From Guillardia theta CCMP2712 (taxonomy: Eukaryota; Protista; Cryptophyta), in the NCBI RefSeq assembly GCF_000315625.1, contig NW_005434632.1:157901-221900 (forward strand): a stretch of DNA of 64,000 bases, given 5' to 3'. The notes under the pieces are model-generated. The model was not told the origin of the DNA. It did no database searches and saw nothing but the letters and a program-made list of their open reading frames with translations. The position numbers were made by a program, and so were the translations under genes. Each line of letters begins with the position of its first letter. Within the stretch, counting starts at the first letter, position 1. Positions 1-64,000 of this stretch are shown here, piece after piece.

Positions 1-13
1 CTCCCCCCAGCTT

Positions 14-3000
14 GTGACCCTGCTCAGTCCAGCTGAGCTCATCATCCCACAGCTGGACATCGCAGGACCCAACGTGATCAGCAGCTGCGACGAGGCGACT
101 CTGCGCGTCTCCTCTTCCTTCCCCCGCATGTCTTCCTACTCCTGGGGCTGCAGCAATGACGCAGATCTGAACCAGCGGCTCAGCAGGGAGCAGGGAGACG
201 CCTTGGTGCTCAGAGGAACAGAACTCAAACCAGCACTGACGTACGAGATCGTGGTCGGGGGGACGAGCATGTTTGGCGTTCAGGCAGCGTCTTCCTCCCA
301 CTTGCTGGAGCAGGCCGACACTTCTCTCCTTCTTTCCATTCAACAGATCTCTCCAGTCATCAGCAGAGGGGAGAGCTTCTACGCAGCTGCCCTCCTGCAG
401 CAGTCGAGCTGCCAGCCCCCACCTACCAGCTTCTTCCTCCTGTGGAGGATCGTGGAGCTATCGAGCATGGACGAAATCTTCCTCTATAACTCCTCGGAAG
501 TGGAACTCTACTTCCCAGCTGATGTGCCATGGAGAGATGGGCAGACGTCCTACGTCCTCAGGGTCTCCTTGTACGCGGTGGGTCAGGGAGGAGCGAACGT
601 GTTTGCAGAGAAAAGCTTCGAGCTGCGACCGGCTCCCCTGACCGCAGGAATAGCTGGAGGCAACAGGACGATCTGGAGGGAGCAGTCAGCATTGCAGCTG
701 GACGCCTCCTCCTCCTTCAGCAAGGCCCTCTGCCAGCAGCAGTCGAGCTGCTCGGTCGACATCTTGTCGTTCAAGTGGAGCTGTTACCTGGCAGATCAAG
801 TCTGCCGCAGGAAGGGCGATGGCGGTGTGATGACGTTTGCAAACTCCGCAGTGATCGATGTTGGTGAGAAAACTCTCCTTGCGATGATATGATGCAGATT
901 GTTGTAACGACTGACCTTGTGATTGCTGATTGTTATGGACATCTGCTGATGCTACTGATGTCTTCACGTCCTTGTCATCCTGACTGACTTGCTGTCTCCT
1001 CCGCAGACCTCACTCAGATCGACATCAACGACGAAGAACAGATCAACTTCGCCGTCATAGTCGAGTTTGGTGGCCAGCTCTCCTCCTTTGCTGTCGCCTA
1101 CAACCTCTCCTCCGCTCCTCCCATCAACACAGCAATCAGCGTCGTTAGCCGGGACTCTTTCTGGGACAAGCTCGCGGTCGAACAGGAGGGAACAACCTGG
1201 ACTTACAGCTGGTCTGTACAAGACTTGACTGGAAGGGTCCTCGAGCTGCATCCCAGCCTCTTCCCAGCTGGCTACTCCTCGCCAGAGTTCATCATCCTCA
1301 GGGACAACCCGGATGTCAAACTCGCCGCCTACGTTGTGACCCTCAGGGTGCTGGACGCCAGCTCGGGGCAAGAGGGAGCGGCGAGCATGTGGTTTGTACG
1401 CAGCCTCCCCCCAGCTCCAGGCAGCTGCTCGTGTCAGGTTCGAGGAGCAGGAGCAGGAGGAGAGCCGGGGGTGACGTGCGAGTGCCGGCAATGGTCTTCT
1501 ACTAACCTCCCCATCATGTACTCCTTCGGCCTCAGCTCTTCTTCCATCCTCGACGTTTCTTGGTCTCCCCCCTCCCTCTCCTCCTCAACCCAGCTGTTCC
1601 TCAGCAGCGGCAACTTCTCCATCCTTGTGTCTGTCACCGACAGCGTAGGGTTGCAGAGTCTCTCCGATGCCCAGCACGTCGAGATCCCCCAGCAGGTTGT
1701 CAATCAGTCGCAGACAGAGGACAGTAGCGTCAAGAGCATGGAGACAGCGCTCGCCAAGCTCTCAGCTCTCCGCCAGCTCTCCCAGACCCTGCTGTATATC
1801 AACTCGGTGATGCTAAGTCTGTTGCCCCAGCTCAGCCTCTACAGGAGGGGAGCAAGAAGTCTCCTCGCGTCTTCCCAGGCGTACAGGATGCGTGTAAGAA
1901 CGACGCTGCTCCGGAGCTTCGCGGGCGGCAGCGCCACGAGCGTGTCCCGGCGAAGCGCCTCGAGCAGCCTGCAGACGACCCTCCTCCTGCTCAACACGCC
2001 CGACGAGCTGAGCACAGAGGACGGAGCCACTGCGAGCAGCACCTTTTACTTGACCTTGCAGCAGGCGGACAACGTGTCTCTGAGAGGAGGAGGACTGCGC
2101 GACTCGTTCTTAATCGTTGAGAACATTTTCATCTCTACTCGGCTGCAGAGCATGGAGACACGGGACAGCGTGCGGGAGGGCAATTTCAAGGTCCTCTCCT
2201 CCTCCCTTCCCAACTACACTCAGACCATGTCGCCGTTCGAGCCTCCTGTCGTCTTTGAAGGCAAGTACCTGAAGCTCTCCTTCTCCTCTTCGGGGGTGGA
2301 GCAAATGCGAGACTTTGGGGGAGGTGGAGCTCAAGTCTCCTTTCTCCCTCCAGCTCCTGCTGCTCGGAGAGCAGCAGCGGGAAGAGGAGGAGTTGCTTTC
2401 TTTGCACTGACTGACATCTGGTACTCCAACCTCCTCCCCCTTTCAGACTCGCTTCAGCTCCTCTCGGACCGCATGCTGGGCATGCGCTTCCTCGCTGGCA
2501 GCGGCTCGTGCCCCGCGTCCTCCTCCTGCTTCATCGTAGCATTCACGTTCAACCTGACGGGGCGACTGAGTGAGGATGAGGAAGCAAGCTTCCTGTGCGT
2601 TCTGTGGAGGAGCGGAGCATGGAGGCAGGACGCTTGCTCGACGAGCTTCACCATGACTGGAGGCGCGATGAAAGGATCCTGCTCCTGCCGCGAGGATGGG
2701 ATGACTGCAGTCCTGATGCGCAAGGAGAAGAAGAGCCTGCACTCCATCAGTCAGAGTGTGTTCCGCAGCAGCAACTTCGCCGGCATCGGTGGCCTCGTCA
2801 TCATCCTCATCGTGCTACTGTGCTCCTGGATCTGCATCCTCCTCCTCTACTGGGAGAGCAGAACGCAAGCCATGGGCAAGAACGTCAGGGAGACGTCACA
2901 TGCTCTCGCAGGCCACATGATGATGCTCAGATTCGGCCTGTGGAACGAGGGGCACCAAATCTTTGTCTCTTCCGATGTCCTCTGCCCTCAGGCGCAGGAC

Positions 3001-3429
3001 AAGACTGCCTTCCTCCTCGTCCTCGAGGGTCTCGACTTCCGTTCCTCCCTTGACCACGTCGCTCCTTGTTGGTTCTGCGAACCGACTTGGGGGATGGAGG
3101 AAGGGCAGGAAGAGGAAGAGGACGAGGACGAGGAAGAGGAGGAGAAGGTGCTAGACGGAGGTGAGCAGCAAGTGCATCTTAACGGCCATTCATCTCTGCT
3201 GACCGTCAGCTCGCCGTTGAGTCCCACGCAGGAGCGAGGGAGGGATCTGGAGATCAGCGCTGACGCTCCTCCCACTGTCATCACCGTGGGCGGCAGCAGG
3301 AGGAGAATGAGCTCTCTTACCTCCTCCGGCTCAGCTCTGTTGGTCATCGACCAGAACCTATGGAGAAGGTCCAGCTTTGCCGAGCTCGCCGCAGAGCGAG
3401 TCGGAGGAGCTGACCTGATGCTCGTCTGA
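14..3429 (+). CDS. PKD1/egg-jelly-receptor-like REJ + GPS domain single-pass membrane protein (5' end probably outside window; at least 2 exons, intron ~864-1006)
   Basis: REJ-type motifs LTAGIAGGNRTI..LQLDASSSF..LSFKWSC and PPAPGSCSC..CRQWS..PIMYSFG; GPS-like FLCVLWRSGAWRQDACS..SCSC; TM segment GIGGLVIILIVLLCSWICILLLYW. The exon starting at 1007 (after ccgcag) reads in frame into ORF 1225..3429. Confidence 0.75.
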
Positions 3430-3592
3430 AGTGGAAGGAGGAGAGGAGAGGAGAGGAGAGGAGAGGAAGATAGAAGAGAGGGAAAGGACGGAGGAGGGAG
3501 GAGGAGATAGAGGGTGAGATGGGTGTGTAAAGCTGCATTCTGTATGAATATCGAATAACTATTGCTCCCTCGCACCCTGCAGTAGTTCGTGC

Positions 3593-6500
3593 TCACACTT
3601 GAGGTCTCGTCTGAACTACGTAGAACTTTCCGTCCCTGTAACACCCTTCGATGTCCTGCATTGTCCACTCGTGAGTCCTCCATCGTTGTCTCCTCCCCCT
3701 CCACTCTCTCCCCCTTCCTTCCCCACTCCTCCTCCTCCTCCTCCTCCTCCTCCTCACCTGCGGCGTTCCACCCATGGCCTTCTCGACATCGACAGCAACC
3801 TGACAGCATCGATCAGCGATCAGGCATTCCATCCTCTCGTCTTCAACCTTGCAGACTCCTCGCATAATCTTATCTGCGAACCCTCTGTCGGTCGCGAGCT
3901 TCTCGTTGAAGTACATCAACGTCTTCTTGGTGTTCTTGACCATCGGGATACTGTCATACAGCCCTGCTCCTGCAAACCCCTACATGCACGAGTCAGCTCT
4001 GCCCCTCTTACTCTCCGCTCGTCCCTCCCTCCCCCCTTCTCAGTCTCCTCCCCCCTCCCAGCCCCCGACTCCTCCTCCTCTCCTCTCGGCAATGCTCACA
4101 GGAAGGTCCTCTCCGTTGGAGTCCGAACGGAAAATCAAACCTCCGCCGAAGAGCCCGACGCTCTTGCTGGGTAGCGAGTGGACCTGTGAGGTTGTCAAGG
4201 TGATCGGGCGGAGCAGCGGTCAAACTCACAGTCGGATCTCCTGATCCATCCTTCTTCATTGAGAACCCGAGGGCTCTGCCAGGGAAGTTTCCAACCAGAG
4301 TCTCTCCCAGCCCAACGACAATCTGCGTGCGGAAGCAAGAGGGAGAGTTAGGAAGAGACGGAGAAGAGAGAGAGGGAGGAGAACAGAGAGAGAGAGAAAG
4401 AGAGAGAGACAGAGACAGAGACAGAGACAGAGAGACGGAAAGAGCAGAGAGAGGGAGAGAAGGAGAGGGGAGGCAAGGAAGGAGGGAGACAGAAAGAGAG
4501 AGAGGGGGATACAGAGACAGAGACAGTGACAGAGGAGCAAGGCAGGAAGAGGACAACAGGAGCTAGCACAAGTTCAGTCACAGCACCTCAGCATACATCT
4601 CCGTCGAGTCGCCAGTGGCCGGGTTCACCGTGTGGATCACAAACGCGTACTCAGCCTCCACCAGCCTCTGCGGACTAACGTCAGCCATCGTCGAGTCGAC
4701 TATGGCGGATCAGTGGCAGCACCTGGATCAAGACGGCCATCTGGACCTGGTGGACCGGGATGTTGGACTTCTTGCAGCTCCAGTAGGCCCTTTCGTTCCA
4801 TTTGGAAGCCCAGACACCTGCCATGAGGGTCAAGACTTCAAGTGAGGATGGAAGGGGTCGAACCCTTGAGTGCCATGAACGCCTCGTCCCACTCTTTCCC
4901 CTCCAACTCTCCGGACGTGATGATGCCGGACTTCTCCAGGGAAGATTTCAGCTGCGTCACGAGGTCGTTGGGGGCGGAGAGGGAGAGGGTAAGATCCTTG
5001 AGCCTCCGCAGCACCCCGTGCGGATCCTTGGTCTCCTTCAGCTCCTTGTCTATGATGGCGTTGTATGCCTTGGAGATCTCCTTGTTCTCGGGGCAGCTCA
5101 TAACCTTCTCGAACACTCCAAACGGCACAACCGCGCTTCGGGGGGTTTGGATCCAGTCAGGAAGCAGCTTCCGCACCGCGACGATGTTGGTGCTCTTTGC
5201 TCCGAAGGTCTTGGGCGACGCCTTGACGTCTATGGATGCCTCAGGCAAGCAGAAGGAGGTGAACTTGGCTGGAGGAGGCAGCTCGAGCTTAAGGTTCTTG
5301 AGGCCCTCGTTGAGTTGGTTCATGTCGTCTCCGGAAGCAACATCTCCTGTCTCTGTGACAGTGACTCTGTTTCCGCTAATCTGGCAAGATACCGTCTTGC
5401 CCACAAGCTTCCCGAGGTTGTCAAACTCATCAGGGTCGAAGCAAGAGGCGAACAGAACTTTGAGATTCCTAGCCCTCACAGAGATGTGCGCCAACACGTC
5501 AGGAGCATCAGGAGTGATCACACCAACCACTCCAGGAGGAACTTCTTCTTCGCCCGAGAGCGAGTTCGCCAGGAGGACCGTCGGCTTCGAGTAAGTCTCA
5601 CTTTGGACCGACATCAGGTCGTGGACCTCCACAAGCTGACCCACAGCTCCCGGCTTCCCAGTCGAGATCACTTGCCACATGGTTCCACCGCCCAGCTTTC
5701 TAAGCACCTTGTCCAGCTTCCTGAGGAAGGAGGACAAAACAAACGAGCACCCGCCTCCTCTAACAAGTTCTTCAGAGAACAACGTTATGCTCCACTTCTC
5801 AGGGATCTTCTCTGGTGTGACAGCGCACAAACCGTACCCAAGATACTCTGCTCTCTTCTGCATGTTGTTTTGGATGCCGTCAACATAGTCGCCCATGGCC
5901 CTTCTCATTCTCTCAACCACAGCCATGGCCTTGGTGGGCCAGCCTTGCGTCATCCCCTTGTGAACTTCTTCTTCGAGCTGGACCCAGTCCCTCAAGCAAG
6001 CTTTCAGCTCGTTGGCATGCGAGTCTTGGACGTTGGGGTCCAACGTGCCCTTGGCAGGGGAGGATGAGTACACCAAGTTCTCCAGGGCCAACCCGACCCA
6101 CAGGGTGAGAGCACGCGCTCCTGTGTTGAGCTCCACCGAGTCCAGAGAGCCCAACGAGCGTTCAGCCATGAGTCTGAGCTGCGCCTCGAGGCCAAGGTCA
6201 AGGTAGAGGAGATCGCGCAGCTTCATAATATCTCCCTCCTTGGTCATCTTGACACCGATCAACTGCCTGACCTCAGTAATGGAGTCGATAACGGCTGGAG
6301 TGCGGGCCTCGTTAGCTCCTCGCTCCCGCAAGATGCTCTCAAGGAGAACGTTGATGTGGCCTTCCAGAAAGCCACGGCAAACCTCAACGCACTTCTCCAA
6401 GTCAGCCCCAGCGTGAACGTTCTTGAGGATCCTCAAGTAGTTGTTGAAATCATTGATCAGACCGTCCTTCTTGTCACCAAAGAATTGAGGCTCTGTCACG

Positions 6501-8807
6501 ATTGCACGCTCGTATCCTTTCAGCCTCTCGCGGTTCAAGCCATTCTCATGGATTACACGCCAGAACTCTGCCAAATTTCCATTCGAGTGCAAGAATGCAA
6601 GATACGCCTGACAAATAATGATGTCGTCGGGTGTGGAGTTATTGTGCAACTTTTGATGCCATTCTTCAACGAATGTACCCTTGGATTCCGGCAGTCTATG
6701 TCTGTGCATAATGTGCAAAATTTCATCGCGAATGGCTTGACCGTCACCTCCAGACCCACCACGACCAATACAACCAAGCATTAAGCGGAAAATTTCTCTT
6801 TCAATTGGACCTGAGTTTTTCCATCTCCAGGATATCAACTTGTTCAGTTGCTCAGATGCATGCGACAACTCTCTCGGCTTCGTGTTGTAGTTACGTTGCC
6901 ATGAAAGCTGCCTAATCTGCGAGAACCTGAGCCAAATGAAGACGAAATACAAGATGTCACGTCCAGCCTCGCCTGGGGGAGCGCGATCAATCAAAGAACA
7001 AGCCATATGATATCGATGCATCAGGGTGACATGGCCCTGCTTCTCAAAATCAAAGATTTCCCGGGCGACGGTGGCTCCAGTTGGCGGAGAGATCTCAGTT
7101 CCAGACAGAGTGCGTACTAGAGGGGTCTGTATGACTCCAGATTTACTCTTCCCCTTATCCTGAAGCCTGATGCGACCTTCCTCAGTGATCGGCACGCAGA
7201 AATCATGATTGTCTGCCTTGTACCAGGCTCCATTTGAGGTGTCTTTGAGCACAAAAGAGATTGATGGAGGCAACGAACCTCGAAGCTCAAATTTGATACT
7301 TTGCTCTACTGTTCCAACCTCAGTCTTGAACTTAGACTCTACAGCCTTCCCGTGCGCTTCTCCACTCTCCAATGCGGAAATGGTTTCTTGATTGGGCAGC
7401 GTCCACTCTCCAGGTTCTTTCTCAGCAACGCCCCAATGCAAGACAAGTGGGCCAGGCCCCTTGTCTCCCCTTTCTGGAATGACATTGATTTCAACCTTCG
7501 ACTGCTTCACTTTTGCTTTCACGACTCCTTCTTGTCTTCCTTGACTGTTCTGATAGGAGAACGGAATTCGGTAAAGTCTGCCTCCCTCACTCTTGTAGAA
7601 ATCATCGGCTTCTTTAAGATGCGACTCCTCCTGGGCCTTTCGTGCTTCGATGATTTTGACAGCAGACTCAAAGGAAGGTGATCGCTGCAGTCTCATGGAC
7701 TTGCTTTCTTGCTTTCCATCAACCCACGCCTTTTCACGCTGCGCAGCATTCCAGAGCAAATGGGCTAAGTCCTGATTCCACGTGACCGTGCCTGAAGGCT
7801 TGGCTTCTTTGGAGTATTGCGGACTGGCATCAGCTCGCATTTTGTCAACGTCGATAGCTCCAGTGAACGAAGGAGATCGCTGCAGGTGCGGCATCTTCTT
7901 TCCTTCCGTCTTCTTCACCGGGAGGAAAAAGTTTCCGCCTGCACCACCAGGATACCAGTTGTCCCTGTCTGGTTCGAAGAGCACAAACCTGATTCCTATC
8001 AGGGGCTTGGGCTTCAAGTCGTCTGGCACCCAGATTTCCGCTTGCAATTTACCATCAACCATCTTGAGAGGAGTTCTTACTGCACGATCCTTGTAAAGAG
8101 CCGAATGAGCAGGAATAATGGAAGGGCATCCGGCTTTTCCCGGAGTGATCCACTCGTCGTCAGAGTTCACAGCCACTCCCCAATGCAAAGTCAGCGTTTT
8201 GATCTCACTCCCATCCACCGAAAATATCGCTCTTACTCCTCCTTCCTCTCGCCGGCTCTCGGTCTTGAACCAGGCATTGTTCCGCAACTCAAATCGATGC
8301 TCGTGCAGAAGGTCAGCCTTTCCTCCTCGCAGTCTGATCGCTGCACCAAAAGTGCCTTGCTCAGCGAAGCTCTTGAACGAAGACGGGCCATAGCTCTGCC
8401 TTGAACGTGCCCTGTTGATGAACTAGAACAAGATGGATGGTTACATCTTAGCATGAATAGATTCAAAGACAAAGGACCTGAACATGATTGCTGTCTGCTT
8501 CTATGGTGTTGGGAAATAGAATCCCAGCAAAGGCGAATCCAAAGAAGGCTATGCGAGAAACATTAGGATACGTACGCTTGATATCGCCCGAGAATCCAAG
8601 GTACATAGCAGACATAAGGAGACATGCTACAATGAATAGGCCGTTCGCTTTCAGATCCGATTGCTGTACTTCAGATATGATAGCAGGTTGAGTTATTGAA
8701 GCCAGCCGATCAGACTGTATGTAAAGGGCAGCAGACATCGCTGCGAAGGCCAGGAGACTGAGAGTTGCAAGAGCCACGAATGACTTGCATCTCTCGCTTG
8801 CCTTCAT
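3593..8807 (-). CDS. GWD: Alpha-glucan, water dikinase (GWD/R1 family), multi-exon
   Basis: Two CBM45-like LHWGV repeats; WLRFSQIRQLSWQRNYNTKPRE, GQAIRDEILHIM, EEWHQKLHNNSTPDD; phosphohistidine motif TPDAPDVLAHISVRARN; C-terminal PPDK-type exons VWASKWNERAY, IVVGLGETLVGNFPGRAL, IFRSDSNGEDL, GFAGAGLYDS, DIEGCYRDGKFYVVQTRPQV*. Exon 1 (8807-8478) splices via GT..AG intron 8477-8423 in frame into ORF 4838..8287. Confidence 0.93.
4330..4560. repeat. (AGAGAC)n/(GA)n purine-rich microsatellite inside a GWD intron
   Basis: Direct tandem agagac units at ~4400-4436. Confidence 0.85.
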
Positions 8808-9807
8808 TGTTACTAGGTATGAGCTGGCGTCCGATCCTGGTGAAAAAGTTCAACCCAACTTGGAAAGTTTTTATCAAAAGAGAGCATCCTGAAGAAAGTA
8901 TTTAAACCTCCCTTGGAACTACTTCCGACCTTAATCCTCACATCCTCCCTTGTAAGGTCAGCCCAATACTTATTCTATGCGCGCACAAACATCATATTCC
9001 CCTCCAAAACGAAGAAGTTGCTTTTCGTCCTTTCCTCGCCTCCCCTTTCGCCCTCTTTTCAATTTATTGGATCAACCTTCCTCGTTCTTACCTCCCATAT
9101 ATTGAACATCACACAACTCACTTTACTACGACAACACCCTTCCTCACTCTCACAGGCACCCCTTCATGCCGTATCGCCTCATCACCTACTCTTACGACAT
9201 CCCAGTCAATCTTTTTGCTCTCTCTCCCAATCTTCATTTGTTCATCAATCTTCCATCCAAGTTCTTTCATGGATCTCCCTTCTATTTTATTCTGCCATGG
9301 TTGAAACTCTCTTTCCCGCTCCCGTCATGCCCGTCCTGGTCTGTCAACCATGCATGCAATGCGCCCTTCGCTCATCACTGCATCCCTTCTTACCCTACCC
9401 TACCCTACCAAGAGGAACCTCGTTCACACATCTGTACCATGGGTAGTCAAGAACCCTACCCCACCATTTATTTCCTCTGTCAGCCAGTTTTCATACCACC
9501 CCCTCTAGTCATAGAGAACCTATTTGCGACCCTACCCCCTCCATATCACTTTCAGTGCATATACCGTCCACAAGCTGCTTACTCCACCCTCTCTGAGAAA
9601 GGTACCCCACCCTACTAGGCTTTTTTCAGCAGCCACCGTTCATAGCAGCGTACCCCACCCATGTTTCCACTACTTCGAGCTACACACTCCTTTTCTTCAC
9701 CCACCTAGGAGACATAACCCCCCTACCCTCACCCCACCCCTGGCAGCCCCCAACCCCAACCCCACCAATCGGGCAGCATCTCTACACCTGCGCTCCTTTT
9801 TCTTCAA

Positions 9808-10560
9808 CCGTCAGTGACTCTGATTGTGTCCGATGGTCCGGGATCGGTGATCCGCCGGCGGCCTGCCAGGCTGATCCGACCCTGGTGACCGGGCGGACTC
9901 CGAGGCTCCCCGGCGGGCGGCTGGGCAGCCCGCCGGGACCGGGCCGATGGCAGTGGCCCCGGGACTGAGACCGGCGTGTCACCCGGCGATGATCATCAGG
10001 GCCTACTAGGCTACTCACTCGGACGGCGGAACTTGTGACTGAGGGCCGCCACTCACTGCCGCGGCCCGGGCCGGCAGCCCGCGGCCCGGCCCGCGGCCCC
10101 CCCGCGTGACGTGCTCATCATGGCATTCGTTGCCACTGGGACGATGATCGGCCCGGCCCGCCCGGCCGGCCGGGCATAGCGGACGGTGACGGCGGACTCC
10201 GGGACTCGTGACTCATGGTCGGATGGCATTACGGGACAACTGGCGTTAGGACGGCCCGAGTCCGATCGCCGGGACTCCGGGCCGGATCACTGACTCATCC
10301 GACCAGCCAGTCCGATCCGCATTCATCATCAGTGACTCGGATCGGCATGCCGTGGATGACTCAAGTTCAAGTTTCGAGTCCGACCGTACGGTCCGACTCG
10401 AACTTCCGCAGCGGCGGCGCCCGGCCGGGCCGCGCGGTGTGGTGCGGCAGTGCGTGGCACTCCGAGGCTCGCTAGTTTCTTGTCTGAGTCGATGTGACTT
10501 GCTTGTTGGAGCCTTACAGCGGAGCCGCCTCCCCAATGATCAGTGTCATTCAGCACTGCA
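9808..10560. repeat. GC-rich palindrome-dense non-coding island 1
   Basis: Abrupt GC rise; recurrent ccgg/ggcc/gactc/cagtgac/ccgtacgg words shared with islands 2-5; only junk-like ORFs. Confidence 0.65.
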
Positions 10561-10986
10561 TTGAATCACTTCAATGATCACATGTCGTACTGACCATGAT
10601 CAGATGGAGAGAGGTGGAGAGAGGGATGAAGTGAGGGAAAGAGGGGGAAAGGCAGGGGGAGAGGGAGTGATGGAGGAAGGAAGATAAGTGCAGGGCCCTG
10701 TAAACATGGTGATGGCCGCAAGTTGTCGGATGAAAACTTGCCGCTTTCAAGCCACCGGCGCAGACTCAGTCCCGCTCCTCAAAGTCGAATCGCTCAAGCA
10801 GAATGTGATCAGAAAGGGATGAGGATGTATTCGTATTCACTTTCTTAGTTCTATACAGCTCTATCATATCAGTCATGTTCTCACTATCACTAGATTGTGA
10901 GGCTTTACATGAGATTAACATCATTAGATTGCAATCAGCAGGATCTCTACTTTGTTGACTGAATCTCGGTAGCTTCCTTTCACTCT

Positions 10987-11373
10987 TCAGCTCATGGTGT
11001 CCGTAGACATGCTTCTGTTGTAGAGACGTCGCGCTGTTGGGTCATAACTGCTCACTGTTGTCCGTGTCCATCCGCCAGGAGTCACCACTGACGACTGCAG
11101 CAAGCTTCTATGATTGCATGTAACACGATGTTCATGAGAGCAAGGATTGCTAGGAAAAGAAGAGACGGCCAAGGAAGGCTGAGGGTGAGAGTTGAAGCAG
11201 TCGCTCAAGCATCCAAGCGCTAGCTCCCTCTGCTCATCGCATAGGATTTGCTCATCAAATACCGAGCAAACTATGCTGTTCTGTGGCTGTTGTTTGAATG
11301 GCTCCTCGTTGTTATCGCATGCAGGAAAGTCGATATGTACGTCGACGGTGGAATGGAGGCTACACTGAATCAT
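10987..11373 (-). CDS. Small intronless orphan protein (128 aa), 'YDPTxRRLYN' family member A
   Basis: C-terminus PGGWTRTTVSSYDPTARRLYNRSMSTDTMS* aligns with 14651..14944. Confidence 0.65.
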   Translation of the reverse strand: MIQCSLHSTVDVHIDFPACDNNEEPFKQQPQNSIVCSVFDEQILCDEQRELALGCLSDCFNSHPQPSLAVSSFPSNPCSHEHRVTCNHRSLLQSSVVTPGGWTRTTVSSYDPTARRLYNRSMSTDTMS

Positions 11374-11699
11374 CTTGAAGGCAGGCCTTGTTTGTGTTGG
11401 AGCAGACGGTGACCAGGAGTCGCTTGTATATCTTGAGCTGTGTCGAACAAGAGCTTGTTTTGCGTCAGAGACGGAAAGAGAGAGAGAGAAAGAGAGGCAG
11501 GAGGATGTCGTGGGACTTCTTGGGAGTAGAGCAGTTTATATCGGCAGTCTTTTGCATCGCCCCGACATCCTGTGGTAACAACTCCGACCAGGAACAAAGG
11601 ATGTGTAAAGAACAACCTAATAAGAAAAATAAGAGTAAAACTCTGTACCGCCCGAGTTGTAAAATACTGGCTACATGTGTTTTATAACTTGATCGATCT

Positions 11700-12450
11700 C
11701 CCCGCATTGCTCCCTCCACCGTACGGGCCGTGCCGGGGGCCCCTCTGAGGCAGACTCGCAGCACCTTCGCCGGTTGCCTTTACTCAAAGTTAAGTTAAAA
11801 TCAGTACGGGGACATTTCCGGGATGTCGGCGGAGTTGGGGATCACGTGGCGCTCATCGCTTTCAGAGCTCGCCTCAGCCCCGCTCAGCAAGGCAGACTCA
11901 TTGAAGTTAGTACCTCAGCCCTTGAACCTTGTGCTGCCCCCAGCAGCACCATGGCGTCACGGGCCATGATGGCGGTGCGCCCGGGGGCATTGTCGGAGTA
12001 GGCTTGTACTGGAGGGCTTCACTCAACACCGTTAGCTTCTGCCAACCGACAACTGCTAGCCGGGCTGCAGTCTTTACTCAAAGTTAAGTTAAAGATCAGT
12101 ACGAGGACTGATCAGGGGGGGTCACGGGTGGTAACCGCCATCCCTTATCCTTGTGCGTTTGAAACCTCAACGCTTGACTTGAAAACTACCAGATGTTTAC
12201 TCCGTCGGATAACCTAGTAAGGCGCTGGTAGGATCATCCTAGCAGATGTAAAAGGTGCTCAACGAGTCACGATGCGGAGGACCCCTGTCAGCGCAGCGAT
12301 CCTAGGAGGTCACTAGGTCGGATCTCACCTCCCTGCTGAGCTTACAGGATCAGTCACAGGCACTCGCCGTAGTCCAGCTGATCCAACTGCCGGCCCCTTA
12401 ACCCTGTAAGGGTTTGATAAGGGCCCAGCTCACGTAAGGGCCCAGCTCAC
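11700..12450. repeat. GC-rich island 2 with two direct copies of the conserved core (11778-11813, 12072-12108)
   Basis: ctttactcaaagttaagttaaaatcagtacggggac and ctttactcaaagttaagttaaagatcagtacgaggac; also a 17-bp tandem duplication taagggcccagctcacg at ~12418-12451. Confidence 0.75.
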
Positions 12451-12631
12451 GGCACTACTGGGGGAGGAGGGGGTTGGAAGAGATGGGAAGTGGGAGGATG
12501 GGGAAAGAGAAGGTGAAAGATGGGCGTTGTATATCGTGGGTATGAATCACAAACCTCACTCGCAACTTCGAGCAATTGATGTCTAGTTGTCACATTTTCA
12601 ATGATATTGTGAAATATCACCTTCTTCCATC

Positions 12632-12727
12632 CTTGTCCTCCTGTCCCCCTGTCCCCCTGTCCCCCTGTCCCCCTGTCCCCCTGTCCCCCTGTCCCCCTGT
12701 CCCCCCGTCCTCCTGTCCTCCTGTCCT
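12632..12727. repeat. 8-bp tandem repeat (CCTGTCCC)n
   Basis: About 10 consecutive ctgtcccc-type units. Confidence 0.9.
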
Positions 12728-13359
12728 ATCATACAAACACTGATATCAGCTGTCATACAAAGATATCAGGCAGGTCAGGTACGCGATTGGCTCGTCAGTG
12801 CTCGAATCCGACGCGGCTTGCCCGTCACCGGCCTTGATCCTAACAGGCGTCCACTGGTGAAGTTGAAGATCAACAAAGAACCTTTAAAATAGGCTGGGAT
12901 GATACCATTGTGTGGTATTTGGCATGATCGTCATTTGCAGCTGTGAAGCCCTCGTTGATGTCCTCGTCTTGTAGCTCAAGCGATTGCGCTAAGTGGTTGT
13001 CTGCATTGTGAGATCTACAGCAACTTGTCCTCTCACAGTAACTTATCTCATCAAGCCTATCTCGTTATAACTTGGTTCATCATATCTTATCTCAGCATTA
13101 CATATCTCATTACACTTCCCGCGCTGCTTTCGGCTGCACAAGGAGGGGGTAGAGCGGTTGATTCCCCTGAAGAGCGACTACCGCATATGGCTGCTCAGTG
13201 TGTTGTCGTCTTGCCCGGTGCTAGCAGCGTCGCTCATATGATATGACCCGACTGAACACCCAACAGGCTGAGATCAGACTGATAGAACTCTGAGAATCTA
13301 TAAGAGCCCTAAGTTTCCCTCATTCCTGGTCACGAAAGAACACAAGCTTCTGAGAAGCG

Positions 13360-14330
13360 AGAGCTCACACGAGGCGAGCACAGCAATCAGACTCGGCTCT
13401 TCTGACCCCTCGTCCTTCCTCTACCAGGCTCACGCGGCCTACAGGAGGATCAGCCTCTTCAGCTAGGACGGTCGCCGTTTCTCTCCTCACTAACTTTGGA
13501 ACGGGGCGAGCGGCATGCTCAGCGGCTAGCTGCCAGGCTGGATCGGATGGATTGCCCGCAGTGCCAGCCGCCTCGAATGGCGCGCCGCGGCACCGCACTG
13601 CACAGCGGCACGCCACTGCACTGCAGCAACTTACTGACCGGACTCGGATCATCCGAGACCCGCAAGCGGCGGGAGTCGCGGCCCGGCGGAGTCCGGGCCG
13701 GACTGGAATCGCCCGGCCCCGCAGACTTGGACTCCGCCGTCTGGCATTCAGATAGTCAGTGGCAGCAAAGTTCCGCCGCGGGTGACTGGGCCGGGCCGGC
13801 CGGCGTGACTCCGCGCGGCATGGCCCGGCCCGGGGGGGGGGCCACTGGGCCGGCCGGGGCCGGGGGGCGGTACGGTACGCCGGGTCCGAGCTTTTTACTT
13901 TGAAAGTTAAGTTAAAAATCAGTACGAGGACAATCAGCCGACGGTCCGAACTTCTTTGAGTAAAGTAGTTTTTTTGCCTGTCAGAGCCCGGCCGCCGCGG
14001 AGGCGCATCATTCCATTGCAATGCCCGGCCGCAGTCACTAAGTGAAGCAGTCCGATCCGTGGCACCGCCCCGGTACTCCGGTACTCCGGAATAAAATCGA
14101 GTCTGATCGAAAGAGATTGAATCTTTGCTGTCATTGTTTGCTCCATCACGATCGTGATCGGGACTCAAAGATCCGGTGTCACCGAGTGTCAAGACTCTTC
14201 AACGGCTTCAACGGTCCATCAAAAGTGTCTCCTTCAAGGCTTCAGAGGGTACTTTACTAACCCGACTATAGTAGTCGGATGGGGGGTGGGTCATGACTGG
14301 AAAGGGGGCGCCTGACGTAGAAGTCACTCT
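13360..14330. repeat. GC-rich island 3 with core motif (13891-13937) and an inverted partial copy (13954-13965)
   Basis: ctttttactttgaaagttaagttaaaaatcagtacgaggacaatcag followed by ctttgagtaaag, the reverse complement of ctttactcaaag. Confidence 0.75.
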
Positions 14331-14650
14331 ATGACTGTTTGCTCCTCCTCGCCTAGTCAACCTCTTGGTCATCTTCCCGTGGGCCGACCGAGCCTCCCGC
14401 CCCGTCAACATCAGTCTGAACTCCTCCCTCGACTCTCACGTCAGCAGCAGCAGCAGCAGCACAAGAAGCAGAAGGAGAAGAAAAGGAGGAAGAGGAAGAG
14501 GAAGAGGAAAGAGGACGAGGAAGACAAAGGAGAGGAGCACCTCAAGTCGCAGCGTCATTGTCATTGTCATTGTCATTGTCATCGTGATCAGATTGATTCC
14601 AGTTCGACTCACTGACTCGCCCTCTCTCGTACTCTGGTATATCGTCAAGC

Positions 14651-14944
14651 ATGTGCTCTAGTACAGCTGATTCCAAGAACAAACCTCCTCAGAGCTTTGT
14701 AGCATTCGCAGGCCTGACTGATGTGGATGAAGAATCCGGGGAGGCGGACTTCGTGTATGGAAGCTTAACGGATTCCTTCAACGTCGCCCTTCAGCCGGCT
14801 CATAGAAGCAGCACATCCTGTTGTAAGGGCCTCTTTGAGTCGACCTTGATTCCTGGATGCTGGTCGAGCAGAGCAGCCAGCAACTATGATCCCACTACCC
14901 GGCGTCTCTACAACAAGATCATCGCATGGGAGATGCTGAGCTAA
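14651..14944 (+). CDS. Small intronless orphan protein (97 aa), 'YDPTxRRLYN' family member B
   Basis: C-terminus PGCWSSRAASNYDPTTRRLYNKIIAWEMLS* is paralogous to 10987..11373. Confidence 0.65.
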   Translation: MCSSTADSKNKPPQSFVAFAGLTDVDEESGEADFVYGSLTDSFNVALQPAHRSSTSCCKGLFESTLIPGCWSSRAASNYDPTTRRLYNKIIAWEMLS

Positions 14945-15199
14945 GGCAGAGACCTGGATGAGGCAAGCTGAGATAGTAGATGCCTTGCTATCATGTCTTT
15001 GCTGGACGTCACGTGTAGAACATTTTCTTGTACATAGATAGACTGAGATTTTGTTTCTATTGCAGATAAGTAACATCTATTGTCAATAGGTATTTAAACA
15101 TCTTGTCAAACATTGGTCTTAGCGCTTTAGACATGGTGAACTGTACTCAAGACTTCTTTCGCTTCCTCCTCCTCTTCTTCTTCGTTGTACTTGACTCAC

Positions 15200-18100
15200 T
15201 CGCACCCCTACTTGCATGCTCTGATGTCAGTGACCATAGACCAAAGAAAGAAGTCAAAGTCACCTGTCGACCACCATTTCTCTTCTTCTGACTTCTTCTA
15301 AGACAGCATTCACGAAAACGGGCTCAATTTCATCTCCCGGCCTGCTGCACAGCTGTTGTCAGAATCCAGGTGCAGGAGAAAGACAAATCGAGCTTGATGG
15401 GGAGAATTTGGGAGCAAGGGAGAGGGATTGTAGACAGGGAAGAGGGGGAGGAAAGAGGGAGAAAAAGCGAAAAAGGAGGTGGAGAATGACAAGGCGGACA
15501 ACAGATCGCATTGTATCGTTGCTTGAAAAGGAATGGACGGGTAAAACGATTCACCGGACGACTTGCTCTCGCAAGTTTGCAACAACTTCTTTTTCTGTTA
15601 GCTGTCGACTGTTCCAAAAATATCATGAGCGAACTGTCATATGCATCAAATGCCGCATTCACCTGTGACCGGCGAGGACGTTCTCCACGACCTACTGAGA
15701 CTGTCAGGGAGGGTGGGAGGACAGCGGTAGTACACAAGACCTGCTGCATGTACACGTTTGACACGTCCTTCCATGGTTTGCACGGCTGCTTCTCAGCTTC
15801 AGGGCTGACAGCCGTTGAGCAGGAGGAGTAGGATTGACACATGCCCCTTGATACCCAGCATTCAAGTCAGCGACTCTGATGACTCTGAAAGCAATGGAGA
15901 GACAACCTGTGGATGTGATGGGATGTGAACTTGGGGTACAACACAATGGCCCGCCCCAGCCCGTTGACCTTTGGAACAGCGTGAGGAGAAACAAGAACAA
16001 CGTTCAAGACAACGATGCGATCGATGACTTGACTTGACATGATCTCGGAGCATGATGCCGAAACTGCAAAACAGTTGAGGCCGCATGTTCTGATTTCCTT
16101 CTCAGCCTACAGGCCACATCATGTGATGTAATCGTCAGACTTACAACGGACGTACCTGAAGACGAAGAGGCTGATCGTTGGAAGCAAACAATGTCAGCCT
16201 TGTCATCCAGGATCCTTGGACAGAACTCAAGTTGCAGATAGATGTTGTCTGCAGGAAGAACAATCATTTCCTGCGTTTCTCTCGCATCACCAGGATACAA
16301 TCTCAAGTTGTTTTGTCCTGATCTGTGAAATTTCTTGACCGTCAGTCTGCCACTCTGTCAAGATCAGGTGAACAGCAGCAAGAAAAGCATCACGAAAGCC
16401 GACTGCAGCCTGTGGTGTAGCAAGGCAGACAGGAGGGAACAGGTGGCACATTTCAAACTCTTTGCAACAGTTTGAATTCTATCAGTGAGTTTTTGCCTAT
16501 CCAGCTTGACGGTTGAGTTTCCTTTCCTGTCGCATCTGCGGACTAGAGTTAATCTCAATGAAAGTTCAACATCCGTTAACAGACAGGTTGGCTGGTAGCA
16601 GAGCATGTTGAGAAAGTGTCGGTGTGTCAAAGCTATTCGCAAGGCGACGAACGTCTTCAGAGTAAATCATGTTATGTTCGTCAAGATCACAGTGACATAA
16701 GTGGACCAGAATCATCAATGTAAGGAAGAGCAGGAAAGTTGTTTTTGTCTGTCGCTGTCAGTGTGTTTAGGGCCGTGGTGTGGTAATGCATCTGCAGTGA
16801 ATGTTGTCAGGGGTTCTGCTCAGAGCTGGAGACATCACTGATTACAATCTTGTCGACCCGAGGCAGGTCTGCCAGTATCGCCTTCAACTCAGTCTGGTTG
16901 GTCGCAGGGAACTTCTGCAGATGCCGGTCAGCTCTCATTCTAGTTCTCAACATGGGAAGACCCACATGGGTTGTCATTGGCCTCTTGCAAGTACATGCCC
17001 GAGACGCGTGAATGACGATGGGCAGGTGTTTGTTGGAACCTGCGGTGAGATCAGTGAAAGAGGAACAGTGAGGACGAGGTGGTCGGACAGAGAAAGATAG
17101 GAGCGATGAGCGACGATGCGTTGTTGAGCTCCTGCAGAAAAGAGCAAGTCACAAGGTACTACGTCTTATTTGTTACTCACAGAAGTCAATTCCGTTGCAA
17201 AAAGCACTTCTTGTTGGCCGCTGAAAGCAACATCTTCGAGCATGTCAGTCGTAAACCTCAATTCTCATCTCACTACCTTGCGAGCTGCATCTCTTGTTCT
17301 TGCACTGCGCACCCCAGGCCAAGAGGCCTCGGTGCCATGATTGTGACATAAGTTTGCGATCACTGACAACAGCTTTCTTCTGCGTGCTCGCCAGCATGAA
17401 AGAACTTTGCGGTGTAGCTTCAACCCAGACAGCTGTCACTGGCGACGGCGGCTTAGAGCAGATTGGAGGGCTCAAGAATTCCTCTACGTTTATACAGCAA
17501 TCTTGAGGAGATTGTTGGTCCGCAAACTCGATCGTTTGATTTCCACGACGGAGCACAACCAACATCTCAACGACGCTGCTTCTGTTCGCCACGGGCGACA
17601 CCTTTGCACTGGGTGCCTGGCCAGCTGGTTGGGAAGAGTTTGATACATTCTGACAGAGACCCTTGCAGAACAATCTCTCAAAGGTTGAAGGAATTGCGGT
17701 CTCAAAGCCTGGGGAGGAGAGGAAGAGCATCGACTCTTCCTTGAGCGCTCGGAGCATGCTTTCTGCCACGGCGCTCCACCTCGAGCGGTTCAAGAGGTTG
17801 TGGCATGCGATGGTCACAGTCTGGCAGGACTCGTCGCAATCAGAAGGCTTCCCTGCCATCCTCAGGGAGTAGGGGAATGTGGCCCCGACGATCTCCACTC
17901 GGTTCACCCAGGAAGACTTTGTCTTGTGATCGGAGCACATGTTGTTGGTGAGGTGTAGAAAATCTCTCCTGGTGATGTTGGAGAGAGACAGCGCATCGCT
18001 CGAGTTTGTTTCCTTCCCACTCTTCCTAGCCTTCTTCCCTGATGACGCGGTCTTGTGCTTAGCTAGAGCTTTCAGCCACAGGACTGTCTTATTGCGGATG

Positions 18101-19061
18101 ATCGGAACCATGAGCCTGCAGGCCTGGCATGAGATGTCGTCGGCGACTCTCTCCTGCTGTCTCTGCTTCTCAGCACAGTCGTCTCTCTTCTTCACACAGT
18201 CCATGAACTCGAAATTCCCATGGCAATCGAAGAAGTCGAACTGAGAACAAGGGATTGCCTGGAGGTCTTGTTGAGCTACATCTTGCGACTCAACATCCCT
18301 TTCAGCATGTTGCTTCACGCCCCTCCTTTGGTCGTCCACATTCACTTTTTCGTAGATGGCAGCAACCAGGTCTTCGTTCATAACCTCATTGCAGAACTCC
18401 ACTCCCTGTTCAACGCACCAATCGTGCACCTGCAGAGCTGTCATCTTGGTGACCTCAACATCGCAACAACATCACAACATTGAAGTTGCAAAGGAACAGC
18501 AAGAGTTGCAGGACGCAAAACAGCAAGAATGACCTTGGGGCCGAAGTCAAGGGCAGCCCGGTGCTCAAGGTTGAAGTCTTCTTTCTCGACAATTTCAGAG
18601 TGTTTGGAGTGATGATGGGGATCATGATGATGATGATGATCCTGGTTACGATGATGATCGACATGCTGATCATGCCGAGACGATTCTTGCTTGCTCGGAT
18701 CTTTCCTGCTGAACCAGTCCTTCATCTCACCGGGCAAGCATTCTTCCAGATGATTGTTGTGCTCCGAACCAATGGATGACAAGTGGCAGGAGTGAGAAGT
18801 CTGAATCTGAAACGTGATGTCTTTGCCGACATCCATGAGAGAATCTGATGGATTCATGTCACAATGACAATCAGGCAAGCTGCAAGTGCACTTAAAACCT
18901 CCGAGTGAAGGATTCCTCAAGATGAGCATGGCGGTGACAGAGCACGCGAGGATGCCATAGAAGGCTGTGCACCAGATGTAGCTGGACAGAAGATCTCTGG
19001 CCTTGTCTACGACGAGGATCAAACAGCCTGCCGGGAGAGGCAAAGGCTGTATGAGCTTCAA
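15200..19061 (-). CDS. Multi-exon hypothetical protein(s) with a saposin-B-like (Canopy/DUF3456-like) Cys pattern and a His-rich linker; boundaries unresolved
   Basis: ORF 17245..18444: ISCQACRLMV...NNMCS...CDESCQTVTIACHNLL...LFCKGLCQ; ORF 18441..19061 has HHHHHDPHHH; further exon-like ORFs continue toward ~15.2 kb. Confidence 0.45.
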
Positions 19062-19167
19062 TTGAGGGAGTGAGAGCGTTCAAACCTTGCAGCGAAGTGG
19101 ATAGGTGAGATCTCTTCTTGAATTTCTTCTGCAGCAGTCGGGCATGCTTATGTCAGTGGCGAGTACA

Positions 19168-19422
19168 TCATGAAATCATCGCAACCAGAGCTTCAGTCAG
19201 CTTGTCGTCGAGTTTGCCAGGCTCCTCGTTTGCATTCACCTCACATCGAAGAACTTCTGCAAGGAGACATCGAATCGAACCCAACCTGATGCCACATAGC
19301 GGGCAGTTGCCCCTGCCAAACTCTATCAAGAGAGGGGCTGACACCAATAAAGAACCGCACTTTTCCCCGCATCCTGCATGGCACACCTCGCACATCCAGT
19401 GCCCCTTGCTGAAACAGAGCAT
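19168..19422 (-). CDS. SINA/Siah-type RING finger exon(s)
   Basis: CFSKGHWMCEVC...NCPLCGIRLGSIRCLLAEVL resembles the Siah RING consensus C..GH..C..C...CP.C...LG.IR.LA.E. Confidence 0.5.
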   Translation of the reverse strand: MLCFSKGHWMCEVCHAGCGEKCGSLLVSAPLLIEFGRGNCPLCGIRLGSIRCLLAEVLRCEVNANEEPGKLDDKLTEALVAMIS

Positions 19423-20329
19423 GTCAGAAAAACATCGAGCCCTGATATTCAGGTGAGCGCTCTATGCGGGCATGTTCTTCCTCAATGGCACGAGATTCTC
19501 GATCTCCGGGAAAAGAAATGGCGGCTAAAACGATCCGCCGACAACGAACTTGACGAGACTCGCTGTATCACAGTATGGGCAATAACATGTTTCATGGTGT
19601 ACTAAACAATGTGGTGTATGGTGTTTCTCTCATAATACGGCGTCCTTCCCAACTTTCAAACACATTCCACACAGCTCTCACAAAAATGTGATGCAATCTC
19701 AACACCAAATCTCTGAAGGGTCTTGTCTTCCATCATTTCAAATGCAATACTTCATCGTAATACTCGTGATGAGAAGATCCTTTCCCCTCTCCTCTCTTCT
19801 TCTTACCTGCATTGCATAATCCGCCCGCTGCCCCCGCCGCACTGCAAGCATCGCCATATTTCCATCTTGACTCGGCTCAACCCACCCTGTTCCTACCACC
19901 CTCATCTACCCTCACCCCACCCCTGTTTCCCCGTCCAAGGAAACTTCAGTACCGGTGGTACAGAGCACTTGTATCACCCCTGCATGTTGTCACACTCCTC
20001 GTGAGCACCCCCTGTTGTTACTTTGTGAAATACTGGGTAGGGTGTTTTGATCTGGTTGGGTACTATCAAATCGCATTGGATGAACCGGGTATTGTAATAT
20101 TGATTTGTACGGGTACCATATTTAATTGAGGGGTAGTGAGTACTGAGGGTGGGGTATTTTTGAATTCGAGAATTCGGGTGGGGGTGGTCTGTATGAGGGC
20201 GCATCGACGAGCGCAGGGATCCATGGCGGACGCAGGGGAGAGAGCGCTTGAGGAGGAGCTGGCAAGGAAGAGAAAGAAGGTAAGGAAGGGAAGAAGAAAA
20301 AGGGAGGAGGGAGGGAAGACATGTATGAG

Positions 20330-20490
20330 ATAGAGACGGAGACGGAGACGGAGACGGAGACAGACAGACAAGGCAGAGACAGAGACAGAGACAGAGACAG
20401 AGACAGAGACAGAGACAGATAAGGCAGAGATAGACAAGGCAGAGATAGAGACAGACAGAGGCAGAGGCAGAGACAGAGACAGAGACGGAA
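20330..20490. repeat. (GAGACG/GAGACA)n hexamer microsatellite
   Basis: Tandem hexamers seen directly. Confidence 0.9.
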
Positions 20491-20913
20491 ACATTTCGGT
20501 GATGAAATGAAAAGATCGAATGATAGTGATGGTATCAATCACGGATTGAGGAGCATGTGGCAAGATGCTGGCGAGGAAACAAGGCCTTCCGCAGCATGAT
20601 TCATGTTGAAGCATGTTCGAGCAATCACGCACAGAAATCCTCGACATATTTCAATTAGCTGATCGGCCAAAGCAGTCGACATAACTGGTGAAAGACAGAA
20701 ATGTATGATAGGGGATCCTCCCCATCGCCATGCCTCGATGATCGCGAAATGTCTATGCTAAGAGCTCAAGCATAGCAAGCAGAATTCTAGCTAAATGAAT
20801 TAGTGACACTCAAGTGACCGAAAGGAGTAGAGCGAGTTTCATTCATAAGAAGAGCTGAGTGACCTGCTCTTGACTCCGACTCAAACAACCCTTGCTTCAG
20901 AATCGCTTCGGAG

Positions 20914-22752
20914 ATGAGTTTGGAAGAGTCGGCCGAAGGCGCAAGGGAGCCGGCAAGCACTACCAGGAGGAAGTGGACAGGCATCGAATTTAGAGGAGTC
21001 CATTGACCATGGCTGAGCGATGCTTCAGGTTCGATGACATGGATGATGGTGACGATGCGCCCAAGCAGAGGTGAAAACAACTGGGAGGCGGCTGCTCTAG
21101 GCTGATAGTAGAGCAGGCGCCGGGCCGGGGCGATGCAGTCCTCGATGAAGATGGGGCGAGAGCTCAAAGAGGTTTGGAGGGAAGAGATGGAGAGACCTTG
21201 TCTAATCTCCTTGCCCCAGGTTGAAAACGCTGCCGAAGACTGGGAACACAGTGAAGACAGCGAAGAAGAGGCTGAGCGAAGAAAGTGAGTTTTGCGTTGA
21301 TCTTGGAACTATGTCTTGTCCTTCGATTGACTCTTCCTCAAAGGTATGAAGAAGAAAGTGGAATCAGGATAGAGCCCTTCAACACAGTAATCCCCAACCC
21401 TGCTCTGTATCTTTCAACCCTAAACATAGACAAACAGGATATGGAGCGAGAAGAAGGTCATTTTGATGCTGCATCCGGCCACTATGTAGAAGATAAGTTC
21501 AAGATGTCACAAGTATATGTTTGAAGCACTTTGTTCGTTACTGAAAATTTTGCGTTAGAGAGATGCATGGCTCGATGAGGTCAATGACAAGTACGCACAT
21601 GGCCTACAAAAGCCTGTCGCGCGGAACAAAGAGGAAGAAAACGAGGACGACGAGATGGAAGAGGAAGTCGATCAACAGTCGTTGCTTAAGTAATCTGAAA
21701 CCTCAGCAACTTAATCGGGCTCTAATGATCTGCCAGGATCTTGTACGAAGCGCTCAAAGAGGGAGAGACAGTCGTTGCTTTCCTCCGCCGCATGCGAGCT
21801 GACAAGGAGAATCTTGGTAAATGACCTTCACGAAGATCCTGCTGGCAAATGATCGTGAGCTTGCAGAGTCAGAAGTTTTCAACAAGGTCACTGAGGCATC
21901 GGACAAACTTCTAGCTGGTACGTTCATCGCTCAAGGCTCCTTCATGCCTTGCCTTGATGATTCGACTGGCAGCTGGGTATCTGAATGTGTACTCGGACCC
22001 CCGAGAGAAGATTGCTCAAAGAATCCAGTTCGAGCAGCCAGCCGGTGACCTGATGCCGAGCTGTCGTGCTCGTGGTGATCCAGCTGCAGAGACGGAGGAG
22101 GTTCCTGACGATGGCCGGACGTGGGAGTACAAGATCCTCTCTGAAGATGTCAGTTCACTATGATCCGAATATCGCCATGCTGACCGGGACGCAGCAACAC
22201 TCAGCTCTTGCACAGCTGGACCCCAAGAAGATGTCCATCAAAGATCTGAGGGCTTACCTTGACTCCCAGGTCCTCCTTTTTCACGCTGCAATTTTGCGAG
22301 ACTGATTCAAGATAGGGCGTGTCTTACAAGGGAATTGTTGAAAAAGAGGATCTTGAGGCAAAAGCATCTCAGGTGTTGGACAAAGCGAAGAAGGTAACAA
22401 GGAGAAAAGTTTGTATTCTTGTGTTGAAAGTGTCGCAGATGCTTGATATGGTCTATGGACCCTTCACTACCTCTCAAATGAGGTACTTGTGTTTGGATGT
22501 AGTGCTGCGATTCCAACATCGAAGCTTCTTTCAGATCCTGGATCAAAAGTGGTTATTTTTCGGGCGAACAAGTAGCAATGATTCGGCAGGTAAGCGAAGA
22601 ACATCTTCTGAACTTCTCATCTCTTCTTTTTGCGCCCTGTTACCTTTGCTGATCAAAGCCTTAAATGATGTCATTGGCGTCAGGTGACGGACCCTCCTTC
22701 CGATTTCGTTCGAACAGATCGGGTTGACCTAGATGATCTGATTGCTTCATGA
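20914..22752 (+). CDS. CD2BP2: CD2BP2/U5-52K/Lin1-like GYF-domain spliceosomal protein, multi-exon (start approximate)
   Basis: GIRIEPFN..EREEGHFD..GHYV; DAWLDEV; ETVVAFLRRM; KVTEASDKLL.AGYLNVYS; GYF domain WEYK...VYGPFTTSQM..WIKSGYF...FVRTDRVDLD; stop at 22750-22752. Confidence 0.8.
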
Positions 22753-23019
22753 GCGAAAGCTGCAACAGCTTTATCAAATTTGTTGTGCTGCCTCTATTCT
22801 TGTATGCTCATCGAACATCTCAAATAGACTGCCTGCCCTCTATTCTGATGCATGAGTAACATCGACATGTCGAGAAAAGTAATCCTCTAATTGTTTATTT
22901 ACCAAAGAAATCAGATTCAAAAGAGTATTTCTGCACATTTTCTAAACTCTTATTGTTTGCCATCTGAAAGGTTTAATTTGAAGACACGCCCTGCCCCCTT
23001 TGCCTATAAACATTATTTA

Positions 23020-24111
23020 TCATGTTTCAACGTCATCGACAGTGTCTTCAGTATATTGACATCGGGCTGGCGATCGCATTGTGTTCAATCTTTCCAGGAT
23101 CCCCTTCAATCTCTCATCACCCTCAGCAGCCGAAAGGATCTGCAAGACTGGGATGTCGTACTCCTCGTTGGTCCTTGACAGCCGTCGAGCAAGCGACGCA
23201 GGGAGACTTTCTCGTCGCATCAGGCACTTGTTCGAAGGGGTTCGCTTCTTTGCTCCCTCCTCCTGGGTCTCCTCACTGTTGCTCTGAGGGGTGCAGGGGC
23301 AAGACGATGCCCTGTGGCCACATTCGAGCACTCCTTGAACTAGTCCTGTTGCTCCCTTGCAACTCTCCTCGCAGTAGAACTGATCTATCAGTTCCTTCGA
23401 AAGTGGAGGTACAACACAACACGACCTCCTACGCCCCATGACCTTTCTGTTTCCTTGGCCGACCTCAGGCGCAACACTCTGATGCAGAGGAGTCTGCTCA
23501 AGCCTCTGCTCCCTCGCTCCCTCCAAGTCGCGTGCATGGCCATGTCCCCCGTCAGCCACGTGTAAAAACCCTCGCGAGGTTGCGAGATCCAGTGCAAACT
23601 CGTTGCGAGCGAAAGTTTCACGATTCCGTGGAGAGCATACGGTTCTTCCCATGTGATGACAGTCACCCTGACTCATAAAATGGAAGTTTGAGCTGTCAGC
23701 CGCTAAGAACATTTTCTTCGATTCGATAGCTTCCTTACTTCACTGTGATGCTCATAATCCCACCAACCGATCACAATTATGTGCAGCTCCTTCACGAGGG
23801 GTTCAATCCCTTCTATCTGAGTGTGGTTTCAAGAAATTCCAGCCGGGTTCTGAGTTTGTTTTTCGACTGCAGCTGGTATGTTACACTATCCCACAAAAAC
23901 ACAGTTGTACAAGCGAAGGTGGCACGCGTATATCAGCGAACACAACCCAGATCTTGCTGCACTTTGATGGCCTCCTCTCTCTTGAACTCCTTGCGTGCGG
24001 ATCAAAATTTTTCCTTCCTCCCCTGCTCCTGCTCCTGCTCCTGCTCCTACTCCTGCTCCTACTCCTGCTCCTGCTCCTGCTCCTTGTGTCACTCCGTGAG
24101 CGCCTTTCCAC
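23020..24111 (-). CDS. Hypothetical multi-exon protein with N-terminal RS repeat
   Basis: ATG at 24111 then RSRSRSRS encoded by a (CAGGAG)n repeat; downstream exon-like ORF 23020..23712. Confidence 0.35.
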
Positions 24112-25623
24112 TGCTCGCTCTACAGTGATTACCCCTACCCCGTCAGAATCTTATTTGTAACCCCCAGGGACAAGAACACCGTATGTTGATGCGAGTACCC
24201 ACGATCTCGGAACACCCCCGTAGACATACGTTTCTGTACCCTACCCTAATAAAGACCTAGTTTTACCCGCACCCCTTCTTGACCGAAGAATTGCTATGGG
24301 AAGCATGGGGTACTAGGATACATTTCCTGTCTGATAGTCAATAAATAACCAAGTGTACCCACCCCCTCCCATCTTCCGACTTGTGACTTTCAAACCTACC
24401 CCTTAGGTTCAGCCCTATCGGTTGGTACCCTACCCCCCTCTAGTTGTTCAGGAGCCACCCCATTCTCAAGAGAGCCTCTTACGATCATCAAAAAAGTTTT
24501 TTTTTGAAAGACCGCACTTAGCTACTACCCCCGTGGTGATTGGTACCCACCCCTCATGTGAATGTTGACGCTTTGGGATGGTAGACCACCCTGACTACCT
24601 TCCATATACCTCAATAAGTACCCATCTAGAAGTACCCTTGGTAGTCCACACCCAGAAAACCAAGTACCCCACCACCTAATGCGATCTCGCAGTCATGTTC
24701 ACAGCACCTATTTCCTCACCTGCTTTGTCAGCCTCATGTCCTGACTGGACCCTACCTTCTTAGACCACCCCACCCCACCTAGCCAAACAGAACCCACAAA
24801 AATCCGTTTGGCCCCAGCCAGGCAGAGTCCCACATTGTAGTAACAGTACCCATACCCCTCCTACCCTCCTGTTGTAAACTTCGTATGCTATCCGTCATCG
24901 GAGCCGTGGTACCAGGGAAGAGTTTTTACTGGAGGGATTTAAAAAAACGGACTTGATTTTATGCTGGGGTGGGTAGGGGTACCTTTCTTACCACACACGT
25001 CGTAGTAAAGATGAAGAGAGTGATGACACACCTCATGAGCACTGACGAGCGTGATGAGGGGTAGTAAAATAAGGGGATACGGGGGTCATCGTCGGGTCAC
25101 GGTACATTAATGGAACCACCCACCCCACCCCCCATGGACGGTCTGTTCCCGTTGTATTTTATACAGTTCGACTCTTTTGAGGGTGCGGTGGAGGTCGGAA
25201 GGCGATAGGACCTGGCAAGAGGGCGGAGGGGTGGAAAGGTTGCGGAAGGGAAGGGGTGGGGGTGTTGGGGGGACGGAAGGGGCGGGGGCGGAGGGAGGGG
25301 CAAGAGGGAGAGGGAGGAGAACAAGAAAGCAGGTTTGCGCCAAGTGGGTTTAACAAGATGGATGGATGCTCTTGTTGTTGTGATGGGCTGCGTTGATTGC
25401 GATTGCTACTCATGAGCAACCTACCATAATTCTCCGTCTCTGACAATCTCTGCCTGCTAAGGCGGTGTGTATAAACTTTCTTTCTCTGCTTGTATGCCGT
25501 GATTGATCAACCTGCGACTCTTTATTTGAAGACAGACGTTAAGTGTTACTCGAATAAGTTGACAGTGTTAACGACAGCTGATCGTGCAAGGAAATCGAGG
25601 AGAGAAGGAGAGAGAGTCGATCT

Positions 25624-28514
25624 TTATTGCGCGCGAGCTGATGCAATCAAACGTGCTATTCTCTTCGCTTGTTCGGAGATCTCCTTGAGAGGCAGGAGAG
25701 CCTGTTGCAATGTTACCAACCAACAACTTAATAAGAGCTCTTACCCGCCCATGCTCAAACCCGATCTTGTGTAGTGTTTGCTGTTGTCGAGCTCCGTGTG
25801 GATCGATCTGTTCAATCCCAGCATGAGCAACCATACCCCCTCCCCCCCTTGCACAGCAACCCACCAACCCCTCCGCCTTCCCCAAACAACGTTACGCACC
25901 AGCAGCCAATCCCCCAGGTTATCTTGAAACCCAGTGGAGAAGACAATGACCTGCGGCATGACAGCAGCAGTTCAGAGCGCGCGAGGTACCGACGACATCC
26001 TCAACATCACTCACGTCACAAGGAACAAGCTCAGTCTCACTAGACTCGCACGCTCGCGTCGATACCAGCACGTGCCTTCCCCTGGCCTGCATGAGCGGCC
26101 CATGAACCCTCAGCGCTCCTTTCTTGATGCTGTCCACGAGCCCTCCTCCCTGCCTCCCTGCCCACTTGTCGATGATGGGTACCCGCCGAGCACCGAAGGG
26201 CCTCCACTTGCGGGCGCCAACGGGAAAGAAAGGGGTCCACCATGCTCGCCCGAAGTTGACGACGATGAACAAGTCGACAACAGCGTCTGCCAGAGCAGGA
26301 GGAAGGTGCTGTAAACAGAGCCGAGACACCCATTCCACTGCCAGAGGGCCCCACTCCCTCCTCACGATAGGAGGAACGCTTCTAACGCTCAGTGAGACCG
26401 ACCTGGCACGTGGCAGGAGCGACATGGCGATGTCTGCTGCGCTGTTACCCATCCCGACGATGAGCACGTGCTTCCCTGCCAAGCTCTGCATGCTCTTGAC
26501 CGAGCTTGAGTGGTGCACCTCCCCCTCGAAGCCGGCGACAAGCTCCTTCGTGTTCGGCGGGAAGCAAGGGACAGCGTGTAGCCCTGATGCGATAATGAGA
26601 TGCTCTGCAATGAAAACTTTCCTCTCAGATCGCGGCTCCTGCGCCTGCTCAGGCTCGTTCTGTCCACCCTTGGCCTGTCCCGTCCCTCCTTCGGAAAGGA
26701 CTTCTACCTCCACCAGCCACCTGCAGCTCTGCGGAACCCTCCTGGCAGAGACAACTCTTGTCCTTAACGAAATATTGAGAGAGAAGCGAGCGGAGTAGCA
26801 GTGAAGGTAGTGGATGAAGTCCCTGCAGCAGACCATCACCAGTAGCCACCACAAGCACGGATGATGAAAGACAGCAAAAGTACACATCATAACGCAACAC
26901 AGCTGATTTGCTTGCTCGTTGACTAGCACCTCCCACTCACCTTGCGCTGAGGTCGCGGGGGAGCAGATTAGAAATATTGTAGTGAGGGAGCTGACAGTGT
27001 TGCCGACGGGATGTGATGTTCAGCTCGTCGTATTGAGAGTTCCAGTGACCTTCGATCTTGTCTTTCTGTTCGAAGATGAGGATGTCTTCCACGCCCCTCT
27101 TGACAAGACATGCAGCTGCTGCAAGGCATGTCACTTGCCGCTCTATCAACCCAACAAGGTACCTGCTAGGCCACTCGCTCCTGCTCCGACTATAATGCAC
27201 CCGACATGAACCGTCCTTGACGCGTCACCGCTATGATCGGCTGCGCATGCGCCTCCTGATAGCGAAGGGCGGAGCTTGTTGAGGTACAGACTGTGATCGT
27301 GCCTGGGGATTTCAAACCCCATCGCCTTTGCTGCGTGTAGCACCACCGGCAACTTGCTCAGATCCACTTCCCCCACCTCATGCTCGTCCCATCCCATGTT
27401 GGCATGTACCATGGCTGCGGCATGGCACGCGTACACCTCGTGCTCAGGAAGCAGAATAGAGAAGGAGCGCTTCGAGCATCTGATAACTTGTGTCATGACT
27501 TGACAACGACAACCAGTGCACGCCACCTCTCAGGTTGCATCCTCAACAGACCTCCGTCGATCACGGTGACATCCTTTCTCTCTCTGATGTATCTACCCAA
27601 CAAGGTTAGATCATCCCGCTTTACCGTCTCTCTCCGAGCAACAACAACCATGGCAGCCCTACCTGGAGTTCATTGCTGATTCCACAGACAGCACGTTTCC
27701 TGTCAAGGGGCAAGGGACTGAAAAGACGACGGCAATGCCGTCTCTTGGAATATGCTCACGAACGCCGAGGTCGTACTTGCCCACAACCCAGACACGACAG
27801 AAGACGCCGTCTTGCAGTGATCTTGCGTATCTGATTGAGCCTGCTCTCTGGATTAGAACAGACAGACATCCATGCTACAACTTTGACTTGCCTGTTGATC
27901 TTGACGCCTCCTGGCGAAGGGCTTCAAACCTTGCGGTAGATGAAGTGTAGCAAGTGACATCGAATCCTGTTTGAGAACAAGTCATCAAACTGACAGCTAG
28001 CAGGGTTTCCTCCTCACCCTGTTTTACAAGCGATAGCGCGACTGCCCTTCCTACCTTTGACGTTGGGCCAGTCAAAAACACCTCCCGTCTCATCTGTCAT
28101 GACTTTAGGTACCACAGCAGCAAACATCAGCTTCTTGCTTCATCACCTCGCACGATTGTTCAGACTGCCTGAAGAGCTCGATAACGTTCTCGACGACAAC
28201 GGCAGCTGTCAAGGTGTTTCCATGGACTACCTGATTGAGAGCCTGTCAGATGACTGAGGTAGTTCTTTCCTCTTCGATCTTTTCTCACCTTTGTTGTCTT
28301 TGGATTCACTTCTCGAACGAGCTAATAAAATCTTATCAGTTTGACCGTTGTCACCGACTGAAAGACCTCTTCTCCTGACTTGTTGACGAACTCGGCTTTG
28401 TTGAGAGCTCCTAGACCCAACACCTGAAAAGAAAGCAAAAACATCAAATTCTGGTAGACAAGGAGGAGAGCATGGGGGCAGGGAGAAAGGGAGGAAGGGA
28501 GGAAGGGAGGATAG

Positions 28515-28545
<31 letters not shown>

Positions 28546-31500
28546 AGAGGGATGTCAGGCGGTGTGACAAGGGAGGCATGCAGGCAGACCTTGTATCCAA
28601 GTCTGTCTGCCTCACGGAGGATCTCGCAGATGTTGTCATGAGCTCGACGAGGAAAGGAAATGAACTGCCAGCCAAACAGTCTGCAGTCTCCCGTCAGCTC
28701 TTGGCCCTTGCGGTCAACCCGCTGCCTCTAACAAGTCCAGAAAGCCAACGGACCTGCTGAGCCACACTGAGTTGCGGCAGCCAGAGAAGGAGAAATCGTC
28801 CATGTAGAGGTAGGGGAGGCAGACGCGAGGACTGAGGAGCATCCATATGATGGAGTAGACGAACAGCTGGAGGGCCTGTGAGTTGAGGGAGGAATGCAAA
28901 GGAGGGGAATACCAAGGGAGAAGTCAGCATCATCCACGTCTTCTCTTCCCATCTTCTTGCTTGCTGCTCTGAACTCTTGTTCCACAACTGTTACCAACTT
29001 CAGGACGAGATGATTCCAGCAAGAATATGTGATTCTTACAGCAAATGCCGATGACAGGGTCGTTGGATGCGCAAGAAAGACGACGTCACCTGTTTCGAAC
29101 TAACACGAACATGTCACGGCACAAGGCAATGGAATGATACAAATGGATGTTGCAATGATTCGATCAGATCAGCTTCATTGATAATCATCCTCCTCATCTT
29201 AACGCGCATCAGAGGCAATCGCGGGTAAAAGTCTATCAACACTCCTTCCTCGCTCCATCTCCGACAGCAAACTTCATGCACAAGCAAAGATGAACCGATT
29301 TCAGAGTCACAAGTGCATATGGGCGACAACAAAGTCGGCAAGGCACCTGAGATCGCTCCGCTGGCAGGCACCAACCAGCCTTGTACAAGAGCTTGCGGAG
29401 GAAGGAAGGACAAGCCGAGTCTCTGCCACAAGTTGTGAGATGTAGAGCTCGATGGTTGAAGCTCCATCACAGTGAAGATGAAGACTTGTCCCGTGACAGG
29501 AGAAGCCGAACAATCTCCTTCTCGTCCTTCCCTTTCTTGTTCACTTGCATGCTCTCATATGCAGACACCACCTGCGAGGGTGAAAGATGTGAAAGGGGCC
29601 ACACAAGACAACATCTCCATCAATACAACAAGAAACAAGCATGAGCAGACATGAAGATGAATCACAGATGGGGAAGAGGCAGGAGGATATGCCCATGGCC
29701 AGATATACAAATTTGTCTCGGAGCGGGAAGTGAGCAGCTAAAACGGGAGAGGCAAAGGAATCGAAGAAGGCAGGAAATGAGGTAGAGGAGGAGGAGGAGG
29801 AGGAGGAGGAGGAGGAGGAGGGGGAGGAGGAGGATGCCAGATCAGAGAGGGTATGATGGGCAAACGGTAAAGCGAAGAGAGAGAAGGCAAGAGGACAGAG
29901 AGGAAGGCAAGGGAGAGAGGGAAGCTCGGCGGAAGAGGGGTATCAACAGAGATCTTACCAGTGCCGACGAGAGGGCAAGAGCGCAGAAGAGATTGAAGGT
30001 CGACAGTGAGGAGAAGAAGGAAGCAAACAGAGCTGATAGAGAGATCTTGAAGCAGGATGTGACGACATAAGAATGTTGAAACATGATACATACCATGGAA
30101 CCCAAGGCAAAGACAGCAAAGATGATGCTGTCATTGATCGGGACTGACATGCAGTTGCTCGAGAACTCCCGCATAGAGTCGAACATGCCGAGCTTGCTTT
30201 CACAGTCATCTTCATTCTTCCACTTTGGCGCAAACTTGTCATCATGAGTTTGACCATAGATGACAGCCTTGAAGGTCTCAACGAAGAGTGTTGCCGTTGA
30301 CTTCTTGGTGACCTGAAATAAGTTTCATCACTATCACTCGCATTGTCTCCATCATCGTCACCATCTCTAATCTCACAACAACCGGCACATCGGCGCCGTC
30401 AACACAAATCATCTTGGTGACTATTTCATTTTGCTTTGTCATCAGTATCTCTAGAGTCACCATCTCCACAGACTTCCAACATGATCATCATTGTTTCACA
30501 TGAACCATACATTAAAGATCTGAACATGTCTCTTATCAACACTCAAGGGTGATTTACCTGGCACGCAAGAGCATGGACAAACCAGACAGCTGCGATGAAA
30601 ACAGCAAATGACAACAGCTCCTTGTCCTTCGAGATCATGTCTAGCACAATCTTGCAATGGGTTGCAGTATCAAACCCCTTCAACCATCGGTCATGATCAA
30701 GATGCAGGATGGATGTTTGTCATGTCAAACCTGAAGAAGAACTCGCTTCAAGGTGATGAGAGCGTCGACCTGCGACAACTCCCTGTCACTCACTTACATC
30801 AAGAGAATGGATGACAACCAATGAGTCGAGATGCCACTGATCGATCAGCAATGACATGATTCCCAGCCTTTGCAAGGTGTCATTAAACTCATCAGAATCG
30901 AAACTTTTGATCACCTAGGAGAAAATTTCCGGGCAGCATCAAGAGAAACAAGGCAGATCTTCATGCTTATCAGTAAATTTGAGTTCCCTTCCCTCTACCT
31001 CCCATCTCTCTGTCCTCATATCATCTCGTCTCGTCTCGTCTTCTCTCCATCCTCTTCACTGCTCTTCCATCCTCATCGGTTTCCTGTTCGCTCTCTTCTC
31101 CTCCATCTCATTTAAATCCGGCTGTCCTGTAACTTTCTTTCGCTATCACTTACAAACCTCACTTGCTTCATCCTTATCTATGTCAACAGGTTCTTCTTAC
31201 CTTGGCGATATGATAGATACAAGACATCATGATCATGGTCTTGGTAGCATCAGAAACATAACTGCACGTGTATTGGTCAATCACACAGTGATGTTTTCGC
31301 TAGACTCTCTTCTCCTTGTTGATCCCATCCGATTCTATCTCTCGGCCAACTCCCCTCATCTCCTCTCCTCTCCTCTTCTCTTCTGCCCTTCCGTTCCCTG
31401 CCCTGCCCTGTCCTGTCTTGCACTGCCCTGCCCAGCCCAGCCCTGTCCTCTTCTCTCCTGTCCTCTTCTCTCCTGTCCACTTTGCTTTGCTTCGCTTCTC

Positions 31501-32546
31501 CTTCGTTCGCTCTCCCTCTCGCTCTCCCTCTCTTTCCTCCTCCCTCTCCTCCATCCCTCATCTTTCCTCTCTTCTCCTCTCATCACACCTGTAGCACAAC
31601 ATCATCGACAGAACTTCTCGTGCCCAGTAAGCTGAGAGCACTCCAGCAATCACCCAGTAGAACCGCTTCCTGCACATCAACACTAGTTCATGGGAGCAGA
31701 GAGAGAGAGAAGGAGGAAGGTAACAAGAGGAGAAGCAGGAAGGTAACGGGAGGAGGGAAAGATTTCAGGAGAGAGATGGAAGGACAAAGATCAGTGGGAG
31801 TGAGGACAGAAGTGAAATACCGTAGCAGGGCGATGCCATATTTGCGATCGAGACGTTGAAGATAAGGGTTCAGGAGGACGTTGGCATGCTGCATGAAGAT
31901 CCAGACTTCATGTGCGAACAGGATCCAGGTGACTGAGACGTTGATGAGACATCGAGGAGGCACGCATCCATCTCACATGTGTTCTTCTGTCCTGCGCGCG
32001 CTGCTCGGTGTTGACTGTTGTCATGGTTCAACTGCTCTGCGGAGAAAGTCACGGACGAGCTCGAGAGCTCCATAGCTCGCAGCAAACTTACCAAGATGGG
32101 GAAGATCATGCCTGCCATGGTCCACAGAGGCGATGACGGAAGCAAGGTGTTTGAAGTTCTCGTTCAGCGCGTCAACCTTTCCCATGCTCGTCAAGACACG
32201 TGGCGATCGTGACTGAAAGGACCTTGGCCTCCAACGCGTCGATTCTCTGCATTGCCAAACTTTCCTCCACCTGTGAGGCAGGCTGAGTGACCATTCCTTC
32301 GTCATCGGGTACTCCCATCACCTGCACCTCACTTCTTCTCGCGTCCGCTGGCAAGCAGGCGCAGAGGAGCGAGAGAAGCACCTGGAGCATTTGCTGAGAA
32401 GAAGTTTCCGCTTTCCAGAGGATGCCTACCGCGATGAATAGAAGTGCTCCTCGGGACATGCTTTCGCTCCACCGGGACCTGAATGGTATTCGATCATGTA
32501 CCGGAAATACGGCGACAAGATCATTGGTGTTTTCTTGCATTCGCAT
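25624..32546 (-). CDS. CER3/WAX2-like protein (degenerate fatty-acid-hydroxylase-like membrane domain + acyl-reductase/WAX2 domain) fused to a YUCCA-like class B flavin monooxygenase; many short introns; extent upstream of ~29.1 kb less certain
   Basis: CER3-like motifs GDVVFLAHP (~29040-29089), VLGLGALNKAEFVN (~28380-28424), VHGNTLTAAVV (~28190-28226), EVFLTGPTSKVGRAVAL, RVWVVGK, YACHAAAMVHANMGWDEHEVGEVD..VLHAAKAMGF. The same exon continues to IIVGAGASGLA. FMO motifs: HWNSQYDELNI, IIASG, FEGEVHHSS, VLIVGMGNSAADIA, VIVFSTGF, LHKIGF; stop at 25624-25626. Upstream exons WHLDSLVVIH (30798-30836) and VWFVHALACQ (~30558-30590) resemble the CER3 N-domain. Confidence 0.85.
29785..29833. repeat. (GAG)n trinucleotide microsatellite (intronic)
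   Basis: Tandem gag units. Confidence 0.9.
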
Positions 32547-32789
32547 GCTTCAAGTATAACTGAGAGGTCTACACCAGTTTGCACTACCTACTACTTTGCG
32601 CTCTACGTCCATTCATACTATGCAAGGCATGGGCGCATCAACTTGCACTAACTCACGTGCTCACGAGCTGAGTCCTCACTGTGAGTTGAGGGTCAAGAAA
32701 AGTCCAGGTGCCTCCTGTCTTCATGTCCATCTCCGCTCCCTTTCCCTCGCTCTCTCCTCCCCAGCCATTAGCAAGGATCGGGGGCCACC

Positions 32790-34110
32790 ATCTAGTCTTT
32801 ATTACTGAGTAACTCTTGAGTCTGCGGCGCGGCCTTGTGCCCCGGCCGGTACGACGATCCGGGGCGGACTCGGACTCGGGGAGCCTCGGAGTAACTTAGA
32901 GTAACTTGCCCGGGGATCGCGGGGACGGACCGTCGGACCGTACGGCCGGGCGGCGTACCGTACGGCGGTCGGACTTGCCGGCCCGCCGGTGCCCCCGGGG
33001 GCGGCCGCCAGTCCGATCCCGGCAACGAGTCTCACCCTAAACGCGGGGTCACCGGGTGGCAGCCGTGACTCAGTGGCTCAGTAGGCCCCCGTACTCGGCG
33101 CTCAAAATCCTTTACTCAACTTTCACTTACTGTTACAAGAAGTTAAGTTAAAGATCAGTACGAGGACAATCAGGAGAGTCGAGGAGGCTTGACCCTGACA
33201 CTGTCGGACGGTCGCACAGGCCAAACGGCGAGAAGATAAAGACAGATCATCGGATTATTCATGATTGGTTAAAACCGGAAGTTGCCGCACTGAGTTGAAC
33301 TCGGGACTTGTGACCGTCCGATCTGAGTCAAGTGCCTCGGCCCGGGCCCGCCTGGGCGACTGAGGGCCGGCGGCCTGCCGGGCCCCGGTGCGCCGCGCGG
33401 CGTCACTGAGTCAAGCTCACCATCATCCGATCCGATGACTCGGATGATGTGATCTGGTCACCGGTGACCGTCGAACGCCGTTCCCGCCGCCTGAGCCATC
33501 CGAACTTAGTTGTCACAGTGTCAGGCCAAGTTGCGGCCGCGGCCGTGAGACCACCGTCAGCAGTGCCGCGCCGCCGTTTGCTTGTGACACTGGACGGTCA
33601 ACCCGGCGCCGAGCGAGTGATCCGATCAACTTAGTTGCGTTTTCTAGCCGCCCCGGCCCAGTGTCACTGAACCGTCACGCGGACTCCCGCGTGACGGTTG
33701 AACCGGGGCCGACCCGGTACGGCGTGACGATCGGACACCGTGGAATGAGCACCGTAGAGCATCAGTGAGGCCTCAGTCGCCGCGACAGACAGTCAGAGTT
33801 GCTATCACAGTCATGGTTGACGACTTAGTAGTCAGTGACTTCGAGCCTCGGAGGCCGACTGCGGAACTTACGGAAGCGGCGGTGGCTCGTTCAAAGGTTG
33901 AACCGGGTTCGAGTTTCAATGTGCGGCCACCACTGAGTTGCTTCTGAGCGCGAGTCCAAGTGCCTTGAGGTGAGGCTCTGAAGCTGAAGGATCAGCGACG
34001 CCTCCTGTGGTGGGCAAAGTGCAAGCAGTCTGATGCGGCAGCATCACGAGGGGCGGATCCAGCCCGAGTTAAGATCACAAGGTAGGCTTAGTCAGACGCA
34101 TTAGTTTGGC
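32790..34110. repeat. GC-rich island 4 with core motif interrupted by a ~20-bp insertion (33110-33173)
   Basis: ctttactcaa[ctttcacttactgttacaag]aagttaagttaaagatcagtacgaggacaatcag. Confidence 0.75.
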
Positions 34111-34433
34111 GAGACCGCTTGCTCGCTCACCATGTTGGAAAAGCCTCTACAATTGTGCTTCACTATCGTCTTGCTGTTCACCATGATGAGTAAGTTCGAC
34201 TAAAAATACTGGCTCCTAAAGGGGAAGCTAGAAATCAGACACACTTCACTCCGAGTGATCTGACGCCTGATAAGGCAATTCCACACGCCGCCGTACAACA
34301 TAGAATAAAAACAAGCCAGGCCTTTCCTCCCTGAAAAACCGTGCCTCTCTCATGAATGTCTTCTACCTTCTCTACGCTACTGTCTTCAACACCATCACCG
34401 TCTCTCATTGCCATAACGCTCATATAAAACCAT

Positions 34434-35193
34434 CTTTATTGACATCAAACAAAATCATCCTCGGCATACACATCAGCAGGTCTCGGGGCAGGCAGGGGAG
34501 AAGTGCCACGGGTGATATCTCCGGCCTCTTGTACTCCCGGCGTGCCTTCCTTGATCCTCTCCCTCCGGCTCTCCTACATGCCAAAGAGGCGCCTGTAGAA
34601 GGTCTTCTTGCTCGCAAGGGATACCTCGAAGGGGGTCGCGATGGGCTTCTCGGCGAGGTCGAGGCGGTGGTGAGCAGCCGTGGCGAGGACCTCGTGGAAG
34701 GCCTCCGTCTTCGCCACCTCCACGTACCTCCGCGCATGCACAGGGGCGTGCGCCCTAGGCTGCATCTCGGCCAGCGCCGGATGCGGGGCGGCCAAGTGGA
34801 GGGACGGAGCGTGGACGACGGAGTCGAGGGCGATGAGACGGGCCTGGGCGGGGACCTGGTGCGGCATCACGGCGCCAGTAGCAGGATGAGGCATCTGCGA
34901 CATAAGCACGTCGTGCTTGGCTTGGGCGATGGCGAAAACGGGGTTGGTCGACATTGGCGATGTTGGGGTTGTGGAAGGTGTGGGTAGGAAGCGATACAAG
35001 AGGTCACAAGGAGGCTGGCTGGGAAGCACTGAGAGCAGCGAGAGGTCGGCTGAGAGCTGAGGGGGGAGAGGGCGTGGAAGTAATGGAGGTGGGAAGGGAG
35101 AGGAGGGAGGTTATATAGGGGCGGGAGGGGAGGAGCAAGGAGGGGGGAGGGGTAGGAGAAGAGGGTATATTTAGAGACAGAAGTGTCAGCAAG
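34434..35193 (-). repeat. ~760-bp near-identical inverted duplication of 38086..38845 (promoter + gene + 3' UTR)
   Basis: Reverse complement matches from cttgctgacactt to gatgtcaataaag with only a few substitutions. Confidence 0.9.
34574..34954 (-). CDS. Small His/Pro/Ala-rich orphan protein (126 aa), copy 1
   Basis: MSTNPVFAIAQAKHDVL...ASKKTFYRRLFGM*; TATA-like tatataa upstream (35111-35117); AATAAA downstream; two paralogues in the window. Confidence 0.8.
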   Translation of the reverse strand: MSTNPVFAIAQAKHDVLMSQMPHPATGAVMPHQVPAQARLIALDSVVHAPSLHLAAPHPALAEMQPRAHAPVHARRYVEVAKTEAFHEVLATAAHHRLDLAEKPIATPFEVSLASKKTFYRRLFGM

Positions 35194-35201
35194 TGACCTG
35201 C

Positions 35202-35301
35202 NNNNNNNNNNNNNNNNNNNNNNNNNNNNNNNNNNNNNNNNNNNNNNNNNNNNNNNNNNNNNNNNNNNNNNNNNNNNNNNNNNNNNNNNNNNNNNNNNNN
35301 N
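35202..35301. other. Assembly gap (100 N)
   Basis: Run of n characters. Confidence 1.
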
Positions 35302-35865
35302 CATTTTATGGTGATGTCGGCAATGACTCCAGGTGCTATTGTTTGTAGGGGGTCTATTGTTTGTAGGGGGTCTGAACCTGGAACATTTCATTTGTGGCCA
35401 TGTATGGACTCGGGCCCCTGTGTGTGATTTACACACGAGTGAATCATTCAGCAGAATGGAGCTTGGCCCGGTCTTGCAGTCCTTTCATGCACAAGTGATT
35501 GTTTGCCAAAATTGGGATGATTTGGCATTGCATTTCGTCTTTGTTCAGGATGAACAATTCATACGAGCTTTGTTTTTTAAATCTCAGGGTTAGCATGTAG
35601 GTGTTTGAACAGGTTTCAGGAAGATGGGATACAGTCTGGTTGTGTCTTATTCTCAACCACGGTGATATTTTTTCCATGTCCAGGGACTAGTGAGTAAAGT
35701 GTTGTTGAAAACTTGTCCTTGAAACATGTATCATGAGGTTTAATATCAATAAATTAATGAATTATGACGTTTCATAAGGGAGAAGGACTCAGCGAGGAAT
35801 GGTCCAACTGCTCCCTGACTTTCATAGCATGGGGGTAAGGTTTGGTTGTGAACGATGGAACTTTT

Positions 35866-36279
35866 TTAGAATCCGAACACTTTTTGGTAGAACTGCCTTC
35901 TAGACGCCAAGGCGATCCCCGTGGGATTGCTGACAGGAGCATTGTGGTCGTCGAGTCTTCGATGCATTCCATTGTGCAAGATGTCATGGAAGGCTTCGGT
36001 CTTGGCAACCTCCACGTATTGACGATGATGAATGTGCGGATGAGGCTGTTGGACATGCTGAGGTGCGACAACGAAAGCCTGCTGTGGGACCACATTCGGA
36101 TGATGAACGGGGTGAGCCTGGTGGTGGATGCCAGGGTGCATCACGGCATTGAGGCCTGCAAGGCGAGCATCCAGAGGAACTTGATAAGACTGGACTGATC
36201 CAGTCGACGGGGCAGGGAAGTGATTGACGAGGACGTCATGTTTGGCTTGAGCAACAGCAAAGACGGGGTTGGTTGCCAT
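35866..36279 (-). CDS. Small His/Pro-rich orphan protein (137 aa), diverged paralogue
   Basis: MATNPVFAVAQAKHDVL...YVEVAKTEAFHDIL...ASRRQFYQKVFGF*; conserved blocks are shared with 34574..34954 despite silent-site divergence; TATA-like tatttaaa at 36398-36405. Confidence 0.85.
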   Translation of the reverse strand: MATNPVFAVAQAKHDVLVNHFPAPSTGSVQSYQVPLDARLAGLNAVMHPGIHHQAHPVHHPNVVPQQAFVVAPQHVQQPHPHIHHRQYVEVAKTEAFHDILHNGMHRRLDDHNAPVSNPTGIALASRRQFYQKVFGF

Positions 36280-36869
36280 TGTAGATCAAATGCAGAAGAA
36301 GCGAGAGAGCGTGGGTAGCAACAGCAAGTGGCAGGTGAAGGGACAAGCAGAGCACGTGGAAGCAGCGCTGTGTTGTGAACCACTGCAGAGGAAGGGGTTT
36401 AAATAGTCGCACAGAGGGGCGGAAGAGCAGGGGCAAGGCGAAAAAGGATAAGGAGGGGGGGGGGTCGGGGTACCTTATCCAAAGGATATCCCCTTGCTGC
36501 GGTGGGTACAATGTAGAGGAAAATAGGGGAGGTACGGTCGAGGGGGTTCATAACAAGTGCACAGGCTCGGGGAGCATTAAACCACGGGGTAGTGGTTGGT
36601 CAAAGGAGGGGTTCTTCCTAGTAAAAAGAAGCAGTCATAGAAGCGGTTAAGGGTCGAAAAGACGGGATTCTGAAAATAAAAAGTTTGGCTCGGAGGCCAA
36701 GGATCACGAAAAAGAAGGATTTCGATGCCCTACCTGATGCTGACCTCTACGTTGGGACGTAAGCAGACAACCCCACCCAGCCATATTCTGACCAATCATA
36801 TAGACATACCCCACCATCTCAAAATTGAGAAATCTACCCCACCTATTTAGAAATTGCACTACCCTTCCC

Positions 36870-37960
36870 CATTAGGACCCATGGCTTGGCCCCGGCCTCC
36901 TACCTCACAGATTCGGATGGGCCAACGTCGGAGCTGGCTCCCCGCGGCCCCTCCGATTCTCAGGGCCTCATTGGGCGGGAGTCAGAGTGACAGTCAAACC
37001 GGGGGTGTGGCACGCCGCGCCGCGCCGGCCGGCGCGGCCGGCCGGCCGGGGGCACCGTGCAGTGCCACTGCAGCGGCCCACTGGCGCCACGGTGGGGCCA
37101 GCCTGTGGGCCGCACTCAGGCTCGGAGGCTCGCCGCTGTCACAGTGTCGAGGCGCCTTTCAAGTTGCTCTTCCGACGAGACGCCGTTTGGCCCGGCCAGT
37201 CCCCGCGCGGCGGGGGGCCCGGCCGTTGCCGCGCTCACTGCGGCCGCCGCAATGCCCCGGCCTTTACTCAAAGCCAGTCACTACGGAACTTAAGTCAAAG
37301 ATCAGTACGAGGACACTTGACTCAGCCTGGCAGGAAAGCCTCGCCGGAGGACAGTGGGGACCCGGCTGATCGGACACTCAGTGTCGGCCGCGGGCCGCGT
37401 TCAATGATGAGTCTATCACCGTGCCTGCCGGCCCGGCGGCTGCCCGGTGCCAGTACCATTCCCAGGGCCGATCCGTGACTCGGCTGTCCGAACTCCGAGG
37501 ACGTCCGTAAGCCTCAGGGCCTAGGGCCCGGCCGCCGCCAGGCTCATCCCGACCGTTCACGCACCGTTTGTCGGACTCCCGAATAAAGCAGTGATGACGG
37601 TCGGACGGGCCCGGGGCGTGGCAGGCTGGCTCACTGATTGTTCTCCTTAACCGTTTGAGTAAACAAGTTCTCAGTCTCGTGCTCAGCCGGGCCGGGCCGA
37701 TTTTTGGAGTCACTGTCAAGTTTGCCGGCCCGGCTGACCTTCGGGAAGTTCACGGTGGCACGGTACGGTACCGGCGGTCCGTCAATACGGTCGGGCCCCG
37801 CCCGGCCGGCACCGTTCCGCTGAGGCTGCCGAGTCCGAAGTCAAGTGGACTACAGGCCGGGCTATGCCTGAAGCCTCGACGGCCGCTTGATTGTCCGCGA
37901 CGGGCCCTGACCGTGACCGTCAGTTGCAGCCGGGGAAGTCCGTATCTAAACATAGCATAG
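36870..37960. repeat. GC-rich island 5 with interrupted core (37262-37315) and an inverted, internally deleted core (37634-37663)
   Basis: ctttactcaaag[ccagtcactacggaac]ttaagtcaaagatcagtacgaggaca; reverse strand tttactcaaacggttaaggagaacaatcag. Confidence 0.75.
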
Positions 37961-38161
37961 AATCAAGATTGGGTTGAAAGGTCGGGGTATTTCATTCAGA
38001 TTTGACTGAGTGAAGTGCCTGGAGGCTGTTGGCTTTCTTTTTTTCTCGGGAGCTCGAAACCTCTCCCTTCCGAGGCCTTCTCTTCCTTGCTGACACTTCT
38101 GTCTCTAAATATACCCTCTTCTCCTACCCCTCCCCCCTCCTTGCTCCTCCCCTCCCGCCCC

Positions 38162-38168
38162 TATATAA
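38162..38168 (+). promoter_or_regulatory. TATA-box candidate for 38325..38705
   Basis: tatataa in a pyrimidine-rich context ~160 bp upstream of the ATG; the paralogues have an equivalent element. Confidence 0.55.
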
Positions 38169-38324
38169 CCTCCCTCCTCTCCCTTCCCACCTCCATTACT
38201 TCCACGCCCTCTCACCCCTCAGCTCTCAGCCGACCTCTCGCTGCTCTCAGTGCTTCCCAGCCAGCCTCCCTGTGACCTCCTGTATCGCTTCCTACCCACA
38301 CCTTCCACAACCCCAACATCGCCA

Positions 38325-38705
38325 ATGTCGACCAACCCCGTTTTCGCCATCGCCCAAGCCAAGCACGACGTGCTCATGTCGCAGATGCCTCATCCTGCTA
38401 CTGGCGCCGTGATGCCGCACCAGGTCCCCGCCCAGGCCCGTCTCATCGCCCTCGACTCCGTCGTCCACGCTCCGTCCCTCCACTTGGCCGCCCCGCATCC
38501 GGCGCTGGCCGAGATGCAGCCTAGGGCGCACGCCCCGGTGCATGCGCGGAGGTACGTGGAGGTGGCGAAGACGGAGGCCTTCCACGAGGTCCTCGCCACG
38601 GCTGCTCACCACCGCCTCGACCTCGCCGAGAAGCCCATCGCGACCCCCTTCGAGGTATCCCTTGCGAGCAAGAAGACCTTCTACAGGCACCTCTTTGGCA
38701 TGTAG
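38325..38705 (+). CDS. Small His/Pro/Ala-rich orphan protein (126 aa), copy 2
   Basis: Identical to copy 1 except R->H near the C-terminus (FYRHLFGM*); AATAAA at 38839-38844. Confidence 0.8.
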   Translation: MSTNPVFAIAQAKHDVLMSQMPHPATGAVMPHQVPAQARLIALDSVVHAPSLHLAAPHPALAEMQPRAHAPVHARRYVEVAKTEAFHEVLATAAHHRLDLAEKPIATPFEVSLASKKTFYRHLFGM

Positions 38706-39379
38706 GAGAGCCGGAGGGAGAGGATCAAGGAAGGCACGCCGGGAGTACAAGAGGCCGGAGATATCACCCGTGGCACTCCTCCCTTGCCTGCCCCGAGACC
38801 TGCTGATGTGTATGCCGAGGATGATTTTGTTTGATGTCAATAAAGCATGTTTGTATTGATTTTCGGATCGCTTTGGCTAGGGGGTTGCAAGTAGTGCTTT
38901 GACCACTGATTACAATGGCCATGCGATGCACTTCTTGTTGCCCACCCACAGTTGATGTTTTCAAATGCAACTCTTGCATTTGTAATGGGATGCGAGCAAG
39001 TTTTTATGTGTTCTTATTTACTGATCGTGTGATTGTTGTGTCTGTTTTTGTTTTGAAGATGTCTTGAACAATTCAATGCATCCTACCAAAGTGGTGAATT
39101 TGCACACGGGTCTCTACTTGTTTGACTTGAATCGTTAGCTTCCAAACATCGCATGTTAGTGCCCTTATTTCAAAATGATGATTGGTCATCTTCTCAGCAC
39201 GCTCATTTGAACCTAGCTCCTCGATCCACCCAAGTACCCGTCAACCCCCCCCCCCTTTCTAAAAAACAAACCATGAAACTCGTACTTAGTTCCCTCCTGC
39301 TTACAATCACGTTCTCTCTATCTCTGCAGCCGTGCACAACTCTTCATAGATCAACAAGTTTATTCCTTCCATGACTTCT

Positions 39380-39960
39380 CATACTTGGAGCATCTTTCCC
39401 TCGCGGAGAGATCGCAATTCAAGCAGCAATTCCAGATCCGGATAGAAATACGTAGAGACAAAGTTAATATTCCGAGGCTTCTTGTGCCTTGTACAACCTG
39501 TGTCCCGGACGCAGTCAGATTTGCATTTAACCACGTGCAGGGGTCCTGCCTGCAGCTTGGGATTTGGAAGGAGGAGGAGAGAAGTGGTCTGTAGGCTTTA
39601 AACTAAACTCGCATGAGAAAGGAACATGCCTCGGTGTACAGACACTATGAACACGTGCCTCGATGAATGTCTTAGTTAGCAAACATGTACCAAATAAACT
39701 CTGAAATCATTTCTGCTGTTCTATGATGAGGATGAGTATGGTACCAAACAGCGATGTCGTGTTCACACAGACGTCCTGTTTGCTGCCAGTGACCACAAGG
39801 AGTGCAATACTTGTTATTCATCCACACTCTGTTCTCCTTGCGTTCCTCGGAGTCTGGAGAATCACCCTGTACTACCCATTGGGCATCCGACAGTGCGCTG
39901 GTAGTGAAATACTCATGAGCGGGGGGATTGACCTCATGCGATTCCACCATTGCACTGTCA
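39380..39960 (-). mobile_element. Degenerate Mutator-like (MULE) transposase remnant with SWIM zinc finger
   Basis: KYCTPCGHWQQTGRLCEHDIAV resembles the MULE SWIM consensus CxCxxWxxxGxPCxHxxAV; a downstream PP..GR segment is broken by stops. Confidence 0.45.
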
Positions 39961-40705
39961 AAGTCTAGTCGTGTGCGAGCAAGCTATGTAAAGGTCAGCA
40001 TTACACATCGGCATGCCTCACATTGTGGTTTATTCTCTTGAGTATGCAACTCCCGCCATCCTGCATTGCGACAAGGGGAATGCAAGGTCTACATTGACTT
40101 GTTAAAGTTTGAGTTTTTGGTTTCTGTGAAATCTTCTTCTCAGCTTTCAAATGTTATTGAGCGGTTCTACAACTTTTCGACTGTTCCTTTTCAAAATCTC
40201 TGAGGCGGAGATGGATTGTATCGGTTGACTTATAAGTGAGGACAGCCACCCAATGCGATAGTGGCGCCTGCGCACTTTGCCGAATGCGAGGGAGAGGCAG
40301 GGGGAGGAGAAGAAGGGGGGCGGGGGAGAGAAGCGGGAACATGTCAGAGTAGTCGCTCTTGTGCATGCTTGATCAGTGTGGACTCGTTGTGCCATCGATA
40401 CAGCTTTCTGAGGGGCTATGGGCAGTTAGGACTGCTCGCCGCATCGACGTTGAGTTATCGATGCCTTTGAGGGGCCAGACGTTGATAGAGAGCATGCGAT
40501 AGGTAGGAAGCAGACCATGTATGATCGATCACATGGGCGAAGGAGAATACAAGTATCTCGGAATGCGCTTGTCTTTGCTCAATGTGAAAGATGTTGGCCG
40601 TTCCTGACTACCTTTAGTAGCGGAAAGGTTTCTTTTCAGCAAGGAACTCGGGTTGAAGCCACGCTGAGACGATGAAAGCATAGCTCTTGCACGACACCTT
40701 CTACC

Positions 40706-42631
40706 ATGATCCCTTCTTTCCGCGTCCAGTCTCCGCGCGTCCTTTCCATCCAATCTCATACAGTACATGGGTGAGGGAATATGCTGAGAGTAGTGCAGGA
40801 TTTGACCTGCTGTTGGGCAGGTATGTGGGCAACAAGAGTGCAGTATTCCCCATGCAAACGCTGGGGATCGAGGTAGACTTCGTCAACTCTGTTCAGTTCT
40901 CCAACCACACGGGATACCCGACATGGACGGGTAGGGGGACCCAGCTTCTCGCCAATTCCAGGGAGGTGATGAATGTTACCAGGAAAGGCTCTCGATGGGG
41001 ACGATCTGAGTGAATTGATCCGAGGGCTGAGATCCAACGGACTTCTGAAACACACACACCTCCTTACAGGTCAGCCCTGCGCTGTGACGTACCCAGCTCA
41101 TAGCAGTGGCAGGCTACATGCGGTCGGCGTCGCTGATCCGTTGCGTGATGGAAACACTGGACGAGCTGAGGAAGGAAAATGGCCAAGTGATCTATGGCAA
41201 GCTTCTCTCTCTCGCCGCACGACCGTTCCCCCTTGCATCCCCCCCTCCCCCCCCCGCACACACACCTTCCCCTCCCCCTTCCTCATTCCTTTTCTCGGTC
41301 CCTCCCTTTCTCCGTCTCTCCCTCTCGCTCCCATTCATCCACGTTTGGCTCCTTCCTCTTTTCCACTCTCCGACCCGCCCCCCAGCTCTCCCTTCTCCTC
41401 TTTCCTTCTCCTTCTGCTTGCGATCTCCTTCATGACTTTTCTCACAGTCTGCGACCCCGTGATGGGCGACAACGGTCAGCTATACGTGCCGCAGGAGATA
41501 GTGTCTGTCTATCGCGATGAGGTGGTCCCAAAGGCCACGATCTTGACGCCGAACCAGGTCTGATCGTGGTTTTGCCTGTCAGTTGGCATGACGATCTCGT
41601 AGTTCGAGGCAGAAGTTCTGACAGGAGTGAAAATCTCCGACATCAGCTCAGCTGTCAAGGCGATTGACATTCTGCACGAGCGGGGAGTTCAGTGCGTCGT
41701 CATCACAAGCATGCACCTGGAGGGATCGGACTCTATCTTCCTGCTCGCCTCTCTCTCCTCCTCCTCTCAGCCTCCCCAGAGACTCAAGATCACGATTCCC
41801 AAGCTAGAGGCAACCTTCACGGGCACGGGAGATATGGTGTCGACCTTGCTATCTTTTCTCCTCTCACCGCTCTTTCTCCGCTCCCTCCTCGCTCCCTCCT
41901 CCTTCCCTTTTCGCCACAGTTCCGTCCCTTCTGTTGGTCCGTTCCAACCATTTCTGTCCCACCTCCTACCTCTTGCTCCTTCTCTCCTCCGCCTCCTGCT
42001 CTGACGATCTGACATTGGTGCCTAGCTTGCAGCCCTCATACTCTCATGGTTTCAGCTTACCGATGATCTCAAGACTGTCATAGAGAATGCTACTGCAACC
42101 TTGCAGGTAACAGAGGGACACGGGAAGACAGGGGGGCGTGTGCAGAAGAGAAAAGGAATGGGGAGAAGAGCAGTGAATAGTGTTGGAGGGAGGGGTTGTA
42201 GGTTGGTGGGAAGGAGAGTGGCAAGAGAAAGGTATCGCAGGGCAGTGCGAACGAGGGCATCGAGAAGAGAGCGAGGGGTCGAACACAACGGATGATGACA
42301 CTGCTGAGCTAACAGGCTGTCCTTGCCAACACGGTGAAGCTTCAGAGTAAAGAGCTTCAGCTCATCTATAGCCGCAAAGAAATTTCAGACCCTCAGGTGA
42401 GCTGGCTGGGTGGTTGGGGTCAGGAGCGAGGGAGCGAAGGAGCGGAGGAGGCAAGCGGGGAAGGAGCTGAAAAGGGATAATGGAAGAAGGAGAGACTTGA
42501 GGGAGAGGAGAGGGTCGTAAAAGGACAGAAACGCTTCTGCGCCATGAGGACAAGCTCTCTGATGTTGGGAAAGGCAACGAACGTGAGCGAGGGACTTGTA
42601 GATCAAGAGCGTTAGGACCTTCAGGATTTAG
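40706..42631 (+). CDS. pdxK: Pyridoxal kinase, multi-exon (start approximate)
   Basis: [81 protein letters not shown]; last exon IKSVRTFRI* ends at 42631. Confidence 0.95.
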
Positions 42632-43085
42632 TGTCAGGGGCTGAGTGCAGAGTGAGGATCTGAAAGAAGGAGAACGGGAGAGGGAGGAAAGAGATGGCAA
42701 AGGGGGTGAGGAGGAGCAGGAACGGGGCACGACGCACGGTGTAAGCTAAGGATCTCGCAGGTGCCCGACTGGCTCCGTGCAGAAAGTTTGAGCTCGTGAA
42801 AGGAGGTGGGATAACTGCGGCATGCAGATAAGCTGAATTCTTCTCAAGAAATTTCACTTCTTTCACTAATTGAAAGTTACTGTACTGAGGAGAGAGTGAG
42901 TTTAGGGGGAGATTGGGACGCAACAACAAAGGGAGATGCCAATGAAACACAGAAAAGGAAATAGGAGGAGAAGTCATGAAGTAAGGGAGGAAGGTAGGAA
43001 GAGGATGGGATTGCTAAAAAAAACAGTAGCAGAATAGATAAGACAAGGAGGAAAAACACAGAGGATGGTGTCTTGCTTCAAGCTA

Positions 43086-44330
43086 CTATGCGTAAAAGCG
43101 CCAACTCCCTATTATCAGTTGCAACAAAGGTCATGAAGGCGATCTTCATCAAGAGGTATTCTCACCGTACTCCTGCGCCTTCTCGACCTTCATATCCTGA
43201 GTCATCCACGACTGCAGACTCTTATGCTGCCGCTCTGAGTCTGTCTGGAACATCCAGCCCCGAACCGTCTGCTCACCGTTCCCAACTTCCTCCTCGCTAC
43301 ATTCTGACAGAAAGTTATGCTCAGTGCGATTGTGCAGAAGAATGAGTACGCTTCAAGTCTTGATCAGGAATGTACTCCCCCACTTGCTGGCCTCTAGTCA
43401 GACAGACCTTCACTTGCATGTACCTGCACAGGGCAAGTCAAACGCAGGTCAAGACTTCAGCATTCTCCAGTACCTCGGTGCCACCCTCCTCATCCTGTGC
43501 GACACGACGCCTGGGGATCCAGAGGACAAGACGAGAGGATGGAAGCCGTATCCCCCACTTTCCTCCTGATCCCCTGCCAGCTTCTCCATGATCGCCACCG
43601 TCTCTTGTCTTAGGAAAGTCAGCTTCACTTCAGTCCCGACCTTGCCAGTGATGAGAGTAGCGATCTGACGACACTGCTCACAACAGACGCAACTTGGGGA
43701 GGACAACTACCTGCGACCGGGGCATGCCGTCCACGATGACGTCATCGACCATGTGCAGTATGTCACCTTTCTCCAACGTCCCGCAGGCAAACGATGAGCT
43801 GCCCCTCACGAACCCGTGTACGAGAAGTTGGGACCCTCGCTGATCCAGCACCAGTCCAACTCCTACCGATCCTTCCCTCCCGGCCTGAGTCTGCCTCTCC
43901 TCCTGGGTCCACCTGCCATGCTGTAAGCAGTTGGACAGAATGAAAGTCTTCCTTACTGTCTCTCGATCATACGAGGAGAGAACATCTCCGATCTCAAGTA
44001 CCTGAACAGGGCATGTTATGTGAAGGAGCAAGAGGAGGTATGCACAGTCATCCAACCTTGGTGACATCATCCCAACAGCCACGAACTCATCGCTGAAGGA
44101 TCCTACTGAGAACCTATGCTCATCATACACAGCCTTCCCCCTTTCGAATCCGTCGCACAACAGGTCCTGACTTCCCCGTCCGCCCCCATGCTCCCTCCCG
44201 CTGAAACCGCAATCCCCGCTCATGGGTTGCGAGCCTGTCACGAGAAGACTTCAAGTCATCTGCCTTCAGAGGCGTTAACACAACATCTGAGGTGCAGCGA
44301 GTGCAGCACAACGACGATTAAGGTGAGGAT
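43086..44330 (-). CDS. PDZ-domain protein, multi-exon (start approximate)
   Basis: GVGLVLDQRGSQLLVHGFVRGSSSFACGTLEKGDILHMVDDVIVDGMPRSQ|IATLITGKVGTEVKLTFLR is a canonical PDZ pattern. Confidence 0.7.
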
Positions 44331-45764
44331 TGCTTCATGCCGCCTTCACTGGGCAGCCGTAGAATCAAGCCCTGCATCCCAGCTCAGATGTCGCTGTGTT
44401 CAGCCCGGTTCGACTTGAAAGCATCTGCACGATCTCTTGTCCTTCTCCGTCGTTTGGCTTCTTTCACATTCTTATTCCCTCTTATTTCTCATCATCTCCT
44501 TCTCGTCTAACACGTTTACAATTCCCCATCATTATCAAATTACATCCAGACCCTTACCTGTACGACTACATCTCTGAGCTTGTTTACCTTCTGTGTTCAT
44601 TTTACGTCCCTTTTTATAATCGTATCTCTTCTGCAACGCCTGCTTCCTTTCCCCGCTCTTTCGCGTCGAGCAACAACAGCACTCCCTTCGTCTAGACCTC
44701 CTCCTCTACCATCTCCTTCTCCTCACTCTCCTTCCCCGTCACTTTTTATTGACTTCTCCTGCCATGTTACTTGTCATCCCTTTCATCACCGCGTCTTTCC
44801 CTTCCTCTCCTTCATTGTATCCCTCCCGTCAACCCCATTTCTGTTCCTCCCCACTAGTCGTTCCAGCATCGACTCTTCCCGACTCCGTCTTCTGACCACC
44901 CCCTAGTTCGGTACTACCCCACCAGCATTTCATTGATTTCATTAGACTACCCGTCTATCTATCTTTGTTATAACCCGTACTTTTTCCGCCGTTGGCCAAT
45001 GGCAACTATGTGGGATAACCCCACCCCCTGTTTTTCAATCCGCATTGTGCCCAGCAGGTCGGATCTTCTGAACCTATAGAGCATTTGATGTCGCTGAATT
45101 GTTGCTATATAATCAATGAGGCGAGCTTGAATTGTTTTTTTTTTAGTAGGGAGCTCAGTATTGGGATATGGTGGGGTGGGGTTCGGAACATAATAGAAAA
45201 GGGTGGGTGATCAGCAGTATGAAGATGGGTAGGGGGTCTACATGCAGGGGTAGGGTGGCGAAAGTTGTTTCACTTGACAGCTTTGACCCGTGCCACAGTC
45301 ACCCAAGTTGGAATGGCAGAAGTTGACTGCAATGGCGGGAGAAAGAGGAGAGGAGGGGGAGGGGAACTAGCAGTTCGCATGCATGCATTGCTGTGTAGCT
45401 GCGTTGTGTTGCAAGACGAAGTGGAATAGCCTTTCAGCATGATTCTCTCACCGTCTATGCGAAGAATATTTTTTTTAAACATGCATGCGCTGCTCGCACT
45501 GCCCGTGGTGCACCCTCGTGCAGATGTTGGTCATGATATGCACGACTCCATCATTTTGCCTAGATGGATGGGTCCTCTCGTTTCTTGAATGACGGTCCGA
45601 GTGTTTTGCTCCAGGGGCTGGTCCTTTCTTGCGTGATTTATATGGACATTTCTTCGAGACTCTGACGTTGGAAGCAGGTCACTTCCTAGCCCGGGTGGAA
45701 TGTATCTCCTCTCCCACACATGACGAGGAGCTGAGATCCATTGCTCTGAAGACATATCCAAGTC

Positions 45765-48700
45765 TTGGTCATGGTTGCAAGCAGGAATCGGGGACAGAGC
45801 CTCCGTAGCATCAAGAAGACCGTGAGGGGCACGTGGTATGAGGGTGTGTGGGCCGTCTGGATCTTTTTTGTCTGCGCGTTCATCGCCTTCAACGATGTCG
45901 TCTCGTTCTGGCCCACCCAACGGAACTGGAGCTCCAACGGGATGGAGACCTTGTTGGACATATCATGCATCCTGTTCGCCTTGGAAAGTCTGCTTCACAT
46001 GTTGCTGTTCGGGTTGTTCAAGAGGAAGAAAGGAGTGTCTGCAAACAGCAAGGAAGACCCCAAACCTGAAGATGGCAATCATAGTGCGGTGGAGGAAGGA
46101 GAGCCAGAGGTGCAGGAGGAGGTGGATCCAAGGACTCTGTTGAGCAACGAGGAGCTGCAGGGTATCAAAGACATGTTTCGATTGTTTGACACTGACAACA
46201 ATGACACCATGGATGAGTTCGAGCTGCGAGTTGCAATGAGAGGCCTGGGATATGGAACAAGCAGCGAACAGGCCCACAGGCTGTTCATGGCGCTCGACAA
46301 GGACCACTCAGGCTGCATCGAGTCTAGTGAGTTCGAGAAAATGATTGCAGAGAGGATGCTGGAAGAGCAAAATGACGATGGCTACTTCGACTTGCACTGG
46401 AACAAGATTTACTTCTTGATCACTCTCGTTGGAATCATCCTCCTGCCATTGCGCAGTATGAACGTCTTCAGAGCAGTTGGATGGGGCAAAGTTGTGGAGC
46501 TGACAAGATTCATCAGATTAATCCGATGGGTTCAGGTCATCCCAGGGACATGCGATGTGATCATTTGCATCCCCAACTCCCTCAAAGCGCTCTTCAACCT
46601 CTTCAACTTGTGGTTCTTCTTCATGATCATCGCTGCCATCCTTGGGACATCCCTGTTCGGTGACGGGCAACTCCATGGCAGGTGCGTCGTCACTCAGACG
46701 AACAAGTTTGCCATGAGGTGGAACGCCTCGATTTGGAACAAAGCCAGCACAGTTGGAGAGCTGCAGTCTCCTGAGCGACACTGCGGCTCCAATCTAGACT
46801 GTGGAGATGGATTTGAATGCTCCTGTCTACCCCCCCGGAACAACTTGAACGACAGGAGCTTCCTCCAGGGAAGGCCTGGTTGCGAGAGGATAGAGCGTGG
46901 CCTGTATGGACAGACTAATCAGGGCACTCCGACTGACATGTACTATGGCTTCTTAGGATACAGCAACTTTGCGCAGGCACTGTTTACAAATTTGATCGTG
47001 TCAACACTGAGCCAGTGGACTTACATCATGGATGGGATTTTGGAAGCGTACGGGAGTGGTTGGTGTGTCTACTTCATGGTCATTGTTATCGTGATTCGTT
47101 TCTGGCTGCTCAATCTGTCCACTGCTATCGTCACAACGGTCTACTACAAGGTCCGAGACAGGAGGAGGCAGATCGTCTGGGACGATGCCATGGCCAAGGC
47201 TGAGAGCGCTCTTCTGTCCCAGCTACAGATGGAGGACGAGCATCAGCTTGACAAGGAGATCTCTGTTAGAGAGAGGGCAAAGCATTTGATCTTAGGCAGT
47301 CTGGGGGCTCTGGACGAACTTTCTCCTCGCGAGCTCGGGCAGAGGATCAAACAGGCGTTCGTCGCGTTTGACTCGGATGGCTCAGGATCGATCACTGCTG
47401 ACGAATTATCCAGCGCCCTTCTGAAGCTAGGACTGGAACTGTCGGAGCTTGAAGTTCAGGAAATCACAATGCAAGCCGATACAGACGGAGACGGCATCAT
47501 CCGGTACGACGAGTTCGAAGACATGGTGAAGATGATGTTGTCCAAGACGAGGGTTGAGGCGCTACATGATGAAGATATCATTCCGATCGAGGAGGAGAAG
47601 GTCAAGTTTCTGTGGATCTTCAGCATCAATCCGATCTACAGCAAGCGCAACACGAAGCCCCTTTCTAAGACGTCTCTCTTCTTTGCCAAGTTGATGTCTG
47701 CCCCGCACGTGGTGGACGAGTGTGGTGAGCGAGTGCCGGGCGACGTCATCGTGGAGGCCAGGAAGCGCAACATCGACATAAGGTGGGGGCCAGGGCCCAT
47801 GGAGTGGAGCCTGGTGGCGCGAACGGGGGGAGCAAGTATCGGACTCAAGTCGAGAAAGCATGATGAAGGGGGCGATGACCCTTCTCGGAATCTGTCGAGG
47901 CATCGGGTGAAGGAAATGTTTCCTTCTTCCGCGGTGATCCCTGGAGGAGAGGGAGTGTCGGAGGACGAGAGCAGGGACGACATCCGGCAGATGATCAAGC
48001 AGTTTGACATCCAGGGCAAGAATGACTCGGAGCGGAATCAGGTTGTTTCGCCTAATGCACTGCCTTACTCAGACATCGTCATCTTCATATGCATTGTGAC
48101 CAATACTCTGATCATGACGATGAGTCACTACGACGGAGTTGTCAACATGAATTGCAACAATCCTTCTTACTGCCCCGACAATGTTGAGATTATGTCTCCT
48201 CCTTGGTTCTTTGCTCTCAACGTCATTCAGATCACATTCAATATTGTGTTCACCATCGAAGCCGTGTCAAAGATGCTAGCTCTGGGCAGTTTCTATCGTT
48301 ACATCGTCAGGCCAATCAATCAGTTCGACTTCCTTCTTGTAGTCATCGCAGACTTTCTGATGTTCCTGAGCGTCTTCGGCATTGACTTTCCAAACATTTC
48401 TTTCTTTCGAGCTCTTCGATTGCTACGAGCTTTCCGTATGGTCGTCACTTTCCATCGGCTCCGCCTCTTGTTCAACAGAGCTTCAAGTGCCTTTCAGGGC
48501 ACCCTCCACGTCTCTTTCGTAATGATCCTGTTCCTCTTCATTCTCTGCTTGTTCGGTATGCAGATCTTCATGTGCCCAGTGAAGGAGGACTGCGGAGAAG
48601 ACGACTGCCCCTACTATAAGAATTCATGCCTCGACCACTACAACTGCCCGTTCTACCTCACCTGCTCCTTTGGCCGGAGGTACAATTTCAACACCTTCTG

Positions 48701-51700
48701 GAACGGCATCATTGTACTGTTCTCAGTTACAACAGGGGAGGACTGGAGCGATACGATGCTGGCAGGGATGCGAAGCCTCACCACGGGGTTTATGAAAGAG
48801 TACCTTTCCATAATGTACTTCATCATTTCCTACATCATCCTCAATCTCCTTATCTCCAACTACTACATCTCCGTCATACTCGACAGCTTCAACACTCCTG
48901 AGGAGGACAAGGTATCGTTGCAAGCCCTGAGCTTCCGCAAGATCAACGTGCAAGCGCTGAAAGACAAGTACTTCAAGAAGGCTGGAAACTTTGCAAACCG
49001 GGAGCTGGAGCATGACGACCATGACGTAGAAGTCAAAAACAGCAACAGCAGAGACATTCTTGAGCTGATCACCAGAGATAAAGAAGACCAAAACGTCGAG
49101 CAAGTCAGCGACGTGACAATCTTTGGCATCTTTGCTCCTGCAACCCCCAACGAAGAGAACCCTGATGCGCCGAAGAACGTGAGAGGGCTGGTTAGGGACT
49201 TCCTGAACAATCTCTGGTTCCAGCGTCTCATCCTTGCTGCCATCATGGTCTCCTGCGTTGTCCTTACTCTCGACTCCCCCGTCCCCGAGTACTCCCTCAT
49301 CAACAGCACCGCCTCCAAACGGCTCAGCCTAGGAGCCTTCGTCGTATTCCTCATAGAGATGGTTCTCAAGATGCTCGACCATGGGATATACTGGGAGCAC
49401 CCCGAGGCATACTTCCGTACCAGCTGGAACATCCTTGACTTCATCGTCGTCGTGGCTTCAGTCCTTGACCTGGCTGGCTTGTCTGGTCTCACCGCCCTCC
49501 GCGTCATCCGCGTTCTCCGACCTCTTCGCCTCCTCAACCGTGTCAAGCATCTCCAGTTCTTGATGAGCGTTCTCTACAAGTCACTGCAGGACTTCGGGAG
49601 CATCATGATCGTCTTCGCCTTTCTCTGCATCGTCTCTGCCATCTTCATGCAGACCATGTTCGCGGGCGAGACTTACATGTGCAGCGACAACGACAACGGC
49701 CATCGTGTGAACTTCCTCTCTGTCAATTGCAACCCCAACACATCTGCAGGCTGTGACGAGGTGACCAAACATCTCACATCTCCAGCGATCATCAAGAGAA
49801 TGGATTGTGCTGGAACATTCCTGGCGGGCAGGCGAGGCGACCTCTACTTCGGCTTCAAAGGTGACAACACAGAGTTTCTCATGCCCAGGGCATGGCACCT
49901 TGGCCACCACAACTATGACGACTTCTTTTCTACTATCCACACTATCTTTCAGATTTGGACCCTCGATCACTGGCCAGAGATCGCATTCCAGTCTATTGAT
50001 GCCAAGGGCATTGGGTATCAGCCTGTCTATAATTATCAGCCGGGCTTCTTTGTCTTTTTTTGGATCTTCATCATCATCTCTCGATTCTTCATCACTCCTC
50101 TGATCATTGGAGTACTTCTTGACAACATAGGGCAAGTTGGCGGAACCTCTATCTTCACAACCTTGCAGAAGAACTGGAGGCGCTTTGAGGTCAAGCTCTC
50201 AAATCTCAAACCGTTCGTGATGGTTACTCTTCCCAAGAATCCTTTGCAGCGTCGGATTTGGCTGTTTGTTGAGCGGCCAGCTTTCCAGCATTTCTTCATG
50301 ATCATCATCATCTTGAACACATTACTCATGGCTTCCGACAGCTACAACCCAAACAGCTCGTGGTCAGACTTTGCATACGCCATGAACATAGTGTTCATCT
50401 TCTTGTATGTGATTGAGATGGGATTGAAGCTCTTTGCTCAGCGAATTCATTTCTTCTCAAGCTCCTGGAACAACTTTGACCTTCTGGTGACATCAGTGAG
50501 TCTTATCGAGATCTTCTTGACTTTGAATGGTGGAAGCCGCTCGTCCATGCAGTCTCTTCGCGTTGTTCGTCTCTTCAGAATCTTCAGAACGTTTCGTATC
50601 GTCAGACGACTCCCTTCCTTGCACATTATGCTGCTGTCCTTGACAAGCTCTGCCGCCCCTGTCGCAGCCACTTTCTCCCTCCTAGTCATCTTCGCCTTCA
50701 TCTTTGCGGTCATCGGCTCGCAATTCTTTGCTGGGCTCAAGTTCGGGCACGGGATGACGACATACTCCAACCTCAACGACGTCGCTCATGCAATGCTGCT
50801 GCTGTTTGAGGTCTCCACAGGTCAGAGGCTGGAAACTGCGATCTGGGATGCCTCCATCGAGGCCCCGCAGTGCACTCAGTGCACGGCATGCTACTATTCC
50901 ACCGTCAAGAAAGCCTTCGTCGACTTCTCTGACTGTGGGAACAGGGGCGGGGCGATCATCTTCTTCGACCTGTACTACCTGGGAGTGTGCTTCCTGATGC
51001 AGCTCTTCGTCTCTGTGATCCTCGACTGCTACCTGGCGTTCGTGGCAGAGCTTGAGTTCGTACTCAACGATAACCACCTCGAGAACTTCCAGGACAAGTG
51101 GAAGGAGATTGATCCTGCCGGGACGGGGAAGGCAAGCGTGTGGAAGTTGCGACAGCTCCTGGAGCGCCTGCACATCGAGGGAAACCCAATGGGATCGTGC
51201 GGGCTGGTCGACGAGGTGAAGCATCGAGCGATCAGGCTGGAGATTCTTGAAGGATGCGACGATCACGTCATGATCTTCGACCGGGTCGCTCGCGTGCTCG
51301 CGCTGGACGTGGCTGGCTCAAGGGCTCTTCCCTACGAAGAGATGCTCAGCTACCAGAGCTCCCGTGCCTTCTTCGCGCAAGCAGCTATGTTGAGCCATGT
51401 GGCCCAGAGCTTCTGCAGGAGGAAACTGAATCGAGATGTCACGATGAACAGGATCTCGAAGGAGCTATTGACGGATGAAGAAGGGTTACAAGGCATGGAG
51501 GATATTTCAAAGTGGGTCTACAAGTGGGAAGAAAGGAAGACGAGCTCTGTACCATCTCCAAACGTCCTGCTCTTCAGGGAAACTCAGCACGACGATCGCA
51601 GCTCTGTGCTGGTGTGCTGCTCTCTTCCATGATCACATGAGACTGACACTTGTCTCAGCTTGACTGTGACCGAAAGATCATCATCAAGATCATTCCTACA

Positions 51701-52477
51701 GAGGTGATCTCTTGCTTCCAAACGCTTATATTTCAGCACACGTTCATGAGACTCACAAACTTGTTTGCAGAAAGTTTTGCTTCCTTTTGATGAAATCTCG
51801 CAAGTGGTCAAGAATGGTGTGACTTGTTTCTCTTTGCGAGTCGCTCTTACACGTGAGGGCAGAGTTTGTCAAAACAGATTCAATCACATCTCGTTTTTTA
51901 TCCGATCCGAATGCAAAGGATAATCATCGTATCAGGTATACGCTGAGAGAGCGAATTGTCCCTTCTGACCGCATTCTCAGCCTTCTTTGTCGTGATGGAA
52001 ATATGTTGAACCTCAACTTCAACGATGTACATGAAGGCCAAATGGTGTTTCCCTCTTGTCTTTCCTGTCTCTTGACTGATAGGCTGCAGTTCGAGAATGT
52101 TATGTCAGAGATCATATTTCAGCACCAACAGACGCCAAGGCGGCTAGAGAACGTGATGATTGCAACGTGAGATCGAAGGCATTGCTGATGTTTGAACCCT
52201 TCTAGGGGTTTTCAATTCAACCATCACCAACAAACGAAAGTGGTAAACATGAACACACTCCTTGAATGTTTATGAGCCTGATGAAACGACAACAGACAGG
52301 GACGAAGAATTTGCAGACGTAACAGACAAGGTTTTTAGCTGTTTTTTTTGCGCCCAAACAACCTCTGCTCTTATTTGTTCTGACACTTTTGTGGTTCAGC
52401 TCTGGGCTCGGCACCTTGCAAGTCTTTCTCTCATGGAATCCATCTACAAGCTTGACTGCAAGCTCAAGATGGAATAA
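45765..52477 (+). CDS. Four-domain voltage-gated Ca2+/Na+-type channel alpha subunit with two inserted EF-hand pairs; short 5' and 3' exons unresolved
   Basis: 4x6TM; S4 motifs such as ALRVIRVLRPLRLL and SLRVVRLFRIFRTFRIVRR; WNxFDF motifs; pore motifs TLSQW, TGEDW, TLDHW, TGQRL; C-terminal HLENFQDKWKEIDPAGTG; EF-hands DTDNNDTMDEFE, DKDHSGCIESSE, DSDGSGSITADE, DTDGDGIIRYDE. Confidence 0.93.
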
Positions 52478-52540
52478 AGTATGAAAACTACCCGCATCTC
52501 ACTGTCAATATGTTTATTTGGTCGCTCTTTCAAAACTCGA

Positions 52541-55500
52541 TCATGTCACATGTGCATCGTAGACACAAGTGTTTGGAACAACACAAAGAAGTTGATTCAC
52601 CATAAGTACGGCACTGCAAACCATCAACATTAGATCAACTTCTAGCGACAACGCTACAGACCTGCTGTTCGATGCTATCACATCCGGATTCCACTCTAAA
52701 ATCAGTTCGACAGAAGTCCCGAAGCGACGAGAGATTGTCCACAAGTCATCGTTGTCCTGTAAGCAGGTCAGCTCTATACAGAGGTAATGTCGTCAACGCC
52801 ATCAGCAGTCATATGAAATATCGTTGACAGCAATACTAACTGCTTCTCCGTACCTGTACGGTATATGTCGGGCCCACTGTAACGACTTGTCCTGACAAAA
52901 CAACATCTGGATCTTGAAGGAAGTGATTTCCGCTCCAGATTTCTCTCCAGTTTGCAACCCAACTCTTCGCAAGGTCCTGGCGTCATGCTGTCAGGTATGC
53001 GAGTTGAGAAGGAGATGAAAGGACCTGAAGTGAGTTGTCGCTTTGGATACATACTTTACATCTGAAACAAGTCGATCAGTCTGCATTCCAAGTTCGAATA
53101 TCCCAATACCTCTCCACATTTATCTTGATACAGAAGTGCTGGTTTTCTAGTTGGCCATAAGAGAAGTTGTAGCTCGCGTCAAAGGCAATGAAGCAGATAT
53201 CATAGTCGAACCCCTCCTGCAAATAAATATTATCTCATATCATTTTCATCTTTCATTCGTACCTGTCCCCTGATAGGCGTCCACAGCAGCGATGAGTTGG
53301 CTGGATTCCCAAGAGTCCCTTCGAGGGTTGCCCCGACCGGAAGCCTTGAACGCTTCTGTTGTATCGTTTAGAGTTGAAGGAAAGATGTGGCAAGAACTTG
53401 TACCTCGTGATATAGGAACGAAGAGATGATGGTAAAGAACGGCTCGACCGCTACCAAGTATCCGTTTGCGCTGGCCTCGCTAAGTGACTTGAAGGAGGAG
53501 GACCGGTCTTCGGCCATCACAGTCAGTGCAAACGAACAGCCGACGTGCGCCTGCAAGGAGTCAGCGAGCGGAGGAGGAGAGACGAAGGCCAGAAGAGCCT
53601 AACCAAGTAGACGGAGCCATTCGGAGGAGACGTCAACTTGGGCTCTGGTCGTAGGACCACAACCTCGAAGCACCTTATTGCTGTCGTCAGGTTGCTCGAC
53701 CCCTTCCCTCTCACGCAGGTGCTGTAGTTTGATCCGGCCTGCGACGGCAAGGGAACTACCTGCATGACACCGGAGACTGTCGTTCCTCTAACGTAAACTC
53801 CCTTCTCTAGGAATTGGCCCGACGAGATGGCCCCGAACTTGACGCCAAGAGGAGCCTCAATCACAGTACTGAATGAGATGATGTCACAGGACGGCAGCCC
53901 GCAGACATCAGGGTCTTCAGCTTCTAAGGGCAGGTAGGAAGCCTTGCCTACCCAGGCCTCAAGGACCGTCCCGTCGGCTGTACTTGTACTCGTCCAGGCC
54001 GGAGCATGTCCGATCGTGAGAGAGGAAGAGGCAGGGACGCCGGCGAAATCTCCTCCACCAGCACTGGAGCTCTGAGCGATAACCGTTGACACCCGGTAGG
54101 TCAAGTTTTGACCCTGCAGAGCGTCGAACTCGAGAGGAAGGAGCCGGTGGGTGAAGTTGGCAGTCTGACTGTAGCCTATGACTGCAAAGGAAGACATGTT
54201 GGCATGCGTCCATGAGATGACGAAGTTCTTGATGTAGGTGGCGTTGAACGAGCCGTTGGTAGGCAGAAGTGGAGGCGTCCACAGCAACAGCAGCTCAGCG
54301 TTCCCCACTACCTGTGCATGGAGATGTGTGGGAGGAGGAGCAGGTGGGAGGATCCGGAGGGGGACCGAGGTAGTAGACCCGTTGCCTCCGAGGTTGAAGG
54401 GAGTGACTGAGATCGAGTACTGGCCAGCTGAGACGAGGGCAACACTGACAGTGAGTGTCTGTAGTACGAGACCTTGGTTTGATGCCGTGATAGTCGTCGA
54501 TGTGTTTGCTCCCACCAGGCTGATCAGAAACCCGGAGATGTTCATCCTTGCATCGTAAAGCCTCCATGCAACAACAGCTTCCGTGTAGTTCACGCTCTCA
54601 ACCCAGACGCTCGCGACTTCAACCGGCTTGTCAACCGGTTTGACCGTCACGACGTTGCTACCTCGCGACTCATATGCAAAGGTGTGGAGGTTGCGAGTGT
54701 AGACCTTGACTTGATAGAAGAGAGAAGAGTTGAGGCCGTTGAGGCGGTAAGAACTTGTTCTAGTAGACGCGACCAGATGGAAACTAGGATCTGTGACAAT
54801 CTTGGCGTACACCTGGTACGACATGCTGACGTCAGCACTAGTCTGCCATCGGATCGTGAAAGAAGAGTTGTCACTGGTCGCAGGGGAGATCTCAGTCTGT
54901 AGCGGTTGGAACTGAGGGGCCACATTCAACCTCAGGTCGCTGCTGAGAAGAGGTGCCAAAAGAGCACCGTAATAGACGCATTCAGTATTGGCCAGTGGAC
55001 AGTACAGATTCCTTGCCTCAACAAAGAAAGTGAAGTTCGTTCCGAAACTAACGTACTGACTTGCTATCCTTGTAACCAAAGCTGTTTGTGTTCCAGGAAG
55101 GTACTCTACCCCCAGATTGACTGCCTGCCAGGTTGTTCCCGATTGTGCGAATATCTTATAGTAGAATTGCCCTGATTGTCCAGCAAACAGGCTGGAGGGA
55201 GAAGCCCATGAAAGCACAACGGCAGCGTAAGCCGAATCCTTGTTGCCTACGTAAGCGACAGATGTCACGTTGACAGTCCGACAACTGACATCTGATATCA
55301 CACACTCTCCGACTCTCGTCTCAGCCAGGACTGCAACTCCTGCATCGAAGCCCATCGAGTTGTTGTTCTTGACTTTGACCACGTACCTGTAGATTAGGTT
55401 GGAAGTCAACCCAGAGTCGGTGTAGGAACATTCTGCCGATGGAGTCTGCAAGCAGGCAGGGGTATGGCTGACGGTGAACTCGTTTGACGCTGAACCGTCG

Positions 55501-58500
55501 GCAGCGATCAGATACCTGCTGATCTGAAACCTGAGCGCGAACCGGTTGAAGTATCCTCCTGGTGGAAGCTGCCAGCCCAGGACTACAATATTCTCATCTA
55601 GCTGTGAGACCCGGAGACGCTGGACGGACAACGACTGGAAGACTGGAGCCTCCAGTAAGCATGTTGTTGAGACTGCAATCTCCTGGTTGGCGAGACATCC
55701 AAGTCTGGTAGAGGCAGGCCAGGTGTTGATATTGGCCACAGGTATGAATCCCTTGTCGTTGAGGTTTCGGTTCTGCAGAGCCTATCAGTCCTTGCTTCAC
55801 AAGCAGTGTGAGACTGGCATTACCTGGATCCAGAAGCTGTAGAAGGTATTGGTTGTTAGACCCGTGATGGGAACCTGTAAGTAGATTGCGTCAGATGACC
55901 GAGGGTAGAAAACAAAAAGAGCTCACAAGATTTACACCAGAGCCGTTGGCAAACACGTTGTACTGCCTGTAGTCCACCACCAAACTCCCCAGCTGCTGCC
56001 CTGTGAACCCACCCTCCACCAGAGCCCAAAAGATCTGGTATGAGCTGACAGGAGCTGCCTTGGGAGGGTAGAATGAAAGAGTGAGAGTGTCTTGGCTGAC
56101 GTATGCTACTTTGAAGTCACTGACATAGTTGTCTGGCGTCGTCCCAGTGTCTGTCAACGTGAAGGTCAAGTAGATAGACCTCGATCGCATCCCCTGGTAC
56201 TGGGTGACCATGCGGATGATGTAGGTGTCAAGGTCCAAATCTAAGAAGGTGTACGTGCAGATCGATCCTGTCTTGCCGCTATCAACTTCTTGGGTCCAAA
56301 TCCTGCAAGGTAATCATTCAACAATCCAACAAAAGCTGTCAATACGCACTTTGCTGGTAGCTCGCTTGTCTTTGCTATCGCTATCTTGTACTGGTAGGTC
56401 AAGGAAGAGGTGAGGTCGGCCAGACACTTGGATGAAGAGAGATCTTCACTCTTCCTAGATGCCTCCAGCGCACAAGGCGCATGCCACTCGATGTTGACCT
56501 GAACTTTTCGCGGTGTAGCATCATTGACAGTGAACGAGGTCAATCGAAGGCGGGAAGCAGCTGGAGGAGCCGTCCAAAAGTAGGAGGAGGCAGAGCTCAA
56601 GGGAAGAGACGAGGATGAAATTCCATACTTGCTGCCTACAAAAACGCTGATCTTGTACCTCGTAGCTGGAACCAACCCAGTGCATGCGTAGCTCTTCACG
56701 AAGTCACTCTTCTTCACGACGAATTTTGTTTGGTTTGAGCTGTCAGGAGTCGTTGGCTTCACAAGCGAGTTCCCGTCTGTGGCATCCAACAAGAGAACAA
56801 AGAACATTACATCTGCATCGGCTGAATTGACAGAGACCGTGACGCTTTCTGCATCAATACTCAAGATGCTGATGTTGTGCGCGCTTGGGGGTTGTGCCCT
56901 CCACGTGAAGTCGATGCTCGAGCTCGAGACATTCTCATCTATTCCCGACATGTTGGTGAGCAGGTTCCTGGCAACGACGTAACACCTGTATCCAACCCCT
57001 GTTGGTATGCTTGAGAGAGAGATCTCGTTGTCGGAAATGAGACGCGAGAACGAAGCCGAGTTTGCGCCCTGAGGCTGACAGCTGACCATGTAGTCTGATA
57101 CTAGCCCAGGTGGAGGCGACCAGGTCAAGGTGACGGAGGAGGAAGTCATGTTCTTGAGGTAGAGGTCCTTGACAGGCTGCCATCTTGCATCGGATTGAGC
57201 GATGAGGGAGGACGGGGACTGGTAACCTAGCGAGTTGTTGTTTCTCGTCTCCACTGTGAAGTTGTACCACATCTTTGACTTCAGCCCACAGACTTCCAGC
57301 CTTGGAGCTCCCAGCTCAGATGCCGCGAGAGAGATGTTGTGCGAGGTCAGCGATAGCGGATCAGTGATCTCTGACGTCCAGACGCGAAACACCAGCAGCT
57401 CGGATATCCTCTTGTCTGTGACGGAAAGATGAGGTGTCCAGGTGAGAAGGATGCACCCGCTGCTCGTTGGCCATGCGCGCAAGTCCGTGACAGCCCTTGC
57501 CTGTCGGAGTAATGAGGACAAGAACAAGACCAGGCAGACTGAGGAGAAGGAGAAATGAAAGTTGTTCACCTTCGAAACTGCTGCTGTCACCATCATAGAG
57601 GAGAAGGGAAACACGAAGCCCTGATACGATACCTGTGACACTTGAATCCAGACAGGATTGCCTGCGCTACAAGTGACTTGGTGTGAGGACAAGAGATGAG
57701 TTTGCCAGATGTGAGATTTGAGATGGTCACATTGAGAACCTGCGCCTGTTGTGCGCAAAAGTCAGTCAAAAGAAGAGAAGGAAAGAGAGAGATACTCGTC
57801 CGTTGACGCTGATGGCATTCTGAAAGCATTGGATCGGCGAAGTCTTGTAGAAGACGACGAAGTTGGAAAAGTTTGGATAATTCAGATTGTTCCAACTGAT
57901 CTCAACGGAGCTTTCTGTGATTTGTTTGACTGCAAGGTTGCCAAGAGGTGTTGATGCTCCACTAAACCGGAAAGTGTGATATTGCACATCTTGTCCTGTG
58001 TAAGACGCCCATCGCAAGTCTTTGAACAGAACACGAACGAAGCTAACAGATGTGTAGATAGTGGCACAGTCAATCTTGTGCTGCAGGGCTGAGCAAACAT
58101 CTTCAAATGTGAAGATTGTTGTAGTGTTTGACAAGTCCGTCCATGACGTTCCAAGACTGAAGAAAAGAGGTGAAGCAAATGCGTTATCCACCAACTTGTC
58201 CACTCCTACTTGAATCGCATACACAAAACTCTCTCCATGTTTGGGATATGGACCGTTCCACTTGACAAGGACCTTGTCTTGATCAGCAAAGTAGACTTGG
58301 ATGTTGCTGACAGGCGCAGATTTGTAAGCAAGATGTACAATTTTGGTTGCACAGAGATCACTTTGAAACTGGATCTTGAAAGGAACATAATTGTACATGG
58401 GACAGACTCTGACGGTATAGGTGATAAAGGACTTGAGTTTCGTTGTTGCACCATAACTAGTGGGCATCGAGTCGATCACAATGTTCGATACTGCATCATT

Positions 58501-61500
58501 TTGCGACTGTATTCTGTACGGACTTCCTTGCAGATCATAATATGTCTCTCCCATGTTTTCCGACATCGAGACCTTGAACAAAAGTTGATCTTGCGACTGC
58601 AAAGGCGAATTGACGACAGTGAAATTCAGGGCAAAGGAATCCTGGGTTACTTGATAGATAGTCATCGAAGAGATTGATGGAGGTGTTGGATAGAGTTTCA
58701 CTCCCTGTAATGTCACTGGGGCAGACGTTCCAGCAGAAGAGACTGACTGCAGCAAGAAATCGTACTCTTCCACAGTTTGCCTTGCTACCGACAATGATCG
58801 CCATCCCACCTGAGAGACGAGCACGGTCCGCATCGAGCCCGGTATCATCGTTGCATCCAGAATTGCCTTGACCTGAAAGTCAACACATTGCTCCCCACCT
58901 GACGAGATGTAGACCGATGCCCCTTGTACTGTTGTGTACCCTTGTCCCTTTGAAAGGTACTCCACCCTTGATATGCTCCCACCGTACACCTCGAACGTTG
59001 CCTCGAACCCTCCGCCATCGCCGCCTGAGACGGCCAACGTCCCTCCTCGCAGACAACCCTGTCCTCGCTTCTCGACAAGGAGCGAAATGGAGCCTATTCT
59101 CCCGTTTGCGTCCGTCACGTTCCATGCTGAAGAACCCTTTGCTCTCGCTGAGAGCTGATAGGAAGTGACTGGCATGCTGGCTGAAGGAGGAGGATCGAAG
59201 CTTATGACGAGGTAGGCTGACGAAATGTCCACCACCCGTAAGTTTCGAGGAGGAAGGGGGGGAGGTGCATATTCAAACGTTAACTGACTTCTTCTGAACT
59301 GAGCCGAGCAGGTCTGATTGAGAAAACAGAATGGGCCGATGCTGGAGTCAACAGTCTTGGAAGTGACAACGACCTGATAACTTGAATTCATCTCCAGGTT
59401 AGGCAAGAGGGTCGAGCTCGGGCATTCTCGGATGCACTGATAGTTGGTCGGACAATCGATATCAAACTGACACGAGACGAGGGAGGAGACTGATGAGTTT
59501 AGCATCCCCGTGCCGTTCAACGAGCATCCCACGTTGTTCAAACAGACGGGCCGACAACGTCCGGGCATACACTTGACCTCGATCGTGCTTGAGCAGATGT
59601 TGTCGTTGTAGCCCTTGTGCAGGCATTTCAAGTTGGAGGACTTGACGATAAAGAAGAATGCTGTTGGTACCTCCGGAGGCTGCCAGGAAAGCAGAGCTGA
59701 GGCGTTCTGGTACTCTATCACTTCAAGAGCCTTGACTTCGCCAGGAGTACAAGAGGTTGTGATAGGGTGAGATAGAGGAGACCCTGTTGGTTCAAACCCG
59801 TTTGAGTTTCCAAGGAACACTTGGAAAGTGTACTGCGTGCAGGGGCGCAGACCTGCGACAGGCTGCTGGAGAGATGACAGTATCGTCTCGTTGTAAGACA
59901 AACAGCTTGCTTTCAACTGCTCGAAACATTGTTCTTCAGAAGTAGCCCAAAAGGCAACCTTGTACAGAGAGACTGAGTCTTGTTGTGCCAAGGTTGCATT
60001 CTCGTACTGCCATGACAGACTTACGTTTGCTCCATGAGTATCGTAAGGAACATTACGTGTTGAGACCAGAACCGGCGCGGTGGCTCGCGTCCTTGGCAGA
60101 TTCTTCGTCATGATGAAAACAGTGTCACTCGCTGCAAACGCGTTCGAGTCTTGAAATTGAAGAGAAACTCTGACGTTGTAGGCCTGATTGATCGACAGGC
60201 CATGTAGGACCCAGCTACAACCTCCGTAAGAGGTGTTCAAAGTGTTGTTCGAGTAGAAAGATTCGAAGGCACAAACATTGTCTGCGCTCACTACTTGACT
60301 TGATACTGGGACACTGCAGACCGGAGAAGCGGGAGTTGGAACAGAGCTCTGGTTGCACAGGAAGACTTCGAACTGAAAGTTGACAACTTGCATACACTCC
60401 CCAGGACAACCAGGTAGCATCCATTGCAAAGTGACTGAGTCCGTGCTAACCCTGGACGCTTGTAAGCCAACGCTGTTTGTGGACGTGCAGGAAGGATAGA
60501 CAGGCCCTAGCACAGCACAGTGATCAAGAAGGGGAGTTACAATGAAGCGGTGAGGGGAGTTGGCAGCAGACAAGCTCTCAGCATAGAAGGTGTGCTGTGT
60601 GTTCTCTTGGCTCTGAACTTCAGCAAACTGGACAAACTGAGGGGACGAAGCGCTTGCCATCCATACTCGATATCTGCTGATCTCAGAGATGCCAGGGGGG
60701 TCCAGCCATTGGAGCTTGAAAGTCGTCGGAGACAACTCAGTGACTCGCAAGTCACTCACTGCAAAGGTACAGTTTCGGTACCCGCTCACAAAGCTGGTCT
60801 GTGCCCCATCGTACAAGCTTCTTGCGGTGACCAGGAAGTAGTACACCTTAGTAGGATCAAGTCTTACAACCTCCACCTGCATTTGACTCGTCCCGGACGG
60901 TTGAAACTCACCAAAGTACGTGCCAGGCCCCAAGTTGGGAAACTCCGGAGAGATGTCATAGTCAACCTTATACAAGGTGACAGCTTCGGATGATATTGGC
61001 CGCCATTGCAACGTGACCGAGCTCGGAGAAACGCACTGCCAAGTCAAAGTGGACTGCACTGAGACCTTGGGCTCATCGGAGGGAGTGAAGACGAAGGAGC
61101 TGTTTGTGACGTACCCTGCGACATTCAGATTCTTGGCAAGGACTGAGACAGTGTGCTGTACTCCCAGGTACATCTTTGGCAGTGTGTACTTGACAGCAAG
61201 AGAACTGACCGCAAGCTCGTAGGAAGTTTTCTGATACGACACCGCAGCCTGCGCATGCCTCTCCACTACAATCATGTAGTCCGTTACAGGGCCTGAGGCC
61301 ATGCTCCAACTTAGAACCACGTCAGCTACTCCAGAGCAGATCAAAGATTGACAGCAGTCGCATCCACAAGAAGCTGATTGGCAGATGCTGATGCCGGAGA
61401 CGTCCAGGTTGATAGGAGCAGGAGGAGCATCCGAGTAGCGAACAAGGACTGGATCTGATGCCAGGGAATACACGAATCCAACCTCGTTCCAGTTGCGGGG

Positions 61501-64000
61501 GACAACCCGAAAGAAGTAATCGACCCCTTTGACCAGCTGCGTGATAGTAACGGTGTTGACGCCAAGGTTGTTCACTACAGTCTTGTCAAGGTGAGAAGAG
61601 GAATCGATGAGAGAAGCAAAGTTATCCTGCGACATCTGTAGGAGATACTGGGTTACATTCTGCTGCGAGCTGCCGTACCACTGCACGGTGACCCTCCCTG
61701 TGGTGAAAGATTCGCTCTGCATGTACAGCACAGTGACCAGAGCCTTGAAGGTAGGAGGGTCGGCGAGCGAGAGAATGAGCGTGTTGCTGCCGCTGACCTC
61801 ATAGCCCATGTCGTTGAGCCCTCGAGCAAAAACCTTCATCTCATACACTCGGTTCATCTCCAATCCCATAACTTGGAACTCAGTGGAAGCAGTCCCGTAC
61901 GTGTCAGGGATGTTCATGAAAGACTCTGAGGAGTTGGATCGCTGGCTCAGCCTGTACATGGTCGTCTTGTACCAGAACCCCCGGCACTGACACCCACACG
62001 CGGCCGGAGGACTCAAGTCAATATCGGCTCGTGTACAGCCAACGGCAAAGTCAATCTGAGAGCAGCAGGTCCCGTTGGAGTAGAGGAGATGACCTGGTTC
62101 CATCAGCACCCACTTTGAAGTCACGAGAGAGAAGTCCATGGCTGTCCAGGGATCAAGAATGGCTGATTTCAAGCAGCCGTCGGTGTTGAAGCCGGAGCAG
62201 GTGCTAATAGAGTCGCAGAGGATCTTGAGCCCGTCGACGTTAATCCCTTGGAAGCAAGCGAGGCTGATCTCGTTGTAGTCGTAGCCCTGCATGAAGTTCC
62301 AGCCCGAGTCGTTGTTCCTTGCATGGCTCCAGTAGACTGATGCTGAGCTCGCAGTTACTGAGCTCAAGTTCAGCGTCGCGTTCTGAGGCTTGCTTGCTGT
62401 GATGGCCTCTATAAAGGGGCTGCACTTGCCCCCGAAGGAGAATATGTTGAGCCCGATACTGCAGACTTGAAACTGATAGCCCACCTGGTAGTCCAGCCCG
62501 TGGAAGCTCGCTCGGAAGACGTACAAGGAAGGGGTCTGGACTCCAAACTTGATCTCCTCCGCCAGCGCCGGGGGTCCGAGGTTGTCAAATTGAGATTCAC
62601 TCCGGCAGTACTGGGCCGTTGACGAGCTCCTGTACCCTTTCTGCAGCCTGCAGCGAATCTGAAACTTCGTGGCGTTGGCATACACGACCTGGTAGGGGTC
62701 GACGTCAAGATTCCATTGCAGTGTGACTCTATCTTCACCGACAGACACTACAAACAAGTTTCTCGGAGTTGAAGGAAGAGAGACTGGCCCTCCCACCGTC
62801 ACTGTGCCTTCCTCGTACCCGCTCTCATATTGGTTGTAGGCTTGTATGAGGAATGTGTAAACTTTTCCAAGCTGAAGCCCGGTGATGTTGTACCAACAGT
62901 TTCCTTGTGCGCAGGCTCCGGTGCCTTCAATGTTGATTTCGTTTGCTCCGATTGTCAGAGGGTTGCCGTTGTTTTGTGTCCTACCGTCAGGCTGCCATGT
63001 TATGATGTACGAGTAGATGGTCTGCCCAACGTCTCCCGCTGGCCTCTGCCATGCCAGAGCAACGGAGCTGAACGTGACGTTGTCTATCCGGAGTGAAGTG
63101 GCCGGGCCAATCTGACGGAAGGCTGCTGTGGAAAGATAGTTCGAGGGGATCGAGTATCCCGCAATGTTCGCGTTACGGATTTTGACACGGCAGCTGATAT
63201 ATTGCCCTTCCGGCAGGTTTCCAATGAAAGCAGAGATACAAAAAGTTTGACCTGAGTCTGCACATCCGAACTTGTACGTGTCGTGATTGAATTCACCGAT
63301 GATCTCGGTGTTTCGCTTCCCACCGTCTTGAAAGTCATCAAACGAAGCTTCAAGAAGATAGAACGTGTTCCTCAGAACAATCTCTATGGGATTCTTGAGA
63401 GTGTACCAAACCACAATCACTGAGTTGTTGTTTCGAGAGAGCAGCCGCAGCTGTATATCTTCCATACTTGGTATTCCAACCACCTGCATGATCTTGTTCG
63501 CTGGAGTAGGTGTCGACGAGGCAGCGATTCTGATGACGATGCAGTCAAGTTGAATGTTCACAAGGTTAGTAGCTGGCGTAACAGCAAACGAAACATTCAG
63601 GGAGTTCCCTTGGATATCAGAGACAGTCTTCAGCAGCACAGAGTCTTGAGTTAGCTTCAACGTAAACTTGACTTCGTCGGGATACGGGAGGGGGTCCCAG
63701 TAGATGGTAGTGCTGGGGTTCAGAACTCCCTTAGACGTGTCGACCCGTGACACTCCGATGTTGGTTGCCTCGCAAGATGTAGTGACAGTGACGTTTGTCC
63801 TCGCGGGCTGGAGGGAATACCCAGCCAGGTTGCCAGCGAAGACTTGGAATGTGTATGTGGTTCCTTGGAGCAGGTTGGAGATGGTGATAGACTGTAAGTT
63901 CACTGTTGGGCCCACGGTGATGTTGTTTCTCCTCGTATCAATGATCATAACAAGAAAAAATGTTGAGAGACCAAACACGGAAGTTGGTTCTTGTGCATTC
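52541..64000 (-). CDS. Giant fibronectin type III repeat protein (>3400 aa) with C-terminal LysM domain(s); 5' end outside window
   Basis: Many FN3 signatures (LxW.PP...Y.I...GL.P...Y.F.V.A.N..G) across ORFs 57766..63978, 56241..57758, 55891..56238, 53523..55739; terminal DDLWTISRRFGTSVELILEWNPDV is LysM-like; reading frame stays open to the window edge. Confidence 0.85.

What the first reader, a model, noticed from the sequence alone, without database searches (positions are those of the whole stretch)
25624..29100. CER3/WAX2 acyl-reductase module fused in frame to a YUCCA-like flavin monooxygenase: candidate new lipid/aldehyde-processing enzyme
Seen: the exon ~27481-27163 encodes, with no stop or intron, the WAX2 C-terminus (YACHAAAMVHANMGWDEHEVGEVD...AAKAMGF), a ~35-aa linker and the FAD-binding GAGASG of a class B FMO. 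A 44-nt GT-AG intron (27119-27162) then leads into a complete FMO with FxGxxxHS, GMGNSA and STGF motifs. Established: in the plant CER1/CER3 alkane system the WAX2-side domain is the proposed acyl-CoA-to-aldehyde reductase (related to cyanobacterial acyl-ACP reductase) and these proteins end at WAX2_C. YUCCA-family FMOs perform oxidative decarboxylation, and related class B enzymes perform Baeyer-Villiger chemistry on carbonyls. Inference: one polypeptide may reduce acyl-CoA to an aldehyde and channel it to the flavin-peroxide site, giving for example C(n-1) formate esters/alcohols or acids. That would be a flavin-based alternative to di-iron aldehyde decarbonylation. I know of no described CER3-FMO fusion but cannot run a search.
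Basis: partly seen in the sequence, partly recalled or inferred. Interest (0 to 1): 0.9.

Follow-up and report, generated by a model that had tools for sequence, protein, structure and literature searches.

The report
Three-part algal fatty-aldehyde enzyme fusion
Cryptophytes, diatoms, golden algae and dinoflagellates share a gene (split in two in brown algae), not found described in the papers searched, that joins a fat-reducing enzyme to a flavin oxygenase and a new kind of membrane domain; it is a testable candidate for the still-missing way brown algae make their main hydrocarbon.

Summary
The fusion is real and larger than reported. The gene (Guillardia theta GUITHDRAFT_163647) runs 32459-25624 on the minus strand; my model has 33 exons and 1224 aa. 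Spliced contigs from three studies read through the WAX2-FMO junction and skip the 44-nt intron; one spans all three modules. It is not CER3. In place of the hydroxylase there is a conserved helical domain with five invariant His and no Pfam, PDB or Atlas match. Then comes an AAR-fold reductase (Cys745 conserved), then a class B flavoprotein. The same order occurs in cryptophytes, diatoms, chrysophytes and dinoflagellates. In brown algae and Chrysoparadoxa the N-domain is a separate head-to-head gene. The public gene model already has the fusion, but I found no paper on it. Best reading (0.45, inferred): acyl-CoA is reduced to aldehyde, deformylated by Baeyer-Villiger oxidation, and finished by the N-domain. 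It is a candidate (about 0.2) for the unidentified FAP-independent C21:6 pathway of Ectocarpus, whose genome carries the gene pair. The scan did not report this family on other DNA.

The parts
32092..32459 (-). Exons 1-4: ATG at 32459, hydrophobic signal-peptide-like stretch (aa 4-22) and a coiled-coil-like segment (aa ~35-65)
   Evidence: Follows public model P0092; hydropathy; similar N-termini in homologues. Outside the stretch laid with reads, so not RNA-checked here.
30262..31932 (-). His-rich helical N-domain (aa ~96-280): invariant H102, E103, H110, D123, E150, H176, D186, D203, D226, H230, D236, H258; no known family or fold
   Evidence: tblastn; alignments; no Pfam/NCBIfam hit; AlphaFold of homologue P0085, pLDDT 89; no fold match; splice joints from 30961 downstream in RNA contigs
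29347..30261 (-). Linker with two hydrophobic helices and the 'IVRLLLxRD' segment (CxxCxLL in many homologues)
   Evidence: RNA joints 30045|30094, 29569|29957, 29422|29471; model; homologue sequences
29159..29271 (-). Alternative terminal exon seen in one run (X2); it would give a 435-aa N-domain-only protein (stop at 29238-29236)
   Evidence: X2 contig 6, depth 43; translation. One run only.
27304..29099 (-). AAR-like / WAX2 reductase module (aa ~425-785): GALNKAE, HGNTLTAA, NAD(P)-binding FLTGPTSKVG (28078), Cys745 in YACHAAA (27427)
   Evidence: Pfam; fold of homologue P0085 matches AAR 6jzq, Z 30.6; conservation; spliced contigs
27163..27479 (-). Junction exon: end of reductase + ~35-aa linker + FAD-binding GAGASG
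27119..27162 (-). 44-nt GT-AG intron
   Evidence: skipped in X1, X2 and X4 contigs; ends GTACCT...TTGCAG
25624..27205 (-). Class B flavoprotein monooxygenase module (aa 819-1224): GAGASG, ASGLH, FEGEVHHSSSV, GMGNSA, R1039, PIIDK, STGF; stop 25626-25624
   Evidence: PF00743 49.6 bits vs cut-off 22; PDB sequence and fold hits; RNA joints

Best explanation
One membrane-anchored, NAD(P)H-dependent enzyme that shortens an acyl chain by one carbon. Shown: one spliced ORF joining three conserved modules. Step 1 (inferred, strong): the AAR-like module takes an acyl group from acyl-CoA onto Cys745 and reduces it to the aldehyde, as AAR and the CER3 C-domain do. Step 2 (inferred, moderate): the fused class B flavoprotein attacks that aldehyde with its C4a-peroxyflavin (Baeyer-Villiger), giving a C(n-1) formate ester. 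Step 3 (inferred, weak): the His/Glu/Asp-rich N-domain, fused or encoded head-to-head, finishes the product in the membrane by hydrolysis to the C(n-1) alcohol or elimination to a 1-alkene. With 22:5n-3-CoA, elimination would give exactly 1,6,9,12,15,18-heneicosahexaene, the brown-algal hydrocarbon whose enzyme is unknown.
For: One spliced contig spans all three modules, and its exon positions match my model base for base. Reductase and FMO occur together wherever the sequence is long enough: named homologues and 8 metagenome loci showing N, AAR, FMO in order. The N-domain is the separable part, which points to direct reductase-to-FMO coupling. AAR fold Z 30.6. ACH is kept in all 18 sequences aligned, and both Rossmann motifs and the NADPH-side Arg are conserved. 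AAR-family reductases hand their aldehyde to a partner (ADO, CER1, PigE transaminase; PMC8341465; PMC13326499). YUCCA10 and fungal FMOs deformylate aldehydes through formate esters (PMC12930011). The nearest bacterial FMO hits look YUCCA-like and JGI labels a homologue indole-3-pyruvate monooxygenase. The Ectocarpus siliculosus reference assembly GCA_000310025.1 carries the gene pair.
Against: No activity data. The FMO signature lacks its terminal F/Y/W and diatom members keep only the His. The linker varies 65-314 aa. The N-domain, not the FMO, is the most conserved module (44-62% vs 25-38% identity), which fits a central catalytic role for it. Diatoms carry the gene but are reported to make the Delta3 isomer from DHA (PMC4483651), which elimination would not give. 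The same reductase fold also serves amide release (TAD, Z 27.9).
Confidence: 0.45

Rival explanations
1. The N-domain is the aldehyde-cleaving metal centre, a non-homologous replacement for the CER1 di-iron hydroxylase or ADO. The flavoprotein only feeds it electrons from NADPH. The product is a C(n-1) hydrocarbon without a new double bond: Delta3-C21:6 from DHA-CoA in diatoms, Delta1-C21:6 from the 2-enoyl-CoA elongation intermediate in brown algae.
For: The N-domain sits where the hydroxylase sits in CER1/3, has five invariant His plus acidic residues and is the best-conserved module. FMO-fold relatives include plain reductases (YpdA, FNR). This reading accounts for both isomers (PMC13521276; PMC4483651).
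Against: No structural likeness to ferritin-like, heme-oxygenase-like or FAH proteins. One relative (L007) keeps reductase+FMO without the N-domain, and Tribonema has the N-domain gene with no reductase-FMO gene within 10 kb.
Confidence: 0.2
2. Nitrogen or sulfur chemistry: the AAR-like module makes an aldehyde (then aminated elsewhere) or releases an amide like a TAD, and the FMO N- or S-oxygenates the product, giving an oxime, nitrile or hydroxylamine lipid.
For: Fold hits to TAD 9e4s (Z 27.9), DiatB (Z 29.9) and the LbmA oxidase didomain; NCBIfam hit to PigE; an FMO motif reduced to one His resembles N-hydroxylases (PMC7570161).
Against: No transaminase or carrier-protein domain in or beside the gene in the loci examined. 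The module is closer in sequence to CER1/3 (32-35% identity) than to the TAD chain (13% in the structural alignment of homologue P0085).
Confidence: 0.15
3. Catabolic direction: the FMO (with the N-domain) first cleaves a lipid or head group to an aldehyde, and the AAR-like module oxidises it to acyl-CoA, so a toxic aldehyde is salvaged.
For: Thioester/aldehyde interconversion through a Cys is reversible in principle (own knowledge); the domain set is equally consistent with it.
Against: The characterised AAR-family members cited here (AAR, CER3, CER1/3, PigE) all work reductively.
Confidence: 0.12
4. Artefact: two adjacent genes merged by a gene caller, or a chance read-through.
For: Raw reads of run X17 were too sparse to test the junction (11 reads laid); contigs alone cannot show transcript ends.
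Against: The junction lies inside one exon; three independent spliced contigs cross it; uninterrupted ORFs on short contigs of other species encode the whole fusion (L006, L008-L010).
Confidence: 0.02

Closest known systems
Plant CER3/CER1 and algal bifunctional CER1/3 (PMC13326499)
   Same: WAX2/AAR-like reductase module with catalytic Cys (AtCER3 C587 motif ACHAGG vs ACHAAA) and NAD(P)H motif; hydrophobic N-terminal partner domain in the same position
   Different: The N-domain is not a fatty-acid hydroxylase and has no His boxes; an FMO follows the WAX2 end; the reductase forms a separate group in the tree; G. theta has a separate CER1/3-type module on C130
Cyanobacterial acyl-ACP reductase (AAR, 6jzq) with ADO
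   Same: Same fold (Z 30.6, 315 residues aligned); proposed one-carbon deformylation
   Different: 21% identity, far below the TIGR04058 cut-off; membrane-anchored; partner is a fused flavoprotein, not soluble di-iron ADO
PigE (prodigiosin; PMC8341465)
   Same: AAR-like thioester reductase fused to the enzyme that consumes its aldehyde
   Different: Partner is a PLP transaminase; bacterial; no third domain
YUCCA / bacterial YUC-like class B FMOs, DiatB (8z12), SMFMO (4a9w)
   Same: Two Rossmann motifs, class B fold (Z 29.9 and 27.9); YUCCA10 deformylates aldehydes by Baeyer-Villiger chemistry (PMC12930011)
   Different: 20-28% identity; signature FxGxxxHxxxY/F not complete; fused to a reductase
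Terminal amidation domain (TAD, 9e4s; 10.1101/2024.10.28.620694)
   Same: AAR-like fold with invariant Cys (Z 27.9)
   Different: TADs end bacterial NRPS modules and none was found in eukaryotes; 13% identity

Membership tests
CER1/CER3/CER1-3 | [quoted passage not shown] | tested here: not met
   No Pfam hit; profile vs CER FAH alignment probability 0.1%; no FAH fold match; no His box in the domain
CER1/CER3/CER1-3 | WAX2 (PF12076) reductase module with catalytic Cys and NAD(P)H-binding motif | tested here: met
   Cys745 and FLTGPTSKVG
CER1/CER3/CER1-3 | Protein ends at WAX2_C | tested here: not met
   About 440 aa follow in frame
CER1/CER3/CER1-3 | Reductase groups inside the CER1/3-CER3 clade | tested here: not met
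   CER sequences plus the G. theta C130 copy form a 100/100 group that excludes all 23 fusion-family rows (unrooted, plant CER1 rows dropped by my cutting rule)
CER1/CER3/CER1-3 | Acyl-CoA to aldehyde or hydrocarbon activity | not testable with these tools
   needs enzyme assay
Acyl-ACP reductase (TIGR04058) | AAR two-domain fold | tested here: met
   Z 30.6 to 6jzq for the model of homologue P0085; Foldseek E 2.4e-14 to 6jzy
Acyl-ACP reductase (TIGR04058) | Score above equivalog cut-off | tested here: not met
   36.4 bits vs 449.7 for P0085; no hit for the public G. theta model
Class B flavoprotein monooxygenase | Two Rossmann motifs GxGxxG and GxGxxA/G; PF00743 over cut-off; class B fold | tested here: met
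FMO subclass / YUCCA | Signature FxGxxxHxxxF/Y (PMC7570161) | tested here: not met
   FEGEVHHSSSV in G. theta; last position variable, FxG lost in diatoms
FMO subclass / YUCCA | Placement in the YUCCA clade | tested here: inconclusive
   No YUCCA sequence was available from the tools; the FMO tree with three outside rows is unresolved at its base
Type I BVMO | Signature FxGxxxHxxxW | tested here: not met
Terminal amidation domain | Located at the end of an NRPS/PKS module with a carrier protein | tested here: not met
   No such domain in the gene or its neighbours
Terminal amidation domain | NAD selectivity (Asp2102 equivalent) and Thr-Thr-Gly motif | not tested
   residue-level structural alignment not returned

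The most novel reading that the evidence does not exclude
This family is a separate, so far unrecognised route to fatty-acid-derived hydrocarbons, using flavin-peroxide deformylation and/or a metal-binding membrane domain of a new fold. Its split head-to-head form is the unidentified FAP-independent enzyme that makes Delta1-heneicosahexaene in brown algae.
Probability: 0.22. Interest if true: 0.92.

Novelty: new variant of a known kind. Interest (0 to 1): 0.76.

Why it matters
A 2026 study (PMC13521276) showed that the main hydrocarbon of Ectocarpus and Saccharina is made without FAP by an unknown enzyme, and reported no CER1/3 homologue in those genomes. Ectocarpus does carry this divergent WAX2/AAR-like reductase fused to an FMO, head-to-head with the N-domain gene, so one CRISPR knockout tests the link. 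Independently of that, the family adds a new partner (a flavin oxygenase) to the AAR/CER3 reductases and a strongly conserved domain with no known fold, spread over major marine and freshwater primary producers. A flavin-based one-carbon shortening that needs no ferredoxin or cytochrome b5 would interest alkene and alcohol biocatalysis.

Tried and rejected
(1) Two genes or a mis-joined model: rejected. (3) Known fold for the N-domain: Foldseek none at E<=0.001, VIA best Z 7.6 to a designed bundle, Atlas best TM 0.50-0.53 to Alpha-E domains, feature searches blank. This is not proof of a new fold; AlphaFold DB was not available. (4) Prokaryotic or viral N-domain: viral scan blank; the single GTDB hit is a diatom-like fragment at a MAG contig end, read as contamination. 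These are pattern-seeded scans. (5) Raw reads X17: 11 reads, uninformative for the junction. (6) FMO tree: base unresolved. (7) Papers: no mention of the fusion in a CER3 review, two FMO/YUCCA surveys or the CER1/3 paper; DiatB paper not found; Chaudhary 2021 not read. (8) The 5' side of the C130 copy reads N, so its hydroxylase domain could not be checked. (9) Betaine-lipid (DGTA/DGCC) synthesis was considered from the taxon spread and dropped, as I could see no fit to reductase chemistry.
Full report
Observation. The window comes from an 87.1-Mb, 669-contig genome. The locus encodes public protein P0092, GUITHDRAFT_163647 of Guillardia theta CCMP2712. Exon 27479-27163 carries the end of Pfam CER1-like_C (E 3e-7), YACHAAA, a short linker and GAGASG in one frame. 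Intron 27119-27162 is GT-AG and 44 nt. Contigs from three runs of three studies skip it and read through the exon without a break. The runs are only guessed to be RNA, but they lack the introns, so they derive from mRNA. Raw reads of a fourth run were too few to help.

Gene structure. From the RNA joints I built a 33-exon, 1224-aa model from 32459 to 25624 with one terminal stop. One 3156-nt contig (X4) runs from the N-terminal domain through the reductase into the FMO, and its exon positions agree with the model at the checkpoints tested. The public 1181-aa model already contains the fusion but mis-splices several exons. Exons 1-7 lie outside the stretch laid with reads; they rest on the public model and on homology. 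My joined model was used only inside local scripts, and the joined search and fold steps were left out.

Three modules. (a) After a signal-like stretch and a coiled-coil-like segment comes a domain of about 185 aa. It has 51 columns at least 90% conserved over 25 sequences, including five invariant His and seven acidic residues. It has no Pfam or NCBIfam hit and no similarity to the CER1/3 hydroxylase (probability 0.1%). AlphaFold models the homologous domain of P0085 confidently as an all-helical bundle (pLDDT 89), with no convincing match in PDB or the ESM Atlas. Moderate hydrophobicity suggests it is membrane-embedded. It is single-copy in this genome. (b) The reductase module has the fold of cyanobacterial acyl-ACP reductase (Z 30.6) and of the terminal amidation domain (Z 27.9) in the P0085 model. 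The ACH motif with Cys745 and the TGxTSKVG loop are conserved. They correspond to the CER3 residues shown to be needed for activity (PMC13326499). (c) The FMO module is class B by Pfam and fold. It keeps both Rossmann motifs and the NADPH-side Arg, but its signature ends in V and is reduced to the His in diatoms.

Distribution. The junction exon alone retrieves long proteins with WAX2 followed by FMO. Named carriers of the family are Baffinella, Mallomonas, Skeletonema, Symbiodinium, Cladocopium, Ectocarpus, Nemacystus and Chrysoparadoxa; some of these models are partial. Uninterrupted ORFs on 3.6-3.9 kb contigs encode all three modules. Of 20 metagenome loci found with the N-domain, 8 show N, reductase, FMO in that order on one strand, 3 more show N then reductase before the contig ends, and the rest end too soon. 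In Ectocarpus sp. 6, E. siliculosus, Pylaiella and Chrysoparadoxa the N-domain is a separate gene head-to-head with the reductase gene (the Pylaiella locus ends before the FMO part), and Nemacystus has consecutive gene numbers. Tribonema has the N-domain gene without the partner nearby; one relative (L007) has reductase-FMO without the N-domain. So reductase+FMO is the fixed unit and the N-domain is a coupled but separable third part. One G. theta run shows an alternative exon at 29271 that would give a 435-aa N-domain-only protein ending close to where the brown-algal gene ends; this is one run only. No named green-algal, red-algal or haptophyte hit appeared, but the searches were capped and do not show absence. 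In the reductase tree the fusion-family rows are set apart from CER1/3, CER3 and stand-alone relatives (96/90), and a second G. theta module on C130 sits with algal CER1/3.

Mechanism. Shown: architecture, splicing, conserved catalytic motifs, folds. Inferred: all chemistry. AAR-family reductases make an aldehyde and pass it to a partner: ADO, the CER1 domain, or the transaminase of PigE (PMC8341465). Here the constant partner is a flavoprotein whose relatives can deformylate aldehydes through a formate ester (YUCCA10 and fungal FMOs; PMC12930011). I therefore favour acyl-CoA to aldehyde to C(n-1) formate, finished by the N-domain (0.45). The main rival makes the N-domain the metal-dependent aldehyde cleaver and the flavoprotein its electron source (0.2). 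N/S-oxygenation (0.15) and the catabolic direction (0.12) remain open.

Link to an open question. Brown algae make Delta1,6,9,12,15,18-heneicosahexaene without FAP and without detectable DHA; the enzyme is unknown and the authors found no CER1/3 homologue (PMC13521276). The E. siliculosus reference assembly (from my own knowledge, strain Ec32, now species 7) holds this gene pair, with a truncated public model of the reductase-FMO gene. Either leading mechanism could give the Delta1 isomer: formate elimination from 22:5n-3, or deformylation of the 2-enoyl intermediate. Against a simple story, diatoms carry the gene yet are reported to make the Delta3 isomer (PMC4483651), and G. theta has a CER1/3-type module besides. 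I put the link at about 0.2.

Novelty and verdict. The two C-terminal modules are of known kinds, and databases already hold fused models under the names 'flavin-containing monooxygenase' or 'CER3'. I found no paper describing the architecture, the N-domain or the split pair; subscription journals are mostly not covered. It fails the CER1/CER3 membership tests while probably working like CER3 in its first step. Verdict: a real, conserved enzyme architecture that I could not find described, a new variant of the AAR-plus-partner theme with one unclassified domain; interest 0.76.

Noticed in passing
window 29159-29271 (-): Alternative acceptor at 29271 in run X2; that contig is about 3.5 times deeper than the reductase-FMO contig of the same run, hinting at a separately ending N-domain-only transcript.
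   Followed up: partly
G000:C130:136259-137771 (L015 5259-6771, +): Second WAX2 module, 52-82% identical in pieces to an algal CER1/3 and grouping with them; its 5' side reads N.
   Followed up: partly
L005, L016, L018, L004: Head-to-head pair of N-domain gene and reductase-FMO gene in brown algae and Chrysoparadoxa; the E. siliculosus public model (CBN76497.1) misses most of the reductase.
   Followed up: yes
L017 7072-12758: In Tribonema minus the N-domain gene is head-to-head with an NmrA/epimerase-type SDR instead.
   Followed up: partly
L007 188-3581: A relative grouping with the cryptophyte sequences keeps signal, coiled coil, reductase and FMO but shows no N-domain.
   Followed up: partly
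P0217, P0157, P0168: The Cladocopium model carries two N-domain copies in tandem, and related proteins look circularly permuted, as expected from tandem repeats of the domain.
   Followed up: no
L014 111-560: A diatom-like fragment of the N-domain gene sits at the end of a Verrucomicrobiales MAG contig, probably a chimeric assembly.
   Followed up: partly
P0023, P0024, P0039, P0028, P0034: Stand-alone WAX2/AAR-like proteins with neither hydroxylase nor FMO; P0023, P0024 and P0039 branch between the fusions and CER1/3.
   Followed up: partly
window 4838-8287 (-): 1149-aa ORF that looks like an alpha-glucan water dikinase (recognised from memory, not searched).
   Followed up: no
window 45765-51632 (+): 1955-aa uninterrupted ORF resembling a four-domain voltage-gated cation channel with EF-hands (from memory).
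   Followed up: no
window 53523-63978 (-): Very long ORFs rich in fibronectin-III-like repeats (738, 505 and 2070 aa).
   Followed up: no
window 34352-35029 and 38250-38840: Near-identical ORFs at both places, suggesting a local duplication beside an assembly gap.
   Followed up: no
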